Origin: a virus
Taxonomy: Duplodnaviria; Caudoviricetes
Virus record (IMG/VR): IMGVR_UViG_3300011977_000415
Coordinates: 41,365-105,364 of that record
Reading direction: 5' to 3' (one strand)
Length of the DNA stretch: 64,000 nt
Made by a program: the position numbers and the translations under genes. Within the stretch, counting starts at the first letter, position 1. Every line of letters begins with the position of its first letter. Under the pieces are notes generated by a model. That model worked only from the letters and a program-made list of their open reading frames with translations, ran no database searches and was not told where the DNA came from. Positions 1 to 64,000 of the stretch are shown here, in pieces.

Positions 1-632
1 TCAGTTGACCTTATGGGAAAATTTCTTTGGACAGTAGTGTTTCCTATGTTTTTTTCTGTATCAAAACCGTAGTCGGACAAGATATCTCGGTATAAGTATT
101 CATTTGGGGCATCTTGATTGGTATAGTTATAATAACACTTGCTTCTTGCAACAATTCCATATGTCTTGTGCCAAGCTAAATCGGCGAACCCTAAATATAC
201 AGGAAAAGTCAGATGTTGAACATTATAATCTACCATATTGGCAAGATTCAATTAACTTACTTTATTTAATGCAGTTATCAAGTTAGCTTCGCGAAGATAG
301 AAAAGATTGAATAGTTGGATTACGCCTTCAAGCAGTTCACCTTTGGCGGCATAGTATTCCGAGAACAACCTACCGATGCATTCCATAGTAGGATCAGAGG
401 AAAACTCATACCAATCTGCTCTAAGCTCACCATCATCAAAAACACTAAGTTGCTTCAATTCTTCAGGAGAATTTATTGCTGCATGATCGGGACGCTTAAA
501 GTTTGCGGCACCAGGGTTCTTCATGACAACAGATCCTTTAACTTCCCACGAATTACCGAATTTCAAAATAGTCCTCCATCTAATGCCATCACTCGTTCAA
601 CCTAACTTTGTATAATGTGTAAAAACTTTCAT
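1..632 (-). pseudogene. Degraded hypothetical gene with two in-frame stops; runs off the window edge
   Basis: ATG at 632 abuts the RhuM stop. One frame reads MKVFTHYTKLG*TSDGIRWRTILKFGNSWEVKGSVVMKNPG...LNKVS*LNLANMVDY... and stays open to position 1. ORF 252..566 is the middle piece. Confidence 0.5.
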
Positions 633-1619
633 TTATCTGTTCTCCTTATTTATTAAGTTTACTACAACTTTTACCATTACGTCTTTCTCCTCAGTGCGAC
701 TTTCTGCAATCATTAATGTCAAAGCCACAAGTGTGTTGTCGGCAATTCGCTTATGCCCATCTTGTCCATAAAGAATGCCGTTCTTTTCCATAAACCACAA
801 GAACAACATGGCAGCAATACGCTTGTTGCCATCACTGAACGAATGGTTTTTCACAACGAGATAAAGTAGCATGGCTGCTTTTTCTTCTATTGATGGGTAA
901 AGCTCTTCTCCGCCAAATGTTTGGTAAATCTGTCCAATACTACTCTTGAAAGAGTCATCTTTCTCATTTGCAAACCATTTGCTGGCACCAAATTTTTCCT
1001 TCAAAGCTTCGATTGCTTCCATTGCATTGCCATATGTCGCACGAAAAGGCTCTCCTTTTGTCGTTTGCTCTATGTTGAGCGACTGAAAATCATATTTGTC
1101 AAGAGTGTCAAGTGCATAAACATAATCGCTTATAACATTAAAGAGGCCTTCATACTCTCCATTTGTTACGCTCTGCTGCAGAATGATTGCTCGCGACATG
1201 AGTTGAACAACATTTTTCAAATCTTCATAGTGGTCAAGACGCCTCTGGTTGACAACATAACCTTTGATCAGGTATTGTTTTAGAATTGATGTTGCCCATT
1301 TTCTAAAAGATGTAGCATTTTTGCTATTCACTCGATAACCTACCGATATAACCATGTCAAGGTTATAGAATGGTATATCGCGAACTATCTTTCTGCTACC
1401 CTCAAAACGAACCTGTGCATTTTTTGCACAGGTTGAGATCTCATCCAACTCCTCTACCTTATATATGTTTCTGATATGACGAACAATAGACGTTCTGTCT
1501 ACTCCAAACAACTCAGCCATTTGGTTTTGAGTCAGCCATACAGTATCTTTTTCAAGCTTTACATTCAGTTCGACCTTTCCGTCTGCAGAACGATATATCT
1601 CTATTTTGTTTTCTTCCAT
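633..1619 (-). CDS. RhuM-family virulence protein fused to a Fic/Doc domain
   Basis: N-terminal TVWLTQNQMAELF...YNLDMVISVGYRVNS..ATSFRKWAT (RhuM) and C-terminal HSFSDGNKRIA Fic motif. Start moved to MEENKIEIY (1619) because the upstream bases belong to a WYL remnant. Confidence 0.85.
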   Translation of the reverse strand: MEENKIEIYRSADGKVELNVKLEKDTVWLTQNQMAELFGVDRTSIVRHIRNIYKVEELDEISTCAKNAQVRFEGSRKIVRDIPFYNLDMVISVGYRVNSKNATSFRKWATSILKQYLIKGYVVNQRRLDHYEDLKNVVQLMSRAIILQQSVTNGEYEGLFNVISDYVYALDTLDKYDFQSLNIEQTTKGEPFRATYGNAMEAIEALKEKFGASKWFANEKDDSFKSSIGQIYQTFGGEELYPSIEEKAAMLLYLVVKNHSFSDGNKRIAAMLFLWFMEKNGILYGQDGHKRIADNTLVALTLMIAESRTEEKDVMVKVVVNLINKENR

Positions 1620-1630
1620 ATCAATAGTTG

Positions 1631-1771
1631 TCAGTCTTGTTTGTATAACTCCCATAGGCTTTTTGCCCATTCTTTCATTGTTTGTCGCAATGATTTTGGT
1701 TCCATCACTTCTATCATATTTCCTGCATGAAGTAACTCCATGACAAAATCATAAGTTGGACGAAGCCTCAA
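1631..1771 (-). pseudogene. C-terminal remnant of a WYL/WCX-domain regulator
   Basis: Start-less frame LRLRPTYDFVMELLHAGNMIEVMEPKSLRQTMKEWAKSLWELYKQD*, resembling the WCX tail of Bacteroidetes WYL proteins. Confidence 0.6.
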
Positions 1772-2539
1772 TTATCCCTCATATTCTTCCATTTCTTTTG
1801 GAATGGTCATGTTATATTTACGATTAAATGTACCATTGGTAGCAGCTTGGATTTTCCCAGTCCCGACATCTATCTTTTCGGGATGCAGTTCTTCGAACCA
1901 AAAATGACCTGCCTTTTCAGCCATATACAGAAACATCCTCTTTACTCTGTTGTTGTCCAAAGTTTCCAACAAGTGCTGTACAACATCAGAACGTATGGTG
2001 GTCAGTTGCTCCATAACATAGTACAGATCCATGTAACTGTATGACTTTGGAGCCAAGATTAGACACTCCAAGAACGCTTGTTCTGGAGAAGAAACATATA
2101 ACGTGCCACTGTCCGTAACTCTTTCTATTGTCTCTGTATACGAGAAGGCATTTGTGTGAAACACCCGGAAGGTAGCGTCATAGACATCACTTTGCATCCA
2201 TAATGGTGTCTTGAACGTTGGTGCTGCCACCATCAGAACAGGCTTTCCCATTGGTACATAATGGTTGAACCCCGTATATTCCAAGGCAGACATTGCAGCC
2301 ACTCTGAGGGTGCCACCCATCTGTTTGTTATATGACGCTATGGCATCATAAGCGTTCAAACGGGCACCAGTGCGACACATCACACCTTTGCATATAGCTG
2401 TCAGCCATCCAGAGTCTCTGTATTTCTTTTGCAGTTGGACTGAATAGCCTTTCTTCTTTAGCCAGTCAGCAAACAACAGTCCTGTCGGTGCGGTATTGGC
2501 AAGCAGTTGGTTTATTTTTGTTCCGTATAATATATCCAT
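1772..2539 (-). CDS. Type IV toxin-antitoxin AbiEi-family antitoxin (orphan)
   Basis: TKINQLL..WLKKKGYSVQLQKKYRDSGWL N-terminus; SSPEQAFLECL and RVKRMFLYMAEKAGHFW motifs of the AbiEi_3 type. Confidence 0.8.
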   Translation of the reverse strand: MDILYGTKINQLLANTAPTGLLFADWLKKKGYSVQLQKKYRDSGWLTAICKGVMCRTGARLNAYDAIASYNKQMGGTLRVAAMSALEYTGFNHYVPMGKPVLMVAAPTFKTPLWMQSDVYDATFRVFHTNAFSYTETIERVTDSGTLYVSSPEQAFLECLILAPKSYSYMDLYYVMEQLTTIRSDVVQHLLETLDNNRVKRMFLYMAEKAGHFWFEELHPEKIDVGTGKIQAATNGTFNRKYNMTIPKEMEEYEG

Positions 2540-2875
2540 AGTTTATTGCAAAGCTAAATATCTAACTGCAAAGATAGATGTTTTTATCCTTCCTTGCAAG
2601 AAATGAGCTAGAAAAATCGCCTTGAAATAAACCAAAAGTGTATTTTGACGCATAATTACCAACCAAAGAACTTTCCTCCATCATCATAAGTTTTCTCCCA
2701 ATCGGATTTGCCCCACAACGTTCGTTTTATGGCTCAAAAATTCGTGTGTGCTATCCGTGTACAACATAATAAAAGATAAAGGTAAAGGCTTCCCTAACTG
2801 GTTGTAATCAATATTCCACAATGTTTATCGGGTAAGCCTATATTTGGGCTCATTTAAGAAAATAGACCATTAAAT

Positions 2876-3130
2876 AGGGCCTGCTGAATTATTATCTGAT
2901 CACAGACAGAGGGTAGCAGACGTAGTCCCTCATAGTGACGATAATGATGAAAAATCTCCATATTTCGGTCAGGACAAGACAAAGTTCCCTCAGGAACTTC
3001 ATCACATTTTTGACGAAGTAGCACATTCCAGTCCAGCATCGTGCTGTATCTGGAAGCTTGGCTCTTATGTCATTGGCTCGATAGATTCTCTTGCCGGTAC
3101 CGAATGAGCATTCGATTTCGTTGCACGCCA
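2876..3130 (-). mobile_element. IS5-family transposase C-terminal remnant with one probable terminal inverted repeat
   Basis: NEIECSFGTGKRIYRANDIRAKLPDTARCWTGMCYFVKN resembles the DDE C-terminus of Bacteroidales IS5-like transposases; AGGGCCTGCTGAA end at 2876-2888. Confidence 0.6.
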
Positions 3131-3576
3131 ACATCGCAGACACCTTTATCATGATCATGATTTTTGATTAGTAATAACAAGCCTTAATAATTACTTGACT
3201 AATTCAAAATTTCATGTACCTTTGCAAGAAAGGACATTATCGGAATAAACGAGCCCGTCTTTAGACGTCCCAACGTTGGTATCCGACAATGTCTTTTCTT
3301 CGTTCACGGCTTGATTATAGTAAAACATTTCGTCATTATAATGTTGGATAAGCACATTTGATGATTACTGAGTCGAGCCATTATCTTTGGCACAACTTTA
3401 TTCGTAGATATAATCTTTATCTGGATAAAGTGACTACGGTTTCTGTTGACTTTGAGAAAATCTCCATATGGTTTGATAGCAGAAACTCGTAAAAACATGG
3501 TTTTAGAGAAAAACCTAAGATATTTGGCAGGAAATGAAAATTTCTCATTATCTTTGTAGCATAAAAACACAATTGT

Positions 3577-3801
3577 ATGGAAGATGTAAACAGAATTAAA
3601 TTGGTTCTCGTAGAGAAAAAACGTACCAGCAAATGGCTGGCAGAGCAGCTCGGTGTTAACCCCTCGACTGTCAGCAAGTGGTGTACGAACTCTTCCCAAC
3701 CAGACCTTGCGTGTATATTAAAGATTGCAGATCTACTGGAAGTTGACTTAAAAGAACTCTTTGTGAGAGAGTACAAACAATATCTCCTTTCTCAGAAGTA
3801 A
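3577..3801 (+). CDS. XRE-family HTH transcriptional regulator
   Basis: NRIKLVLVEKKRTSKWLAEQLGVNPSTVSKWCTNSSQPDL. Confidence 0.9.
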   Translation: MEDVNRIKLVLVEKKRTSKWLAEQLGVNPSTVSKWCTNSSQPDLACILKIADLLEVDLKELFVREYKQYLLSQK

Positions 3802-3969
3802 AATATACTTCGGTAGAACTATCGTAGCAAAGGACAAATAAGGGCGTACACGTAGATGTAGGACAGGCCTTCGACATCCTTTTAGGAGAGGCTAAACCAA
3901 AGGCAAAAAGAGACCAATAACACCCAAGAAGAGAGTAAGATAAAAGTAAAACAATAAAAAAGTGAAGAT

Positions 3970-6900
3970 ATGATAGCATTCATTGATACGGAGGTGAATC
4001 CGCAGACGAAGAAGGTGGCGGATTACGGGGCAGTGAGGGAGGATGGTGCGGTGTTGCACTCTCACTCCAAGGCTGACTTCGATGCCTTTGTGTCAAGATG
4101 CGATACAATATGTGGACACAATATCATCAATCATGACCTGAAATATACCGCGTTAAGGGGAAATCCGACGATTGTGGATACGCTATTCCTGTCGCCGTTG
4201 CTGTTCCCTAAGCGACCTTATCACCACTTGGTAAAGGACGATAAGTTGCAGGTGGATGAACTGAACAATCCCGTGAATGATGCGATAAAGGCTCGTAACT
4301 TGCTGAATGACGAAGTGGCGGCTTGGAATCAGTTATCACCCTATAGACAGAAAATCTACTATTACCTGTTGAATGAAACTAAAGAGTTCGGAGGTTTCTT
4401 TAAGCATATCGGATATTCGCCAAATGTAAGTTGGATATCATCAATATTTGCATCTAAACCGGATTGGATACAATTAATTCTGAAGGAATACGATGGGAAG
4501 ATATGCAACCATGCAGACTTCTACACCTTGGTCAAGCAGTATCCCATAGAGTTGGCCTATTGTTTGGCTGTGATTGGCGCTGACGACATCTTTTCGATAA
4601 CTCCAGCATGGGTGATACGCAACTATCCACAGGTGGTGAATGTGATGAACATACTGTGCAATACGTCTTGCGGAGATTGTGAGTATTGTCATCAACGGTT
4701 GAATGCGCACTACGGACTGAAAGAGTTCTTTGGTTATGGTGAGTTTCGTATTTTTGATGGCGTTCCTATGCAGCAACAAGCTGTGGAGGCGGCCATCCGT
4801 GGCGAGTCGTTACTGACGATTTTCCCAACGGGAGGCGGCAAGTCGCTGACTTTCCAGTTACCCGCTTTGATGGCTGGAAGGAATACACATGGGTTGACCG
4901 TAGTTATTTCACCATTACAGTCGCTGATGAAAGACCAAGTGGACAACCTCGCGGAACGTGGTATTAGCGACGCGGTGACCATCAACGGATTGTTAGACCC
5001 TATCGAACGGGCAACTGCTATCGAACAGGTGGCTGACGGAACAGCCAATCTGCTCTATATTGCTCCAGAAATGTTGCGTAGCAAGACCATTGAGCGTCTG
5101 TTGATGGGACGCCATGTTGTTCGCTTTGTGATAGATGAGGCCCACTGCTTCTCTGCATGGGGGCACGATTTCCGTGTGGACTACTTGTATATCGGTGATT
5201 TCATTCGCCAGTTGCAAGAAAAAAAACAATTGAAACGGCCTATTGCGGTATCGTGTTTTACAGCAACAGCCAAACAAAAGGTTATTAGCGACATTTGTGA
5301 CTACTTCAGGGCAAAGTTGGGCTTGGAACTGAAAGTGTTTGCCGCTAATGCTGAGCGTAAAAACCTGCGCTATTCTGTGCTTCACGCTGATACGGCTGAT
5401 GAGAAATATAACCTATTGCGCTCATTGATTCTTGATCATAACTGCCCCTCGATAGTGTATGTTTCTCGTACTCGACGAACCCGTGAATTGGCACAGCATT
5501 TGGTCAACGACGGCATACGTGCCTTGCCTTTCAACGGAAAGATGGAGGCTGCGGAGAAGATTAAGAACCAGAATGCTTTTATGAGTGGCGATGCACAGGT
5601 GATTATAGCCACGTCTGCCTTTGGAATGGGGGTTGACAAGAAAGACGTAGGGTTGGTGGTTCACTATAACATCAGCGACTCTTTGGAAAATTATGTGCAG
5701 GAAGCTGGACGTGCTGGACGAGACCCGCAGATGCAGGCTGAATGCTTTGTATTGTATGCAGACAGCGACCTCGACAAGCACTTTATTCTCCTTAACCAAA
5801 CCAAACTTAGTATCAGCGAGATTCAGCAGGTTTGGAAAGCCATCAAGGATCTTACAGCAAAGCGAGATAAGGTAAGTTGTTCGCCATTGGACATTGCACG
5901 CCAGGCTGGATGGGGAGACGAAATAGATGACATAGAAACCCGAGTGAAAGCTGCCATTGCGGCCCTTGAAGATGCTGGATTCATACAACGTGGCAGTAAT
6001 TCACCGCATGTGTTTGCTACGGGCATTGCTGTGAAGAATATGGATGAAGCCCGCCGCAAGCTAACCATCTCACCTCTCTTTGATGAGCAGTCACGCGAGG
6101 AAGCAGCTCGTATTATCAAGTCGTTAATAAGTGCTCGTGCAACAGCTGAAGGAAGAGGTGCTGAGGCTGAAAGTCGGGTTGACTATCTGGCAGACATCCT
6201 TGGTATGAACAAGGCGACTGTCATTCGCAATATCAATCTGATGCGGCAGAATGGTATTCTAGCTGACAGCCGCGATATGCAGGCATGGATTACCAAGAGT
6301 ACGACGGTGAGGAACCTTGATACCATACTACGATTGGAGCAGTTTATGTTACAACAATTTTCAGAAGAATCACGTCGGTTTAACTACAAGGAATTAAATG
6401 AGGAGGCTCAGAAGGCCGGAATGACTTACTCCAATGTCAAACGACTGAGGATGTTACTGCACTTCATGACGCTGAAAGGGTACATTTACAAACAGGAGCA
6501 CAGCATTACTGGTTATGTCAACATAAGACTTCAGTCATCAATGGAGGTAAAAAAAGCTCGATTTGAACGACGGATGGATATTTGCAGGTTTGTCGTGGAT
6601 CGTTTGAGTACACAAAAAGACAGCAACAAGGATATGATACTTATCAACTTTTCTGTTATAGAACTACTCCAGCAGTTCATTGCCAGTCGCCGGGAAACGA
6701 TGTTTTCGGACAATGATAAGCCCACAATTGCAGACATCGAAGAAGCACTGCTATATCTTACCAAAACGGAACTGATGAAGATTGAAGGCGGATTTATCGT
6801 TCTCTATAATACCATGCAAATTGGACGTCTCGTAGCAACACGTACCAGATATGGCAAAGAGCAGTATCGTTTGTTGGATGAATTCTATAAACAACGCATT

Positions 6901-8703
6901 CGCCAGATTCATATCGTAGGCGAATATGCCAATCTGATGGTTCGTGACTACAATGCAGCGTTGCGTTTCGTCAACGACTACTTTACAATGGACTTCCGCA
7001 AGTTCATCAAACAGTATTTCAAAGAAGAACGCAGGGCGCAGATTGACCAGAACATCACTCCAGCCAAATACAACAAACTCTTTGGCGAACTCTCTAACCG
7101 CCAATGCGAGATTATCGACGACAAGGAGTCGAAATATATCGTTGTCGCAGCAGGTCCGGGAAGCGGAAAGACGCGGGTACTGGTGCACAAGTTGGCCTCG
7201 CTGTTGCTGCTGGAGGATGTGAAGCACGAGCAACTGTTGATGCTCACTTTCTCAAGAGCTGCGGCAACTGAATTCAAGAAACGACTCATAGAATTGGTGG
7301 GTAATGCCGCACATTATGTGGACATCAAGACCTTCCATTCCTATAGTTTCGACCTTGTTGGCAAGCAGGGCAGTCTGGATGAGGCGAAAGATGTGGTACG
7401 CCTTGCGGCAGAGATGATTGAAAATGGTGAGGTAGAAGCATCGAAGATTGCCAAGAGCGTGCTTGTCATTGACGAGGCGCAGGATATGGGACAGGATGAC
7501 TTCCGATTGGTGCAGGCTCTGATGCGCCAGAACGAGGAGATGCGAGTCGTTGCTGTGGGTGATGACGACCAGAACATCTATGGTTTCCGCGGTTCCGACT
7601 CACGATACATGTTGTCGCTCGTCGAGCAAGAAGGTACTCAGACTACGATTGGGCGAACACAGAGTGAGCAGGCTCGACCGAAGGTCAAGTTGTATGAGAT
7701 GACAGACAATTATCGTTCTGCAAAAGCGGTAGTTGATTGTGCCAACCGCTATGTACTACGGATACCTGGCCGTTTGAAGCATACTTCCATACAATCAGCG
7801 ACAGGGGAAGATGGCAAGGTGATGACTTTGAAGTCACTTTTAGATGCAGAAATAAAGGTAGAGGGAAGTACCGCGATACTAACCCGTACCAACGAGGAAA
7901 CAATGCAGGTTGCCTACGAGTTGGGGCAGCGAGGATTGCATGCCACAATTGCGCAGTCGTTGGGAGGTTTCCGTTTTGGAAATCTTGCAGAAGTGCGTTA
8001 CTTCCTTAAACAGTTTGGCGGGAAAGGTGATGTGACTCTTTCAAAGGAGAGGTGGCAAGAAGCCAAACAGCGTACACTGGAAACCTATGCGGCAAGTTCT
8101 TGTCTCAGTATTATGCGGCATTTCTTTTCAGACTTCGAGATAACGCACAAATTCTATTATCGTAGTGATTTGCGTGAATACATCTTTGAGTCGAATATTG
8201 AAGATTTCATTGCAGCTGATGATAAGTCTGTATTTGTGAGCACTATCCACAAAGCAAAGGGTCGTGAGTTTGATACTGTGTATCTCTTGTCGCCAATACC
8301 TGATGGGAGGGATATCAATGATATGCGGACTTATTACGTGGGGCTCACTCGTGCAAAACGAAACCTGTATCTTGTTACGAATCCTCCCAAGGAGTATTCA
8401 TCAATATCCATTGCATTGAATATGCATGATGTCTGGCTTGACTTCTTCAAGGAGCGCAAGAATGTTGTGCTTCGTCTCAGAAGCGGTGACAGTTTGCAAT
8501 ACAAGGATGGCTATTTATTAAATGAAGATGGCATCAATGTCGCGGCGCTCTCTGTCTCTGGCAAGGATAAATTGAAAGCCTGGACGGATAAAGGCTATGA
8601 GGTGACAAGTGCGAATGTGATTTATACGTTGGCTTGGAAGCCCCAAAACTATAATACGGAATATGCAGTTTGTTTGGCAAATGTGGTCTTATCTAAAAAA
8701 TAA
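3970..8703 (+). CDS. Large RecQ-family (SF2) helicase fused to an N-terminal DEDD exonuclease-like domain and a C-terminal UvrD-like (SF1) helicase
   Basis: FIDTE/GHNII/DTL (exonuclease); PTGGGKS, DEAHC, QEAGRAGRD (RecQ); AGPGSGKT, DEAQD, GDDDQNIYGFRG, STIHKAKGREFD, YVGLTRAK (UvrD). Confidence 0.9.
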   Translation: MIAFIDTEVNPQTKKVADYGAVREDGAVLHSHSKADFDAFVSRCDTICGHNIINHDLKYTALRGNPTIVDTLFLSPLLFPKRPYHHLVKDDKLQVDELNNPVNDAIKARNLLNDEVAAWNQLSPYRQKIYYYLLNETKEFGGFFKHIGYSPNVSWISSIFASKPDWIQLILKEYDGKICNHADFYTLVKQYPIELAYCLAVIGADDIFSITPAWVIRNYPQVVNVMNILCNTSCGDCEYCHQRLNAHYGLKEFFGYGEFRIFDGVPMQQQAVEAAIRGESLLTIFPTGGGKSLTFQLPALMAGRNTHGLTVVISPLQSLMKDQVDNLAERGISDAVTINGLLDPIERATAIEQVADGTANLLYIAPEMLRSKTIERLLMGRHVVRFVIDEAHCFSAWGHDFRVDYLYIGDFIRQLQEKKQLKRPIAVSCFTATAKQKVISDICDYFRAKLGLELKVFAANAERKNLRYSVLHADTADEKYNLLRSLILDHNCPSIVYVSRTRRTRELAQHLVNDGIRALPFNGKMEAAEKIKNQNAFMSGDAQVIIATSAFGMGVDKKDVGLVVHYNISDSLENYVQEAGRAGRDPQMQAECFVLYADSDLDKHFILLNQTKLSISEIQQVWKAIKDLTAKRDKVSCSPLDIARQAGWGDEIDDIETRVKAAIAALEDAGFIQRGSNSPHVFATGIAVKNMDEARRKLTISPLFDEQSREEAARIIKSLISARATAEGRGAEAESRVDYLADILGMNKATVIRNINLMRQNGILADSRDMQAWITKSTTVRNLDTILRLEQFMLQQFSEESRRFNYKELNEEAQKAGMTYSNVKRLRMLLHFMTLKGYIYKQEHSITGYVNIRLQSSMEVKKARFERRMDICRFVVDRLSTQKDSNKDMILINFSVIELLQQFIASRRETMFSDNDKPTIADIEEALLYLTKTELMKIEGGFIVLYNTMQIGRLVATRTRYGKEQYRLLDEFYKQRIRQIHIVGEYANLMVRDYNAALRFVNDYFTMDFRKFIKQYFKEERRAQIDQNITPAKYNKLFGELSNRQCEIIDDKESKYIVVAAGPGSGKTRVLVHKLASLLLLEDVKHEQLLMLTFSRAAATEFKKRLIELVGNAAHYVDIKTFHSYSFDLVGKQGSLDEAKDVVRLAAEMIENGEVEASKIAKSVLVIDEAQDMGQDDFRLVQALMRQNEEMRVVAVGDDDQNIYGFRGSDSRYMLSLVEQEGTQTTIGRTQSEQARPKVKLYEMTDNYRSAKAVVDCANRYVLRIPGRLKHTSIQSATGEDGKVMTLKSLLDAEIKVEGSTAILTRTNEETMQVAYELGQRGLHATIAQSLGGFRFGNLAEVRYFLKQFGGKGDVTLSKERWQEAKQRTLETYAASSCLSIMRHFFSDFEITHKFYYRSDLREYIFESNIEDFIAADDKSVFVSTIHKAKGREFDTVYLLSPIPDGRDINDMRTYYVGLTRAKRNLYLVTNPPKEYSSISIALNMHDVWLDFFKERKNVVLRLRSGDSLQYKDGYLLNEDGINVAALSVSGKDKLKAWTDKGYEVTSANVIYTLAWKPQNYNTEYAVCLANVVLSKK

Positions 8704-8936
8704 AAATTCCCCAGGAAGAAACACTTCTCATCTACTCTTCTTGGGATGGTTATTACAAGGATCCAGAGCAGGTGAAAGCCAACCCAAAGTACAAGGAGTT
8801 CCGTGAAATGTTCCACAATGTTGTGGACATCCACACATCTGGCCATGCAGACCGCCAGACAATCGAGAAAGTAATCAAAACAGTTAATCCAAAAGAAGTT
8901 ATCTGCATTCACAAGGAGGCAGATGCAAAAATATAA
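8703..8936 (+). pseudogene. C-terminal remnant of an MBL-fold/beta-CASP (RNase J-like) hydrolase
   Basis: Start-less frame KIPQEETLLIYSSWDGYY...DIHTSGHADRQTIEKVIKTVNPKEVICIHKE carries the RNA-metabolising MBL motif; in-frame stop at 8694. Confidence 0.65.
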
Positions 8937-8960
8937 GTAAGTGTACAGAATTAAATTGAT

Positions 8961-9773
8961 ATGGAAAGACAGTTGTTAAAAGACACGTGTGTTCGAGAAA
9001 ATGGAGGAAGTCGCTATGCCGAATTATTTTGCAGCCTCTCTAAACTACACGAGGATGAACTTGATGATGGGAGTGGTAATGCATTAGAAGAATTCAAGTA
9101 CATTGATTCCTCTACTGCATTGGGAGTCAACTTCTTTCTTCTGTATGAACAAATTCATCCTAAAGCCAATATAATTTTCGAGTGGGATAAAAGTTCTCCG
9201 TTGAAGGTCGGTGGCAAATCAAATATAGACATTAGAGTACAAGAAGACAAGATAATCACTTTTTACGAGTCAAAATTTCTTGAACCATATTATATGTGCA
9301 ATTCACGGTTCACAGAATCTTACTCCCTAAAAGAGAACTACTATGACCACTGGAAGTTTACTGACGAAGAACTGGTAAGTATATTAAGGGATTTTCAGTC
9401 TTTCACTTATTATAATGCATCACAGTTATTCCGTCATCTGCTTGCAATAGTAAATCATATTGTACATAATAAGGATCTTTATAAGGACATTACATCAGTT
9501 GTCCTAAATAGCATCTCATGGAAAATGGAAGATGAATACCTTAACCTGCTTAATCTGTCACGCAGGTCAAGAAGTTATGCAATCAAACGGATGAACATCC
9601 TTAAACAAGAAGAAACGGATGTTAAAGATATGATTCAAAGATTTATAGATCATTATGTCACAGATATTATTCCAAAGGATATAACATTGTCATTTGAGAC
9701 AAGCACGTACAATAACAATGTTAGTTTGATTAATAACCATAAAGAGTTCAAAAACCGTTATTTCATACGATGA
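8961..9773 (+). CDS. Putative PD-(D/E)XK restriction-endonuclease-like protein (PGN_0703-like)
   Basis: SSTALGVNFF, SNIDIRV...FYESKFLEPY, YNASQLFRHLLA; AT-rich. Confidence 0.6.
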   Translation: MERQLLKDTCVRENGGSRYAELFCSLSKLHEDELDDGSGNALEEFKYIDSSTALGVNFFLLYEQIHPKANIIFEWDKSSPLKVGGKSNIDIRVQEDKIITFYESKFLEPYYMCNSRFTESYSLKENYYDHWKFTDEELVSILRDFQSFTYYNASQLFRHLLAIVNHIVHNKDLYKDITSVVLNSISWKMEDEYLNLLNLSRRSRSYAIKRMNILKQEETDVKDMIQRFIDHYVTDIIPKDITLSFETSTYNNNVSLINNHKEFKNRYFIR

Positions 9774-10339
9774 AAATTCTTCAAATCTCAGACACCCACA
9801 ACAGACATAATGAACTGACCAATCTTCCAGAAGCTGATGTTATCATCCATTGTGGCGACTTCACAGAACAAGGCACAGAGGAAGAGGTTCTTGACTTCTT
9901 GAATTGGTTTATAGAATTGCCTTACAAGCACAAGATATTCATCACCGGAAATCATGATTTGTGTCTATGGGACGCAGAAGGTATCGAAGACCTTCCTGAA
10001 AACGTTCACTTCCTCCAGGATCGAGGATGTGAAATAGAGGGGATTCAATTCTTCGGACTTGCATACAATCACCCAGAAAGGCACATTCCCAATGAAGAAA
10101 TAGATGTCCTTGTGACCCATGAACCGCCCGTAATGATCCTTGATGAATCATCGGGAACCCATTGGGGCAATGCACCTCTAAGGAACAGAGTGTTTGAGAT
10201 TAAGCCCAAGTATCACTTGTTTGGTCATGCACACGATGCTTTTGGCACAGAAAAGCAAGAAGGAATTGTCTTTTCGAATGCTGCCATGCTCGATGACAAT
10301 TATAAATCTCGACGAAAAGGCAAACTTTTTATTTTATAA
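9770..10339 (+). CDS. Calcineurin-like metallophosphoesterase
   Basis: DTH, GDFT, GNHD, THEPP and GHAH motifs. Confidence 0.9.
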   Translation: MKILQISDTHNRHNELTNLPEADVIIHCGDFTEQGTEEEVLDFLNWFIELPYKHKIFITGNHDLCLWDAEGIEDLPENVHFLQDRGCEIEGIQFFGLAYNHPERHIPNEEIDVLVTHEPPVMILDESSGTHWGNAPLRNRVFEIKPKYHLFGHAHDAFGTEKQEGIVFSNAAMLDDNYKSRRKGKLFIL

Positions 10340-10343
10340 CGAA

Positions 10344-10385
10344 GAAGCAGACATCTGGTAATACAATCAGCCAAATGTCTGCTTC
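10344..10385. terminator. Probable bidirectional terminator between convergent genes
   Basis: GAAGCAGACAT ... ATGTCTGCTTC inverted repeat. Confidence 0.6.
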
Positions 10386-10391
10386 CTTGCT

Positions 10392-11570
10392 TTAGTATAA
10401 CAATCCAAAGCTCCACAAAGGTAGGAACTGTCCGCTTGCATATTCCGTATCATCACGGACGATGTAAGCGTTCTCCACGTCCTTTACCTGCTTCAGTCCT
10501 TTCTTCTTGCCACCCACCTCAAAGGTGTATTCACCAATCTGGAAGTCTGACACTTTGGAAGAGATCACTTCCTGGTTCAGTCTTGTCTGATTGAAGAAGA
10601 AGGTCTCGCGGACATTACCGATGTTGGCGTTCTCACCGGTCATGGTATATATCATATTGGTATTGTCAAGATATACCTTCTCGGTCTTGCCCAATCCACG
10701 CATACCACCTGTGCAATCACGGAGCTGTCCGATCATTCCTGCTTTCTCCATATACAGCAGGTAATTCGGAATATCGTTGCGACTAACCTTTATCTCATTG
10801 GCAAGGGATGATGCCTCTGGCTTGTAAGGAACATTGCTTGCGATGATGCCAAGCATACGGCGAAGTTTTCTGCCTGTTGCAGGTGTCATGTTGGCATACT
10901 GCGGTATGTCAACCTCCATGGTCAGACGGATTACCTGCTGAAGGCGCTGCTGGAAGTAGCCTTCGAGTGAGAAAGGATAATATCCCTCGCGAAGATACTG
11001 CTCGAACAAAGGAAGAGGATGCTCTACTCCTTCTATCTGTACCTTGCCCTCCAGGACTTCCTTTAAGGAACGTACTGGAGTCTTTATGCCATGGAACAGT
11101 TCAAGGAACTCACGGAACGAAAGACCCTGCATGTCGTTGAGAAGAACACGACGGCTAAGGTCGGCTTCACCTTCCAGAATATCCAGAACGGAGGAACCTG
11201 TGAAGAACACATGAAGTTTTGGATGGGAGTCGTAGATCTGCTTCAGTTCTGTCGACCATCCCTCGTACTTGTGAACCTCGTCGATGTAAAGCCATTCTCC
11301 ACCCTCACGGACAAACTGGGCTGCAGTGTCTATGAGCGTGTGGGTTGAGAAATAACTGTGGTCAGCCGAAACATACAGGCTTTTATCCTGGATGTCCTCG
11401 GCTTGCTCCTTGATGTGCTGGAGAACCATCGTGGACTTTCCTACACCACGAGGTCCCATCAGACCGACAAGTCTTGCCTCCCATGGCAGCTTGTCATACA
11501 TATAACGCTTGAAGTCAGTTGAAACGAGGTTCAGCTGTTCCTTCATAAATTCAGTCAATGTCAAATCCAT
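10392..11570 (-). CDS. AAA+ ATPase (AAA_14/DUF4143 type)
   Basis: GPRGVGKST Walker A, YIDEVH Walker B, FTGSS, C-terminal RETFF..DF..FEVGG. Confidence 0.85.
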   Translation of the reverse strand: MDLTLTEFMKEQLNLVSTDFKRYMYDKLPWEARLVGLMGPRGVGKSTMVLQHIKEQAEDIQDKSLYVSADHSYFSTHTLIDTAAQFVREGGEWLYIDEVHKYEGWSTELKQIYDSHPKLHVFFTGSSVLDILEGEADLSRRVLLNDMQGLSFREFLELFHGIKTPVRSLKEVLEGKVQIEGVEHPLPLFEQYLREGYYPFSLEGYFQQRLQQVIRLTMEVDIPQYANMTPATGRKLRRMLGIIASNVPYKPEASSLANEIKVSRNDIPNYLLYMEKAGMIGQLRDCTGGMRGLGKTEKVYLDNTNMIYTMTGENANIGNVRETFFFNQTRLNQEVISSKVSDFQIGEYTFEVGGKKKGLKQVKDVENAYIVRDDTEYASGQFLPLWSFGLLY

Positions 11571-11847
11571 AGTAGAATGTATTTAGATGCACCTTGAAAA
11601 GTGCAAGTTTAACCTCAATATGCACGATGGGAAGCGCAGATTAAAACACAATATGCACTCTCCAAGGTGCAAATTTAGCACTTTTGAGTTAAATAACCAA
11701 GCAAAATCATGTCAAAACACTTTGTTTTATAGAAAATTAGCATAGAAACTGTCAATACAGATTGACAACAGGTACTACCCCCTATAAATGATACTTTATA
11801 AGGCTTGATGATACCCTAATTTTTGGGTGTTTAATTGGGTGTAAAAA

Positions 11848-11874
11848 AAAACTCGCTGAAAATCAGCGAGTTTT
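11848..11874 (-). terminator. Original tRNA-Ser terminator displaced by prophage integration
   Basis: AAAACTCGCTGA-AAA-TCAGCGAGTTTT hairpin directly abutting the duplicated tRNA 3' end, with a T-tract on the minus strand. Confidence 0.7.
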
Positions 11875-11887
11875 GCGGAGAGAGAGG
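11873..11887 (+). repeat. att core (left copy), TTGCGGAGAGAGAGG
   Basis: Identical to 61259-61273, the 3' end of tRNA-Ser. Confidence 0.92.
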
Positions 11888-12005
11888 AAGCGTAACCCAT
11901 GAGTTTACACAATCCCAATGCGTGCCACAATGCCGTAAAACCTTGATTTGATGTTTTGTTGTGGTGTTTTATAGTGCCACACAATACCATATTTGCCCCG
12001 AAAAA

Positions 12006-12054
12006 TCGTGTACATTTTCGTGTACGTGGTTTTTTGGGGCTTTTTTCGTGTACA
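12006..12054 (+). repeat. Integrase arm-type sites (3 x TCGTGTAC)
   Basis: TCGTGTACATTTTCGTGTAC at 12006-12025 is identical to 61207-61226; third copy at 12046-12054. Confidence 0.75.
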
Positions 12055-12057
12055 TTG

Positions 12058-13332
12058 TCATAAATCATTGAATCGCGACATCGCACGTTCTTTCAGTTCA
12101 TCAACAATCGCCATGTATGGTTTCATGGCTTTCATGTCGGCGTGTCCCGTCCATTTCATTATCACCTCGGACGGGATGCCAAGTTGCAACGCCGTAACAA
12201 CAAACGTGCGCCGCCCGCAATGGGTGGTGAGCAACGCCCATTTCGGCATCACTTGTTCGATTCGTTCGTTCCCTTGGAAATAAACAATCCGGATGGGTTC
12301 ATCAATTCCGCATACTTGCCCCAAGATTTTCAAACGGGCGTTCATTTTCACGTTCGATATTACAGGCAACGCCAAACCATCCTTGATGTCATCATCCTTG
12401 TATTTGTCCAATATCGCCTTGGCGTGGTCGTTCAATTCGATGCGCAACCCATCATGCGTTTTTTGCGTTACCACATCAAAAAAGCCATCCTTGATGTCGG
12501 TGCGTTTGAGTTTGGCAACATCCGAATATCGCAATCCGGTGAAGCAGCAGAACAAGAACACATCCCGGACGCGCGCAAGGCTTGATTGTGTGGGCGCGAA
12601 TTGCCATGATTCAAGGCGCGATATTTCATCACGGGTTAAGTAAATGATTTCCTTGTTCCCGTCCACGCCTTTCATCTTTGGTTTGAACGTGTCATGCAAA
12701 TTGCCGGGGTAATACCCTTTTTTCGCCGCCCATCGCAAAAACCACCGCAAGAACGAAAGGTTCTTGGAAATGGTGGTGTTCCGCAAATCCTTTCGGAGCA
12801 ATGAATCAACGTAACCTTGCAATTTGCGTTCGGTCAATGCCGGGAACGAAATATTTGGGTCGTATTCATAAAGATGTCGCCGGAGGGCGGCAAACTTTTC
12901 GTGTGTTGAATCCGTCCATTGATTACGTTTGCCCATTTCATCCGTGAATAGGTCGTAAACCTTGAAGAAGTTATCATTGCAAGATGGCAAATCGGCATTC
13001 GTTTTTGTCTTGCGTCCAACCATATCATTGAACAAATCCTTGATTTCGCCCGGCGTTGGTGTGCGCTTTTCAAGCAGTTCATAACGGGCGATGATTTCAT
13101 TCACCACCGATTGCCATTCATCAATGGTGCGGTTAATGGCATCGGCATTCGGTGATGATGGCAGCGCGCGCCCTGTGGCGGCATCCCAATCATCGGCATC
13201 AATGTTTTGCCCCAATGGAAAATCCAATGGGCGTTCGCCGTGCAACGTTATGCGCATACGGATGGCAAGGTTCTTTGATTGCCCGGCGGTGCGCTTGTGC
13301 AACAAGAATCTTATTGTTCGTTTGATGTGCAT
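12058..13332 (-). CDS. Tyrosine integrase (Bacteroidetes Arm-DNA-bind/SAM-like type)
   Basis: FTGLRYSD (R), HCGRRTF (HxxR), TGH and PY catalytic motifs; adjacent to att. Confidence 0.95.
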   Translation of the reverse strand: MHIKRTIRFLLHKRTAGQSKNLAIRMRITLHGERPLDFPLGQNIDADDWDAATGRALPSSPNADAINRTIDEWQSVVNEIIARYELLEKRTPTPGEIKDLFNDMVGRKTKTNADLPSCNDNFFKVYDLFTDEMGKRNQWTDSTHEKFAALRRHLYEYDPNISFPALTERKLQGYVDSLLRKDLRNTTISKNLSFLRWFLRWAAKKGYYPGNLHDTFKPKMKGVDGNKEIIYLTRDEISRLESWQFAPTQSSLARVRDVFLFCCFTGLRYSDVAKLKRTDIKDGFFDVVTQKTHDGLRIELNDHAKAILDKYKDDDIKDGLALPVISNVKMNARLKILGQVCGIDEPIRIVYFQGNERIEQVMPKWALLTTHCGRRTFVVTALQLGIPSEVIMKWTGHADMKAMKPYMAIVDELKERAMSRFNDL

Positions 13333-13613
13333 GGTTGTTCAATATACATTTCGCCAACGCCAAGAAGCAGCCACGCCGGATTCACGCCGAAATCCAAGCA
13401 GATGCCCGAAAGCGCGTCAAGGTCAATAATTCGGTATGTCATCGCGTCCGTTCCCATCGTGTTTCTTATACAACTGTATTTTGTGCGGTTCAAATTATGT
13501 TTCCGGCAAAATCCACGCAATCCCAACGTTTTGCCGGATTCAACCGCATTGTCAAGGGCTTGAAAGAACCTTGCTTGTATGGCTTGGGATTCGGGGCTAA
13601 TATTCTTTTTCAT
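13311..13613 (-). CDS. Hypothetical HTH-like protein
   Basis: ICLDFGVNPAWLLLGVG is typical of repressor-like HTH C-termini; co-oriented with the integrase. Confidence 0.6.
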   Translation of the reverse strand: MKKNISPESQAIQARFFQALDNAVESGKTLGLRGFCRKHNLNRTKYSCIRNTMGTDAMTYRIIDLDALSGICLDFGVNPAWLLLGVGEMYIEQPCTSNEQ

Positions 13614-14176
13614 CGCGCGTGCGTGCGTATATTATCAATAATGATATGGAACACCGGGTAACTTATCAAATAGGCGTTATCGGCATTTATTTGCGCCGAA
13701 AGCGTGCCTTGTTGAAGTACATTGCCGGAGAAAACAACACGTTCAAGGTTGCCGATGCCCGCAAGCCTTTGGAAAACGGAATCGGTGGCGGCATCATCCG
13801 CCTTGCAATAATACGAAGCATCAAACGTTATTTGTGGCTTGGCATCAATTCCGTTGATGAGTTTGAACGAAACGTGTTTGTATGTGGTATCGTTCACCAC
13901 AACATCATCCACGCGCAAACCTTGCAACAGGGCATCGAACCCATCAGCACGACCATCCCGGAACAAGGATTGCAAATCGCGTTGGTAATCACCAAACAGT
14001 TGCGCTTCCTTTATGGGGTTAAATGTGGTGTCCGCAACCGCGCAATAATGCTGAATGATTGAATCCATTCGGCATTGCCTTTCGCATTCATGCGCCGGGC
14101 GTGGTGCGTTGTGTGTGCATGAGCATTGCAACACCAATGCAAATGCAGCCAAAAGAAGTTTCATTTGCCTTGCCAT
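13610..14176 (-). CDS. Putative lipoprotein in the lysogeny operon
   Basis: MKLLLAAFALVLQCSC signal peptide/lipobox; overlaps both neighbouring genes. Confidence 0.55.
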   Translation of the reverse strand: MARQMKLLLAAFALVLQCSCTHNAPRPAHECERQCRMDSIIQHYCAVADTTFNPIKEAQLFGDYQRDLQSLFRDGRADGFDALLQGLRVDDVVVNDTTYKHVSFKLINGIDAKPQITFDASYYCKADDAATDSVFQRLAGIGNLERVVFSGNVLQQGTLSAQINADNAYLISYPVFHIIIDNIRTHAR

Positions 14177-14355
14177 TCCGCCATCTTTTGTTTGTAGTCA
14201 ATTATCATTGAATCAAACAACGCCTTGTCCACGGTCGTTGTTGGTTCGCCTTTGAGTGATGCCAATTCAAGGGCATCAAAGATTGCTTCCGGCATCACGG
14301 AATAATAAGACGGGTTGCCGTAATAATCGGCAACGTTGATTGTGATTGTTTCCAT
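14161..14355 (-). CDS. Hypothetical protein
   Basis: Compact ORF tightly packed between the repressor and the lipoprotein gene. Confidence 0.6.
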   Translation of the reverse strand: METITINVADYYGNPSYYSVMPEAIFDALELASLKGEPTTTVDKALFDSMIIDYKQKMAEWQGK

Positions 14356-14357
14356 TC

Positions 14358-14759
14358 TTATCCTTGTTTAGTTAGATTATCAATGATTGCCAAAAGGCGG
14401 TCAATGTGTTCTTGCGCCTTTTGCAACGACAATTCCTTTGATGCAAGCAATTCAACCAACTTGGATAATTCGCTTTGCATCGCCACATCGGCGGCATTCT
14501 TGATGTTGTCGCCCATCACGTTGGCTTGTTCCACATTGCCACCATACATGACTGGGGAATCAATAATGCAATCCGAATAGAGTTCGGAAAGCCTTTGTTT
14601 TAGTTTATCCGAATAAGGGGAACGCCCCGTAATAACATCGGATAGATATGTTTTGGACACACCCAATTCTTTTGCAATGTCTTGTTGGGTCATCCTTTTC
14701 TTGTATTTAATGGTTTCAATCCATTCACGAATGGCGTTTTTTTCGTCTTTATTGCCCAT
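14358..14759 (-). CDS. Phage repressor (XRE HTH with coiled-coil C-terminus)
   Basis: MTQQDIAKELGVSKTYLSDVITGR; divergent from the early lytic operon. Confidence 0.8.
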   Translation of the reverse strand: MGNKDEKNAIREWIETIKYKKRMTQQDIAKELGVSKTYLSDVITGRSPYSDKLKQRLSELYSDCIIDSPVMYGGNVEQANVMGDNIKNAADVAMQSELSKLVELLASKELSLQKAQEHIDRLLAIIDNLTKQG

Positions 14760-14781
14760 ATACGTATCTTTTTTATATTAA

Positions 14782-14866
14782 ATCCGAAAATAATTCGGAT
14801 AATGTTTGCACAATCCGAATTTAATACGTACATTTGCAGCACGTAATTAAAAACAATGCAAATATA
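14782..14866. promoter_or_regulatory. Genetic switch: operator ATCCGAA-N5-TTCGGAT, rightward promoter (TTTG 14805-14808, TACATTTG 14829-14836) and leftward -7 element (14859-14866)
   Basis: Perfect 7-bp inverted repeat at 14782-14800; Bacteroidetes -33/-7 consensus with 20-nt spacing. Confidence 0.7.
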
Positions 14867-14919
14867 AATAAATAATTAACTCGCAAAAATAGCAAAAAAT
14901 ACTCAATTTGAAGAATAAC

Positions 14920-15504
14920 ATGGAAGAATTTAAGGAAATTAAAGGTTATGAGGGCTTGTATATGGCATCAACATACGGTTTTATATATAAAATCCGTGAT
15001 GGGAAGCCCTATAAGCGCATCGGCATTCCAAGAACAGATGGTGGACATAATTACACAATAACCAAGTTGTTTGATATGAACAAAGTTCGGAAAGATGTTT
15101 GTGTACACCGTATTATTGCCGAAACATTTTTGCCAAATCCGAATAATTATCCATGCGTGAATCATATTGATGGAAATAAGCACAACAACCGGGTTGATAA
15201 TCTTGAATGGGTTACATATTCTGATAACACAAAGAAAGCGTATGAAATTGGTGCATACGATGGATGCAAGGTGATTCCGGGGCATGAACAATTTTCATTC
15301 TTGCTTGGATGGTCACAAGTTCGCCAAGGCGATTTGCAAGAGGTAAAGGATGAAATTCTTACATCCTTGAACCTAAAACAAAAAGTTTCATGGTATCAAC
15401 GCTTATATGGAAACATTGAACCCAAGATAACGGAGTATTGGAAGATTGAAGAAATATTTCATAAACATGGAATAACCCAAATTTGGGGAGTTCCGCAAAA
15501 CTAA
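14920..15504 (+). CDS. NUMOD4/HNH endonuclease fused to a Cro-like domain
   Basis: FKEIKGYEGLY (NUMOD4) and VHRIIAETF..VNHIDGNKHNNRVDNLEW (HNH); C-terminus paralogous to 15511..15729. Confidence 0.8.
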   Translation: MEEFKEIKGYEGLYMASTYGFIYKIRDGKPYKRIGIPRTDGGHNYTITKLFDMNKVRKDVCVHRIIAETFLPNPNNYPCVNHIDGNKHNNRVDNLEWVTYSDNTKKAYEIGAYDGCKVIPGHEQFSFLLGWSQVRQGDLQEVKDEILTSLNLKQKVSWYQRLYGNIEPKITEYWKIEEIFHKHGITQIWGVPQN

Positions 15505-15510
15505 AAGAAC

Positions 15511-15729
15511 ATGAACAAAGAACAATTTTCATTTAACAATGGTTGGATGCAGTTACGCCAAGCGGACATCGCGGCTTGTCGTAAAGAACTGATGGTCGCA
15601 TTCAACGTAACAACCCGCGCGGCGTTTTTGCAGCGGTTGAAAGGCAATGTCATCCCGAACGTGCTTGAAGCACACAATGTGGAAAAGGTGTTTGCCAAGT
15701 ACGGAATAAAGGATGTGTGGGGGGAATGA
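15511..15729 (+). CDS. Small Cro-like early protein
   Basis: 72-aa helical ORF among the first genes of the operon divergent from the repressor; function inferred from position. Confidence 0.6.
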   Translation: MNKEQFSFNNGWMQLRQADIAACRKELMVAFNVTTRAAFLQRLKGNVIPNVLEAHNVEKVFAKYGIKDVWGE

Positions 15730-16115
15730 TTATGGACACCGTGAAACTTACCAAACGCGAATCCGAAATTGCGGAATTGTTCGCTTGGGGCGCAAGCAAA
15801 AAGGATATTGCAAATCGCCTTTTCATTTCGGAACGTACAGTTGAAAACCACGCCCGGAACATATTCATCAAAACCGGGTGTCAAAAGGTCAATGAATTAT
15901 CCGCGTGGTGGTTTTGCACGAAGTTCCACATTTCATTCGATTTGTCGCCATTCAAGCGCAAGTTCATCACATGGTGTTTGCTTGCCGTAATGATGCCAAC
16001 AATCATCAACCACGATAATGTGGTAATGCGTTTCCGCACGCAAAGCAGAACAACCCGTGTACAACGTTCACGCCGTGAATCGGAAGATGGAACGGCAAGT
16101 TTTCAAATCATCTAA
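15726..16115 (+). CDS. LuxR-type HTH regulator with a hydrophobic C-terminal segment
   Basis: LTKRESEIAELFAWGASKKDIANRLFISERTVENH. Confidence 0.85.
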   Translation: MIMDTVKLTKRESEIAELFAWGASKKDIANRLFISERTVENHARNIFIKTGCQKVNELSAWWFCTKFHISFDLSPFKRKFITWCLLAVMMPTIINHDNVVMRFRTQSRTTRVQRSRRESEDGTASFQII

Positions 16116-16126
16116 AATTCGCAACA

Positions 16127-16330
16127 ATGGAAAAATTCATTTCAGTATTTCAAATCATCACCGCGATATTCATTTTCCTTTTCGCGGTTGGCACAACAAT
16201 CCGTTGCATCGTCAATGGAAGCGATGTTTTTTACATCATCATGTTCACGTTGATGGCGTTGGTCGGTCGTTCAATGTTACGTTACACGATTGCAGAATAC
16301 AAGGAGTTGAAGCATGGAAATAACAAGTAA
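16127..16330 (+). CDS. Small two-TM membrane protein
   Basis: Two hydrophobic stretches; start preceded by the TAAAATTCGCAACA motif. Confidence 0.65.
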   Translation: MEKFISVFQIITAIFIFLFAVGTTIRCIVNGSDVFYIIMFTLMALVGRSMLRYTIAEYKELKHGNNK

Positions 16331-16589
16331 CACCCGCATCATTGATTTGACCGTTGGGCAACTGATGGATATAATTGCAAAGGCACAAGCCCCGGCGGTT
16401 GAACAAGCCCCGGAGCAAACGAAACGCCTTGTGTATGGAATTTCCGGGATTGCACAATTGTTCAATTGCAGCATGACAACGGCAAACCGCATCAAGGCAT
16501 CCGGGCGCATTGATGATGCAATCACGCAACATGGGCGTATCATCGTGGTGGATGCCGACAAAGCATTGGTTCTATTTAATAACAAATAA
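16314..16589 (+). CDS. DUF3853-family protein (excisionase-like HTH)
   Basis: DLTVGQL..VYGISGIAQLFNCSMTTANRIKASG..AITQHGRIIVVD. Confidence 0.75.
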   Translation: MEITSNTRIIDLTVGQLMDIIAKAQAPAVEQAPEQTKRLVYGISGIAQLFNCSMTTANRIKASGRIDDAITQHGRIIVVDADKALVLFNNK

Positions 16590-16600
16590 AATTCGCAACA

Positions 16601-18559
16601 ATGAAACAAGTAATTTTGAAGTCCTTGACCCTTTGCAATTTCAAGGGTGAACAGGCAAGAACAACGAATTTCAATCCGGATGTTACCACCATTTCCGGCG
16701 GCAACGGATTGGGAAAATCACGCCATTTCGATGCGTTCATTTGGTTGCTATTTGGTAAGGATGCACGCGACCGAAAGGATTATGAAATCAAAACCCGCGT
16801 GAATGGTGAAGAATTGCACAAATGCGAGTGCAGCGTTACGGGCGTGGTTGATGTGGATGGTGAAACAATCACATTGAAGCGTTCATTCGTGGAAGATTGG
16901 GTGAAGCCACGCGGGCAAGTGGAACAAGTGTACAAGGGAAATCACACGGAATGTTGGTGGAATGATACCCCGGTGAACGTGTCGGAATACGACAAGCGCA
17001 TCCAATCAATCGTTGATTCATCGGTTTTCAAGATGATTACAAACCCGGCGTTTTTCGTGGGCATGAAATGGCAATTGCAGCGCGAACAGTTGTTCCAACT
17101 CGCGGGCGTTGTTACTGATGCCGAAATCGCGGCGGGCAACCCACAATTCGCCGTGTTGCTTGATGTCATTTCCGGCAAATCCCTTGCCGACCACAAAAAG
17201 GAATTGGCGGCACGAAAAAAGCGTTATACGGAAGAATTGAAGCAGATTCAACCGCGTATTGACCAAACCCAAAAGATGAAGCCCGAACCGGAAGATTTCG
17301 CCGCCATTGAAGCGCAAATTGCGGACATTGACAAGCAGATTGCCGAAATTGATGCACAAATTGCCGATATAAACACCGCCATTCGCAAGCAATACGAAGC
17401 GGAACAGGTAAGGCAAAACCGCGTGAATAGTCTTACCCAACAGGCACAACAAATCGTGTTCGATGCAAAATCATTGGCGCAAGAAGCGGCATTCACCGCC
17501 AATGCAAAACGCCGCGAACATGTGAATACCATCCATGTGTTGCAAGGTGATTTGGATGCAAAGCGTGGTGAAGTACAAAAGGCACAATTGGACATCGCAC
17601 GCATCAACCGCGACATCGAAAAGGCACGCGAAAAACAATCCACGTTGCGCGATGAATGGTTTGCCGAAAACGGCAAGGAATACGCCGGGGAAACAACGTG
17701 TCCGCATTGCGGGCAAGCCTTGCCGGATGATATGATTGCAAAAGCAAAGCAATTGTTTGACGATGCCAAGGTTGCCAAATGTGCCGAAATTACCAATAAG
17801 GGCAAGGAACTTGGCGCGATAATCGCCGGATATGAAAATGATGTTGCCGCCCGACAAGAAGCCATCAACATTGCCAAATCAAGCATCGAACAGTTGAACG
17901 CCGACATCAAGGCTTTGCAAACCGAACTTGACGCAATGCCCGAAAAGGCGGCATCCACCATCAACCCCGAAGAAATCCCGGCATGGGTGGAATTGCAAAA
18001 GCAGATTGCCGACATCAAGGCGACCATTTCAACCGACAACACGGGCGTTGATACAAGCGCATTGCAAACCGCCAAGGCTGACTTGAACAGGCAACGCAAC
18101 GAATTGTCCACACGCCTTGCAAAGCGTGGCGCAATCAAGCGTTGCGATGATGAAATCACCAACCTTGAAGCACGTGGCAAAGAGTTGTCGCAAGCCATCG
18201 CCGACATTGAACGCGATGAATACACGGTTGAACAATTCACCCGCGCCAAGATTGACGAATGCGAAAAGCGCATCAACGCCAAGTTCAAATTCGTAACATT
18301 CCGGTTGTTCGATTACACCTTAGATGGCAACCCGGTTGAAACGTGCATCCCGTTGTGTGATGGCGTGCCGTATGGCAGCGCGAACACCGCAAGCCAAGTG
18401 AATGCCGGATTGGACATCATCAACGCCTTATGTGGTTATTACGGCATTTGCGCGCCAATCTTCATTGACAACCGCGAATCGGTAAACAACATCATTCCCG
18501 TACAAAGTCAAATTATTAACCTTGTCGTAACCAACGACAACAAATTGACCGTATCATGA
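16601..18559 (+). CDS. Rad50/SbcC-like ABC ATPase with coiled coil and zinc hook
   Basis: GGNGLGKS Walker A, CPHC hook, IFIDNRES Walker B, long coiled coil. Confidence 0.85.
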   Translation: MKQVILKSLTLCNFKGEQARTTNFNPDVTTISGGNGLGKSRHFDAFIWLLFGKDARDRKDYEIKTRVNGEELHKCECSVTGVVDVDGETITLKRSFVEDWVKPRGQVEQVYKGNHTECWWNDTPVNVSEYDKRIQSIVDSSVFKMITNPAFFVGMKWQLQREQLFQLAGVVTDAEIAAGNPQFAVLLDVISGKSLADHKKELAARKKRYTEELKQIQPRIDQTQKMKPEPEDFAAIEAQIADIDKQIAEIDAQIADINTAIRKQYEAEQVRQNRVNSLTQQAQQIVFDAKSLAQEAAFTANAKRREHVNTIHVLQGDLDAKRGEVQKAQLDIARINRDIEKAREKQSTLRDEWFAENGKEYAGETTCPHCGQALPDDMIAKAKQLFDDAKVAKCAEITNKGKELGAIIAGYENDVAARQEAINIAKSSIEQLNADIKALQTELDAMPEKAASTINPEEIPAWVELQKQIADIKATISTDNTGVDTSALQTAKADLNRQRNELSTRLAKRGAIKRCDDEITNLEARGKELSQAIADIERDEYTVEQFTRAKIDECEKRINAKFKFVTFRLFDYTLDGNPVETCIPLCDGVPYGSANTASQVNAGLDIINALCGYYGICAPIFIDNRESVNNIIPVQSQIINLVVTNDNKLTVS

Positions 18560-19224
18560 AAATATATTCAACAAAGGATTATTCGCGTTTTTCATTTCTT
18601 GATAACAATCGGATTGTAAAAAGTAGTCATGTTGATATGTTGAAAAAATCAATCAAGAACATTGACTTGACGAAGTATAATCCAATCAAGGTTGATGCTA
18701 ATTTGCGTATCATAGATGGACAACATAGATTCCATGCGTGTATGGAATTGGGATTACCTATATATTATGTTGTACTAAATGGTGTTGATGCTGAGCAAGC
18801 AATGATAATTGACAACCAAAACAACAAGAAATGGGAAATGATGGATTGGTTGCGTTACAGGGCAAACAAGAATGGTGGTTGTTATAAACAGTTGCTTGAT
18901 TTTATACAACAAACATGCACAACCATTAGTAACGCAATGGTAATATTTCCGGCTAAGGCAATAAATGCGGCAACATTGAAAGCCGGGACAACCGATTTCG
19001 GCGTTAATGAAAAAGCCTTTGATATTGTACATTTCTTGCAATCACAAGAAGTTAAGACATTATCATTTAGAAACAAAGAGCATTTAATTTGGCGATTAGA
19101 ATTGCATTTTGACGAATACTCAAAAAGGCAAATGGACAAATTGAAACGAAAGATTCTTTTAGTTCCCGAATGTGCAAATTACAAACAATACCTTACCGTT
19201 TTTTCAAACATAATAAAAAAATGA
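18556..19224 (+). CDS. ParB/Srx-like N-terminal domain protein (AT-rich)
   Basis: NNR..HV..LKKSI..PIKVD..IIDGQHRFHAC. Confidence 0.7.
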   Translation: MKIYSTKDYSRFSFLDNNRIVKSSHVDMLKKSIKNIDLTKYNPIKVDANLRIIDGQHRFHACMELGLPIYYVVLNGVDAEQAMIIDNQNNKKWEMMDWLRYRANKNGGCYKQLLDFIQQTCTTISNAMVIFPAKAINAATLKAGTTDFGVNEKAFDIVHFLQSQEVKTLSFRNKEHLIWRLELHFDEYSKRQMDKLKRKILLVPECANYKQYLTVFSNIIKK

Positions 19225-20189
19225 ACGAATTACAAAAAACCAATGGTGGCGCAATGATGCAGACCACCACCACAACAAGCCCGGCTTTCAATTTCTTTGA
19301 CCCGGTGCAGTTTGACACCATGCAACGTGTGTGCAGTTTCTTTGCATCGTCCGACCTTGTGCCGGACAATTACAAGGCACAATTGAAGCCATTACCCGCC
19401 GGGGCTGATGAAAACACCATCGCCGCAATCAAGGCGGAAAACACCGCAATCAAAACAAAGGCGGTTGCTAATTGCATGATTGCAGTTGAAGTGGCATCGC
19501 GCATCGGCGCAAGCCCATTGATGGTGATGCAAAACATGGCGGTGATTTATGGTCGCCCATCTTGGTCGTCCAAGTTCTTAATCGCCACCGTCAATTCGTG
19601 CGGTCGCTTTGAACCGCTTCAATTCCGGTTTATCGACAAGGGCGCGTTGGGCATGGTGGATTACACGGATTACATATATAACCCGCAAACACGCCGAAAG
19701 GATGCCATAACAAAGCAATTCGATGGCAAGAAGATTCACGACATCGAATGTGTGGCATACACCACGAAGCGTGGTTCGGATGGCGTGTTGGAATCATCCC
19801 CGGTGTCGGTTCGCCTTGCCGTTCAAGAGGGTTGGTACACCAAGAACGGAAGCAAGTGGCAAACAATGACAAAGCAAATGTTGATGTACCGCGCCGCGTC
19901 CATGTGGACGAACGCTTATGCCCCGGAACTTTCGATGGGTATGCGTACCGTTGAGGAACAACAGGACATTTACACCGAATATGAGGATGTAACCGCCGAA
20001 GTTGCCGCCGAAAAGGAAAACAACGCAAACAAGAAGCGCATTTCCCTTGACATGGGCAACGGCAAAACACAAGTTGTGGACACGGAAACAGGCGAAATTC
20101 AGCCCGAAAAACCCGCGGCAAAGGAAACGCCCGACAACGCGCCGAAAGCCCCGGAAAAGGCAAATAACACCCCAAATCCGGGATTCTAA
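19221..20189 (+). CDS. RecT-like single-strand annealing protein
   Basis: ANCMIAVEVASRIGASPLMVMQN..GRPSWSS, SKWQTM..QMLMYRAAS; position beside an exonuclease-like MBL gene. Confidence 0.7.
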   Translation: MNELQKTNGGAMMQTTTTTSPAFNFFDPVQFDTMQRVCSFFASSDLVPDNYKAQLKPLPAGADENTIAAIKAENTAIKTKAVANCMIAVEVASRIGASPLMVMQNMAVIYGRPSWSSKFLIATVNSCGRFEPLQFRFIDKGALGMVDYTDYIYNPQTRRKDAITKQFDGKKIHDIECVAYTTKRGSDGVLESSPVSVRLAVQEGWYTKNGSKWQTMTKQMLMYRAASMWTNAYAPELSMGMRTVEEQQDIYTEYEDVTAEVAAEKENNANKKRISLDMGNGKTQVVDTETGEIQPEKPAAKETPDNAPKAPEKANNTPNPGF

Positions 20190-20208
20190 CAATTAAACCG
20201 AAAGGCAA

Positions 20209-20949
20209 ATGGAATTGAAAGTATTGGGTTCAAGCAGCAAGGGCAATTGTTACTTGCTTGACAACGGCAATGAAGCATTGATGATTGAATGCGGCATCGC
20301 GTTCAAGAACGTGCAAAAGGCGGTGGATTTTGACATCAACCGCATTGCCGGGTGCATCATTTCACACGAACATGGCGACCATGCAAAGCATGTGGGCAAA
20401 TGCCTTGATGCGCGAATCCCGTGTTACATGTCCGCCGGGACACGAAACGCCCTTGGGTTGGCATCGCATCCGTTGGCACACGCGATGGATGAACAGGTGT
20501 TGAACGTTATCGGCAATTTCGGCGTGATGCCGTTTGCCACCCAACACGATGCCGCCGACCCGTTCGGGTTCTTAATCTATCACCCGGAATGTGGAATGAC
20601 ATTGTTTGCGACTGACACATATTATTTGGCATACACATTCGCCGGATTGAACAACGTCATGATTGAATGCAATTATCGTCTTGACATCCTGGAGGCAAAC
20701 ATTGAATCCGGAAAGTTGAACCCGGCATTGAGAAACCGAACAATCAAGTCACACATGTCTTTCGACACATGCAAGGAAACGTTGCTTGCCAACGACTTGT
20801 CAAAGGTCAACAACATCGTTTTGATTCACCTTTCATCCGGCAATGCCTATGCCGCCGCATTCCGTGACGGCATACAGAAAGCGACACATAAGAATGTTCA
20901 TGTTGCCGAACCGGGGTTGGAAATTCTATTTAATAAAACACCATTCTAA
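20209..20949 (+). CDS. MBL-fold metallohydrolase (YycJ-like exonuclease)
   Basis: LGSSSKGN, SHEHGDH, ATDT, IECNY, HLS. Confidence 0.85.
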   Translation: MELKVLGSSSKGNCYLLDNGNEALMIECGIAFKNVQKAVDFDINRIAGCIISHEHGDHAKHVGKCLDARIPCYMSAGTRNALGLASHPLAHAMDEQVLNVIGNFGVMPFATQHDAADPFGFLIYHPECGMTLFATDTYYLAYTFAGLNNVMIECNYRLDILEANIESGKLNPALRNRTIKSHMSFDTCKETLLANDLSKVNNIVLIHLSSGNAYAAAFRDGIQKATHKNVHVAEPGLEILFNKTPF

Positions 20950-20960
20950 AAAAGAAAAAA

Positions 20961-21494
20961 ATGAAAAAGATTGAAGTTTTCAAAAAAGAGAATCCGAACG
21001 AAGTCATTGCAGTATGCAACGACCTTTCGGAAGCAAGTGAAACCATCATCAACGAATGCCAGGATGATGACGATTTGACGGTGTTCGACTTTGACACCCG
21101 CGAAGTGGAAGAAAAAGAACCCGCCGAGATTTGCCCGGATTTTGCGTCATCATGCAAATACCTTGGCATATCCGATGAATTTGCCTTTGATTGCGCCGAT
21201 GAACATGTCAAGGCAATGCAGTCACTTTACATGCTTGTTATCATCGCCCAGGCTTGGAACAAGATTGACAACTTCGTTCCGGACTATTCGAACCGCGACC
21301 AATGGAAATATTTTCCTTGGTTTATCTATGACAAAGGACATGCGGGGTTCGTTTTTGCGGGTACGTATAGTGCGCCATCGGCTACGCATGCGTCTTTCGG
21401 GTCGCGGCTTTGCTTTAAATCGTCAAATCGCGCTCGCCAATTCGGTGAAATGTTCACCGAATTATACAACGACTTTCTTTTGCTGAACAAATAA
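20961..21494 (+). CDS. Remote DGR target protein (target 2)
   Basis: Contains VR2, which differs from the TR only at TR adenines; ends ...GSRLCF like target 1. Confidence 0.85.
   Translation: MKKIEVFKKENPNEVIAVCNDLSEASETIINECQDDDDLTVFDFDTREVEEKEPAEICPDFASSCKYLGISDEFAFDCADEHVKAMQSLYMLVIIAQAWNKIDNFVPDYSNRDQWKYFPWFIYDKGHAGFVFAGTYSAPSATHASFGSRLCFKSSNRARQFGEMFTELYNDFLLLNK
21339..21417 (+). repeat. DGR variable repeat VR2 including IMH
   Basis: Over 21339-21407 there are 14 mismatches to TR 56681-56749, all at TR adenines; 3' TTTCGGGTCGCGGCTTTGCTTTA is identical to VR1. Confidence 0.92.
21439..21463 (+). other. Perfect hairpin/cruciform downstream of VR2
   Basis: AATTCGGTGAA-ATG-TTCACCGAATT (11-bp stem, 3-nt loop) inside coding sequence. 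Confidence 0.75.
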
Positions 21495-21505
21495 AATATT
21501 TCATC

Positions 21506-21955
21506 ATGGACAAAACACTTGGAAAGGACATCGCGAATCTTGTCGCACGCGAAGCGTTCTTGAAAGACAATTGCGACAAAGTTGAAGAAAAGGGTTATAT
21601 GAAGCCCTATTCGCCGGAAGAATTGCAAGGACACAAAGAGAAACTTGCCAATGTTTCGATTGAGATTGCCGAAATCGAAGCCGAAAAGAAACAAGTTGAA
21701 GCCGACTTCAAGGGACGTTTGAAACCCTTGAAAGAAGCCCGTGCAAACATGGTTTCCAACATCAAGGCAAAGGCGGAATACGTTACCGAACCATGTTATC
21801 GTTTTACCGACCGCGAAGAAAAACAAACGGGTTATTACAACGCCAACGGCGATTTGGTGGAATTGCGCCCGGCAACCGCCGAAGAATTACAACCGACCCT
21901 TTTCATGACCCCGAATTTTATCAATAACCCCGCCAAGGATGGCACAAATGATTAA
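21506..21955 (+). CDS. Hypothetical phage protein (coiled coil)
   Basis: Packed ORF in the early operon with phage-typical codon usage. Confidence 0.7.
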   Translation: MDKTLGKDIANLVAREAFLKDNCDKVEEKGYMKPYSPEELQGHKEKLANVSIEIAEIEAEKKQVEADFKGRLKPLKEARANMVSNIKAKAEYVTEPCYRFTDREEKQTGYYNANGDLVELRPATAEELQPTLFMTPNFINNPAKDGTND

Positions 21956-21961
21956 AGCATT

Positions 21962-22690
21962 ATGAACAACGAAAAAATGATTTTCAACATTGCACCCGGA
22001 ATGAACGAAGTTGTCATCCGCGAGGGTGCAGCACCCAAAGTTCTTGACCCCAAAGCCCCGGTCAAGATGAACGTGAACGGCACAATCAACGCCCCGTTTG
22101 AATACCTATCAAAGCGCATTGATTGCATCAAACAAAAGGAATGCCACATCATCGTGAACCGCGAAAAAATAACCATTCAACTTGTGGTGAACGAATCGGA
22201 CGAATACACCCGTGGCACAATTGCCGGAACATTGCAGTATCATCCCAAGTTTGAAGAATTTGGCATCAATGCGGGCAAGGTATGGTCGCCGTTCGATTTC
22301 GCGATGTTTTGCAAGATGAACCGGGCGTTCTTTGCTGATAAAAACGCGAACATGAGCCTTGTTTCGGCGTGCAAGAATTTCACCGCAAAGGTGAATAACC
22401 AAATTGAACGTGCAATACAGGAAAACGGCAACCGCACGGACAATTTCGCCCAAGTGGTCAATTCTAACTTGCCCGAACAATTCACCCTTTCCATTCCAAT
22501 TTTCAAGGGTGGCAAAAAGGAAGATTTGGTTGTGGAAACATTTGCCAAGATTGACGGTCGCAATGTTGCGTTTGTCTTGTTGTCGCCGGGCGCGGAAGAA
22601 ACGCTTGAAGATTTGCGCGACAAGGCAATTGATGAACAGTTGAACGCAATCAAGGCAATTGCCCCGGATATTGCAATATTTGAAGTTTAA
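21962..22690 (+). CDS. Hypothetical phage protein
   Basis: Packed ORF in the early operon. Confidence 0.7.
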   Translation: MNNEKMIFNIAPGMNEVVIREGAAPKVLDPKAPVKMNVNGTINAPFEYLSKRIDCIKQKECHIIVNREKITIQLVVNESDEYTRGTIAGTLQYHPKFEEFGINAGKVWSPFDFAMFCKMNRAFFADKNANMSLVSACKNFTAKVNNQIERAIQENGNRTDNFAQVVNSNLPEQFTLSIPIFKGGKKEDLVVETFAKIDGRNVAFVLLSPGAEETLEDLRDKAIDEQLNAIKAIAPDIAIFEV

Positions 22691-22743
22691 CCCCAAAGCC
22701 CGCCACCTTGCACGCGCCGGGTGGTGGGCATAACATCGCAACA

Positions 22744-23517
22744 ATGGAAGATTTGAAAACAAGATTGGATGCCCTTGTACAACAATACAACGTGCCGCAA
22801 TTCGTGGGCAATGACCCGGTACAATTTCCCCGGATGTTTACCGCATTCCGTGATATTGAAATTGCCGCGTTCCTTGCATCCACAATAGCATGGGGCAACC
22901 GGAAGCAGATATTGAAAGGATGCCACAAGATGTTATTCGGCATCATGCACGGCAAACCATTTGAATATGTGATGAACGGCGAATGCGAATGCCTCAATCC
23001 GGACATCAACATCCACCGCACGTTCTTTGGGCGTGATTTGCAATATATGTGCCGCGGCTTGAAATGGGTGTACACTATGCACGGAACAATGGAAGATGTG
23101 TTCGCGTGTGAACTTGACCCGTGGAACGGCATTTCGTTTTTCAATGCGCTTATGGCGGACGGAAACGATGGCAGCACCAACAAGCATTTGTCCGACCCCG
23201 GACGCAAGACCAAAAGCCACAAGGGAAAATCGGCGTGCAAACGTATGCACTTGATGTTGCGTTGGCTTGTTCGCAAGGATGGCAATGTTGATTTGGGTGT
23301 GTGGCGAAGAATCCCCGAAAATCGGCTTATGATACCCTTGGATGTCCATGTTGGGCGTGTCGCCCGTGAATTGGGCTTGTTAGAGCGCAAACAGGATGAC
23401 CGGATGGCGGTTGAATTATTAACCGATAAATTACGCGAATATGACATCAACGACCCAATCCGTTACGATTTCGCATTGTTCGGGTATGGTGAACAACAAA
23501 AACATCAACGAGCATGA
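22744..23517 (+). CDS. TIGR02757/DUF2400-family protein (HhH glycosylase-like)
   Basis: NDPVQFP..DIEIAAFLASTIAWGNRKQI, SACKRMHLMLRWLVR..VDLGVW, IPLDVHV, DPIRYDFALFG. Confidence 0.85.
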   Translation: MEDLKTRLDALVQQYNVPQFVGNDPVQFPRMFTAFRDIEIAAFLASTIAWGNRKQILKGCHKMLFGIMHGKPFEYVMNGECECLNPDINIHRTFFGRDLQYMCRGLKWVYTMHGTMEDVFACELDPWNGISFFNALMADGNDGSTNKHLSDPGRKTKSHKGKSACKRMHLMLRWLVRKDGNVDLGVWRRIPENRLMIPLDVHVGRVARELGLLERKQDDRMAVELLTDKLREYDINDPIRYDFALFGYGEQQKHQRA

Positions 23518-24254
23518 AAGAAACATTCTATTTCGCACACGATTACAACGCGCGCAACGACCCAAAATTGCAAAACGTGTTGTTCGACCTTGGCGTTGAG
23601 GGAATCGGCGTATTTTGGTGTATTATTGAACAATTGTATGAACAGGGTGGCAAGTTGCCGTTGCATTACTGCAAAAGCATTGCATTTGCATTGCACGTGG
23701 ATTTTTGCATGGTTGAACACCTTGTGAATGATTACGGATTATTCAAGAATGACGGGCAAAACATGTGGTCGGAATCGGTTTTGAACCGATTGAACCGCCG
23801 AACCGAAGTTTCCGAAAAACGCAAGTTGGCGGCGTTGGCAAGGTGGCGGCAAGGCATTGAAAATCAAAGTCAAACGCAAGCCCCGGCAAGTTGTAGGCAA
23901 GTTAGTGAAAATGCAAGTGTTATGCAAATGCAATGCAAAACCGATGCAAATGCAGAACATAAAGGAAAGGAAATAAAAGAAAAGGAAATAATAAAAGAAA
24001 GAGAGAAAGAAAAAACCGCACGGCGGTTTATCCCGCCCACGGTTGAAGAAGTCAAAGCGCGCATTGATGAAATGGGTTACACGTTCGATGCCGAAGCGTT
24101 CATTGCATTCTATCAATCAAACGGGTGGATGGTCGGAAAGTCCAAAATGAAAGATTGGCGGGCGGCAATGGTAACATGGCAGAAACGCGAACCACGATTC
24201 CCGCGCGGCGGCAAGTCAAGTTCAACATCTAAAAAGGCAAACGAAGAATGGTAA
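23514..24254 (+). CDS. Replication initiator (DUF4373/Lin1244-like N-terminus)
   Basis: YFAHDYNARNDPKL..GIGVFWCIIEQL; C-terminal FIPPTVEEV..FIAFYQSNGWMVGKSKMKDWRAA. Confidence 0.8.
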   Translation: MKETFYFAHDYNARNDPKLQNVLFDLGVEGIGVFWCIIEQLYEQGGKLPLHYCKSIAFALHVDFCMVEHLVNDYGLFKNDGQNMWSESVLNRLNRRTEVSEKRKLAALARWRQGIENQSQTQAPASCRQVSENASVMQMQCKTDANAEHKGKEIKEKEIIKEREKEKTARRFIPPTVEEVKARIDEMGYTFDAEAFIAFYQSNGWMVGKSKMKDWRAAMVTWQKREPRFPRGGKSSSTSKKANEEW

Positions 24255-24997
24255 ACGAAGAAAAGAAACCCCAAATGCCAACGGTGGAAGCGGTTTTGAA
24301 TGCAATCCGGCAACGCGGAATGTTTTCGGGATTCCAACGTTACGAATACACCAAGCCGGGATGGTACGACATCAACAATGCCTTGAAGATTGTTGAAGCC
24401 ATCGGCAAATCACGAAACCCGGCATTCGTGATTGATGATGAAAACCGTTTCACATACGAAAATTTCATCAAGTGGGCGCACGGCGACCGAACATTTCAAG
24501 CCCTTGACCCGGTAACACGAAAGGCAATTCCCGGACGCATGAACCGCGGCATCTACATTGCCGGAAATACGGGAACGGGCAAAACGTGGTGCATGGAAAT
24601 CATGCAAGCATACATCCAAGCAATCGGATTCCGGATTTTGTGGCAAGATGACACCGAACCACGCCCGTTGTGGTGGCGTACAATCCGCGCCGATGGCTTG
24701 TGTGATGTGTGGACGGAAACCGGAAATGTAACGGCATACAAAAACGCGCCGATGCTTTGCATCCAAGACCTTGGCAACGAACCACAAGAAGCGTTGTACA
24801 TGGGCAACCGCCTTGACGTGGCACGTTACATCATCGAATATCGCGGCGATGCCCACGCCGAACTTACATTCATCACGTCCAATTTGCGCATGGGCGGCGA
24901 CATCCTCAAAGAACGATATGGCGACCGCGTGGCAAGCAGATTGATGGAAATGTGCAATTATTTTGAAATCAAAGGCAAAGACCGCCGAAAAATTTGA
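24248..24997 (+). CDS. DnaC/IstB-like helicase loader ATPase
   Basis: GNTGTGKT, LCIQDLGNE, TFITSN..RYGDRVASRL. Confidence 0.85.
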   Translation: MVNEEKKPQMPTVEAVLNAIRQRGMFSGFQRYEYTKPGWYDINNALKIVEAIGKSRNPAFVIDDENRFTYENFIKWAHGDRTFQALDPVTRKAIPGRMNRGIYIAGNTGTGKTWCMEIMQAYIQAIGFRILWQDDTEPRPLWWRTIRADGLCDVWTETGNVTAYKNAPMLCIQDLGNEPQEALYMGNRLDVARYIIEYRGDAHAELTFITSNLRMGGDILKERYGDRVASRLMEMCNYFEIKGKDRRKI

Positions 24998-25027
24998 TTG
25001 GTATTTACTAACTAACAAAACGATATT

Positions 25028-25804
25028 ATGAATGAAATCATCCAATCAAGCGTGTACACCACGCAAAAGGGAACGCCCGTAACCGATTCGGTAAAGGTGG
25101 CGCGGGTGTTCGATAAGATGCACAAGAATGTTATGAAGTCAATTCGCAACATCTTGGGGTCGGCTCAAAATTTAGCCAACCAAAATTGGTTTTACGAAAC
25201 CACATACACGGATGCCCAAGGCAAGCGGCAACCCATGTTCTTGATGAACCGGGACGGTTTTTCATTGCTTACCATGTCATTGACCGGGGAAAAGGCAATG
25301 GCGTTCAAGGTGGCATTCATCGAACAGTTCAACCGGATGGAACAGGCAATCAAGGATATTGCCCCGGCGACCCCGGCAATTCCGCAAACATTCGCGCAAG
25401 CGTTGCGCCTTGCAGCGGAACAGGCGGAAACAATCGAAGCGCAACAAAAGCAACTTGAAGAACAAGCCCCCAAGGTGGCATTCGCAACCGCCATCATCAA
25501 TTCGCCATCATCGTGCGGCATTGATGAACTTGCAAAATTGTTGAAGCAAAACGGCGTGGACATGGGCGAAATCCGGCTTTTTCAATGGTTGCGTGATAAT
25601 GATTACTTGTGCAGCGTTGGCACGGCACGAAACCAACCAACGCAAAAAGCCCTTGACATGGGGTTGTTTGAACTCAAACCGCAAACGTGGACGAATCCCT
25701 GGACGGATGAAGTGATGACAACCACCCGCACAATGGTAACGGGCAAGGGCAAACAATATTTCATCAATAAATTCATTTACCAACAGGAAAGGAAAAGCCA
25801 ATGA
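25028..25804 (+). CDS. Rha-family regulator with ANT/KilAC antirepressor C-terminus
   Basis: TDSVKVARVFDKMHKNVMKSI..MNRDGFSLL (Rha); PKVAFA..LAKLLKQNG..LFQWLR..VTGKGKQYF (ANT). Confidence 0.85.
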   Translation: MNEIIQSSVYTTQKGTPVTDSVKVARVFDKMHKNVMKSIRNILGSAQNLANQNWFYETTYTDAQGKRQPMFLMNRDGFSLLTMSLTGEKAMAFKVAFIEQFNRMEQAIKDIAPATPAIPQTFAQALRLAAEQAETIEAQQKQLEEQAPKVAFATAIINSPSSCGIDELAKLLKQNGVDMGEIRLFQWLRDNDYLCSVGTARNQPTQKALDMGLFELKPQTWTNPWTDEVMTTTRTMVTGKGKQYFINKFIYQQERKSQ

Positions 25805-26394
25805 GGATTTATGTTTCGGGCAAGATTTCGGGCTTGCCGTATGAAGATGTAAAAACCCGTTTCGATGATTGCCAAGCATTGCTTGAATCCATCGGGTTTG
25901 AAGTGATTAACCCCATCACGATGGGATTGCGTCAAGAAGCCACATGGGAACAACACATGGTCAAGGACATTGAATTGCTTTTGTCGTGTGATGCAATCTA
26001 TATGATGGACAATTGGACGGAAAGCACCGGGGCGGGTATTGAATACGACATCGCCTTTCGGTTGGGCAAGGATATATGGTTTGAATCATCGTTTGCCCGC
26101 GACAACCGGAATGTGATGCGCATTCAAAACGCCATCCACGAAGTGATGGGATTGAAGTTTTCGGATTACATCGGCAAATCGCGCAAGCGTGATGGGTTTT
26201 ATGCCCGGATGATATTCGTGCATCATTGCCGGGCGTTAAAAATGAAACTGACCAAAATTGCCCAATACGTCCACCGCGACCATTCATCAATGTTGCACAT
26301 CTTGAAAAAGTACGGCGATGATATGCGGTTCAATCCGCAATTCCGTGATATAGCAACAAAAGTAAATGATATATTGAATAAAACAAACGAATAA
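25801..26394 (+). CDS. DUF4406 domain fused to a DnaA domain-IV-like DNA-binding domain
   Basis: IYVSGKISG..NP..CDAIYMMDNWTESTGAGIE (DUF4406); GKSRKR..ARMIF..LTKIAQYVHRDHSSMLH resembles the DnaA C-terminal RDHTTV motif. Confidence 0.75.
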   Translation: MRIYVSGKISGLPYEDVKTRFDDCQALLESIGFEVINPITMGLRQEATWEQHMVKDIELLLSCDAIYMMDNWTESTGAGIEYDIAFRLGKDIWFESSFARDNRNVMRIQNAIHEVMGLKFSDYIGKSRKRDGFYARMIFVHHCRALKMKLTKIAQYVHRDHSSMLHILKKYGDDMRFNPQFRDIATKVNDILNKTNE

Positions 26395-27455
26395 TGCACA
26401 AATTTGATTACCGTTGGACGTTGAAAGATGCCAACTTCACCAAAGACAAAGGAACGGTCTTTTCTTGCTTTTCTTGTGGGGGGGGGTCGTCAATGGGCTA
26501 TAAATTAGCGGGTTACGATGTTATAGGTTGCAACGAGATTGACCACCGAATGATGTACACCTATTGTCAAAACAACAATCCAAAGTTCCCATTCCTTGAA
26601 CCAATACAAACTTTCAAGGATAGAACGGATTTGCCGCCCGAATTGTTCAACCTTGACATCTTGGACGGTTCGCCCCCTTGTTCATCATTTTCGGTTGCCG
26701 GGAATCGTGAAGCTGATTGGGGAAAGATGAAACATTTTCGTGAGGGTCAGGCGGAACAAGTGTTGGATACGTTGTTTTTCGACTTCATCGAACTTGCAAA
26801 AAAGTTGCAACCGAAAGTTGTTGTGGCGGAAAATGTGAAAGGTTTGTTGCTTGGTGAAGCGAAAGACTATGTAAGGCGAATTTATGATGGTTTCGACGAT
26901 GCCGGGTATTATTGCCAACATTGGTTGCTAAATGCTCAAAATATGGGTGTACCACAAAGGCGTGAACGCGTGTTCTTTGTATGCTTGCGAAAAGACCTTG
27001 CCGAACCATTCTTGGAACGAGTGTCATTGTTTGAAGAATTACCGAGATTGAAGATGGTGTTTAATGAAAGACCAATACTTTTCAAAGAATTTGCAGACTA
27101 TAAAGGCACGGAGATAAAAGGTGGTAAATTACGCCATTATTGGGAAAACAGGATTCCTGATGACGACGGTATGGGGGACACGACCAAAAGATTGTATGGT
27201 GTCGAAAAGTGCTTCAATCACCGATACGATAAAGAAGATATGGTTTGCCATACATTGACCGCCAAAGATGCGTGTTTTTGTTATAATCAACCGCGTAGGC
27301 ATTCAGTCGGCGAAGTTTGTTGCATTTCATCGTTTCCACAAGATTACAACTTTGGCGGTCAATCACCACATTACGTTTGCGGAATGTCAGTTCCACCCGT
27401 TATGATGGCGCAACTGGCGAATCAAATTTGGGAACAATGGTTGTCAAAAATTTAG
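26394..27455 (+). CDS. C5 DNA cytosine methyltransferase (orphan)
   Basis: FSCGGG (motif I), GSPPC (IV), ENVKG (VI), QRRERVFF (VIII), GMSVPP (X). Confidence 0.9.
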   Translation: MHKFDYRWTLKDANFTKDKGTVFSCFSCGGGSSMGYKLAGYDVIGCNEIDHRMMYTYCQNNNPKFPFLEPIQTFKDRTDLPPELFNLDILDGSPPCSSFSVAGNREADWGKMKHFREGQAEQVLDTLFFDFIELAKKLQPKVVVAENVKGLLLGEAKDYVRRIYDGFDDAGYYCQHWLLNAQNMGVPQRRERVFFVCLRKDLAEPFLERVSLFEELPRLKMVFNERPILFKEFADYKGTEIKGGKLRHYWENRIPDDDGMGDTTKRLYGVEKCFNHRYDKEDMVCHTLTAKDACFCYNQPRRHSVGEVCCISSFPQDYNFGGQSPHYVCGMSVPPVMMAQLANQIWEQWLSKI

Positions 27456-27484
27456 AAATAAATATAACATAAATTTTTCAAGAA

Positions 27485-28018
27485 ATGAATTTTAATGAAT
27501 TAGCAGATAAAGCACATTCCAACGCCGTGAATCACGGATTTTGGGACGAAAAGTGGAGCAATGAACATTGCTTGATGCTTGTTATCACCGAAATTGGCGA
27601 AATGGTCGAAGCGCACCGCAAGGGACACCGTGCCGATATTGATGCGTTCGTGAAGTATAATGAACGAATTGCGTTCGATGAAAACTTTGAAAGACACGTC
27701 AAAGATACCGTCGAAGATGAATTTGCAGACATTGCCATTCGTCTTTTCGACCTTGCCGGGGCTTTGGGCGTGGATTTCGACAAGATGAATCCTTGCCGTT
27801 ACCACCGAGCATTCGACAAGTTCGACTTTGCCGAAAACGCATTTGCCTTGTCCAAGGGCTTGTGCCGGGATGGCATCGGAATTGAAAAGCGCATCCAATT
27901 CGGTTTGGATTTCGTTACCAAATGGGCGCAAGAACTGAATATCGAATTGGCGTTTTTCGTTGCGCAAAAGATGCGATACAACGTGATGCGCCCATACAGG
28001 AACGGCAAACAATATTGA
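27485..28018 (+). CDS. MazG-like all-alpha nucleotide pyrophosphohydrolase
   Basis: LVITEIGEMVEA..VEDEFADIAIRLFD..KMRYN. Confidence 0.65.
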   Translation: MNFNELADKAHSNAVNHGFWDEKWSNEHCLMLVITEIGEMVEAHRKGHRADIDAFVKYNERIAFDENFERHVKDTVEDEFADIAIRLFDLAGALGVDFDKMNPCRYHRAFDKFDFAENAFALSKGLCRDGIGIEKRIQFGLDFVTKWAQELNIELAFFVAQKMRYNVMRPYRNGKQY

Positions 28019-28022
28019 TGCC

Positions 28023-28202
28023 ATGCGTTTCATTGTGATAACCGAAAACCCCTTGACCGGGGAACGAACAACGGTTGAAACAAAGGATTATGAAGCCTTG
28101 CGCATCGACCGCGCCGAAATCGTTGCAATCGTGGATAAGACCGCGCAACAAGTAACGTATGATGGCGAAACATGGAATGATTTTGAAAAAGTTTATTTTT
28201 AA
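28023..28202 (+). CDS. Small hypothetical protein (59 aa, not in the ORF track)
   Basis: MRFIVITENPLTGERTTVETKDYEALRIDRAEIVAIVDKTAQQVTYDGETWNDFEKVYF* exactly fills the intergenic gap. Confidence 0.6.
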   Translation: MRFIVITENPLTGERTTVETKDYEALRIDRAEIVAIVDKTAQQVTYDGETWNDFEKVYF

Positions 28203-28221
28203 CCCTTAAAATTAAATTGTT

Positions 28222-28608
28222 ATGTTACAAATTGAAGTTATCGGAAACATCGGCAATGATGCCGAAATTAAGGATTTCAGCGGCAAAAAGTATGTTGCTT
28301 TCAATGTCGCACATTCGGAACGCCGCAAGGATGCCAATGGCACAACGGTTGAATCAACAACGTGGGTGTCCGTGCTTTGGTACGGCGATGGCGGCGGTTT
28401 AACGCCACACCTTAAACGTGGTGCGAAAGTGTTTGTCCGCGGTCGCATGGCGTTGAAACAATACCAAGACAAAAACGGGCATTGGCAAACCGCCGTGAAC
28501 TGCAATGCAAGTGAAATCCAACTTTGCGACATCAAGGGCAACGGAAATGGCAATGCAGCAGCCGCGCCCGCCGCGCAACCCGAAAACGCCGATGGTATGC
28601 CGTTCTAA
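28222..28608 (+). CDS. ssb: Single-stranded DNA-binding protein
   Basis: IGNIGNDAE OB-fold start, LKRGAKVFVRG, acidic DGMPF tail. Confidence 0.9.
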   Translation: MLQIEVIGNIGNDAEIKDFSGKKYVAFNVAHSERRKDANGTTVESTTWVSVLWYGDGGGLTPHLKRGAKVFVRGRMALKQYQDKNGHWQTAVNCNASEIQLCDIKGNGNGNAAAAPAAQPENADGMPF

Positions 28609-29097
28609 ATGAAGCACGACAACATCATTGCCATTGACCCGGACAAGGAAAAGTCCGGGGTGGCTTTTTTGAAGCGAAGCACGCGGCAATTGGAATTGAC
28701 CAATCTTGCGTTCCCGTTGTTGCTTGATTACTTGCAGCACGCCAAGAAAAAGGGCGAGGAAACGCACGAATCGTTGATTGTCGTTGTTGAAGCCGGATGG
28801 ATGAACGCCAAATCATGCTTTCACGCCGCCCAAGGCAAACAGGCGGAAAAGATTGCAAAGGATGTCGGCGCGAACCACGAAACCGGGCGCAAAATCATTG
28901 AAATGTGCGAGCATTACGGCATCGAAGTAACGCCGCACGCGCCTTTGGTGAAGTGTTGGAAAGGCAAAGACCGGAAGATTACACACGATGAATTGGCATC
29001 GTTCACGGGCATCATGGGGCGCACCAACCAAGATGCAAGGGATGCCGGATTGTTGGCGTGGACATTTGCCGGATTGCCCATCCGCATAAAACCATAG
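28609..29097 (+). CDS. RuvC-like (RNase H fold) Holliday junction resolvase
   Basis: IIAIDPD..SGVA, VVVEAG and NQDARDA acidic motifs. Confidence 0.6.
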   Translation: MKHDNIIAIDPDKEKSGVAFLKRSTRQLELTNLAFPLLLDYLQHAKKKGEETHESLIVVVEAGWMNAKSCFHAAQGKQAEKIAKDVGANHETGRKIIEMCEHYGIEVTPHAPLVKCWKGKDRKITHDELASFTGIMGRTNQDARDAGLLAWTFAGLPIRIKP

Positions 29098-29164
29098 GTG
29101 GATAACTTTGGGATAACTTATCGGGCAAAAGGGGTGTATTATAGTGATACACCCCTTAACTTTG
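29098..29164 (+). promoter_or_regulatory. Putative late promoter 1 (packaging operon)
   Basis: Tandem GGATAACTT repeats (29098-29119), palindrome 29134-29152, TAACTTTG 29157-29164. Confidence 0.65.
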
Positions 29165-29196
29165 CATTGCAATTGCATAATTAAATAAGAAATCGT

Positions 29197-29778
29197 ATGA
29201 AACCAATTGATTTTGAGCAATCCACAAAGGTATTGCAGAAACCCGGCACGTTGTCGGATTCACAATGTGGTGCGTTGCCCGTGTGGTGCGATGGCAAACA
29301 ATGCGTTTCGTGTTGGAAACCATCAATCAAGGAACGCATCAACATATTGTTCGGCGGGAATGTGTGGTTGGGCGTTTTGTCCGGCAAAACACAACCGCCC
29401 GTATTTGTCGCCGGGGAAAGAGTATTTGAAAGAACGCCGTTTTTTGCCCGTTTTAGGGCGTTTTGGGTTGAAGTGGGTGAAGTTATCGCGGAAGTGTGGA
29501 AAAGCGTTGCAGAAGCCGCCAAAATGCCCGACAAGCGCAAGCATTTGTATGTCGGCATTGTGATTGGCTTGGTGTTCGGGTGTCTTTTCGGCGTTTCAAT
29601 AGGTTTTGCCGCCGGATGTCTTGCCGGGGCAATAAAGGAATGGTGGGATTCCAAAGGACACGGCACGGTTGAAATCATGGATTTCATTTTCACCGCCATT
29701 GGGGCGTTGTGCGGCGCGTGCCTTTCCATCCCGGCAATTATGTTGTATCACTTAATCATTGAATTATGGCAAAGGTAA
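29197..29778 (+). CDS. Hypothetical protein with a C-terminal membrane domain
   Basis: Soluble N-terminal half; DKRKH..GAIKEWWD..DFIFTAIG multi-TM C-terminal half. Confidence 0.65.
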   Translation: MKPIDFEQSTKVLQKPGTLSDSQCGALPVWCDGKQCVSCWKPSIKERINILFGGNVWLGVLSGKTQPPVFVAGERVFERTPFFARFRAFWVEVGEVIAEVWKSVAEAAKMPDKRKHLYVGIVIGLVFGCLFGVSIGFAAGCLAGAIKEWWDSKGHGTVEIMDFIFTAIGALCGACLSIPAIMLYHLIIELWQR

Positions 29779-30311
29779 TTGAAACAAATATTGAATCCCT
29801 TGTGCCGGACAACAAGAATTTCAACAAGGGAACGGAATACGGCGACCATCTTATTGATGAATCGTTGCGCCGTTTTGGCTTGGGGCGTTCCATCCTAATT
29901 GACAAAAACAACCGCATCATTGCCGGAAACAAGACCGCCGAAAAAGCCGCCGACATTGGCTTTACCGATGTTTTGGTGGTTGAAGTGGACGGAAACCAAC
30001 TTGTCGCCGTGAAGCGCAAGGATATTGACCTTGATTCAGCCAAAGGGCGTGAATTTGCACTTGCTGACAACGCAACGGGCAAAGCGAACCTTTGCTTTGA
30101 CACCGACTTGATAATGCAAGAAGCCGAGAAATTCGACTTTGACCCCGAAGATTGGGGCGTTCCAATGGAGCAACCCGAAGAAGAACAACAAGAAGATGGC
30201 AAAAAGGAAATATCCACCAAACTGATTGTTGAGTGTGGCGATGTTTCCAAGTTATCATTGTTATTCAGCGAGTTACAAGACAGGGGTTTTAAGTGCGAGT
30301 TGAAAGAATAA
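29766..30311 (+). CDS. ParB-like N-terminal domain protein
   Basis: IESLVPDNKN..SLRRFG..ILIDKNNRIIAGN..ALADN. Confidence 0.7.
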   Translation: MAKVIETNIESLVPDNKNFNKGTEYGDHLIDESLRRFGLGRSILIDKNNRIIAGNKTAEKAADIGFTDVLVVEVDGNQLVAVKRKDIDLDSAKGREFALADNATGKANLCFDTDLIMQEAEKFDFDPEDWGVPMEQPEEEQQEDGKKEISTKLIVECGDVSKLSLLFSELQDRGFKCELKE

Positions 30312-30353
30312 GTGATAATTGTAACAAAATCAACCTAAAAAAGAGTTTTGACA

Positions 30354-30860
30354 ATGGCAAAGTTCAGTAAAAAAACGGTGGAAAGGATTGTTGGGCTTAT
30401 CAAGTCCGACACATACACCATTGCCGAAATTTGCCGCCAAGTGGGAATAACACCGAAAACATACCATCAATGGGTGAACGATTACCCCGACTTTGCCGAT
30501 GCTATCGAGCAAGCCAAGGACGAAAGAATGCAAGCGATGGTGATTGAAGCGAAAAAATCCTTGATGAAAAAGATTCAAGGTTACGATGTAACGGAAACCA
30601 AGGTTGTAACCGTTCCCGGCACGAAAAAGGACGAAAAGGGCAATCCTAAACCCATAATCAAGGAGCAAACGACCACCAAGAAACACATCCAAGCAGATAC
30701 GGCGGCAATCATCTTTACACTTACCAATGGCGACCCCGAACATTGGAGAAACAGGCAAACAACGGAAGTAACGGGGAAAGATGGCAAGGATTTGTTTGCA
30801 TCAAAGACCGATGAAGAACTTACCGCGGAAATAGAAGAATTGCAACGAAAATTGGAATGA
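30354..30860 (+). CDS. Terminase small subunit
   Basis: N-terminal HTH, AAIIFTLTN..WRN..EVTGKDG, immediately upstream of the large subunit. Confidence 0.8.
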   Translation: MAKFSKKTVERIVGLIKSDTYTIAEICRQVGITPKTYHQWVNDYPDFADAIEQAKDERMQAMVIEAKKSLMKKIQGYDVTETKVVTVPGTKKDEKGNPKPIIKEQTTTKKHIQADTAAIIFTLTNGDPEHWRNRQTTEVTGKDGKDLFASKTDEELTAEIEELQRKLE

Positions 30861-32332
30861 TGGCAAACAGGGCGGAACAAATAAGGCTTATCAAGGCAAT
30901 GCAAGAACGGCTTAATCGCGAAAGTCGTTCCGATTTGTTGCGCTTTACCCTTGCCACCATGCCGACATTCCGCCCGGCTGATTTCCACCGCCGTTATTAC
31001 CAATGCTTGACCAAGTTTGCCACGGGCGAAATAAAGAAACTGATGGTGTTCATGCCGCCCCAACACGGCAAATCCGAGGGTTCAACACGCCGTTTGCCCG
31101 CGTTCCTTTTGGGGCAAGACCCGGAAAAGCGATTGGCGATTGTTTCATACAATGCGCCCAAGGCGCGCAAGTTTAACCGCGAAATCCAACGTATCATTGA
31201 CACGCCCGAATATCATGCCATTTTCCCCGGAACGTGCTTGAACGCATCCAATGTAACAACCATCGCGGGTTCATGGTTGCGCAATGCCGATGAATGCGAA
31301 ATCGTTGGGCATCGCGGCGGATTCAAGACCGTTGGTGTGGGCGGTGCATTGACGGGTGAACCCGTGGACATCCTTATCATGGATGATATTTACAAGGATG
31401 CGAAAACGGCATGGTCGCCCATCGTGCGTGAAAGCGTTTCCGATTGGTACGATACAGTTGCCGAAACACGTTTGCACAACGATTCCCAACAATTGATTGT
31501 GTTCACCCGTTGGCATGAAGATGATTTGGCGGGTTCATTATTGCGCCAACAAGGCGTTTATGATGCCGAAAGCAACCCAAATGGATGGGTTGTTGTGGTG
31601 TATCAAGCCATCAAAGAGGGTGCGCCGACCAAGTACGACCCACGCCAAGAGGGTGAACCATTGTGGGCGGAACGGCATAACCTTGAAAAGTTGCAAGCAA
31701 TCCGAAGCAGAAATCCACAAGTGTTTGAATCGCTTTACCAACAAGACCCGCAACCCCGTGCGGGCTTGATGTATGAAGCCGGATTCGTAGAATACCTTAT
31801 CCGCCCGGCAACGGCATACGTCAAACGCCGTTGTTATGTGGACACCGCCGACACGGGCGCGGACTACCTTTGCGGCATTGTTTACGATGAAACGGATGTG
31901 GGCAATTACATCGTTGATGTGCTTTACACCACGCGCCCGGTGGAATATACACAAACCGCCCTTGCCAAAATGCTTTGCAAACATGGCGTGGCGGATTGCA
32001 TCGTGGAAGCGAACAACGGCGGACGCATATTCAAGAACAACGTGGAACGGGAATGCCGATTGATGGGCAACGGAAAAACCAAGTTCACGGCGTTCCACCA
32101 AACCGAAAACAAGGAAACGCGCATTTACGCCAATTCGGCGATGGTGCAAAACCTTACATTCATGCCCCAAGGATGGAAATACCTTTTCCCGGATTTCGCC
32201 AAGGCGATATGTGGCTATCTTAAAGCCGGGCAGAATGAACACGATGATGCCCCGGACGCATTGACCGGGACGATTGAAAAGCGCAAGGGCGGCAAGCGCA
32301 CGAATGTTGCCGCGTTATTTGGTCAAATTTAA
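30857..32332 (+). CDS. Terminase large subunit
   Basis: MPPQHGKS Walker A, LIMDD Walker B, TRWHEDDL, YQQDP, DTAD and HDDAPD nuclease motifs. Confidence 0.95.
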   Translation: MMANRAEQIRLIKAMQERLNRESRSDLLRFTLATMPTFRPADFHRRYYQCLTKFATGEIKKLMVFMPPQHGKSEGSTRRLPAFLLGQDPEKRLAIVSYNAPKARKFNREIQRIIDTPEYHAIFPGTCLNASNVTTIAGSWLRNADECEIVGHRGGFKTVGVGGALTGEPVDILIMDDIYKDAKTAWSPIVRESVSDWYDTVAETRLHNDSQQLIVFTRWHEDDLAGSLLRQQGVYDAESNPNGWVVVVYQAIKEGAPTKYDPRQEGEPLWAERHNLEKLQAIRSRNPQVFESLYQQDPQPRAGLMYEAGFVEYLIRPATAYVKRRCYVDTADTGADYLCGIVYDETDVGNYIVDVLYTTRPVEYTQTALAKMLCKHGVADCIVEANNGGRIFKNNVERECRLMGNGKTKFTAFHQTENKETRIYANSAMVQNLTFMPQGWKYLFPDFAKAICGYLKAGQNEHDDAPDALTGTIEKRKGGKRTNVAALFGQI

Positions 32333-32343
32333 TTCACAACGAT

Positions 32344-33804
32344 ATGACAATAGAAGAAATTTTCAAGTTAGCAACGGCAAATGATGTGATTTCCGAATTG
32401 AAATCATGCCGATTCATTCCGCAACCGGATGTGGAAGCCGCCAACAAGGCGTTGAACATCCGATTGCACAACATCAACAACCCGGTGATTCGCCCGGATA
32501 AGCGCGTTCAAGTAAGCAGCGACCAAGAAGCGGATTCGGCGCAAAAGGTGATTTCCACCGATGGTGAAAGCACCAATTTCAAGATGGTGAAAGTTGCCCG
32601 TGTTGCGGTCGCCATCCAAAAACTTATCATCAAACGCGCCGTTTCGTTTTGCTTTGGCAATAAGCCATTGTACAACTCAACGCCCGAAAACGAACAGGAA
32701 AAGGCGGTGGCGTTCGCCCTTGAACGCATCATGCACGATGTTAAGTGCAAATCGTTGAACCGCAAGATTGGGCGTTCAATATTCGGTTACAAGGAATGTG
32801 CCGAATATTGGTATCCGGTTGAAAAGAAACATGGCAAATATGGTTTCCCATCGCAATACAAGATGCGTTGCACCATCTTTTCCCCGGCGTTGGGTGATAC
32901 CCTTTATCCGTATTTTGACGAAACCGGGGATATGGTTGCGTTTTCACGTTCCTTTTCCCGAAACATCAAAGGCGTTGCCACCAACTACTTTGAAACATTC
33001 ACCGACACCGAACATTGGCTTTGGGTGAACGGTGCAAATGGCTTTGATGTGGTTGAGGGTTATCCCAAGGCAAATGCCATCGGCAAAATCCCGGTGATTT
33101 ACGGACATCAACCCGAATTTGAAACCGAGGATGTGAACGCCTTGATTGACCGATTGGAAGAATTGCTTTCCAACTTTGCAGACACCAACGATTACCACGC
33201 AAGCCCGAAGATATTCACCACCGGGCAAATCAACGGATGGGCGCAAAAGGGCGAATCCGGCGCGGTTATTGAGGGCGAAGATGGCGCAACGATGCAATAT
33301 GTGTCATGGCAGCAAGCCCCGGAAGCGGTCAAGTTGGAAATCGAAACGTTGCTGAAACTTATTTACACCATCACGCAAACGCCGGACATTTCCTTTGATG
33401 CGGTCAAGGGATTGGGCGCGATTTCGGGTGTGGCGTTGAAGTTGCTTTTCATGGATGCGCATTTGAAAGTGCAAGACAAGTGCGAAATATTCGATGATTA
33501 CTTGCAACGCCGCGTGAACGTGCTTTTGGCATATATCGCCCAAATGAACACATCATTGGCGGATGCTTGCGAAACCATCATGGTTGAACCCGAAATCGTG
33601 CCTTACATCATCACATCGGACATGGACGATTTGAATTATTGGATGACTGCAAACGGCAACAAACCCGTTGTTTCGCAAGAAGAATCCATCGTGGGCGCGG
33701 GCTTATCCAAGAACCCGGAAGAAACCATGCGCAAGTTGGATGAACAGGCAACGCGCGACAATTCGTTTATGATTGGTGAACCACAATTGGAGGGCGATGC
33801 GTAG
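32344..33804 (+). CDS. Portal protein (SPP1-like)
   Basis: Follows the terminase; KIPVIY, LLSNFADTNDY, TPDISFD..SGVALKL. Confidence 0.9.
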   Translation: MTIEEIFKLATANDVISELKSCRFIPQPDVEAANKALNIRLHNINNPVIRPDKRVQVSSDQEADSAQKVISTDGESTNFKMVKVARVAVAIQKLIIKRAVSFCFGNKPLYNSTPENEQEKAVAFALERIMHDVKCKSLNRKIGRSIFGYKECAEYWYPVEKKHGKYGFPSQYKMRCTIFSPALGDTLYPYFDETGDMVAFSRSFSRNIKGVATNYFETFTDTEHWLWVNGANGFDVVEGYPKANAIGKIPVIYGHQPEFETEDVNALIDRLEELLSNFADTNDYHASPKIFTTGQINGWAQKGESGAVIEGEDGATMQYVSWQQAPEAVKLEIETLLKLIYTITQTPDISFDAVKGLGAISGVALKLLFMDAHLKVQDKCEIFDDYLQRRVNVLLAYIAQMNTSLADACETIMVEPEIVPYIITSDMDDLNYWMTANGNKPVVSQEESIVGAGLSKNPEETMRKLDEQATRDNSFMIGEPQLEGDA

Positions 33805-34069
33805 ATTGATTTTTGCAATATTGATGGGCGTGTTGCTTGCAAGTTGTGAGCAACGCCCCGCCCGTGGTTATGTCGTTGGCAAGGAATATAAGGCGGCGCA
33901 CAATGTCGTTTATCGCGATGAAGCGACCAAAACATTGCGCACACGCCGCGTTCCCGACCAATGGTTTGTGTGGGTCGCGGATTCAACCAATGTGCGGTCG
34001 TACAACGTAGATAGTGCGACATTTAACAACATCCGGCATGGCGATTTTATCCGGCTAAAATGCAAATGA
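33797..34069 (+). CDS. Small lipoprotein
   Basis: MRRLIFAILMGVLLASC lipobox. Confidence 0.6.
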   Translation: MRRLIFAILMGVLLASCEQRPARGYVVGKEYKAAHNVVYRDEATKTLRTRRVPDQWFVWVADSTNVRSYNVDSATFNNIRHGDFIRLKCK

Positions 34070-34070
34070 T

Positions 34071-34277
34071 ATGGCAAAGAAGAAAACAACAGTTATCGAA
34101 AAACCACAATTCCAATGCCGGGATTGCGCGCATTCATACGATTGGCATTCCAAGGCGATTGACGGACACGATATTTTGTGCCGATGCAAGTTTGATGCAA
34201 AGACCGAACACGGCAAATGGTGCAAGTTTCTCCACGACCCGCAATGTGAACATTTCAAACGCCGTAACAATGAGTAA
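34071..34277 (+). CDS. Small Cys-rich protein
   Basis: CRDC..CRC..C motifs. Confidence 0.55.
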   Translation: MAKKKTTVIEKPQFQCRDCAHSYDWHSKAIDGHDILCRCKFDAKTEHGKWCKFLHDPQCEHFKRRNNE

Positions 34278-34407
34278 AACGAACCTTTGCGACAACTGCA
34301 AACATTGGACACGCGCTTTCGATGGCTTTTATTGTTGCGTGTGCGCCAAATGCCATCCCGGCAATGATGGTTATTGGCGGTGTCGCTATTATCAACCAAA
34401 GAAGTAA
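34270..34407 (+). CDS. Small Cys-rich protein (45 aa)
   Basis: MSKTNLCDNCKHW..CCVCAKCH..RCRYY; coupled to both neighbours by overlaps. Confidence 0.45.
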   Translation: MSKTNLCDNCKHWTRAFDGFYCCVCAKCHPGNDGYWRCRYYQPKK

Positions 34408-36770
34408 TGGCAAAGCGTCAAAAGGTACAACGATTCAGCATACAAGGATGGGACATGCGGCATTACCGGGAAACCGAAGCGTATGCCCAAGCCGTGCAAT
34501 CACTTTACGACAAGGCGACATTGGCAATCCCCCGTGCCGCCGCCCGTGGCAAGATTGACCCGGACACGCCGTTTTCGTTTGACATGTACCCAAGTGTTCA
34601 AAAGGAGATGCAGCGCATCACCGAACAATTGGCGGAACGTGTAACGGTGGTTATCGAAACCGGGTCAAAGAAACAATGGTTGTTCGCGTGCGACAAGAAC
34701 GATGCGTTCATTTCGTCCATCATGGACACATCCAAGGTGAGCAAGGCACGATTGAAAAAGATGCAAGACCGCAACTTGGATGCCCTTGCAGCGTTCCAAG
34801 GTCGCAAGGTGGATGGCATGAACCTTTCGCAACGTGTGTGGAAATACGTTGGACAATTCAAAGACCAATTGGAAAACGCCCTTGATGTTGGATTGGGCGA
34901 GGGACGAAGCGCGGATGAACTTTCAAGAGATGTGCGCCAAAATCTAAACGACCCAAACCGCCTTTTCCGGCGCGTCCGGGATAAGCGGGGCAACCTTGTA
35001 TTGTCCAAACGTGCGGCGGCGTTCCATCCGGGACGTGGTGTTTATCGTTCATCGTACAAGAACGCGATGCGCCTTACCCGGTCGGAAATCAATATGGCAT
35101 ACCGGGAAAGCGATTGGCAGCGGTGGCAATCGTTGGATTTTGTCGTGGGGTTTGAAATACACCGAAGCAATCATGAGCCGTTGTGCAAGTGCGACACATG
35201 CGCAAAGTTGGTTGGACGTTACCCCAAGACATTCAAGTTCAAAGGGTGGCACCCGCAATGTATGTGTTACGCAACGCCTATTTTGATGGACGAAGAAACC
35301 TTTGATGAAAACGAGTTGGGCGACCTCAAAGCGGCATTGCGCGGAACACAATACAAGCCATTGCAAGCAAAGAATGTTGTTACCGATGTGCCGGACGAGT
35401 TCAAAAAGTGGGTGAAAGACCATATCGAAGCGCAAAAGAATTGGGGTTCGACCCCCTATTTCATCAAAGACAACTTCAAAGATGGCAAGTTGTCCGAGGG
35501 CTTGAAGATTACATTGCCAACGGTTCAGGTTCAAACCGATGTTCTTGCACCTTACCGGGCGCAAATCGAGCAAGCAAGACAACAGGCGACCAAGTGGGGA
35601 TTGTCCGTGCAACTTACGATGTTGGACAAGTATGTTGCCGACAAGGATATTGCAAGCATACAAAGCCGAATCGCCACCATTCAATCCAAAGCGGCACAAA
35701 TGGAACAAGCCGATGCGGATATTCGCCGCAAATGTGCCGAATGGGGCTTGTCCACATACATTCTTGACGAAGCAATGCGCAATCCTGATTCAAAGAATAT
35801 CTTGGCGAAAATGTCGGAGTTGGAAGATAGGTGCATAAATGCCGAAAGAGAACGAAAGGCGTTTATTTCCGATGCCAACGATGCAGTCAAGGAAGCAAGA
35901 AAATTGGGAATTGATGTTTCGGAAATGCTCAATTGGATTTCCATTGTATCGGATAAGCGAGAATGGACAATGAGCAAGACAAGAGCAAACGAGGTGTTGG
36001 AAAGTTTGAAAAGTGCGATTGGTTCTTTGAAAACAAAAGGCAATGACCCAATGGACGAATGGGCAAAACGCACCCAAGCCGCCGGAACAATCAACAAAAG
36101 CGCAAATGATGTCGATATTGAAAAGAGTTTCGGAATACAAAAGGGTGTTGATATGACCTTTGATGAAGCAAACGAGTTGCGAGGAAACCCGAATTTTGAA
36201 CCTCAATACATACCCGACCCCAACGGCATATATATACGCCGAAGCGACGGACAAAGGTTGAGCAAAAACCCGAAATACAAAAAGAAATTTACGGTTAATT
36301 GTCAATCTTGTGTTGTTGCTCACGAATTACGCCGCCGAGGTTTTGACGTACAAGCACAGGGAAACACAAAAGGTTCAACCCCCGAAATCCTTTCGTATCA
36401 TACCGAACTTGCTTGGTTGGACGCAAACGGGAATGCCCCAACATCAAGGGTTGCAAGGTCGCAATCGTGGGATTTGAAAGAGGAATTGACGCAATTCTAT
36501 GATTTGACAAAAGATGTCGGACGTTATCACCTTAAATGGAGCTGGGACAGGTCAAGAAGTGGTCATATTATCACGTGTGAACGTCTTTCCGATGGCACAT
36601 TACGCATTTACGACCCGCAGAATGGCGAATTTATCACCGACTTTGAAGCATACGCCAAAGGATTCAAAAGGGCGCGTGGTATTGAGGTTTTAAGGGTTGA
36701 TAATTTGCGGTTCAACGTGCTTTATTCGGGTGCATTGAAAGGCAACAAGGCAAGAAAAAAGGGGAAATAA
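34407..36770 (+). CDS. MuF/SPP1-gp7-like minor head protein with a C-terminal papain-fold toxin domain
   Basis: AMRLTRSEINMAY..CDTC..WHPQCMC (MuF); NCQSCV..GHII..YDPQ Cys-His-Asp triad. Confidence 0.85.
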   Translation: MAKRQKVQRFSIQGWDMRHYRETEAYAQAVQSLYDKATLAIPRAAARGKIDPDTPFSFDMYPSVQKEMQRITEQLAERVTVVIETGSKKQWLFACDKNDAFISSIMDTSKVSKARLKKMQDRNLDALAAFQGRKVDGMNLSQRVWKYVGQFKDQLENALDVGLGEGRSADELSRDVRQNLNDPNRLFRRVRDKRGNLVLSKRAAAFHPGRGVYRSSYKNAMRLTRSEINMAYRESDWQRWQSLDFVVGFEIHRSNHEPLCKCDTCAKLVGRYPKTFKFKGWHPQCMCYATPILMDEETFDENELGDLKAALRGTQYKPLQAKNVVTDVPDEFKKWVKDHIEAQKNWGSTPYFIKDNFKDGKLSEGLKITLPTVQVQTDVLAPYRAQIEQARQQATKWGLSVQLTMLDKYVADKDIASIQSRIATIQSKAAQMEQADADIRRKCAEWGLSTYILDEAMRNPDSKNILAKMSELEDRCINAERERKAFISDANDAVKEARKLGIDVSEMLNWISIVSDKREWTMSKTRANEVLESLKSAIGSLKTKGNDPMDEWAKRTQAAGTINKSANDVDIEKSFGIQKGVDMTFDEANELRGNPNFEPQYIPDPNGIYIRRSDGQRLSKNPKYKKKFTVNCQSCVVAHELRRRGFDVQAQGNTKGSTPEILSYHTELAWLDANGNAPTSRVARSQSWDLKEELTQFYDLTKDVGRYHLKWSWDRSRSGHIITCERLSDGTLRIYDPQNGEFITDFEAYAKGFKRARGIEVLRVDNLRFNVLYSGALKGNKARKKGK

Positions 36771-37004
36771 TTATCCCCCTTTTTCTTTTGAATCTTCGAT
36801 GAAGTCTTGCCATTCCCATTCGTCTGCAATACGGGTGGTGTTCCCGTCATACAAAATCAAAATAGGTTTGCCAATAAACGCCACCTTGTCCGGGTCGTCA
36901 AAGGTTGGATTGAAAACCTTGTACCCATTCCATTCGCATTCAAATTCCGCACCATCGAAACCGTATGATTTCGCAAGGTCAATAATTGTTTGGTTTGGCT
37001 TCAT
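36771..37004 (-). CDS. Small acidic protein, candidate immunity protein
   Basis: Stop abuts the toxin stop with a 0-bp gap; 77 aa, acidic and aromatic. Confidence 0.55.
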   Translation of the reverse strand: MKPNQTIIDLAKSYGFDGAEFECEWNGYKVFNPTFDDPDKVAFIGKPILILYDGNTTRIADEWEWQDFIEDSKEKGG

Positions 37005-37009
37005 ATCGT

Positions 37010-37246
37010 TTATTGTTTTGAGTGTTTACGATTCGTTTTCTTTCGGTGGATAATTCCCCGGTAAATGATACACTTGTTGTTGCGATATGGCTTTGAATCC
37101 GTTATTCCATACGCCCACAACCGAGATTTCGACACACCCAAGTCAAGGGGTGTAAACTTGTCGAATATCGCGGTGATAGAACCGAAATAATGGTGGTTGT
37201 CGTCGCCAAAGCAAACGTGATATATTGTTGTTCCGTTCATAATCAT
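37010..37246 (-). CDS. Hypothetical protein
   Basis: Member of the packed leftward operon. Confidence 0.6.
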   Translation of the reverse strand: MIMNGTTIYHVCFGDDNHHYFGSITAIFDKFTPLDLGVSKSRLWAYGITDSKPYRNNKCIIYRGIIHRKKTNRKHSKQ

Positions 37247-37485
37247 TTTATTCTATAAACACGTACGCCATCGTTGATTTTCCTTGTTGTAAATTGCCAT
37301 TCGGGCGCGTTTCTTTTGCACCACGATTTTGCGTTTTGAATCAATAAGGCTTGCTTTTTATAGGAATAACCATCAATAAAAAACGAATCCCCAACACGCA
37401 TTGAAGCCCAAGGATATTTTGTTTTGTTTCCCTGAACAACTTTGCAATAATGTTTTGGGACAAGACAATGTTGTTGCGTTTCCAT
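37243..37485 (-). CDS. Small basic protein (possibly DNA-binding)
   Basis: KYPWASMRVGDSFF..GVRVYRIK. Confidence 0.55.
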   Translation of the reverse strand: METQQHCLVPKHYCKVVQGNKTKYPWASMRVGDSFFIDGYSYKKQALLIQNAKSWCKRNAPEWQFTTRKINDGVRVYRIK

Positions 37486-37486
37486 A

Positions 37487-38041
37487 TTACTTCAAGTTAA
37501 AATCAAACCATTCTTTCGGCGAATTGAACGCCGCCTTTTTCACTTGGCGATAAAACGCCTTGTTCAGCTTGCGAAGCCTTGCCAAGCATTCGTGGGGATT
37601 CCAACGGAAGTCCGGCATTACTTCGTTGTTCGCGGCGTAAATACCGCCTTGTTTTGGCTCAAAATGAGCAAAGGCAACCAAGTGTCCATCTTTGACGAAA
37701 ACAACGTCTTTGACGGCTTTATTTGGCTTGTGGTGGAGTGTAAAGGACGTGCAACCGTTGTAATACTCAACAATCTTGCGGTGTTGTTCCATTGCTTCTT
37801 GCATCTTACTTGCCTTGTTCTTGCGGAAATCCCACATATTCTTGGCGACCTGATGCCGGAGTTCCTCCACATTGATAGGTTCTTTCCCGGTTGCCACGTC
37901 ATACGGCAACATTCCATTGGCAAACATTCGTACAGCGCGAACAAAGTTTTCCTTGTCCACCACCTTGTCGTGAAGTTCTTTCACGAAATCCACCGTCAAG
38001 CCATACTTGCTTGCGAGTGCTTCAAAATTCATCTTTTCCAT
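37487..38041 (-). CDS. Hypothetical protein
   Basis: Member of the packed leftward operon. Confidence 0.65.
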   Translation of the reverse strand: MEKMNFEALASKYGLTVDFVKELHDKVVDKENFVRAVRMFANGMLPYDVATGKEPINVEELRHQVAKNMWDFRKNKASKMQEAMEQHRKIVEYYNGCTSFTLHHKPNKAVKDVVFVKDGHLVAFAHFEPKQGGIYAANNEVMPDFRWNPHECLARLRKLNKAFYRQVKKAAFNSPKEWFDFNLK

Positions 38042-38057
38042 TGCAAAAGTAATTATT

Positions 38058-38699
38058 TTATTTAATACAACATTTATTTTGAAATCTTATTTCCAAGTCG
38101 AAAACACTTTTCCCCTTGCCTTTCATCGGTTCTTTTAATCTTGATTGCATTTCTTTCAGGCGTTCCCAATACTTGGGCAAGAAACGAAAGATGTTTTCAA
38201 GTTCTTCAAGGTTCTTATTTCGGCAACACCAACAGGACACCCGCGAAAGTATGTCATATAAACGAATGCCATCTTCAACCCAAAAGAACCCTTGTTCATA
38301 GCAATATGAAAGGCAATCTTGTTCAGTCATTCGCCATTCGTCCAATGGAAACACCTTGTTCCCGTTGCGTTCCTTTTCAAGTCGCTTGGGTTCATCGTGT
38401 GCAATGCCCACATATTCGATGCAGCCTTTGCAATATGCTTCAATTGCTTTCAGCTTTGCAGTTGTCCCCCAACGACAAACGCCACCCGATTGAAAATTGT
38501 GCTTCTTGCGAAATTCCGCTTGTTGTGGTGAAAAGCGGAAATAAGAAATGGCGTTTTGTACCATAGACACGATTTCAATTCCGGCAAGCGGACGGAATCG
38601 GTCGTAAATTGCCACCACGTCAGCATTCAGGACAACGCCTTTGTTGGCGATGATAATGCCCTTGATTTCATTGCGAATTTGTTTTGTAAGATTCTTCAT
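38058..38699 (-). CDS. Chimeric ORF: unknown N-terminus + C-terminal half of a PAPS-reductase-family protein
   Basis: GGVCRWGT..YVGIAHDEPKR..FPL..LY..SRVSCWCC; the N-terminal PP-loop (SGGKDS) is absent. Confidence 0.65.
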   Translation of the reverse strand: MKNLTKQIRNEIKGIIIANKGVVLNADVVAIYDRFRPLAGIEIVSMVQNAISYFRFSPQQAEFRKKHNFQSGGVCRWGTTAKLKAIEAYCKGCIEYVGIAHDEPKRLEKERNGNKVFPLDEWRMTEQDCLSYCYEQGFFWVEDGIRLYDILSRVSCWCCRNKNLEELENIFRFLPKYWERLKEMQSRLKEPMKGKGKSVFDLEIRFQNKCCIK

Positions 38700-38740
38700 T
38701 GTTGCGAAAGATTGTGGGCGGTTGCCCGCCCGGTTGTACA

Positions 38741-38947
38741 TTACCCACGAACAAATTTGACGGTTTCATTTTGCGTGGTTTGATTTTGGAACACCCAACC
38801 AAGGTCGTATGCACGTCCATCGTCCTTGCGATGGTATCGAAACCACTTGTCATATATGCCGTTTTTGCAATCGTTCATTCCTTGGTCGTAATCGTGTCGG
38901 GCTTGCTTGATTTCAGCTTTTGCCCGGTCGATGATTTCTTGTTGCAT
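38741..38947 (-). CDS. Hypothetical protein, first gene of the leftward operon
   Basis: Lies downstream of a leftward TATCTTTG element (38970-38977). Confidence 0.55.
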   Translation of the reverse strand: MQQEIIDRAKAEIKQARHDYDQGMNDCKNGIYDKWFRYHRKDDGRAYDLGWVFQNQTTQNETVKFVRG

Positions 38948-38948
38948 C

Positions 38949-39103
38949 GTGTGTTATAGTAACACACTGCAAAGATAGATGTTTTATTTAATAAAACAAG
39001 CATTTCGGCGAAAAAAATGCACTTGCAATGCAAAATTGTTGATAAGTTGGGCATATCTTGCCCGAAAAACGTGTATGTTTCACTATAAAACACACTACCT
39101 TTG
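38949..39103. promoter_or_regulatory. Divergent control region: leftward promoter with palindrome, and putative late promoter 2 (head/tail operon)
   Basis: Palindromes at 38949-38967 and 39075-39093; tandem repeat 39038-39059; -7 boxes at 38970-38977 (-) and 39096-39103 (+). Confidence 0.65.
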
Positions 39104-39138
39104 CACGTGTTTGATTTTTAACTAAAAGTATTTGTTCA

Positions 39139-39828
39139 ATGAAAAAAACAATTTTGGCGTTACTTGTGGCAAAATTCCAAGGCGCGCGAAAAGACGGATT
39201 GAATGTGTTGGCGGGCATCCTTGCCTTACAGGCATCAACCGAAGATGAAGCGAAAGCCCTTGTCGAAAAAATCACCGATGCGCAAGTGAATGAGTTCATC
39301 AAGGATTATCGCAAAGACGTGGACAAAGAGGTGTCCGAAAGTAACAAGACGTTTGAAACCAATTTGCGCAAAAAGTACGATTTCAAGGAAAAGGAAGTTG
39401 AACCCGGCAACGACCCATCCAAGAACCCGAACGACATTGCGGAAATTGTCAAAGCAGCGGTCGCGGCAGCGGTCAAGCCCTTTGAAGAAAAATTGTCCGG
39501 TTACGAAACCAAAAACATTGCCGATTCAAGGCTTGCGCAACTCAATGAGAAATTGAACGGATGCAAGGATGAAACATTCAAGGCGCAAACCTTGAAAGAT
39601 TTCGCCCGCATGAAGTTTGAAACCGATGATGAGTTTGCGGAATACTTGAAAGACAAGGAAACGGACATCGCAACGGCGAATCAAAACGTGGCAAATGCCG
39701 CGCTTGGCGGAGCATCCGGAAAGCCCCTTTTCGCTCAAAAGGGTGATGATGGTGTTTCCAAAGGTGTTGCCGATTTCGTGGCAAGCCAAAAGCCCGAAGC
39801 AAATGCGTTTACGGGCAAAGAAGTTTAA
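39139..39828 (+). CDS. Capsid scaffolding protein
   Basis: Charged helical protein two genes upstream of the major capsid gene. Confidence 0.65.
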   Translation: MKKTILALLVAKFQGARKDGLNVLAGILALQASTEDEAKALVEKITDAQVNEFIKDYRKDVDKEVSESNKTFETNLRKKYDFKEKEVEPGNDPSKNPNDIAEIVKAAVAAAVKPFEEKLSGYETKNIADSRLAQLNEKLNGCKDETFKAQTLKDFARMKFETDDEFAEYLKDKETDIATANQNVANAALGGASGKPLFAQKGDDGVSKGVADFVASQKPEANAFTGKEV

Positions 39829-39848
39829 CCCTTTAATTTGCACAAACT

Positions 39849-40415
39849 ATGTCATTGACAATTAAAAGAGCAAAGGACAACCGCGTTGTGAAGTGCATCT
39901 TGCATCGCATCGCGGACATCCCCGGCGGTGTTACCGTAAAGACCGCCAATCTTGGCGGCACGGCATTGTTTGAGGGAACGCCCCTTGGCAAAGGCAAGGA
40001 TGGTGTGTTTGAGGTGTGCAAGACCGCCCAAATCGTTACCAAGGCAGAAGCCAACGCAACCACGTATGAGGTTGCCAAAGGACATCATTTCAAGGTGGGC
40101 GACCGCTTTGCAACTGATGCGTGCAATGGTCAATCCATCACCGCCATTGACAAGAGCGATGCCACCAAGGACATCATCACCGTTGGCACAACCCTTGGCG
40201 CGGTTGTTAATGCCGGAACTTGCGCGTTTGAATCAAGCGGCGCAAACAAGACATTGAAAGTCGTTCCGTGCGCAATCGCCGGAAGTAACGAAGATGTGGA
40301 TGCAAATTCAAATCTTTTCGTTTCCGCGTGGGTTCATGCCGTTGTGCGTGAAAGCAACGCCCCAATTGTGAACGATGCCATCAAGAACGGCATCAAAAAT
40401 GTTTCGTATGTTTAA
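39849..40415 (+). CDS. Head decoration protein
   Basis: Position between scaffold and capsid; DIPGGV..EGTPLG. Confidence 0.6.
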   Translation: MSLTIKRAKDNRVVKCILHRIADIPGGVTVKTANLGGTALFEGTPLGKGKDGVFEVCKTAQIVTKAEANATTYEVAKGHHFKVGDRFATDACNGQSITAIDKSDATKDIITVGTTLGAVVNAGTCAFESSGANKTLKVVPCAIAGSNEDVDANSNLFVSAWVHAVVRESNAPIVNDAIKNGIKNVSYV

Positions 40416-40435
40416 CCCGTAACAAGTAAACCGAT

Positions 40436-41542
40436 ATGCAGAAATCGTTAATGGTAGGGTTGAATGAAAAGGACATGGGCGCGGTTATTCGTACCTATGA
40501 CCTCAAAGATTACTATTATCCAACCCTTTTCCCGCTGAAAGAAACCAATTTCTTGACGTGGAAGATGCTTGAAGCGCAATCGGGCTTGAAGATTGCCGCC
40601 GACCTTGTTTCAAGGGGCGCAACAATCCCCCGCAAGACCCGTGAAGCGATTTCACGCATTCAAGGTGATATTCCCAAAATTACCATATCGCGCGAAAAGA
40701 ACGAGGATGAATTGACCGAATATGACATCATGGTTGCCATGTCGTCAAACAACCCCGATTTGCAAGCCCTTGTGGAATTTTGGGCGGAGGACACCAAGTT
40801 TTGTTGGGATGGTGTTGCAGCCCGTGCCGAATGGATTGCGTTGAAGCAAATTTCGCTTGGCAAGGTTACATTCACCAACTCTAACAATGCCGCAGTCGTA
40901 ACCGAATACGATGTTGATTACCTTATCCCCGCCGAGCAGAAAATCGGCGTGGCTACATCGTACACCACGGGCGTTGCCGGAAAGCCTTTCACCAAGGATT
41001 TCCCCGCCGCCTTGAAGTTGGGCAAACAGTTATATGGCGCGAAGTACAAGTTTGCGTTCATGAACACCGACACATTCGAGAAACTCGCCGCACAAGAGGA
41101 AGTTTACAAAAAGTGTGCAACGTTCATCCAAAACGCGACCGACACACAGGATGCGCCCGACCTTGCAACCGTGAATGCCTATCTTTCCAAGAAAAAGGAA
41201 TTGTTCAAAGGCTTGCAGATTATCGTGATTGACCAAGACATCACGATTGAACTTGCCGATGGAACACGCATCACCGAAAACCCGTTTGAGGATGATGTAA
41301 TCCTTTTCAGCGAAAGCAAAGTTCTTGGCAACACGTATTGGAAGAAACCGATTGACGCAAAGGCGATGCCCGGCAGCGTTGCCGACAAGGTAATGCACGG
41401 ACATACCCTTGTCAAGAAGTATTCCGATGAATCGCCCGTTCGCGAAGTAACCGAGGGAATTGCAAACCTTTTCCCGGCTTGGTCGCTTGCCGGACGTTCC
41501 GTGTTGATGCAAGTTAATGCCACCTCGTGGAACAAAAACTAA
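40436..41542 (+). CDS. Major capsid protein (Phage_cap_E-like)
   Basis: LFP..AADLVS..GDIPKI..REKNE..ARAEW; size and position. Confidence 0.85.
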   Translation: MQKSLMVGLNEKDMGAVIRTYDLKDYYYPTLFPLKETNFLTWKMLEAQSGLKIAADLVSRGATIPRKTREAISRIQGDIPKITISREKNEDELTEYDIMVAMSSNNPDLQALVEFWAEDTKFCWDGVAARAEWIALKQISLGKVTFTNSNNAAVVTEYDVDYLIPAEQKIGVATSYTTGVAGKPFTKDFPAALKLGKQLYGAKYKFAFMNTDTFEKLAAQEEVYKKCATFIQNATDTQDAPDLATVNAYLSKKKELFKGLQIIVIDQDITIELADGTRITENPFEDDVILFSESKVLGNTYWKKPIDAKAMPGSVADKVMHGHTLVKKYSDESPVREVTEGIANLFPAWSLAGRSVLMQVNATSWNKN

Positions 41543-41612
41543 CATTGAACAATGGGGCGGTGGCGGTTAAAGCGTAGGACACCGCCCCGGCGTTCGTAAT
41601 GCAAGAAGTGAT

Positions 41613-41927
41613 ATGACAAACAAGGAATATTTGACCAAATCGTTGAACGGCATGAACCTTTCGGATGATGACATCGAAATCATCATGTTGAAAGGCGGCA
41701 TTGATGGTGATGCCCCGGCATCGGCGCATGATTGCGATGTTGCCGTTTACAATCGTTTTTCCGTTGTGCTTAAAGGCGCGATGCAAAACGTGTCCGAGGG
41801 CGGAATGTCTATTTCGTGGAACATTGAAGCGATGAAGATGTATTACAACGCCCTTTGCAATGAATATGGCAAGGAAAACTTGCTTGCCACACGTCCGAAG
41901 ATTCGCAACCGTTCAAACATGTGGTGA
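41613..41927 (+). CDS. Head-tail adaptor
   Basis: NVSEGGMSISW motif; follows the capsid gene. Confidence 0.7.
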   Translation: MTNKEYLTKSLNGMNLSDDDIEIIMLKGGIDGDAPASAHDCDVAVYNRFSVVLKGAMQNVSEGGMSISWNIEAMKMYYNALCNEYGKENLLATRPKIRNRSNMW

Positions 41928-41929
41928 TT

Positions 41930-42265
41930 ATGGCAAACGTGAAGCAATACCCACATTTCCTTTTCATTGAGGAAACCCCGGAATCCGTACAGGATGCGGC
42001 GGGCAATTGGATTGAAAGCGAATCATCGCGCAAGTTTCTTTCCCGATGCCGGGAAGAATCGGATGGCAGAGGAACGGAATACCAAGTTGCGGGTGGCAAG
42101 ACCATCAAGGCAACGTCCGTGATACAATTGCCCAAGTCATGCCCCAAGGTGGACAAGGGCGCGCGTGTCATCATTGCAAACGATATGGATTGTTCGGACA
42201 TCCGCATGATTGCAATATGCTTGAACTTTGACGCGGCACAATTACATTCACGCTTATGGCTATAA
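41930..42265 (+). CDS. Head closure protein
   Basis: Position and size; QDAAGNW. Confidence 0.6.
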   Translation: MANVKQYPHFLFIEETPESVQDAAGNWIESESSRKFLSRCREESDGRGTEYQVAGGKTIKATSVIQLPKSCPKVDKGARVIIANDMDCSDIRMIAICLNFDAAQLHSRLWL

Positions 42266-42723
42266 AGGCGAATTTTACACAAGAAGATGTGCGCAAGCGA
42301 TTCGATGCGTTCTTGTCGGAAATCGAAAAGAAGCAGATTGCCCGGTTGCAACGATTGGGCGAAATGTGTTTGGTTGAAGCAAGAAACAACAAAGGATATA
42401 TGATGCAGACCGGGGCATTGCTATCGTCCACGGGGTATCAAGTCTTTGTGGATGGCGTTGCCGTACATTCCCAATTCGATGCGGCAAGCGGTGCGGAAAG
42501 TGGTGCAGCCGCCACGGGCATGAAAGCCGGACAAAGCATTGCGGAGCGTGTCGGAAAGGGAACAAAGGGCGTTGCCCTTGTTGTGGTCGCCGGAATGAAT
42601 TATGCCGCATACGTTGAAGCCAAAGGATATAATGTGCTATCAAGTGCGGAACACCTTGCAGAACGGGAATTGCCCCGAATGTTAGACAAACTTATTACCA
42701 ACATCAAACGTGCAGCGGAATGA
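42256..42723 (+). CDS. HK97 gp10-like tail completion protein
   Basis: QTGALLSS..VVAGMNYAAYVE. Confidence 0.75.
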   Translation: MAIKANFTQEDVRKRFDAFLSEIEKKQIARLQRLGEMCLVEARNNKGYMMQTGALLSSTGYQVFVDGVAVHSQFDAASGAESGAAATGMKAGQSIAERVGKGTKGVALVVVAGMNYAAYVEAKGYNVLSSAEHLAERELPRMLDKLITNIKRAAE

Positions 42724-43121
42724 AAACACCATTTGACACCAACGAAATCTTGATGGGGTTGTTGATGGGCAACACATCCATCAAGGGCGGTTATTACCAT
42801 GAGGGCGACCGCCCGGATAATTCCACGGACGAAGATATTGTGGTGAACACGATTGATTTAACGGTGGACACATTGCCCCAAATCGGCACATCCAACGTGA
42901 ACATTTATGTGCCGGACACATCCAAGAAGATTCGCGGCAAAATGATGGTGTTGCCGAACCGCACACGATTGAAAGAGTTGGCAAGCGAAGTCGCGGCAAT
43001 CATCCGTGAATCGCGTATTCCCGGAATTAAGGCGGTGTCCGGCACGATGTCCATCATGGGCGAACCGAACACCAAACAACATTTCGTGAATATCCGCGTG
43101 GATTGGAACATTCAAGTTTAA
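42720..43121 (+). CDS. Tail terminator protein
   Basis: Position before the tail tube; EDIVVN..NVNIYVPD. Confidence 0.6.
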   Translation: MKTPFDTNEILMGLLMGNTSIKGGYYHEGDRPDNSTDEDIVVNTIDLTVDTLPQIGTSNVNIYVPDTSKKIRGKMMVLPNRTRLKELASEVAAIIRESRIPGIKAVSGTMSIMGEPNTKQHFVNIRVDWNIQV

Positions 43122-43141
43122 TTTTTTAATTCTAATCGTAT

Positions 43142-43654
43142 ATGGCAACAAGAACATCACTTATCACCCTTGGACTTTGTGAAATCCAAGTTGGCGAAGC
43201 GAGCGTTGCGGGAACAATGCCCGTGTCGCTTGTCAAGATAGGCAAAACCTATAAAGACACGTGCAAGATTGCACAGGATTCCGCCGATGTTACCGAACAT
43301 TACGAGGAGGGCAAAGCCGCCCCGGAAGTGCGCAAGAAGTCGCGCAAAATGCCGACCTTGACATTTTCCATCATGGATGCGTGCGTGCAAGACCTTGTGG
43401 ATTATGTCGGCGGCGAAAATGTCGGTTCATCGGACACCCCGGCTTGGGGTTATGATGGCGATGAAGTCGTGGTGAACAAGGCAATCAAGGTAGTAACCGA
43501 ACAAGGTTTGGACTTTGAAATCCCCAACGGCGACATCGAAGCAGTCATCAACGCCGATATGTCCGCCAAGGGTATTTTCCTTGTGGACTTTACCGTTACC
43601 CCGTGTGCGGTTGCAGCCGGAAAGGCTTTGCGCGGCAAACCAAAGAGCAAATAA
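43142..43654 (+). CDS. Major tail (tube) protein
   Basis: Position; beta-rich; followed by a terminator-like hairpin. Confidence 0.7.
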   Translation: MATRTSLITLGLCEIQVGEASVAGTMPVSLVKIGKTYKDTCKIAQDSADVTEHYEEGKAAPEVRKKSRKMPTLTFSIMDACVQDLVDYVGGENVGSSDTPAWGYDGDEVVVNKAIKVVTEQGLDFEIPNGDIEAVINADMSAKGIFLVDFTVTPCAVAAGKALRGKPKSK

Positions 43655-43679
43655 GGCGCGGGGCGCAAATGATAACCCG

Positions 43680-43714
43680 AAGCCCCGGAGAGCGACAACG
43701 CCTTTGGGGCTTTT
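43680..43714 (+). terminator. Intrinsic terminator-like hairpin after the tail tube gene
   Basis: AAGCCCC...GGGGCTT followed by TT. Confidence 0.5.
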
Positions 43715-43727
43715 ATAGTATATCCGC

Positions 43728-44285
43728 ATGAATAACGATAATAAAAGACAACTTGAACAGGAACGCCAAGAATTGAACACGTTGATTGGCAAAGGCGTAT
43801 CGTTTGAAATCAAGGATGTAGAAGTGGAAACACAATCCCGGTTTTTTGGCTTGGTCAAAAAGCACGTCCGCAATGAGGTAACGCGCAAATATACCATCAA
43901 CGAACCGACATTGGCGACCCTTGACCGCCTTTCGCGCGAATGGGTGGAATTTGCCATTGATGATGATGCGTTGAAATCCGCCGATGGCATGACCGCCGCC
44001 CGGACGTTGGCACGAACGCAAGCCATACGATGCGCCCGCGTGATTGCCATTGCCGTACTTGGCGAAGATAGATTGATTCCCATGCCGGGCATCGGATGCA
44101 CGCGATGGATTGAGGATGAACGCAAGGTGGACGAATTGACCGAACTTTTTGCCCGGACAATCAAGCCATCACGCCTTTACCAACTTTATTCCGTGGTGAA
44201 CACGATGTGCAATCTTGGGGATTTTGTGAACTCTATTCGGTTAATGTGTACCGAAAGAACCACCGCGCCGAATCGGATAGAGTAA
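43728..44285 (+). CDS. Tail assembly chaperone
   Basis: Between the tube and tape measure genes; overlapped by a -1 frame ORF. Confidence 0.7.
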   Translation: MNNDNKRQLEQERQELNTLIGKGVSFEIKDVEVETQSRFFGLVKKHVRNEVTRKYTINEPTLATLDRLSREWVEFAIDDDALKSADGMTAARTLARTQAIRCARVIAIAVLGEDRLIPMPGIGCTRWIEDERKVDELTELFARTIKPSRLYQLYSVVNTMCNLGDFVNSIRLMCTERTTAPNRIE

Positions 44286-44506
44286 AGCAAAGCGGGCTTA
44301 ATTCCCCGCATGGTCGCCGGGGTGCAATATGTGAGCATTTCGGATGGACATACGATTATTTGCTTCATGGCGTGGCATGGTCAATTGTTCAACGCATGAT
44401 GATTGATGCATCATCATTCGATGATACGGATGGCGATGTGAACGAAATCGAATTGTCGGAGAGCAACCAAGAACAAATTTTGAATTATGTAAATTCTTTA
44501 TTGTAA
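44207..44506 (+). CDS. Tail assembly chaperone extension (-1 frame, lambda gpGT-like)
   Basis: Open -1 frame overlapping the chaperone end; GAICEHFGWTYDYLLHG..WSIVQRMMID. Confidence 0.6.
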   Translation: MQSWGFCELYSVNVYRKNHRAESDRVKQSGLNSPHGRRGAICEHFGWTYDYLLHGVAWSIVQRMMIDASSFDDTDGDVNEIELSESNQEQILNYVNSLL

Positions 44507-44509
44507 TAT

Positions 44510-47500
44510 ATGGCAGATGTAAACGGGGGCGCATTGTCCTTTACGTCCGTTATGGACAACGAAAAGATGAACGCGGCAATCGAAGAAACGTTGCGCCGCG
44601 TCCAAGGCTTTTCCGATGCCGTTGTTGGTAGCGGTGATGCGATGGACAAAACAACGCAAGAAATCGTTGAATCCATCAACATCCAAAAGCGCGTCATCAA
44701 CGAGTTGGAAAACACCGTTGCCGAATTGAATGCCAAAATCAATTCGGTTGAACCCGGTGCAGCACAAGACGCATTGATTGAACAAGCAAACGCCGTGCGC
44801 GCCGAATTGGATGGCGAGAAACAAGGGATGGTCGCCCTTATCAACGAATTGAACAACTTGCAGCGTGCAAACGCCGGAGTTGCGGCAACACAAGAAGAAA
44901 TCCGCGCCGGGCTTGGGCAAATAGGTGCAGCGTGCGAAATGCACGAAACCGCCCTTGCATCCCTTGAAGATGAATATGCCAAGATTTCGGCGCAAATGAA
45001 CACCGCGTTGAAATCCGGCAATGATAACGAATACCGGGCATTGCGCGAACGTGCGCAAGCGATAAAGGGCGAAATCACCACGCGCAAACAGTTGTTGAAA
45101 GAATTGCGCGACCAATCCAATGCCCTTGAAGCGGAAGCCACGAAGATGGAACAAGCGGCGGCAGCGGCAAACAACACCGCACAAGCCCATGTTTCGTTGC
45201 GTTCACGCATTCGCGAATTGCGCGAGGAAATGGCATTGTACCGGGAACAATTCGGCGACCAAACGGATAAATACCGGGAAATGTCGGCGGAACTTGGACG
45301 TTTGCAAGACATTCAAGGCGACATTCAAGCGCAAGGAAGCATTCTTTCAAACGACCAAGCACAATTTCAAGGTATCATTACCGGATTGAATGGTGTTGTT
45401 GGTGGATTCACCGCGGCACAAGGTGCGGTGGCATTGTTCGCCGGGGAAAACGAGAACTTGCAAAAGATAATGTTGAAAGTTCAATCGTTGATGTCCATCA
45501 CGATGGGATTGCAACAGGTATCGGCAACGTTGAACAAGGATTCGGCATTCCGGTTGGCAACGGTCAATTCATTGCGTGAATGGTGGAACAAATTGCTTGC
45601 CATCGGTCGCGGTGAACAAATTGCATCCACGGCGGCAACGGTTGCGGACACCACGGCAACAACCGCATCCACGGTGGCAACAACCGCCAACACGGCGGCA
45701 CAAACGGCGGCAAACGGCGCGAAAACGGCAAGCATTGGAGCATCAACAGGAGCAGCGGCGGCGCAAGGCGTGCAAACCGCATCGGCGGTTGCCGGAACGG
45801 CGGCAAACATTGGGCTTGCCGGGGCATTCCGAATGGTCGGCGCGGCGATTAAATCAATCCCGGTGTTCGGTTGGATTCTTGCCGGAATATCGGCGTTAAT
45901 TGCGCTTGTTTCGCATTTCGTTGGCAAGGCAAATGAAGCCAAAAAGGCGGCGGAAGAATGGTATAATGCCATCGCCGAAAATTCATACAAGCCCATTGCG
46001 GCAATCATGGATTTGTCGGCGCGTTGGAACGCGCTTGGCAACGACCTTGAAGCCAAGAAACAGTTCATCGAAGATAACAAAAAGGCTTTCGATGATTTGG
46101 GCGCGTCCGTCAATGATGTTGTTGATGCCGAAAATTTGCTTGTCAAAAACAAGGATGCGTTCATCAACGCCCAAATTGAAAAGGCAAAGGCGACAATCTA
46201 TTTGCAACAAGCCACCGAAAAGGTAAAGGAACTAATCAAAAAGGAACAAGAGGTGGCGGCGATGCCGGAAAAATCGTCCACATACGTTCAAACATCATCG
46301 TATGGCACGGGTTATTGGGTTGAGGGCATCAACCAAGCAAAGGTTGAAGCCAAAAAGGAATTGGCGGATTTGAGAGCCGAAATTACACAAGGGTTTACCA
46401 ATGCAGCCGAAGCCGAAAAACGCGGGTTCAATATATTGAAGAACGCCGGAGTTTCGGCAACGCAAACATACGCCAAGGGTTCGTTGGGTGCAATCCAACA
46501 GGCAATCGCCTTGAAACAAGAAGCGTTGAAGAAATTGACCAACAATGCCGATTACCAAAAGGCAATGAAAGAAATCGAAGCATTGCAGAAACAGGCGGAC
46601 AAAATTACCGGGAAAACCACAACCACATCCGGCGGTGGTGGCGGTGGTGGTCGTTCATCCGGCGGTGGTGGTACGAAAAAAGACCCGTTCTTGGAGAAAT
46701 TGGCAAAGTACAAATCCGAATATGCCCGTTTCCAAAAGTGGGTCAATTCCGGTGATGCCATCATCCAAAAGGCGGCGGCAACCGAATTTGACGGATTATT
46801 GAAGCAAGGCGCAACATATATTGACTATTTGAAGCGGCAACGCGACATCATCTTGGATGTGGATGTTGCCAACCGGACGAAAGCCCAAAACAAGCAATTG
46901 CGCCAACTGAACGATGCCATTGCAGAGGAAACCAAGAACACCGTGCTTGAAGCATTCAACAACGAATTGTCGGCATCCCTTGCCAACGCCAAAACCGTGC
47001 TTGAAATGCTGAAAGTGATTGAAGCCAAGCGAAAGGAATTATCCGGCGATGGTACGGAATTGGATAACGCCAAGGCAAAATCGTTGGATAATGCCGAAGA
47101 AAAAGCCAATGCCGAAGCAGCCAAACAAACGGAAGCCCTTTTGACGGAATACGCATCGTTCACGGAGCAGAAACGCCGCCTTGATGAACAATACCGCATT
47201 GATAAGGAATTGTTAGACCGCCGATTGGCAAAGGCGACATCGGCGGCGGAAATTGCCGAAATCAAGAACGTGATGGCGGAACGTGAAAAGAAGTACAACA
47301 AGGACGTGTTGAACGTTGGCGGTTACGATGATATATTGAACCAATATGGTGGTTATGAGCAAAAGAAAACCCGCATACAAGAACAATATGCGGAACGCCG
47401 CCGCATTGCTGAATTGAACGGCAACACCAAGTTATTGGAACAGTTGGCGACCGCCGAACAAAACGAACTTTCCAAGTTGCAAAGCGATTTGATTAAAAAT

Positions 47501-48916
47501 TCGGCTGATTGGCAAAACCTATTCGGCAACCTTGATGAATTGACAACATCAACCATCAAAAAGTTGATTGCAAAAATTGAGGGTATGAAAGCCACCATCG
47601 GCGTGGATTTGAACCCACAGGATTTGAAAGCCCTTACCGACCAATTGAACAAGGCGCGTGCAGAGGTAGAAAAACGCAACCCGTTCACCGCCCTTGGCGC
47701 GGCGTGGAAACGCCTCAAAGAAGAAACTAAGGACGGCAAGGGATTGGGCAGCGATGAAGCCAAAAAAGCCACAACAGACGTTGCATCCTCCGTGTCGGAA
47801 TTTATCAACCTTATAAGTGGCACATTCAACGCCGTAATTGACGGATTACAGGAGATGGGCGTTTCGATGGACGAAGAAACCCAAGTGATATTGAACGACC
47901 TTGGCGGCATTATGGATGGTGCAAGTCAAGTTGCGCAAGGCATCGCCACCGGAAACCCGCTTTCCGTGATTCAAGGTTCAATCGGTTTGTTGTCATCGGC
48001 ATTTGATTTGTTCAATTCGCGCGACCGCAAGGCGGAAAAGCAAATCAAGAAACACCAAGAAGCCATCAATAAATTGCAAAACGCATACAAGCAACTTGAA
48101 TGGCAGATTGACAAAGCGTTGGGCGGCGAAGTCTATAAAAACCAACGTGCGGCAATCAAGAACATGCAAGAGCAACAAGCCCACCTTAAAGCATCATGGG
48201 AAGCGGAAATTTCCAAGAAGCACACCGATTGGGGGCGTGTGGACGATTTCAAGGAACAATATGCCGAATTGGGGCGGCAAATCGAAGATTTGATTGATGA
48301 AATATCCAACGATTTGTTGCAGACCAACGCCAAGGATTTCGCCAACGAATTGGGCGATGCCCTTGTGGAAGCATTCGGCAAAGGTGAAGATGCCGCCAAG
48401 GCGATGGAAACCACCGTTAATTCGGTATTGAAAAACCTTGTGTTGAACCAATTGAAAAAGAACTTTTTGGAAACGCAATTGCAAGGCGCGCTTGACCAAT
48501 TGGAAAAGGATATGGGTTATTGGAGCGGCGACAATTTCATTTTTGATGGGTTGTCGGATGAAGAAATTGCCCGGTTCAAAGCATCCGTTGGTGCGGCGAC
48601 CGCAAATTTCAACAACGCAATGCAGTTGTACGAAGATTTGTTCAAGGAAATGGGGCTTGATGACACGGACGAATCATTGACGGGCGCGGTTAAGGGCGTG
48701 AGCGAAGAAACCGCCGACATACTCGCCGGACAAATGAACGCCATCCGCATCAACCAATTGGATATGGCGGCAATCATGCGGCAACAGTTGCAGCAATTGA
48801 ACCAAATCGCCGTAAACACGGGTTACAACAAGTATTTATCACGAATTGAACGCATCATCACCATTTTGGAACAAAACCAATCCGGGAACACGTTGCGTTC
48901 GCAAGGCTTATCATGA
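44510..48916 (+). CDS. Tape measure protein
   Basis: 1468 aa, Ala-rich coiled coil with a central hydrophobic segment. Confidence 0.9.
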   Translation: MADVNGGALSFTSVMDNEKMNAAIEETLRRVQGFSDAVVGSGDAMDKTTQEIVESINIQKRVINELENTVAELNAKINSVEPGAAQDALIEQANAVRAELDGEKQGMVALINELNNLQRANAGVAATQEEIRAGLGQIGAACEMHETALASLEDEYAKISAQMNTALKSGNDNEYRALRERAQAIKGEITTRKQLLKELRDQSNALEAEATKMEQAAAAANNTAQAHVSLRSRIRELREEMALYREQFGDQTDKYREMSAELGRLQDIQGDIQAQGSILSNDQAQFQGIITGLNGVVGGFTAAQGAVALFAGENENLQKIMLKVQSLMSITMGLQQVSATLNKDSAFRLATVNSLREWWNKLLAIGRGEQIASTAATVADTTATTASTVATTANTAAQTAANGAKTASIGASTGAAAAQGVQTASAVAGTAANIGLAGAFRMVGAAIKSIPVFGWILAGISALIALVSHFVGKANEAKKAAEEWYNAIAENSYKPIAAIMDLSARWNALGNDLEAKKQFIEDNKKAFDDLGASVNDVVDAENLLVKNKDAFINAQIEKAKATIYLQQATEKVKELIKKEQEVAAMPEKSSTYVQTSSYGTGYWVEGINQAKVEAKKELADLRAEITQGFTNAAEAEKRGFNILKNAGVSATQTYAKGSLGAIQQAIALKQEALKKLTNNADYQKAMKEIEALQKQADKITGKTTTTSGGGGGGGRSSGGGGTKKDPFLEKLAKYKSEYARFQKWVNSGDAIIQKAAATEFDGLLKQGATYIDYLKRQRDIILDVDVANRTKAQNKQLRQLNDAIAEETKNTVLEAFNNELSASLANAKTVLEMLKVIEAKRKELSGDGTELDNAKAKSLDNAEEKANAEAAKQTEALLTEYASFTEQKRRLDEQYRIDKELLDRRLAKATSAAEIAEIKNVMAEREKKYNKDVLNVGGYDDILNQYGGYEQKKTRIQEQYAERRRIAELNGNTKLLEQLATAEQNELSKLQSDLIKNSADWQNLFGNLDELTTSTIKKLIAKIEGMKATIGVDLNPQDLKALTDQLNKARAEVEKRNPFTALGAAWKRLKEETKDGKGLGSDEAKKATTDVASSVSEFINLISGTFNAVIDGLQEMGVSMDEETQVILNDLGGIMDGASQVAQGIATGNPLSVIQGSIGLLSSAFDLFNSRDRKAEKQIKKHQEAINKLQNAYKQLEWQIDKALGGEVYKNQRAAIKNMQEQQAHLKASWEAEISKKHTDWGRVDDFKEQYAELGRQIEDLIDEISNDLLQTNAKDFANELGDALVEAFGKGEDAAKAMETTVNSVLKNLVLNQLKKNFLETQLQGALDQLEKDMGYWSGDNFIFDGLSDEEIARFKASVGAATANFNNAMQLYEDLFKEMGLDDTDESLTGAVKGVSEETADILAGQMNAIRINQLDMAAIMRQQLQQLNQIAVNTGYNKYLSRIERIITILEQNQSGNTLRSQGLS

Positions 48917-48917
48917 T

Positions 48918-49424
48918 ATGAATGAAGTAACGAAACAACTTGCCAAGGCAGCACAGGCGAACGGGATTTGCACGCCTTGGTTGAATGAATTGAAAACCCT
49001 TGAAAACAAGGATGCGTTGGTGGATATGTATATTCGTGGGCTTGATTTTTGCCTTGCCCACGATTACCCATCCAATGATTTCATCCGGCGACATTTCAAG
49101 GGCATGATGGAAACCCACGGCGTGTTCCTTGACGATGCAATTGAATTGCAAAACCAATGCAAGTGCATCGCGCTTGGTGAAACAACCGGGCGTGTTGCCG
49201 CCGATGGGTATTCCGTTGTGGAAGTGTGGGCAAAACATCAATCATCGTTGAACATCATTGCAAAGGACAACGCCTTTGTAATGGTGGATGTGTACGATGA
49301 TGCCGTGGTGAATGTGTACGCAAGCGACCGGGCGAAAGTGTGCGTGAACAAGCATGGCGGCAAGGTATCACATGCCACCACGGATGATGCCGTGGTGAAA
49401 ATCCGGGAAATGTCTAACAAGTAA
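48918..49424 (+). CDS. Hypothetical tail-region protein
   Basis: MNEVTKQLAK start directly after the tape measure stop; beta-repeat-like C-terminus. Confidence 0.65.
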   Translation: MNEVTKQLAKAAQANGICTPWLNELKTLENKDALVDMYIRGLDFCLAHDYPSNDFIRRHFKGMMETHGVFLDDAIELQNQCKCIALGETTGRVAADGYSVVEVWAKHQSSLNIIAKDNAFVMVDVYDDAVVNVYASDRAKVCVNKHGGKVSHATTDDAVVKIREMSNK

Positions 49425-49435
49425 ATAAATCCGAT

Positions 49436-50641
49436 ATGAGCAACAACAATATAATTTTCAACATGCCATTCGATGAAAGCGATGGCAGCGCGACCGCATA
49501 CGACTATTCAAGCAACCGTGCCGATGGTGTTGTTACCGGGGCGCATTTCACCGCCGGGAAGAACGGCAATGCCATTTCCTTTTCCGGCAACGACACATGC
49601 GAGGTATCAAAGAACGTATTGCCAAACCTTTCCGTGAACTTTTCCATTTTGGCGTGGGTCAAGGGTGCGGATTGCGAGGTTGGCGCGCCGGGCAAACTGA
49701 TATGGGTGTTGGCGTTCCCCGGCGTGAAGAATTACGTTGAAGTTCCCATCGAAGCAAGGGCGGGGACGTGGTTTTCGCTTGCCGTGGTCAAGTCCGGCAC
49801 GAAATACGGGTTCTATGTCAATTCATCATTGATTCATGAGGTTGTGCGCAACGGCACATTGCAAGGTGTTTCGCTGAACCAAGATTTTTATGGCGGCGAA
49901 TACGGCTTTGGCTTGTTGGATGATGTCAAGATTTACAATGCCGCATTGTCGCAATCGGACATCATCAACGAGGTGTCAAGCGCGAAGCAACAGGCATACA
50001 AGGTGGATGGACACGATTTCAAGGATTTTGGCGTGTATGTGTCCGCATCCGATGGTTTGTTGTCCCGTCCAAAGGTCAAAGACCCAATGACGGTTAATTG
50101 GGACAATTACCACGGCGAAAGCGTGGATTTGGCACACAAGTATATTGAACCGCGCGACATCACGTTGTCTTGCTTTGTCAAGGCTGAATCCAAGATGGAT
50201 TTCATCAAAAAGGTGAACGAATTTCAACACCTTTGGGATAAGCACGGCACGAACCGCCTTTTGGTGGATGTCCACCCCGTGAAACCTTTGATTTATGAAG
50301 TGTACGCCAAAGATGCCATCGAAGTGGAAAAGACGTGGAACGATGCGTTGATGGTCGGCACGTTCAAGTTGAAATTGCGCGAACCCGAACCCGTGAAGCG
50401 CGTGTTGAAGCACATCCGCGTGGGCGAATCAACCAAAACATGCGCAATCACCTTGACATCCACCAAGTATGTGAACATTTATTGGGGCGATGGCAGCGTT
50501 GATTATGATGTTGCCGGAAAGGACTTGGCGGTTTCGCACGATTATGCCGAAAACGGCGATTATTTCCCCGTGATAACCGGGTGCATTGACGAAATCGAAT
50601 CATTCACCACAAACGCCATCATTGTATGGGAACGAATATAA
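49436..50641 (+). CDS. LamG/concanavalin-like domain + distal tail (Dit-like) protein
   Basis: FDESDGSATAYDYS..GKNGNAISFSG..GLLDDVKIYNAALS (LamG); DFKDFGVYVS..RDITLSC. Confidence 0.7.
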   Translation: MSNNNIIFNMPFDESDGSATAYDYSSNRADGVVTGAHFTAGKNGNAISFSGNDTCEVSKNVLPNLSVNFSILAWVKGADCEVGAPGKLIWVLAFPGVKNYVEVPIEARAGTWFSLAVVKSGTKYGFYVNSSLIHEVVRNGTLQGVSLNQDFYGGEYGFGLLDDVKIYNAALSQSDIINEVSSAKQQAYKVDGHDFKDFGVYVSASDGLLSRPKVKDPMTVNWDNYHGESVDLAHKYIEPRDITLSCFVKAESKMDFIKKVNEFQHLWDKHGTNRLLVDVHPVKPLIYEVYAKDAIEVEKTWNDALMVGTFKLKLREPEPVKRVLKHIRVGESTKTCAITLTSTKYVNIYWGDGSVDYDVAGKDLAVSHDYAENGDYFPVITGCIDEIESFTTNAIIVWERI

Positions 50642-53600
50642 TAATCACAAAGCCAAATGGCGACCGCGTGCCGATGGAATCACGGCGCACGGCAACATCA
50701 ATCACGGCGGCAAAGCAAACATGGGCATTGAACGCCGAAGATACAATTGCAATTACCGTTGTTTCCCCTTTTCCACAATCGTATGGGATTGGGGATGCAA
50801 TAACCGTGTTCGGTCGCGATTACAGGTTGAACCGCTTGCCAAAGGTGAAGAAATCCGGCTTTACGGAGTATCAATATGATTTGGAGTTTGAGGGCATCCA
50901 ATACGACCTTTTGCGCGTTACCTATGATGTGAACATCAACACCACCAAGAATGAATTGCAAGACATTCAAGGCGATTCTTTGACGGGTGATTTGAAACGT
51001 TTCATGGATGTGTTGATAAGTAATGCCAATCGCGTTTTCCCGGACAAATGGGCGTTGGGCGAATGCCCGGAAACAGTTGGCGACAAGACATTGACGTTCG
51101 CCGAAAACGACAATTGCTTGTCGGTGTTGCAAAACTTGTGTTCAGCCGACAATTTCGGCGTGGAATTTGACATTGTGAAAGTGAATGGCGTTTACACTAT
51201 CAACCTTTATGAAAAGGTGGGAAGTGTTTTGCCATTTACCCTTGAATATGGCAAGGGCAAGGGCTTGTATTCCATCAATCGCGACAATGTTTCATCATCC
51301 AACATCATCACCCGGTTGAAAGTGTTCGGCAGCACGGAAAACATCACGTCCAAATATCGCGCCGACCGCCTTTGCATGTACGGCAAGGACAAATCATCAT
51401 CGTACATTGAAAAGGCGGAAGCGGTGGCAAAATACGGCATATTTGAGGGGCGCAAGAACTTTGATGACATCAAACCAACGTTCACGGGCAAGATAACGGC
51501 AATCGTGGATGGTGATGTGTTGTCGTTCATTGATGAAACATTCCCGTTTGACATCAAGAAAACAAACGCCGATGGCGAAACGGAATACATGATTGCCGGG
51601 GTATCGCCCAAGGTGCATTTTAATTCGGGAAACCTTGCCGGGTACGAATTTGAGGTGCATGATTACGACCACGCCACACACAAATTCACCTTGATAAAGC
51701 AAACCGATGACCGTGGCAATGTGTTCCCGTCCGAAACATCGCCCGCGTTCCGGTTCGCCAAGGATGACACATACAAGGTGCTTGATATTGCTTATTCCAA
51801 AGAAATAGAAGAAGCCGCCGAAAACCTTTTGGCGGAACAGGGTAACAAATACTATGATGAAAATTGCCAACCCAAGGTGCAATATTCAATCGAAGTTACC
51901 AAATCATTCGTGGAAAAGTATTTCGGCGGAAGTGATGGCGTTGTGAACGTGTTCAAACCGGGCGATTGCTTGCCAATCAAGGATGATGAAATCGGCGTGG
52001 ACAAAGCAATCCGCATCAAGTCATTCACGCGCAACGTGCTTGACCCATACGATTATGCCTTAACCATATCGGACGTTTCGACCAAAGCGGACATCATTAC
52101 CCGTGTAATTTCGGAAATCGGCGACATTGACAAGGTAATCAACATCAACAACCTTAAAGACCCGGCACAGGCACGCGCCAATTGGCGTTCATCGCGCGAG
52201 GTGCTGAATATGGTGTTTGACCCCGAAACGGGCGGATATTACGGCGACAAAATCACCCCGGCAAGTGTGGACACCATCGCATTGTCGGTTGGCGCAAAAT
52301 CAATGCAATTCGGTTTGACAAATACCGTATTTCAACCTAATTTCAACGGCAATGCCCAAGTGGTGAAATGGAAAGGCGGCGTTTTGACGCATTACACCAT
52401 TGACCCCGACACCGCGCGTTCATGGATGTTGGCTGATGGCGAAATCACATTCACGGACACCGACCCTTATTATATTTACGCCCGTTGCACCCGCAATGGT
52501 GAAGATGGCGTGTTTGAATTTTCAAAGGAGCAACACAAAGTAGAGGAAAGCGCAAGCGTGTATTATTTCCTTGTCGGCGTTTTGAATAGCGTTGATGTGG
52601 AAACAAAGGTTCGTTCCATTGCCTTGACGTATGGGTTCACGATGATAAACGGACGTTTCATCAAGACCGGACGCGTTGAATCGGCGGACGGAACAACATA
52701 TTTCGACCTTGATAATTCCGAAATTGGCGGTCGAATCGTGTTCAATTCCAATGGAAGTGAAAAGACCCTTGAAGAATTGGGCGCGGAAACCTTGGAAAAC
52801 AAGGATTTCATCAACAACACCTTGCCGGGCTTATTGTCGGAAATCCAAGCGCAATTGGACGGTCAAATTGAACAATTTTTCCAAACATACGACCCGACAA
52901 TGAGCAATGCCCCGGCAAACGAGTGGACAACATCGGAGTTGAAAGAAAATCACCTTGGCGACTTGTTTTATAACACCGATACGGGTGCGGTGTTCCGCTT
53001 TGTGAAAGAAAATGGCACATACAAGTGGCAACAGCTTTCGGACGATGAAGTTGCCAACGCCCTTGCATTGGCAAATGAAGCCCTTGCACTTGCAAAGGAC
53101 AAGAACCGTATCTTCACCACGACCCCTTACCCACCTTATGAAGTCGGCGACTTATGGGTTCAAGGTTCATCCGGCGACATCATGCGTTGCAAGACTTCAA
53201 GGGAAACGGGTGCATATACTTCAAGCGATTGGGAAAAGGCATCGAAGTACACCGATAACACGGCATTGACAACGTTCATAAATGGTGCATATTCTGACAC
53301 CGTTGCCAACTTGACCAATCAGATTGACGGCAAGATTGAAACCTGGTTTCAAAATTCAGACCCGGCGAACGCCTGGACAAACAACACCATCAAGGCAAAG
53401 CACGTTGGCGACATGTGGTTCAGTAATACAACGAATTTGTTGAAGCGATATTCTTCAAGTTACACTTGGGTTGAAATTCACGACCAAAAGGCAATTGACG
53501 CGTACACCAATGCAGCCGCCGCGAAAGATACGGCGGACGGCAAACGCCGCGTTTTCGTTGCGACACCTTATCCGCCTTATGACATTGGTGATTTGTGGGT

Positions 53601-54819
53601 CAACGGACAAGACTTGCGCCGTTGTGCAACCGCCAAGGCTTCCGGACAATCATACAATGTGAACGATTGGGTGGTTGCAGTTGATTACGACAACACAAAG
53701 ACCGTTATTGACGGCGGATTGGTAACGTCGGGAACACTTCAAGTTGCGGGCGACAACAAAAGCATTCTTGCGGGTATCACCGGGAAAGGCACAACGGATG
53801 ATGCAATTCGTTTTTGGGCGGGCGCATCATTTGAAAACAGGGCAACCGCGCCATTCCGGGTGCAACAAGACGGAACGATGTATGCAACCAAGGCGTATGT
53901 GGAGGGCGAATTGCATTCCATAATTGGCAGCATTGGCAAATGGTTATTGTCCGATGGCGTTTTGAAATCGGAAAAAACAGTTAGCAAAACCGATGGAACG
54001 CCCATCATCCAATTGGATTCAAAAGGCGGAGTGATACAAATCACGAATGAAATATTCATGGATGCCCGTGGTATGCGCATGATTTCGGGCGGTTACGACC
54101 GATTGCGAATTGCCAATTGCAGCATCGGAGAATTTTCCAAATATTGGGTCAAAAAGGATTTTTCGGGCGACCATTACGAAACCCATACGCATGATTCAAT
54201 TTACATGTTTGCCGGGAATAGATGGCTTGATAATCGCGTTAATTTTGGCACACACACAATCAATCTTGGATATTTCGGCGTTGGTTCAACGTTGAATTTT
54301 TCCAAATTTTCATTTTCGTTCTATGTACCGGAAAACAATAGTTCAAGTGTGGTGGTGAAAATGTACGCAAATACACCCGCATTCATAGTGTATGTAAAGC
54401 GCAACGGGCAAACCGTCAAGTCATTCGAAATTGTCAATGGCACAACGTACACGAACAACGAATATGCCGATTATGTGCATACAGTACCCGAAAGCAACCG
54501 GACAATAATTGTGGACGAAACTTTGGAGGGCAATTATACCGTTGCGATAGTACAAAAGACGTTCAACTTATACGCATCATCAAGCGGCGTTTTGAAAGCA
54601 TTCGACTATGCAATCAGAATGACGTTTTCATTTGTTCGTGGTTCGTATGAGCGAACAATCCTTGGAAATGATGGGATGTTGTCGTGTTGGAAGAACGGCG
54701 CAATGCTGATGACAAACGACCAATTCTTTGTCGCCCTTGGTGATTATCAATTCCGGATCACGCCGAATAACGGCTTGCAAAAATCATCGGATGGCGGCAC
54801 GAAGTGGTCGAGCCTATAA
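50626..54819 (+). CDS. Tail tip/baseplate hub protein with fibre-like extension
   Basis: 1397 aa; YGKGKGLY..ITRLKVFGS..NI hub-like N-terminus; two internal repeats containing PYPPYxxGDLW. Confidence 0.8.
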   Translation: MGTNIIITKPNGDRVPMESRRTATSITAAKQTWALNAEDTIAITVVSPFPQSYGIGDAITVFGRDYRLNRLPKVKKSGFTEYQYDLEFEGIQYDLLRVTYDVNINTTKNELQDIQGDSLTGDLKRFMDVLISNANRVFPDKWALGECPETVGDKTLTFAENDNCLSVLQNLCSADNFGVEFDIVKVNGVYTINLYEKVGSVLPFTLEYGKGKGLYSINRDNVSSSNIITRLKVFGSTENITSKYRADRLCMYGKDKSSSYIEKAEAVAKYGIFEGRKNFDDIKPTFTGKITAIVDGDVLSFIDETFPFDIKKTNADGETEYMIAGVSPKVHFNSGNLAGYEFEVHDYDHATHKFTLIKQTDDRGNVFPSETSPAFRFAKDDTYKVLDIAYSKEIEEAAENLLAEQGNKYYDENCQPKVQYSIEVTKSFVEKYFGGSDGVVNVFKPGDCLPIKDDEIGVDKAIRIKSFTRNVLDPYDYALTISDVSTKADIITRVISEIGDIDKVININNLKDPAQARANWRSSREVLNMVFDPETGGYYGDKITPASVDTIALSVGAKSMQFGLTNTVFQPNFNGNAQVVKWKGGVLTHYTIDPDTARSWMLADGEITFTDTDPYYIYARCTRNGEDGVFEFSKEQHKVEESASVYYFLVGVLNSVDVETKVRSIALTYGFTMINGRFIKTGRVESADGTTYFDLDNSEIGGRIVFNSNGSEKTLEELGAETLENKDFINNTLPGLLSEIQAQLDGQIEQFFQTYDPTMSNAPANEWTTSELKENHLGDLFYNTDTGAVFRFVKENGTYKWQQLSDDEVANALALANEALALAKDKNRIFTTTPYPPYEVGDLWVQGSSGDIMRCKTSRETGAYTSSDWEKASKYTDNTALTTFINGAYSDTVANLTNQIDGKIETWFQNSDPANAWTNNTIKAKHVGDMWFSNTTNLLKRYSSSYTWVEIHDQKAIDAYTNAAAAKDTADGKRRVFVATPYPPYDIGDLWVNGQDLRRCATAKASGQSYNVNDWVVAVDYDNTKTVIDGGLVTSGTLQVAGDNKSILAGITGKGTTDDAIRFWAGASFENRATAPFRVQQDGTMYATKAYVEGELHSIIGSIGKWLLSDGVLKSEKTVSKTDGTPIIQLDSKGGVIQITNEIFMDARGMRMISGGYDRLRIANCSIGEFSKYWVKKDFSGDHYETHTHDSIYMFAGNRWLDNRVNFGTHTINLGYFGVGSTLNFSKFSFSFYVPENNSSSVVVKMYANTPAFIVYVKRNGQTVKSFEIVNGTTYTNNEYADYVHTVPESNRTIIVDETLEGNYTVAIVQKTFNLYASSSGVLKAFDYAIRMTFSFVRGSYERTILGNDGMLSCWKNGAMLMTNDQFFVALGDYQFRITPNNGLQKSSDGGTKWSSL

Positions 54820-54851
54820 AAAACCGGGTGTGGATGCTTGGGAAACCGGGT

Positions 54852-54909
54852 AAGTTATTCCCAAGTTATCCACAACGTGTTTCATAATGAAACATATATA
54901 GTAACTTTG
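54852..54909 (+). promoter_or_regulatory. Putative late promoter 3 (DGR target/lysis operon)
   Basis: Inverted tandem repeat 54852-54873 including a perfect DnaA box TTATCCACA (54866-54874), palindrome 54877-54895, TAACTTTG 54902-54909. Confidence 0.65.
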
Positions 54910-54936
54910 CAGTCAAATTCTTTATGTTCAAGAACA

Positions 54937-55209
54937 ATGAACACAAGAAGTGGTGAAAGCGTTTCCGCGCAAATAGGAAAAATGGGAACGATTGCCGACC
55001 TTGCCAATGCTGATTTTCAGTTGGCGGACGGGCAACCGTTCAACATCAAAAATGATGGCGTGCAGCCCGTCAAATTGGCGGTGCAACTTGCCGGAATGGA
55101 TGATGGGGATTTCATCGAAACCACCTTTGAAGTGGGTTGGAATCCCGAAATCGTGAAATGTATCAAGGCAACATCGTTGTCAAGTCTTAACTTAAAATTT
55201 GGTTACTAA
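54937..55209 (+). CDS. Small hypothetical (probably virion) protein
   Basis: MNTRSGESVSAQIGKMG..GWNPEIV; tightly coupled to the DGR target gene. Confidence 0.65.
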   Translation: MNTRSGESVSAQIGKMGTIADLANADFQLADGQPFNIKNDGVQPVKLAVQLAGMDDGDFIETTFEVGWNPEIVKCIKATSLSSLNLKFGY

Positions 55210-55210
55210 A

Positions 55211-56515
55211 ATGGGACTTATCATTGGAATGGGCAACACAAAGCCCGAATTTGCTTATGATTTCTATTATGGAATCGAATGGGACACAACCGTGTCAAAT
55301 CCCGTGCCAACGCGTATCGGAAAAGCGGAACTTCACGCGGAATTGCCCGTGCAGTCACTTATCCGCCGTTGTGTTCTGAAAACCGATGGAACGGTGAACT
55401 ACTACTTGAACGCCAACGATTCAACGAAGCGTGACAACGGCGCGGCGGCAAACCTTTCCGGTGCAGACGGTCAAGTCATGGTCGAGTTGCCCGAATGTTA
55501 TGCGCGTTTCGAAATGGACGGCACAAAACGCCGTGCATTGATTTCAACCCAGGAGTTGCCAGGATTCCACAAGTGGAACAAGGCGTATATTTCCGCGTAT
55601 GAAGCAACCGTGCAGCGTTCAACGAACACTTTGATGTCTGTTGTCAACATGGGTGCAGACTATCGCGGCGGCGGCAACAATGCAGATTGGGACGGGACTT
55701 ATCGTTCTTTGCTTGGTCGCCCGGCAACAAACATTTCCTTGACTAATTTCCGTACATACGCCCGTCAAGGTCGTTCGACTGAATGGAACTGCAACGTCTA
55801 TCAGTTGCACAAGGAACTTTGGTGGTTCTTTGCAATCGAGTATTGCAATTTCAATTCGCAAGCCGAATACAATGCCGCCCTGGATTCAAACGGATACCAT
55901 CAAGGCGGTCTTGGCGCGGGTGTGACACAGATTTCCGATTGGAACGGCTACAATGGTTATATGCCTTTCGTTCCTTGCGGAACAACAAATTCACTTGGCA
56001 ATCGCACGGGTGTTGTCACATACAATGCCATGAAAGCGGATGGAACAACGGTTCACTATGCCGCGCCCGTTCCATCATATCGCGGCGTTGAAAACCCGTT
56101 CGGTCACATTTGGAAATGGACTGACGGTTGCTTGTGCAACATTCAGAGTGAAGCGGCGGGCGGCGTGTCCATGTTCTATGTATGCGACAATCCGGCGAAC
56201 TTTGCTTCAAGCATTTCCGCAAATTACGACTATCGCGGCGACTTGCCCCGTTCGAATGGCTATGTGAAAGAAGTCATCCTTGGTGAGTATGGCGAAATCA
56301 TGCCGTTGTCAATCGGCGGCGGTTCGACAACTTATTTTTGCGAAAACTTCTATACAGACATCCCAGGAAGCGGAAGCGCAACGCGTGGTGTTCTGTTCGG
56401 CGGTACTGCGTATGATGGCGCGGCTGCGGGGTTCGTTTGTGCGAATACGTCTAATGCGCCTTCGGGTACGTTTGCGTATTTCGGGTCGCGGCTTTGCTTT
56501 ATCCCGGCGGCGTAA
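55211..56515 (+). CDS. DGR target 1: putative tail/receptor-binding protein with a C-terminal CLec-fold variable region
   Basis: YRGVENPFGHIWKWTDG..RGVLFGG..GSRLCF; VR1 at the 3' end; located after the tail tip gene. Confidence 0.9.
   Translation: MGLIIGMGNTKPEFAYDFYYGIEWDTTVSNPVPTRIGKAELHAELPVQSLIRRCVLKTDGTVNYYLNANDSTKRDNGAAANLSGADGQVMVELPECYARFEMDGTKRRALISTQELPGFHKWNKAYISAYEATVQRSTNTLMSVVNMGADYRGGGNNADWDGTYRSLLGRPATNISLTNFRTYARQGRSTEWNCNVYQLHKELWWFFAIEYCNFNSQAEYNAALDSNGYHQGGLGAGVTQISDWNGYNGYMPFVPCGTTNSLGNRTGVVTYNAMKADGTTVHYAAPVPSYRGVENPFGHIWKWTDGCLCNIQSEAAGGVSMFYVCDNPANFASSISANYDYRGDLPRSNGYVKEVILGEYGEIMPLSIGGGSTTYFCENFYTDIPGSGSATRGVLFGGTAYDGAAAGFVCANTSNAPSGTFAYFGSRLCFIPAA
56384..56501 (+). 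repeat. DGR variable repeat VR1 including IMH
   Basis: Over 56384-56491 there are 19 mismatches to TR 56642-56749, all at TR adenines. Confidence 0.95.
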
Positions 56516-56641
56516 TCGGCGCGAAGCGCAAAATCGAAATCATCCTTGCCGCATGACGGGATGATGTGGAACTTCAAAAGGTAGGGCGGCAACAAAGCCG
56601 CCCCGCCTTTCAAAAAGAGATATTAAATGGTTGTCCTTTGT

Positions 56642-56757
56642 CGTGGTGTTCTGTTCAGCGGTAATGCGAATAATGACGCGAATGCGGGGTTCGTTTATGC
56701 GAATACGAATAATACGCCATCGAATACGAATGCGAATATCGGGTCGCAGCGTTACTT
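56642..56757 (+). repeat. DGR template repeat (TR) with IMH*
   Basis: 10 AAT codons and 29 adenines in 108 nt; lies between VR1 and the RT; 3' end CAGCGTTACTT versus CGGCTTTGCTT in both VRs. Confidence 0.95.
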
Positions 56758-56919
56758 GTCAAAAATATACAATCTTGCATCAAAGGAAACCTTGCCACAA
56801 AAACGCCGGAATGTCCGGCGCATGACCTGGATAAAACCAGGGGCAAAAAATTTCATTCGTAAAACGGTCTTGGTAGGGGAAACCCGAAAAGTCCTACTAT
56901 ACAAGCAAAGTGAAGAAAT

Positions 56920-57986
56920 ATGAAGCGAATCGGCGGTCTATATGACAAGATAATCAGCATCGACAACTTGCGTCTTGCGGACGAAAAAGCCCGCAAGGGA
57001 AAGTTGCGTTCGTATGGTGTCCGCGTCCATGACAAGAACCGTGAAGCGAATCTTCTTGCCTTGCATGAAAGTTTGAAGAATCAGACTTTCAAAACGTCCG
57101 AATATCATCAATTCACAATCTTTGAACCAAAGGAACGCTTGATTTCCAGGTTGCCATATTACCCGGACAGAATCGTTCATCATGCCGTGATGAACTATCT
57201 TGAACCAATTTGGGTGTCCTTGTTCGTCAAGAACACTTATTCTTGCATCAAGAACCGGGGAATCCACAAGTGCGCGCAAGACTTGCGTTTTGCCCTGGAC
57301 ACAGACCCGGACGGGACAAAGTATTGTTTGAAGATTGACATCCGGCATTTCTACCCGAACATAAATCACGAAGTCTTGAAGCAACTTGTCCGCCGCCGCA
57401 TCAAGGACGCGCGGTTGTTGTGGCTTCTTGATGAAATTATTGATTCCGTGAAGATGGTGTCCCAATCGGCAATTATCTTTCACAATACTTTGCCAACGTC
57501 TATCTTTCGTATTTCGACCATTGGTTGAAAGAGGAAAAGGGCGTGAAGTATTATTTCAGATATGCCGATGACATTGTGATTCTATCGGACAACAAGGATT
57601 GGTTGCATCATCTTCTTGTCGATATGCGAAAATACTTGCATGACAACTTGAAGTTGAAAATCAAGAAGAACGACCAGGTGTTCCCGGTTGATTCGCGCGG
57701 AATCGACTTCTTGGGATATGTGTTTTATCATACGCATACCAGGTTGCGCAAGACCATCAAACAACACCTTTGCCGCCGGGTGGCAAGGTTGAGGAAACGA
57801 AAGGTCATGCCGACCAAAGCGCAATACAAGCAAGCAATCGCATCTTGGTGGGGTTGGTGCAAGTATTGTGATTCAATCAATTTAGTGTCAAAAATTCAAA
57901 AAGATTTGCCTTATGAAATTAGATTCAATCGCGCCAAACGCGCATTACGACATGGAACACGGCAAACCCGCCGCGTTGGAACATGA
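56920..57986 (+). pseudogene. DGR reverse transcriptase split by a 1-nt frameshift near 57448 (ORFs 56920..57528 and 57525..57986)
   Basis: DRIVHHA, LKIDIRHFYPNI, LLDEIIDS in the first frame; EDGVPIGNYLSQYFAN..YFRYADD..GIDFLGY continue in the -1 frame. Confidence 0.9.
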
Positions 57987-58302
57987 CAACGATGGTTCAA
58001 CCATCATCCGTTACAACATCGAACCCGAAATGGGAACACCGGACGGCGAGAGCGAGGAACGCCAAATCGGTTGGCAATGTCACGAAGTCCGTATTTGGGA
58101 CAAGCCGACCAAAGCATCCTTGAAGAAAGCCATCATCCGTGATGTGATTGACGAAACGGCGGAATTTTCCCTTGTCAATTCGTACAACAAGCACATCTTG
58201 GGCATCGCCCCGGATGATAAGGCAGTTGCCGAATACAAGGAGTATTTGCAGTTTACCGAAGATTTGGATGCCCAAATCATCCGGGATTTGTCTAACAACT
58301 AA
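57913..58302 (+). CDS. Hypothetical protein downstream of the DGR RT
   Basis: Phage-typical codon usage; overlaps the RT end. Confidence 0.65.
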   Translation: MKLDSIAPNAHYDMEHGKPAALEHDNDGSTIIRYNIEPEMGTPDGESEERQIGWQCHEVRIWDKPTKASLKKAIIRDVIDETAEFSLVNSYNKHILGIAPDDKAVAEYKEYLQFTEDLDAQIIRDLSNN

Positions 58303-58316
58303 ATCCACGAAACACG

Positions 58317-58727
58317 ATGCCACGATTTTGTGATTCAAACATTGAATCGGACGCGATAATTGGCAAGGGCATTGACCTTGAAGAACTTTTTGACCAACGA
58401 ATTGTCATTGAGAAAATCAAGATTGAACCCACCAAGTTTCCGGGAAAGAATGCGTCCGGAATGCGTATGCAAATGCAAGTAGTCATCAATGCCCAATTTA
58501 ACGACACCGCCGATGCCGATGGTGATTTCTTTGCCAAGGATGCCAACGGCAAGGCAATCGGCACGCGCCGTTCGGTGTTTACCGGGTCGGACAACTTGAT
58601 GGCGGAAATGAAACAGGCGCAAAACCAATGGAAAACCGAACGTGTTGCCAAAGGCTTGCCGCCCGTGGATTTCGTTGTGTTTGATACGACCATCGCAAAG
58701 GTTGGCAAGATGTTTCATTTCACGTAA
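58317..58727 (+). CDS. Hypothetical protein (possibly DGR-associated)
   Basis: Packed ORF; FTGSDNL..FDTTI..FHFT. Confidence 0.65.
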   Translation: MPRFCDSNIESDAIIGKGIDLEELFDQRIVIEKIKIEPTKFPGKNASGMRMQMQVVINAQFNDTADADGDFFAKDANGKAIGTRRSVFTGSDNLMAEMKQAQNQWKTERVAKGLPPVDFVVFDTTIAKVGKMFHFT

Positions 58728-58731
58728 TACA

Positions 58732-59337
58732 ATGATTATGACATCGAACATTCATTCAATACTTTCACTTGTCGGGAAGCATATCATGGGCGTGATGGGC
58801 GCGTGTGTGGCGATGATTCGTCCGACATTCCCTTTCATCCTTGTGTGTACCCTTGCCGTGCTTGCGGATTGTTACACGGCATGGTCGCTTTCCCGGCGCG
58901 TGAAGAAACGCTTTCCCGGTGCGAATGATGGAAAGTTCAAATCCAATTATGCCGGGCGCGTGTTCATCACCCTTATCAAGGTTTATTCCTTGACAATACT
59001 TGTGCATCTTATTGATGCAATGGTGTTCCCGGAAATCGCTTTGCATTTGCCGCAAGTGGTCGCCGGGGCGGTTTGTTTTTGGCAAATTTGGTCAATGCTT
59101 GAAAACGAATCAAGTTGCAAGGATGCCAAGTGGGCGAAGATTGCCCAACGCATAATGGTGGACAAGACGGAACGCCATTTCGACATTGATTTGCATGAAC
59201 TGAAAGAGGAACAGCCCGAACCACCACACATCGAAACCCCTTGTGGCAATGAAGTGTGCGCGTATCGTGGCAAGGTGCATTGCGACACAACGAAATGCCC
59301 ATCTTTCATAAAACCAAAGAACGATGGCGAGCATTGA
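58732..59337 (+). CDS. Holin
   Basis: Several TM segments, QIWSMLEN motif, directly upstream of the endolysin. Confidence 0.75.
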   Translation: MIMTSNIHSILSLVGKHIMGVMGACVAMIRPTFPFILVCTLAVLADCYTAWSLSRRVKKRFPGANDGKFKSNYAGRVFITLIKVYSLTILVHLIDAMVFPEIALHLPQVVAGAVCFWQIWSMLENESSCKDAKWAKIAQRIMVDKTERHFDIDLHELKEEQPEPPHIETPCGNEVCAYRGKVHCDTTKCPSFIKPKNDGEH

Positions 59338-59899
59338 CAAGTTGATTCCGTTCATCCTCAAATGGGAGGGTGGATTCGTGAACGACCCAACCGACCGGGG
59401 CGGCGCAACCAACAAAGGCGTAACAATAGCGACATACGAAGCATATTGCCGCCAAAAGGGGTTGCCCCGCCCCACGGTGGAGCAGTTGAAGAACATCCCG
59501 GATGCCCATTGGCGCGACATCATCAAAACCATGTTTTGGGATAAGTGGCACGCCGATGACATCCATTCCCAAAAGGTTGCCAACATCCTTGTGGATTGGG
59601 TTTGGTTATCCGGCGTTCATGGCATCAAGAAGCCACAAGCGTTGCTTGGTGTCAAGGCTGATGGCATCGTTGGCAACAAAACGCTTTCGGCGGTGAATTT
59701 CGCCGACCCGGAAGAATTATTCGCGGCGTTGTACAAGGAACGTGTGAAGTTCATCAACGCAATTGTGGCGCGTTCCGTTGCGGCGTATGAAAAGAAAATC
59801 GGTCGCCCGGCGACTGAAAAAGAGTTGTTGAAGCACACCCAAAAGCGATTTGCAAAAGGGTGGTTGAACAGGCTTGCAGAAATCAAAAAGTTGAATTGA
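59324..59899 (+). CDS. Endolysin, glycoside hydrolase family 108 with peptidoglycan-binding domain
   Basis: WEGGFVNDPTDRGGATNKGVT; ADGIVGNKTL; RFAKGWLNR. Confidence 0.92.
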   Translation: MASIDKLIPFILKWEGGFVNDPTDRGGATNKGVTIATYEAYCRQKGLPRPTVEQLKNIPDAHWRDIIKTMFWDKWHADDIHSQKVANILVDWVWLSGVHGIKKPQALLGVKADGIVGNKTLSAVNFADPEELFAALYKERVKFINAIVARSVAAYEKKIGRPATEKELLKHTQKRFAKGWLNRLAEIKKLN

Positions 59900-59900
59900 T

Positions 59901-60383
59901 ATGGAAATAATGGTAAAACGAAGATTTCTTGGCGACAAATACACCATCGGTTCTTTGTTCGTCAATGGTGAACGTTTCCGGGTTGATGGCAAGGCGGTGG
60001 ACACATTGGAAGATAAAAACCGCGATGCCAACATGAACGGGCGTTTTGATGATGGCGAACGCAAGATGTACGGGCAAACGTGCATCCCGTTCGGCAAGTA
60101 CGAAGTTGGTTTGGATTTTTCACCCAAATTCAGCAAGAAACCATCTTACACGGCGTTCATTCGTAAAGGCAAGATGCCACACATTCGGAATGTGCCATCC
60201 TTTGAGGGCATTTTGATTCACGGCGGCAATACGCCCGCCGACACATTGGGATGCCTTTTGGTTGGTTTCAACACCATCAAGGGCGGTTTGACCCAATCGT
60301 TGCACGTGTTCAAACAGTTGTATGCCGAAATCGTTGCGGCAATGGACAACGGCGAAAAGGTAACAATTGAATTTGTGCCATGA
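59901..60383 (+). CDS. DUF5675-family protein (L,D-transpeptidase-like; putative second lytic enzyme)
   Basis: YTIGSL..DTLED..TCIPFGKY..GILIHGGNTPADTLGCLLVG. Confidence 0.75.
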   Translation: MEIMVKRRFLGDKYTIGSLFVNGERFRVDGKAVDTLEDKNRDANMNGRFDDGERKMYGQTCIPFGKYEVGLDFSPKFSKKPSYTAFIRKGKMPHIRNVPSFEGILIHGGNTPADTLGCLLVGFNTIKGGLTQSLHVFKQLYAEIVAAMDNGEKVTIEFVP

Positions 60384-60940
60384 AGTATGTTTGTAATTTC
60401 ATTGCCGCGTTGGCGGCGTTGCTGATGGTGTCGTGCGCCACATCAAAGAAGATGGCAAAGGACACCGAACAAGTGCGTGTTGATAGTGTCGCCGAAAAGG
60501 TTGCCCATGTGGAAGATGTCGCCAAGATGGTGGACACAACCCGGAACGAACGGGAACAAATCATCATCACCGAAATCACGTTCTTTTCGCCGGACACAAC
60601 CGCCGGGACACCACCGCCCGAAATCACCATTGATGGAACGGGCAAGGTTACGGGTGGCGGCAACATCAAGGCGATAAAGCAAACCACCATTTCCAAGGTC
60701 AAGGAAGAAAAGGGCGAAAGCAAGGAAACGGCGAAAACCGAAACCAACAAGGACAATGCGACCATCCACAAACAACAGGAACAAACACATGTTGCCAAGG
60801 AAAGCAAGAACCCGGTGATTTGGTCGTATGTAATTGCCGCGTCAATTATTGCCGTTCTTGTATTGTTTTTGCGTTTCCGAACACCGATTTTCACATGGTT
60901 ACGCAACATTCTTGCCGCATTGCGCAAGATTTTGGATTAA
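60380..60940 (+). CDS. Putative unimolecular spanin
   Basis: N-terminal lipobox LLMVSC plus a C-terminal TM helix; last gene of the lysis cassette. Confidence 0.65.
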   Translation: MKYVCNFIAALAALLMVSCATSKKMAKDTEQVRVDSVAEKVAHVEDVAKMVDTTRNEREQIIITEITFFSPDTTAGTPPPEITIDGTGKVTGGGNIKAIKQTTISKVKEEKGESKETAKTETNKDNATIHKQQEQTHVAKESKNPVIWSYVIAASIIAVLVLFLRFRTPIFTWLRNILAALRKILD

Positions 60941-60959
60941 ATTCATTACCTTTGCACCC

Positions 60960-61036
60960 ACATTGTTGCGAAAGCCCCGGTTCATTGCCGGGGAACAATG
61001 TAGAAGCCCGGTTTTGTCGCCGGGCTTCATTCTTTT
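60960..61036 (+). ncRNA. Candidate phage small RNA ending in an intrinsic terminator
   Basis: TACCTTTG at 60947-60954; stems 60960-60967/60994-61001 and 60975-60980/60988-60993; terminator 61003-61028 plus T-tract. Confidence 0.5.
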
Positions 61037-61174
61037 GTTGTACACGATTACCACTTTTCTTGCAAAGTGTGGCAAAAAATGTATTATTTCGGGGTGAAAA
61101 ATATGTATTAAAAGGAAAATCGGTTGAATATCAATGTTTTAATTGTGGCAAAAAACAAAAAAACCGAAAAAGAA

Positions 61175-61207
61175 AAACGCCCGAAATCGGTGTGAAATCG
61201 GGCGTTT
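61175..61207 (-). terminator. Phage-supplied terminator for tRNA-Ser
   Basis: AAACGCCCGA..TCGGGCGTTT inverted repeat followed by T-tracts on the minus strand. Confidence 0.55.
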
Positions 61208-61227
61208 CGTGTACATTTTCGTGTACA
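61207..61227 (+). repeat. Integrase arm-type sites (2 x TCGTGTACA)
   Basis: 20-bp identity with 12006-12025. Confidence 0.75.
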
Positions 61228-61258
61228 AATTTCGCAAATCATTGAAAATCAATGTTTA

Positions 61259-61273
61259 TTGCGGAGAGAGAGG
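61259..61273 (+). repeat. att core (right copy)
   Basis: TTGCGGAGAGAGAGG, overlapping the tRNA 3' end. Confidence 0.92.
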
Positions 61274-61346
61274 GATTCGAACCCCCGGTACCTCTCAGTA
61301 CGCCGGTTTTCAAGACCGGTGCATTCGACCACTCTGCCATCTCTCC
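61262..61346 (-). tRNA. tRNA-Ser(TGA)
   Basis: GGAGAGA/TCTCTCC acceptor stem, CCGGT-CTTGAAA-ACCGG anticodon arm, long variable arm, GGTTCGAATCC T-loop. Confidence 0.97.
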
Positions 61347-61364
61347 TTGGTCGAAAAGCGAGTG

Positions 61365-61443
61365 CAAAGGTACGGGTAATTTTTGAATTATGCAAATTTT
61401 TCAAGAACTTTTTTGCAAAATAGGGCAAAAATGAGTAATTTTG
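61365..61443. promoter_or_regulatory. Divergent Bacteroidetes sigma70 promoters for tRNA-Ser and mutS2
   Basis: Minus strand: TACCTTTG 61365-61372 with TTTG 20 nt upstream. Plus strand: TTTG 61412-61415 and TAATTTTG 61436-61443. Confidence 0.7.
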
Positions 61444-61447
61444 TGGC

Positions 61448-64000
61448 ATGATTTACCCGAAGAACTTTGAAACCAAGATAGGTTTCGACGAAATACGCAC
61501 ACTGTTGAAAGGCCATTGTCTGAGTACTCTGGGCAAGGAGAAAGCCGATGAAATCGACTTCACTGATGATGCTGACACCATTAATGAATGGATGGAACAG
61601 GTGAGAGAATTCCGCCGATTGCAGCAGGAAACGGATTCGTTTCCCCTGAACTATTTCTTTGATGTCAGACAGTCGATAACCCGCATCCGATTGGAAAATA
61701 CCCATCTGGAGGAGAACGAACTGTTTGATCTGCGCCGGTCATTGGAAACCATCTCGCTGATTGTGACATTCCTCAACAAGAATGAAGGTGACGAAGATAA
61801 TCCGGAATATCCCTACCCTGCCCTTCATCGATTGGCAGAAGACGTACTGACTTTCCCCGCAATGATTCGTCGCATAGACTCTATCCTCGACAAATTCGGG
61901 AAAATCAAAGATTCTGCTTCTATGACATTGGCAGGAATACGCCATGAGTTGGCTCAGACCGAAGGTGGAATATCGCGTACCTTATATACTATATTACATG
62001 CAGCACAACGCGATGGCCTGGTAGATAAGGACGTGGCTCCTACCATGCGCGACGGACGATTGGTGATTCCCGTAGCACCGGGACTGAAGCGTCGCATCAA
62101 AGGTATCGTGCACGATGAGAGTGCTACTGGTAAGACGGTGTTTATAGAACCGACAGAGGTGGTGGAAGCCAATAACAAAGTGCGCGAACTGGAAGCAGCC
62201 GAACGACGTGAGATTATCCGCATCCTTACGGTATTTACTGCTGAGGTAAGACCTCACGTGCAGGAGATTCTCGACTCATACCAATTCCTGGCGCAGATAG
62301 ACCTGATACGTGCGAAAGCCGAACTCGCCCAAGAGATGAATGCCTTTGAACCTCAGGTACAGTCGGAGCCTCATCTCGACTGGATCCGTGCCGTTCATCC
62401 GTTGTTGCAACGCTCTTTAGCCCGACAAGACAAGAAGGTTGTTCCGCTCGACATCATTCTGACACGCGACAAGCGACTGTTGATCATCTCCGGTCCTAAT
62501 GCCGGTGGTAAGTCTGTATGTCTGAAAACTGTAGGACTGTTGCAGTATATGCTGCAATGCGGTCTGTCAGTTCCGTTGAGTGAACGTTCCACGGTGGGTG
62601 TATTCCAAGACATCATGATTGATATTGGTGACGAACAAAGCATTGCCGACGACCTCTCAACCTACTCCAGCCATTTGCTCAATATGAAGAATATGATGCG
62701 TCAATCAAACGAACGCACCCTACTGCTCATTGACGAGTTTGGCGGTGGAACCGAACCAGCCATCGGTGGAGCCATTGCCGAAGCCGTACTGAAACAGTTC
62801 TGGAAGAAGCAGGCATTCGGTGTGATTACCACTCACTATCAGAACTTGAAGCATTTTGATGAAGACCATGAAGGAGTGATCAATGGCGCCATGCTCTACG
62901 ATCGCCATCAGATGCAGGCGCTGTTTCAGTTGTCAATCGGTCAGCCCGGTTCTTCGTTTGCCATCGAGATTGCTCGCAAAACGGGTATTCCGGAAGAAGT
63001 TATCAGCGATGCCAGCGATATCGTTGGTTCGGAATACATCCAGAGCGATAAATACCTACAGGATATTGTGCGCGACAAACGCTATTGGGAGGGCAAGCGC
63101 CAGACCATCCATCAGCATGAGAAATCGTTGGAAGGTCGCATTGCCAAATACGAAAGCCACATTGAAGAGATTGAACAAGAGCGCAAAGCCATTCTGCGTC
63201 GCGCCAAGGAGCAAGCCGAAGAACTATTGCGCGAAAGCAATAAGAAGATAGAGAATGCTATCCGAGAAATCAAGGAGGCACAAGCTGAAAAGGAGCGCAC
63301 CAGACTGGTTCGTGAGGAGTTGAACGACTTCAAGCAACAGGTATTGGAGATTGACACTCGCGAGAAGGATGAGTTGATAGAGCGCAAAATGCGACAGATT
63401 CTGGAACGTCGCGAACGCAAGGCTAAGCGCAAACAGGAAAAGAAAGAACAGACCGCCAATCCCACAGCAACGCCATCGCCTGTATTTACATCAGCAGGAA
63501 AGCCGAAACAGGAAGCTCCCATCACCGTGGGAAGCAATGTCCGCATCAAAGGACTGAATACGGTAGGTAAGGTGGAGAGCCTGTCAGGCAAGAATGCCGT
63601 TGTCATCTTTGGCGACATGAAGACCAAGATGAAGCTGGAACAATTGGAACTTACTGGCAAACTGAAAGAAGCGCCCAAGGCCGAAACTCCCCACGCTGCC
63701 TTAGTTGTGCAAACCTCGAAGATGACTCGTAGCACCATAGAAGACCGCAAACACAATTTCCATCAAGATATTGACGTAAGAGGTATGCGTGGTGACGAAG
63801 CCGTTGATGCCGTAATGCACTTCATCGATGATGCCATACTGGTGGGAATGTCGCGTGTGAGAATCCTACATGGTACAGGAACGGGAGTTCTTCGCCAACT
63901 GATTCGTCAGTATCTAAATACCGTGCCCAACGTGAAGAGTGCGAAAGACGAGCATGTGCAGTTTGGCGGTTCAGGCATTACTGTTGTGGATATAGATTAG
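61448..64000 (+). CDS. mutS2: Endonuclease MutS2
   Basis: SGPNAGGKS, DEFGGGT, C-terminal Smr domain IDVRGMR..ILHGTGTGVLR..GGSGIT. Confidence 0.95.
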   Translation: MIYPKNFETKIGFDEIRTLLKGHCLSTLGKEKADEIDFTDDADTINEWMEQVREFRRLQQETDSFPLNYFFDVRQSITRIRLENTHLEENELFDLRRSLETISLIVTFLNKNEGDEDNPEYPYPALHRLAEDVLTFPAMIRRIDSILDKFGKIKDSASMTLAGIRHELAQTEGGISRTLYTILHAAQRDGLVDKDVAPTMRDGRLVIPVAPGLKRRIKGIVHDESATGKTVFIEPTEVVEANNKVRELEAAERREIIRILTVFTAEVRPHVQEILDSYQFLAQIDLIRAKAELAQEMNAFEPQVQSEPHLDWIRAVHPLLQRSLARQDKKVVPLDIILTRDKRLLIISGPNAGGKSVCLKTVGLLQYMLQCGLSVPLSERSTVGVFQDIMIDIGDEQSIADDLSTYSSHLLNMKNMMRQSNERTLLLIDEFGGGTEPAIGGAIAEAVLKQFWKKQAFGVITTHYQNLKHFDEDHEGVINGAMLYDRHQMQALFQLSIGQPGSSFAIEIARKTGIPEEVISDASDIVGSEYIQSDKYLQDIVRDKRYWEGKRQTIHQHEKSLEGRIAKYESHIEEIEQERKAILRRAKEQAEELLRESNKKIENAIREIKEAQAEKERTRLVREELNDFKQQVLEIDTREKDELIERKMRQILERRERKAKRKQEKKEQTANPTATPSPVFTSAGKPKQEAPITVGSNVRIKGLNTVGKVESLSGKNAVVIFGDMKTKMKLEQLELTGKLKEAPKAETPHAALVVQTSKMTRSTIEDRKHNFHQDIDVRGMRGDEAVDAVMHFIDDAILVGMSRVRILHGTGTGVLRQLIRQYLNTVPNVKSAKDEHVQFGGSGITVVDID

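Follow-up and report, generated by a model that had tools for sequence, protein, structure and literature searches.

Introduction

The DGRs of phages are usually seen as host-range devices that diversify tail proteins. According to Benler et al. (2021, Microbiome 9:78, PMC8008677), the previously known phage DGR targets were structural, and the Quimbyvirus DGR has a second target that lies in a "defense-related island". More recently, Dahlman et al. (2025, Nature 647:698, PMC12629997) described four induced gut prophage species in which an additional, distal VR is located close to genes for counter-defence; these remote VRs were found by BLAST of the TR, and were read in terms of a phage-host arms race. 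The concept of a distal, non-structural DGR target in a counter-defence setting is already published in these two studies. Remote targets were not detectable in the survey of Roux et al. (2021), as stated by its authors; since surveys have missed such targets, the remote-target class is under-counted.

Here we analyze a 64,000-nt stretch of phage DNA (IMG/VR record IMGVR_UViG_3300011977_000415, positions 41,365 to 105,364; hereafter "the window"), in which a first-pass annotation made from the sequence had proposed that one template repeat (TR) diversifies two target genes. As in Quimbyvirus and LoVEphage, a single DGR is found here with two VRs, one in a tail-module protein and the other in a distal non-structural ORF. 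A second hypervariable protein, encoded in an early recombination operon, would imply that diversification by phages extends to a factor working within the cell.

Results

The window contains a prophage of ~49.4 kb (11873..61273), bounded by two copies of a 15-nt att core, TTGCGGAGAGAGAGG (11873-11887 and 61259-61273), which is common to the tRNA-Ser gene (61261-61346) that serves as the integration site. The integrase gene (12058-13332, minus strand) lies at the left end of the prophage; an AAA_14/DUF4143 ATPase gene is found just beyond attL, and the host mutS2 gene (61448-64000) just beyond attR. The host group is gut Bacteroidales, and the phage is temperate, carrying an integrase and a repressor. 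Most of the related complete genomes measure ~48-57 kb.

The DGR cassette is located at 55-58 kb of the window, where the gene of a tail protein with VR1 is followed by the TR and then, adjoining the TR on its downstream side, by the reverse transcriptase (RT). This first target gene (55199..56515, plus strand) codes for a 438-aa protein that matches phrog_5302, "tail protein" (E 2e-122), and contains VR1 (56384..56499, plus strand) in its C-terminal part. Comparison of the repeats delimited the TR at 56642..56757 (plus strand; 30 adenines); over 116 nt, VR1 departs from it at 20 TR adenines and at 1 non-A position. The RT (56920..57986, plus strand) is split into two ORFs (56920-57528 and 57525-57986), with an RVT_1 match on both halves and the YADD motif in the second. 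An Avd accessory gene was not recognized among the flanking ORFs (54838-55209, 56627-56923 and 57913-58302), none of which has a Pfam match; the sole match of the last one is to phrog_11557, a family with no assigned function, and a divergent accessory protein is possible.

The second target gene (20961..21494, plus strand) codes for a 177-aa protein of the phrog_11581 family. Realignment of 21339-21407 with TR positions 56681-56749 was gap-free and yielded 14 mismatches, all 14 at TR adenines (21 A in 69 nt), exactly as the first-pass annotation had it. When the alignment is extended to 21415/56757 (77 nt), 15 mismatches fall at TR adenines and one (G to T) at a non-A position, this last one being located in the 3' block and also present in VR1; the probability that at least 15 of 16 mismatches would fall on the 22 A among 77 positions is 6.9e-10 (hypergeometric). 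VR2 comprises an adenine-mutable part (21339..21398, plus strand; codons 127-146), in which every one of the 14 mismatches falls on a TR adenine, and an IMH-like 3' block (GGGTCGCGGCTTTGCTT; 21399..21415, plus strand), which equals the VR1 block and carries fixed differences from the TR. Of the 116 nt of the TR, it matches only the 77 at the 3' end; the 39 nt upstream of these are unrelated (23 non-A mismatches). The VR ends at codon 152 and is followed by 25 codons, in line with the ~25 given earlier.

VR1 and VR2 differ from each other at the same TR adenines. The codons listed by the first-pass annotation are correct: TAT in the TR became TGT in VR1 and TTT in VR2, and two AAT codons became GGT and TTT in VR1, and GCT and CAT in VR2. 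The 3' end is common, with a 23-nt stretch, TTTCGGGTCGCGGCTTTGCTTTA, that is identical in the two VRs, unlike the TR, and that contains the 17-nt IMH-like core. Different substitutions at the same adenines next to a common fixed block support the earlier conclusion that the VRs arose by independent mutagenic homing rather than by gene duplication. BLASTP similarity between the VR2 protein and the tail target was confined to the VR, and homology of the two targets beyond it was rejected. The dual targeting claimed earlier thus stands in that one TR serves two unrelated proteins, and phrog_5302 supports a tail protein as the partner. The claimed distance was correct for one of two maps only: TR and VR2 are 35.3 kb apart in the integrated prophage, but ~14 kb apart on the excised circle, where VR2 lies downstream of the TR with the lysis genes and the repressor between them. 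Relatives agree with this, having the RT 9-13 kb upstream of their target gene.

Homing to VR2 was examined across related phages. Of 37 near-complete related phage genomes, 33 contain a match to the window TR, typically as a triplet of TR, VR1 and VR2, and 26 have TRs with 86-95% identity to it. When VR2 was compared to the TR of the same genome in 27 IMG/VR genomes, 362 mismatches were found at A and 33 elsewhere, most of the latter in the final column (after the 3' block) or in the IMH block. The 90%-identity cluster of the window protein has 68 members; the 15 members listed have 15 distinct VR2s, with 92-95% protein identity and near-identity outside the VR, their differences falling nearly all at adenine-templated codons. 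In an alignment of the window protein with 45 homologues of 54-94% identity (46 sequences), six of the seven AAT-templated codons had an entropy of 3.0-3.45 bits, with 11-15 residue types, and the first had 1.4 bits. Most VR codons without A had an entropy near zero, and the rest of the protein averaged 0.57 bits. The first-pass annotation had named a lack of A-specific polymorphism across related phages as refuting its reading; such polymorphism was clearly found in the 15 cluster members, the 27 genomes and the entropy profile. Since the differences from the TR are A-specific in 27 genomes and the VRs are distinct in 15 strains, VR2 is a genuine, recurrently used second homing target in this lineage, and is neither a duplication relic nor a chance match.

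Both ends of VR2 are marked by conserved sequence. The IMH-like block GG(G/T)TC(G/T)CGGCTTTGCTT is near-invariant in its nucleotides across 59 different sequences of the family, synonymous sites included, and the codons downstream of it vary freely. The last varying adenine belongs to the ATC codon directly 5' of this block. In other genomes, the TR differs from both VRs by two fixed differences in the 3' block, one of them synonymous. By analogy with BPP-1, the block appears to act like an IMH/IMH* pair. On its 5' side, VR2 reaches its limit at an A-poor, perfectly conserved sequence, ATGCGGGGTTCGTTT. A perfect inverted repeat of 11 bp with a 3-nt loop also lies inside the coding sequence 3' of VR2 (21439..21463, plus strand; 25 nt). 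The hairpin is perfect only in the window and in one relative (L013), with 3-9 of the 11 pairs formed in other relatives, and RNAalifold found no consensus structure at this site in the family. It was rejected as a conserved cis element since its pairing is not kept and no consensus structure accompanies it, and judging by these alignments it is probably not one.

The 177-aa protein has two parts: an acidic alpha/beta domain at the N-terminus, and at the C-terminus a conserved module of ~95 aa that contains the VR. Its match to phrog_11581 (E 5.4e-19) is best over residues 125-177, aligned to profile positions 143-195 of 200. The protein has a pI of 4.5, and its residues 1-80 have a pI of 4.05, with 23 D/E vs 7 K/R. 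The maximum Kyte-Doolittle value over 19 residues is 0.89, so that no membrane segment or signal-like stretch is present. These values agree with the length, the acidic N-terminus and the absence of signal and TM segments described earlier. The C-terminal module is ordered as a long helix (…IAQAWNK), the motif PDxSNxxQxKYFPWF, the 26-residue VR loop, GSRLCFK, and two short helices; ~10-12 of the 26 loop residues are randomized, and the loop lies between the conserved helix and the two C-terminal helices.

In two AlphaFold models (mean pLDDT 76.7 and 67.1) the helical frame is confident and the VR loop is below pLDDT 50; we assume that this loop is displayed on the surface. A C-type lectin fold was not recovered in these two models, in which the VR loop itself has pLDDT below 50. 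Foldseek found no match against the PDB at E 0.001 or better, and wide VIA-align searches with the full model and the C-terminal module reached best Z scores of 4.3 and 5.4, with generic small alpha/beta or helical chains and no lectin in the result lists. Fold searches in BFVD and the Atlas retrieved only uncharacterized phage proteins, probably family members. The scaffold may represent a new, non-lectin display fold for DGR variable loops. For the 177-aa protein, no match to a known family was found with Pfam, PADLOC, a PDB sequence profile or an ESM Atlas feature search; neither these searches nor PHROG linked it to a known domain or to a defence or anti-defence family. Foldseek and VIA-align found no recognizable attachment module in the N-terminal acidic domain.

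The target gene is located in an early operon in which, according to Pfam and PHROG matches, genes for an SMC/AAA_23-like ATPase (16601-18559), a ParB-like protein (18556-19224), RecT (19170-20189) and a metallo-beta-lactamase (MBL)-fold hydrolase (20209-20949) precede it, and phrog_12688 (21506-21955; assigned by PHROG), DUF2303 (21962-22690), DUF2400 with weak HhH-GPD similarity (22708-23517) and a Lin1244-type replication protein (23514-24254) follow it, all on the plus strand. Beyond the Lin1244-type gene lie Rha/ANT, DnaA_C and C5 methyltransferase genes. The target gene is separated from both neighbours by gaps of 11 nt, and the order of SMC-like ATPase, RecT, MBL hydrolase, target, phrog_12688, DUF2303 and replication genes is kept in 57-68 of 83 loci, the genes upstream of the target being syntenic in 58-68. 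Its placement in a recombination/replication operon, as proposed earlier, is supported by both gene spacing and synteny.

The SMC/AAA_23-like ATPase gene (16601-18559) is the first large one in the early operon; it has additional matches to PADLOC models of the LmuB, PbeC and JetC types (best E 3.5e-19) and may serve either recombination or conflict. The C5 cytosine methyltransferase gene (26394-27455) lies, together with DUF2400, 1-5 kb downstream of the target gene, and is the nearest recognizable counter-restriction function in the lineage. The upstream MBL gene carries a precomputed label, "Anti-Pycsar Apyc1", which we rejected: it scores 14.2 bits and its L013 orthologue 19.9, against a PF23023 gathering cut-off of 50, and the match is limited to the common metallo-beta-lactamase motif. 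No PDB sequence match was found for this MBL protein. The failure of the Apyc1 label removes the closest hint of counter-defence in the lineage.

The phrog_11581 family is large. An alignment-based scan of IMG/VR found 346 family loci, 80 of which were fetched, and a homologue search with the window protein retrieved 619 homologues. A search with a profile of the module (HMMER) yielded 2,156 representatives at 50% identity, 654 of them at E 1e-10 or better; in these 2,156 the module is nearly always C-terminal and occasionally duplicated. The N-terminal domains are swapped among family members. Hundreds of loci preserve both the reading frame and the IMH-like block. In distant members the loop is not DGR-like, so the use of this scaffold goes beyond DGR targeting.

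Individual members show further arrangements of the module. One 49-kb genome (G001) carries two family paralogues (L018:2225-2737 and L018:7038-7571), both with TR-matching VR-like segments, which gives that DGR three targets. The only longer form retrieved by the word-based homologue search, P0122 (380 aa, on a single 2.5-kb contig), has DUF6275 at its N-terminus and the conserved target module at its C-terminus, and may be a gene-calling fusion; 10 long or two-module representatives from the HMMER search showed no significant Pfam domain. The locus is also mosaic: the 3' two-thirds of the target gene (window 21192-21494 vs L013:10238-10534) is near-identical outside the VR and the RT is almost identical, and the flanking MBL and phrog_12688 genes are only 63-66% identical to L013 in DNA.

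The copy of the DGR found in the window is likely inactive. Compared to the intact 339-aa RT of L013, the window RT lacks one C after position 57450, at a site that is not slippery, and otherwise shows 3 substitutions over ~740 aligned nt. The missing C is either an inactivating mutation or an assembly error. Judging by this frameshift, both VRs in this copy may now be frozen; RT inactivity is likely but uncertain, because the Quimbyvirus RT, spread over three frames, has been argued to be still active (Benler et al. 2021, PMC8008677). In another relative (L015:1515-2260), VR1, the TR and the remote VR2 are kept and the RT is mostly deleted, leaving a C-terminal coding remnant after the TR.

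Loss of the RT was also seen in other genomes. In 5 complete or near-complete genomes (CheckV 98-100%; G018, G029, G033, G034 and G036, with family loci L047, L077, L091, L093 and L096), the family gene is intact and no RT was detectable in a search that did detect the positive controls; one genome has an RT remnant only. DGR decay is common in the lineage. That the family gene is intact in RT-less genomes is evidence for a function that does not depend on continued diversification. These genomes show a mean of ~4 vs ~1.3 differences at non-A or normally fixed sites, and some changes at otherwise fixed positions were seen in their VR and IMH-like block (GSQ, GSL, TERFVFS). This non-A drift is no more than suggestive.

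By tblastn, homologues of the window protein were detected in LoVEphage as well as in PV4-TP1 and BI-TP1, both of them induced prophages. The LoVEphage ORF (OY731444.1 15651-16235), which also belongs to phrog_11581, matches residues 92-177 with 34% identity (tblastn E 9e-6). Its VR differs from a TR 16 kb away by 9 mismatches over 107 nt, 9 of 9 at TR adenines. The "AGFV...GSRLCF" subfamily to which the window protein belongs had no close match in 50,697 deposited phage records, and only 5 distant ones, with 32-37% identity.

Discussion

Our results show that ~10-12 codons of a conserved, non-structural-looking protein are rewritten recurrently and at adenines, and that the TR behind this also rewrites a tail protein. 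If the model established for the BPP-1 DGR applies, the TR transcript would be reverse transcribed into cDNA with adenine-specific errors, and this cDNA would replace the VR, with its 3' end anchored at the IMH-like block GG(G/T)TC(G/T)CGGCTTTGCTT. The 5' end of the cDNA would cross over in the A-poor block ATGCGGGGTTCGTTT, which would provide the homology; such a crossover point would explain why VR2 requires only the last 77 nt of the TR. The protein would then be made early and stay in the cytoplasm, where its variable loop would bind a polymorphic partner. We infer the cytoplasmic location from the lack of a signal peptide and from the position of the gene. Taken as a whole, a genuine second DGR target encoding what is likely an intracellular binder of variable specificity is the best explanation of the locus, and one that we regard as highly probable.

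The alternative that VR2 is a fossil, that is, a copy of VR1 or the trace of a single accidental homing event that was not maintained as a target, would fit the frameshifted RT of this copy, the largely deleted RT of relative L015, and the absence of an RT from some genomes with the family gene. However, 15 near-identical strains carry 15 distinct VR2s that have changed at A-templated codons, the differences of VR2 from its own TR are A-specific in 27 genomes, and the reading frame and IMH-like block are conserved across hundreds of loci. This explanation is already contradicted for the lineage, and we consider it very improbable.

The protein could belong to the virion as a second receptor-binding or adhesin module whose gene lies apart from the structural cluster, and its diversification alongside the tail protein would then broaden host recognition; one TR serves both it and the tail protein, two-target phage DGRs in which both targets are thought to be receptor-binding proteins are on record (tentaclins, PMC10743442), and signal peptides are absent from virion proteins too. 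What makes such a role unlikely is the fixed, tight place of the gene in the early operon, where 57-68 of 83 loci have it flanked by RecT/MBL on one side and replication genes on the other and where no structural gene adjoins it, together with a lack of similarity to tail proteins outside the VR, the lack of a structural PHROG match, and a small acidic N-terminal domain without a recognizable attachment module. A prophage-encoded hypervariable sensor of superinfecting-phage proteins, serving lysogen defence and not counter-defence, is a quite unlikely explanation as well. DGR-diversified intracellular sensors have been proposed for cellular DGRs in multicellular bacteria (Dore et al., bioRxiv 2023.09.22.558884), the phage is temperate, with an integrase and a repressor, and an SMC/LmuB-like ATPase is encoded in the same operon; but no fusion to an effector or NTPase domain was found in the family members examined, no PADLOC match was found, and the gene belongs to a lytic early operon that follows the repressor/cro switch and that lysogens normally keep silent.

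Most likely, the protein acts within the infected cell or the lysogen, where it would bind, with variable specificity, a polymorphic factor of the host or of a rival phage. A candidate role for such a binder would be the inhibition of a host nuclease or defence protein in early infection. It is tempting to suggest, though we do so tentatively and with some doubt, that phrog_11581 proteins are DGR-programmable cytoplasmic binders, produced early and acting in an antibody-like manner, that are re-randomized against polymorphic host nucleases and defence proteins, similar to Gam or Ocr and encoded beside RecT. A Gam/Ocr-like inhibitor is a reasonable guess because the gene comes directly after those of RecT and a putative nuclease, and because the N-terminal half of the protein is acidic; support for an anti-defence or host-takeover role was not found in any search result. 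If the reading as a binder is true, phages possess an adaptive counter-defence system. Cultured relatives exist (Dahlman et al. 2025), so the question of function is directly testable.

Comparison to BPP-1, where Mtd is the target, shows a common mechanism and a different use. In both systems the transfer from TR to VR is adenine-specific, a fixed 3' element distinguishes the VR from the TR, AAY codons are used in a design that avoids stop codons, and the VR is near the C-terminus. BPP-1, however, diversifies one target only, an adjacent virion protein of solved structure with a C-type lectin fold; unlike in BPP-1, Avd was not recognized here and the downstream hairpin is not conserved. With the sensors of cellular DGRs (Dore et al.; Vallota-Eastman et al. 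2020) the protein shares a hypervariable domain without export signals and a conflict-related neighbourhood. Those sensors are bacterial, are usually fused to NACHT/STAND, kinase or protease domains, and have recognizable C-type lectin folds, whereas the protein described here is a small, stand-alone phage protein.

The closest likeness is to LoVEphage, where the VR occupies the same place in a homologous protein, and to Quimbyvirus, where a frameshifted RT has also been reported. These Quimby/LoVE phages are ~72-75 kb in size, in contrast to the ~50-kb phages studied here, and the LoVEphage target lies among genes for methyltransferases, a nuclease, a Lar-like protein and a tRNA ligase, a neighbourhood that matches the Quimbyvirus "defense-related island" (Benler et al. 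2021), whereas the window target lies inside the RecT operon. In addition, the VR of LoVEphage spans the full TR (107 nt) while VR2 of the window corresponds to the 3' 77 nt only, and the N-terminal halves of the two proteins are unrelated. PV4-TP1 and BI-TP1, two of the phages of Dahlman et al. (2025), carry homologues of the window protein, and the target family was not characterized in that study. New here are the RecT-operon context in a different, ~50-kb lineage, the shorter VR, how large and far-reaching the family is, and that it persists in phages lacking a DGR. The phrog_11581 family is among the most widespread DGR targets in gut Bacteroidales phages, with paralogues in single genomes, and it links the Quimbyvirus/LoVEphage case to a separate group of ~50-kb phages.

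Follow-up and report, generated by a model that had tools for sequence, protein, structure and literature searches.

A prophage carries, between its final lysis gene and its attR arm, a compact unit in which a stretch near the 5' end is complementary to start codons of several distant genes of the same phage, which raises the question of whether the phage encodes a small RNA acting on its own early and accessory genes. The original prediction, made without database searches, had proposed a multi-target antisense small RNA (sRNA) at this locus. The analyses below make it likely that the unit is indeed a phage-encoded, trans-acting antisense sRNA gene that occludes the start codons of an early and accessory gene set, a reading inferred from the sequence alone and without transcript data. 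The window analyzed, 64,000 nucleotides long, forms the right-hand part of a provirus record in IMG/VR.

Genomic setting of the locus

The prophage covers ~49.4 kb of the window, from a 15-bp core (11873-11887) to its repeat (61259-61273), the latter being the 3' end of a minus-strand tRNA-Ser(tga) that is followed by the host MutS2 gene. At the left end, a rightward early operon lies beside the integrase and repressor genes. The lysis module occupies the right end and holds, in addition to the endolysin, a DUF5675 protein and a 186-aa ORF ending at 60940 (stop codon TAA, 60938-60940). The landmark genes are:

12058-13332, minus strand: tyrosine integrase, prophage left end
14358-14759, minus strand: HTH repressor, prophage left end
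59324-59899: GH108 endolysin, lysis module, right end

Exact-match scans found the sRNA element in assemblies of Prevotella, Prevotellaceae and other Bacteroidales, including a cultured strain, the isolate Prevotella sp. S7-1-8, as well as in a few MAGs with other labels. In S7-1-8, contig NZ_JRNC01000036.1 holds the prophage and the element occupies 13971-14072. The prophage belongs to Prevotella-type bacteria from gut or rumen.

A 20-bp direct repeat (TCGTGTAC twice, with an ATTT spacer) was also present at both prophage ends (12006-12025 and 61207-61226), together with an inverted TGTACACG at 61039-61046, directly after the RNA terminator; these end repeats and the inverted copy are likely integrase arm-type sites. 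A strong intrinsic terminator on the minus strand (61147-61207), made of an 11-bp GC hairpin (61175-61207) and then a long U-run, separates the tRNA/att core from the RNA gene and is kept in relatives. It would end integrase-side transcription in the circular phage.

Anatomy and predicted fold of the RNA unit

The unit (60947-61040) runs from promoter to terminator between the last lysis gene and the attR arm, and comprises a TAnnTTTG box, an RNA of ~77 nt with two hairpins, and a U-run. Its parts are:

60947-60954, plus strand: -7 promoter box TACCTTTG, Bacteroidota sigma-ABfr consensus TAnnTTTG
60960-61036, plus strand: predicted sRNA of ~77 nt, based on the fold and the covariance model, without transcript data
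60960-61001, plus strand: 5' domain, outer stem ACATTGTT/AACAATGT around hairpin 1
60960-60967, plus strand: ACATTGTT, 5' strand of the outer stem
60961-60974, plus strand: seed CATTGTTGCGAAAG, antisense to the start-codon tag
60968-60974, plus strand: GCGAAAG, unpaired part of the seed and candidate toehold, P(unpaired) 0.88-1.0
60975-60993, plus strand: hairpin 1 (CCCCGG, loop TTCATTG, CCGGGG)
60994-61001, plus strand: AACAATGT, 3' strand of the outer stem
61003-61040, plus strand: intrinsic terminator, a 9-10 bp hairpin and ATTCTTTTGTTG
61003-61028, plus strand: hairpin 2 (GAAGCCCGG/CCGGGCTTC), then ATTCTTTTGTTG to 61040

TAnnTTTG is the sigma-ABfr -7 consensus (PMC7366714), and the box begins 6 nt past the TAA stop of the last lysis-module ORF. 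The start of the sRNA was inferred 4-7 nt after the box and its end was placed in the U-run after hairpin 2. In the minimum free energy (MFE) fold (-39.7 kcal/mol, z = -5.9), an 8-bp outer stem pairs ACAUUGUU with AACAAUGU and GCGAAAG stays unpaired, so that 8 of the first 15 nt of the RNA are predicted to be paired. No conserved -33 TTTG was found at the canonical spacing in the window or in the relatives examined, which does not disqualify the promoter since the -33 element is weak or absent in other Bacteroidota.

All features named by the original prediction were present at the positions it gave. The box, the ~77 nt and the 9-bp terminator (a hairpin of 9-10 bp), the fold with GCGAAAG bulged out and the caveat that no clear -33 element was visible all held. 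A further caveat, that the hairpins may simply end the lysis mRNA, was partly right, as the sole terminator candidate between the lysis genes and the unit is a weak hairpin at 60910-60929. With no strong terminator ahead of the box, the late lysis mRNA would be expected to end in the unit as well. The weak hairpin itself (6 bp and TTTTGG) falls within the last codons of the final lysis ORF, upstream of the promoter, and a similar one occurs in relatives.

A start-codon tag on four genes of the window

The first 14 nt of the RNA are the exact antisense of a tag, CTTTCGCAACAATG, which ends in the start codon. Scored on the reverse complement of 60961-60974, the tag ends in the ATG of four window genes, with ORFs of 213, 67, 652 and 257 aa:

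38697-38710, minus strand: tag 14/14, ATG at 38699, PAPS-reductase-like gene (38058-38699, 213 aa), behind a GC hairpin
16118-16129, plus strand: tag 12/12, ATG at 16127, 67-aa early ORF
16592-16603, plus strand: tag 12/12, ATG of the SbcC/Rad50-like ATPase (16601-18559, 652 aa)
22736-22746, plus strand: tag 11/11, ATG of the DUF2400 gene (22744-23517, 257 aa), behind a GC hairpin

The predicted antisense matches of 14, 12, 12 and 11 nt to four AUGs were thus recovered exactly. The targets lie 22-45 kb from the RNA gene, on both strands and in different operons. Within the window alone, matches with up to three mismatches were not enriched (18 found vs 13.6 expected), and an exact 14-mer pair is not rare in 64 kb; the significance of the matches comes from all of them sitting on start codons, and from the evidence of the relatives.

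The 15-nt single-stranded 5' part of the RNA was ranked against both strands of the window by duplex energy. The four gene starts took four of the top five places among non-self sites (-17.4 to -20.6 kcal/mol; background, -6.5 ± 2.2), with -20.6 kcal/mol for 38699, -18.3 for 16127, -17.8 for 16601 and -17.4 for 22744; a ranking of targets had been proposed as a check of the original prediction, and its four genes passed it. Pairing remained favorable in terms of net cofold gain, which counts the opening of the RNA's own stem and of the target structure (ddG of -15.6, -14.9 and -10.0 kcal/mol for 38699, 16601 and 22744, respectively). Across the 109 starts of ORFs of at least 100 aa, the mean net gain was -2.1 ± 2.3 kcal/mol and the best untagged start reached -8.2 kcal/mol, the two best starts of all being tagged. 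For one relative (G323), the six best non-self sites were all ORF starts.

The fifth site of the window, CCTTTCGCAACGTG (34823-34837, plus strand; -17.5 kcal/mol), is internal to a large late gene, lacks a start codon and is probably a chance match. A ranking of 22-nt duplexes was dropped, being dominated by GC-rich matches to the hairpin stem.

Conservation and covariation of the unit

Approximately 45 related loci carry the unit, as established by an exact 19-mer scan, a covariance model (R1) and a loop-anchored scan. The exact 19-mer scan placed it in 15 viral contigs and 10 genome contigs, while the covariance model and the loop-anchored scan returned further, diverged copies; R1 detected the RNA in every RNA-bearing relative. 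The position was fixed in all lineages, with the last late gene upstream and the att arm downstream. The 95-nt element was 79-95% identical between lineages, compared to 62-82% for the upstream coding flank (93% in one close pair) and mostly 46-74% for the downstream att arm (90% in one pair), a comparison that is inflated because the first set was chosen on an exact seed match.

Other routes to relatives yielded little. The last lysis-module protein retrieved none in viral contigs, and a search with the DUF5675 neighbor gave four loci, one of which (L004) had an unrelated layout. A scan in which GCGAAAG was left free returned the known copies and unrelated chance matches, nothing else. The covariance-model search of 150 family and 150 genus genomes of a host recovered only two new copies and one weak hit, indicating that the element is rare per species.

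In the -7 box, the T, the A and the TTTG were kept in all aligned relatives, with CC, AC, TC, TT or AT at the two free positions, and the distance from box to seed varied. This pattern of fixed consensus letters with variable free positions and spacing fits a promoter better than a pairing partner.

Covariation supported the predicted fold. Among 19 diverse copies, 10 of the 23 pairs had changed on both sides, including 5 of the 6 pairs of hairpin 1 and 4 of the 9 terminator pairs; in the outer stem, one pair changed from A-U to U-A and one from U-A to U-G. Paired cells made up 95.7% in these copies, vs 84.6% in shuffles and 38-53% in slid controls. The alignment behind the pair counts was fitted to the covariance model. 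Some relatives have a clean T6 run in the terminator. Loops differed between lineages and no reading frame was conserved; given the loop indels and the compensatory stem changes, a conserved ORF is therefore excluded.

The seed behaved differently from the stems and loops: it was identical across lineages in which those had been replaced, and its core, CATTGTTGC, was invariant in all variants found. Only its end was less conserved (AAAG, AAG, AAAC or absent).

The loop of hairpin 1 was AGUUGCA in most lineages despite a replaced stem (relatives L009, L093, L169 and L191), and one variant repeats these letters in its terminator loop. The window has UUCAUUG instead in its hairpin 1 loop (60981-60987). 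Both loops echo parts of the seed (GUUGC and CAUUG), and a second contact site or a protein site is possible there. TGCAAC, the sequence opposite the AGUUGCA loop, was not enriched in tagged leaders (7%) over control leaders (3%).

Distribution of the tag in relatives and host genomes

All 17 RNA-bearing records examined carry tags, with 1-9 in each. The 12-mer TTCGCAACAATG, with at most one mismatch, occurred 5-10 times per record in five relatives vs 0-1 times for the reversed control, one copy per record being the RNA gene itself. Among the 32 non-RNA copies, 26 (~80%) opened an ORF of at least 50 aa, and the pattern was repeated in further records. Genes tagged in the window or in relatives encode the SbcC-like ATPase, the DUF2400 protein, a replication-initiator-like protein and small accessory ORFs of unknown function. 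The first gene behind a putatively operator-controlled promoter is tagged in many relatives. CGCAACA directly precedes the ATG in 50 of the 62 SbcC-like relatives whose gene start lies within the locus.

In five host genomes (2.2-2.8 Mb), 12 of the 13 exact 12-mers were located in the prophage region or contig. The tag is therefore no general host initiation signal.

A logo of 78 tagged starts showed ~90-100% conservation from -7 to +3 and ~55% from -8 to -10, with only A-rich noise beyond -11. This boundary corresponds to the point where the single strand of the RNA ends and hairpin 1 begins, and the less conserved end of the seed (AAAG) lies opposite the less conserved end of the tag.

Co-conservation and loss of seed and tag

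One relative, G312 (L226-L229), is a complete provirus that shares the att arm and the terminator and has an SbcC-like gene of 55% identity; neither the seed domain or RNA nor any tag was found in its record. It carries another leader, AGTAATACAACAATG, at three starts (42438, 40201, 19695 (minus)), one of them mismatched, and no antisense copy of that leader exists anywhere in the record. Shared leaders alone are therefore no proof of an RNA partner. In G311, a shortened seed accompanies just two tags. The only seed substitution found, a G to A opposite tag position -7, belongs to G322, whose variant RNA has a free 5' seed and whose single remaining tag does not match the change.

These three relatives point to co-conservation and co-loss of seed and tag. 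Covariation of seed and target motifs had been named as a check of the original prediction; the two are co-conserved, no compensatory seed-tag change was found, and the G322 variant is uncompensated.

Two further genomes, G309 and G310, were set aside as negative controls because their repeated AAGGAG motifs suggest a non-Bacteroidota host that uses Shine-Dalgarno sequences.

Proposed mechanism and alternative explanations

The idea of a multi-target antisense sRNA is thus supported by conservation, covariation, tag specificity, pairing energies and the G312 comparison. In the proposed mechanism, the host primary sigma factor would start transcription a few bases past the TAnnTTTG box, and hairpin 2 with its U-run would stop it, giving an RNA of ~77 nt whose synthesis is so far inferred. 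Its 14-nt 5' end would pair with positions -11 to +3 of several phage mRNAs, probably beginning at the unpaired GCGAAAG and then displacing the A/U-rich outer stem, and the resulting duplex over the start codon would block ribosome loading. Such occlusion is plausible in Bacteroidota because their mRNAs lack Shine-Dalgarno sites. That the effect is repression rather than activation is also an inference, as is its timing, whether in lysogeny, late in infection or against superinfecting relatives. Because the late lysis transcript should carry this sequence at its 3' end, an action in both settings, from the prophage and during late infection, would be possible.

For a trans-encoded sRNA, a conserved seed facing conserved sites in several distant mRNAs is expected, and was found; an own promoter and terminator without coding potential is also expected, and was met at the sequence level only. 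One point against this reading is that base pairing inside the RNA is predicted for half of the seed (ACAUUGUU), which is unusual for a 5' seed.

The closest alternative is that the anti-tag acts as antisense only within the 3' UTR of the late lysis mRNA, or as a fragment processed from it, which would leave the TAnnTTTG box inactive and imply a late shut-off of early genes instead of an RNA expressed from the prophage. In favor of this are the mere 6 nt between stop codon and box without a strong terminator, the missing conserved -33 element, the possibility that UUUGCA of the box pairs with UGCGAA of the seed in a read-through transcript, and the existence of 3'-UTR-derived sRNAs in Bacteroides such as FopS-14 (PMC11697453). 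This alternative is nevertheless unlikely, given that the consensus letters of the box (T, A and TTTG) never change, with variation at its free positions and in its spacing to the seed, and the two modes are not mutually exclusive. Less credible still is the view that the hairpins merely terminate or stabilize the lysis transcript and insulate the att/int region, the complementarity to start codons having no function. Hairpin 2 is indeed a canonical terminator ending the last late operon, the element adjoins the integrase arm-type sites, and an exact 14-mer pair is unremarkable in one 64-kb window. However, a terminator needs no invariant single-stranded 14-mer upstream, the seed is unchanged where stems and loops have been replaced, the tag is phage-specific and exceeds its control (5-10 vs 0-1 per genome), and G312 has retained the terminator yet lost the seed domain and the tags.

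It could also be argued that the locus is a minus-strand copy of the tag (hairpin, tag, ATG) and not a plus-strand RNA gene, whether as a relic gene start, a recombination linker of gene cassettes or the site of a tag-binding protein. The minus-strand layout, a GC hairpin and then CTTTCGCAACAATG, equals that of many tagged genes, and mosaic phages are known to have short conserved boundary sequences. Several observations make this explanation very unlikely. The minus-strand ORF after the ATG is only 1-31 aa long and not conserved, and what follows that ATG is complementary to the -7 box and conserved in its TAnnTTTG pattern. Both the box and a proper terminator are found on the plus strand, whereas the sequence after the hairpin on the minus strand is not U-rich; the strong minus-strand terminator at 61147-61207 lies upstream, so that transcription from the int and tRNA side would be stopped short of the locus, and a minus-strand transcript is improbable. 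Moreover, every lineage has the element at the same place, behind its last late gene, and the outer stem, which includes the seed, shows the compensatory A-U to U-A change.

Beyond the sRNA reading preferred here, a bolder one can be put forward, in which a genome-wide circuit of tags and one master RNA operates in temperate phages of Prevotella and other Bacteroidales: a fixed tag of 12-14 nt would mark genes for early, recombination/replication and accessory functions at their start codons, and a single constitutive prophage RNA would read them all. As many phages that have otherwise diverged carry the identical tag, a resident RNA would then also silence the early genes of incoming relatives. 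This extension is less likely than not. If true, it would amount to an RNA-based cross-immunity acting on translation, and to a widespread, undescribed layer of phage control in a phylum without Shine-Dalgarno-led initiation.

Comparison with known small RNAs

Post-transcriptional control in Bacteroidota is poorly known, and the locus offers a sequence-defined case in which one small RNA faces a tag on start codons in dozens of gut and rumen phages. The nearest counterparts are GibS and FopS of Bacteroides, shown experimentally to repress through 5' seed pairing across start codons (PMC7366714; PMC11697453). Like the phage RNA as predicted, these RNAs of Bacteroides thetaiotaomicron belong to a Bacteroidota host with sigma-ABfr-type promoters and mRNAs without Shine-Dalgarno sequences, and they combine a seed at the 5' end with a 3' terminator hairpin and pairing over the start codons of several targets. 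In contrast, the present RNA is phage-encoded and its proposed targets are genes of the phage itself; these carry a near-perfect tag of 11-14 nt where the natural sites of GibS and FopS are imperfect, and half of the seed is predicted to sit in a stem.

Among phage RNAs, c4 of P1 and P7 (immI) is an RNA of ~77 nt that pairs with ribosome-loading regions of its own mRNA, keeps an early function off and defines immunity specificity. It is cut from the very transcript that it regulates, at two sites of one operon, unlike the present unit, which is separate, lies at the far genome end and faces 4-9 dispersed tagged genes on both strands. The sar RNA of P22 and the OOP RNA of lambda are likewise small phage RNAs whose pairing blocks the translation or stability of lysis-lysogeny genes. 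They are transcribed opposite a single target with full complementarity, whereas the gene of the present RNA is distant from every proposed target, the tag being the only sequence that they have in common.

At the gathering threshold, Rfam matched only a tRNA in the whole window; at E ≤ 10, region 60850-61150 returned 15 families at chance level, with FopS, GibS and C4 not among them. The RNA would thus work like GibS/FopS and c4, yet it is a member of neither family by Rfam match. No description of a phage RNA of this kind in Bacteroidota was found in the literature searched, and Bacteroides is absent from a 2025 review that covers phage-derived small RNAs. If the sRNA reading is true, temperate Bacteroidales phages would place their early, recombination and accessory genes under an additional translational lock, which could be a basis of immunity among related phages and would provide a portable pair of tag and RNA for gene control in Prevotella and Bacteroides.

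Leaders of the tagged genes

Many tags are preceded, at a distance of 3-9 nt, by GC-rich hairpins without U-runs (in the window at 22700-22732 and, on the minus strand, 38716-38731; also in many relatives). A tagged gene thereby resembles a cassette consisting of hairpin, A-rich spacer, tag and ATG. On the minus strand, a TATCTTTG box and a perfect palindrome, GTGTTACTATAACAC, followed by a 68-aa ORF, were located at 38945-38977, where the box and palindrome head the leftward operon containing the tagged gene 38699. The same box and palindrome lie ahead of the first tagged gene in many relatives, so this arrangement is likely an operator-controlled promoter.
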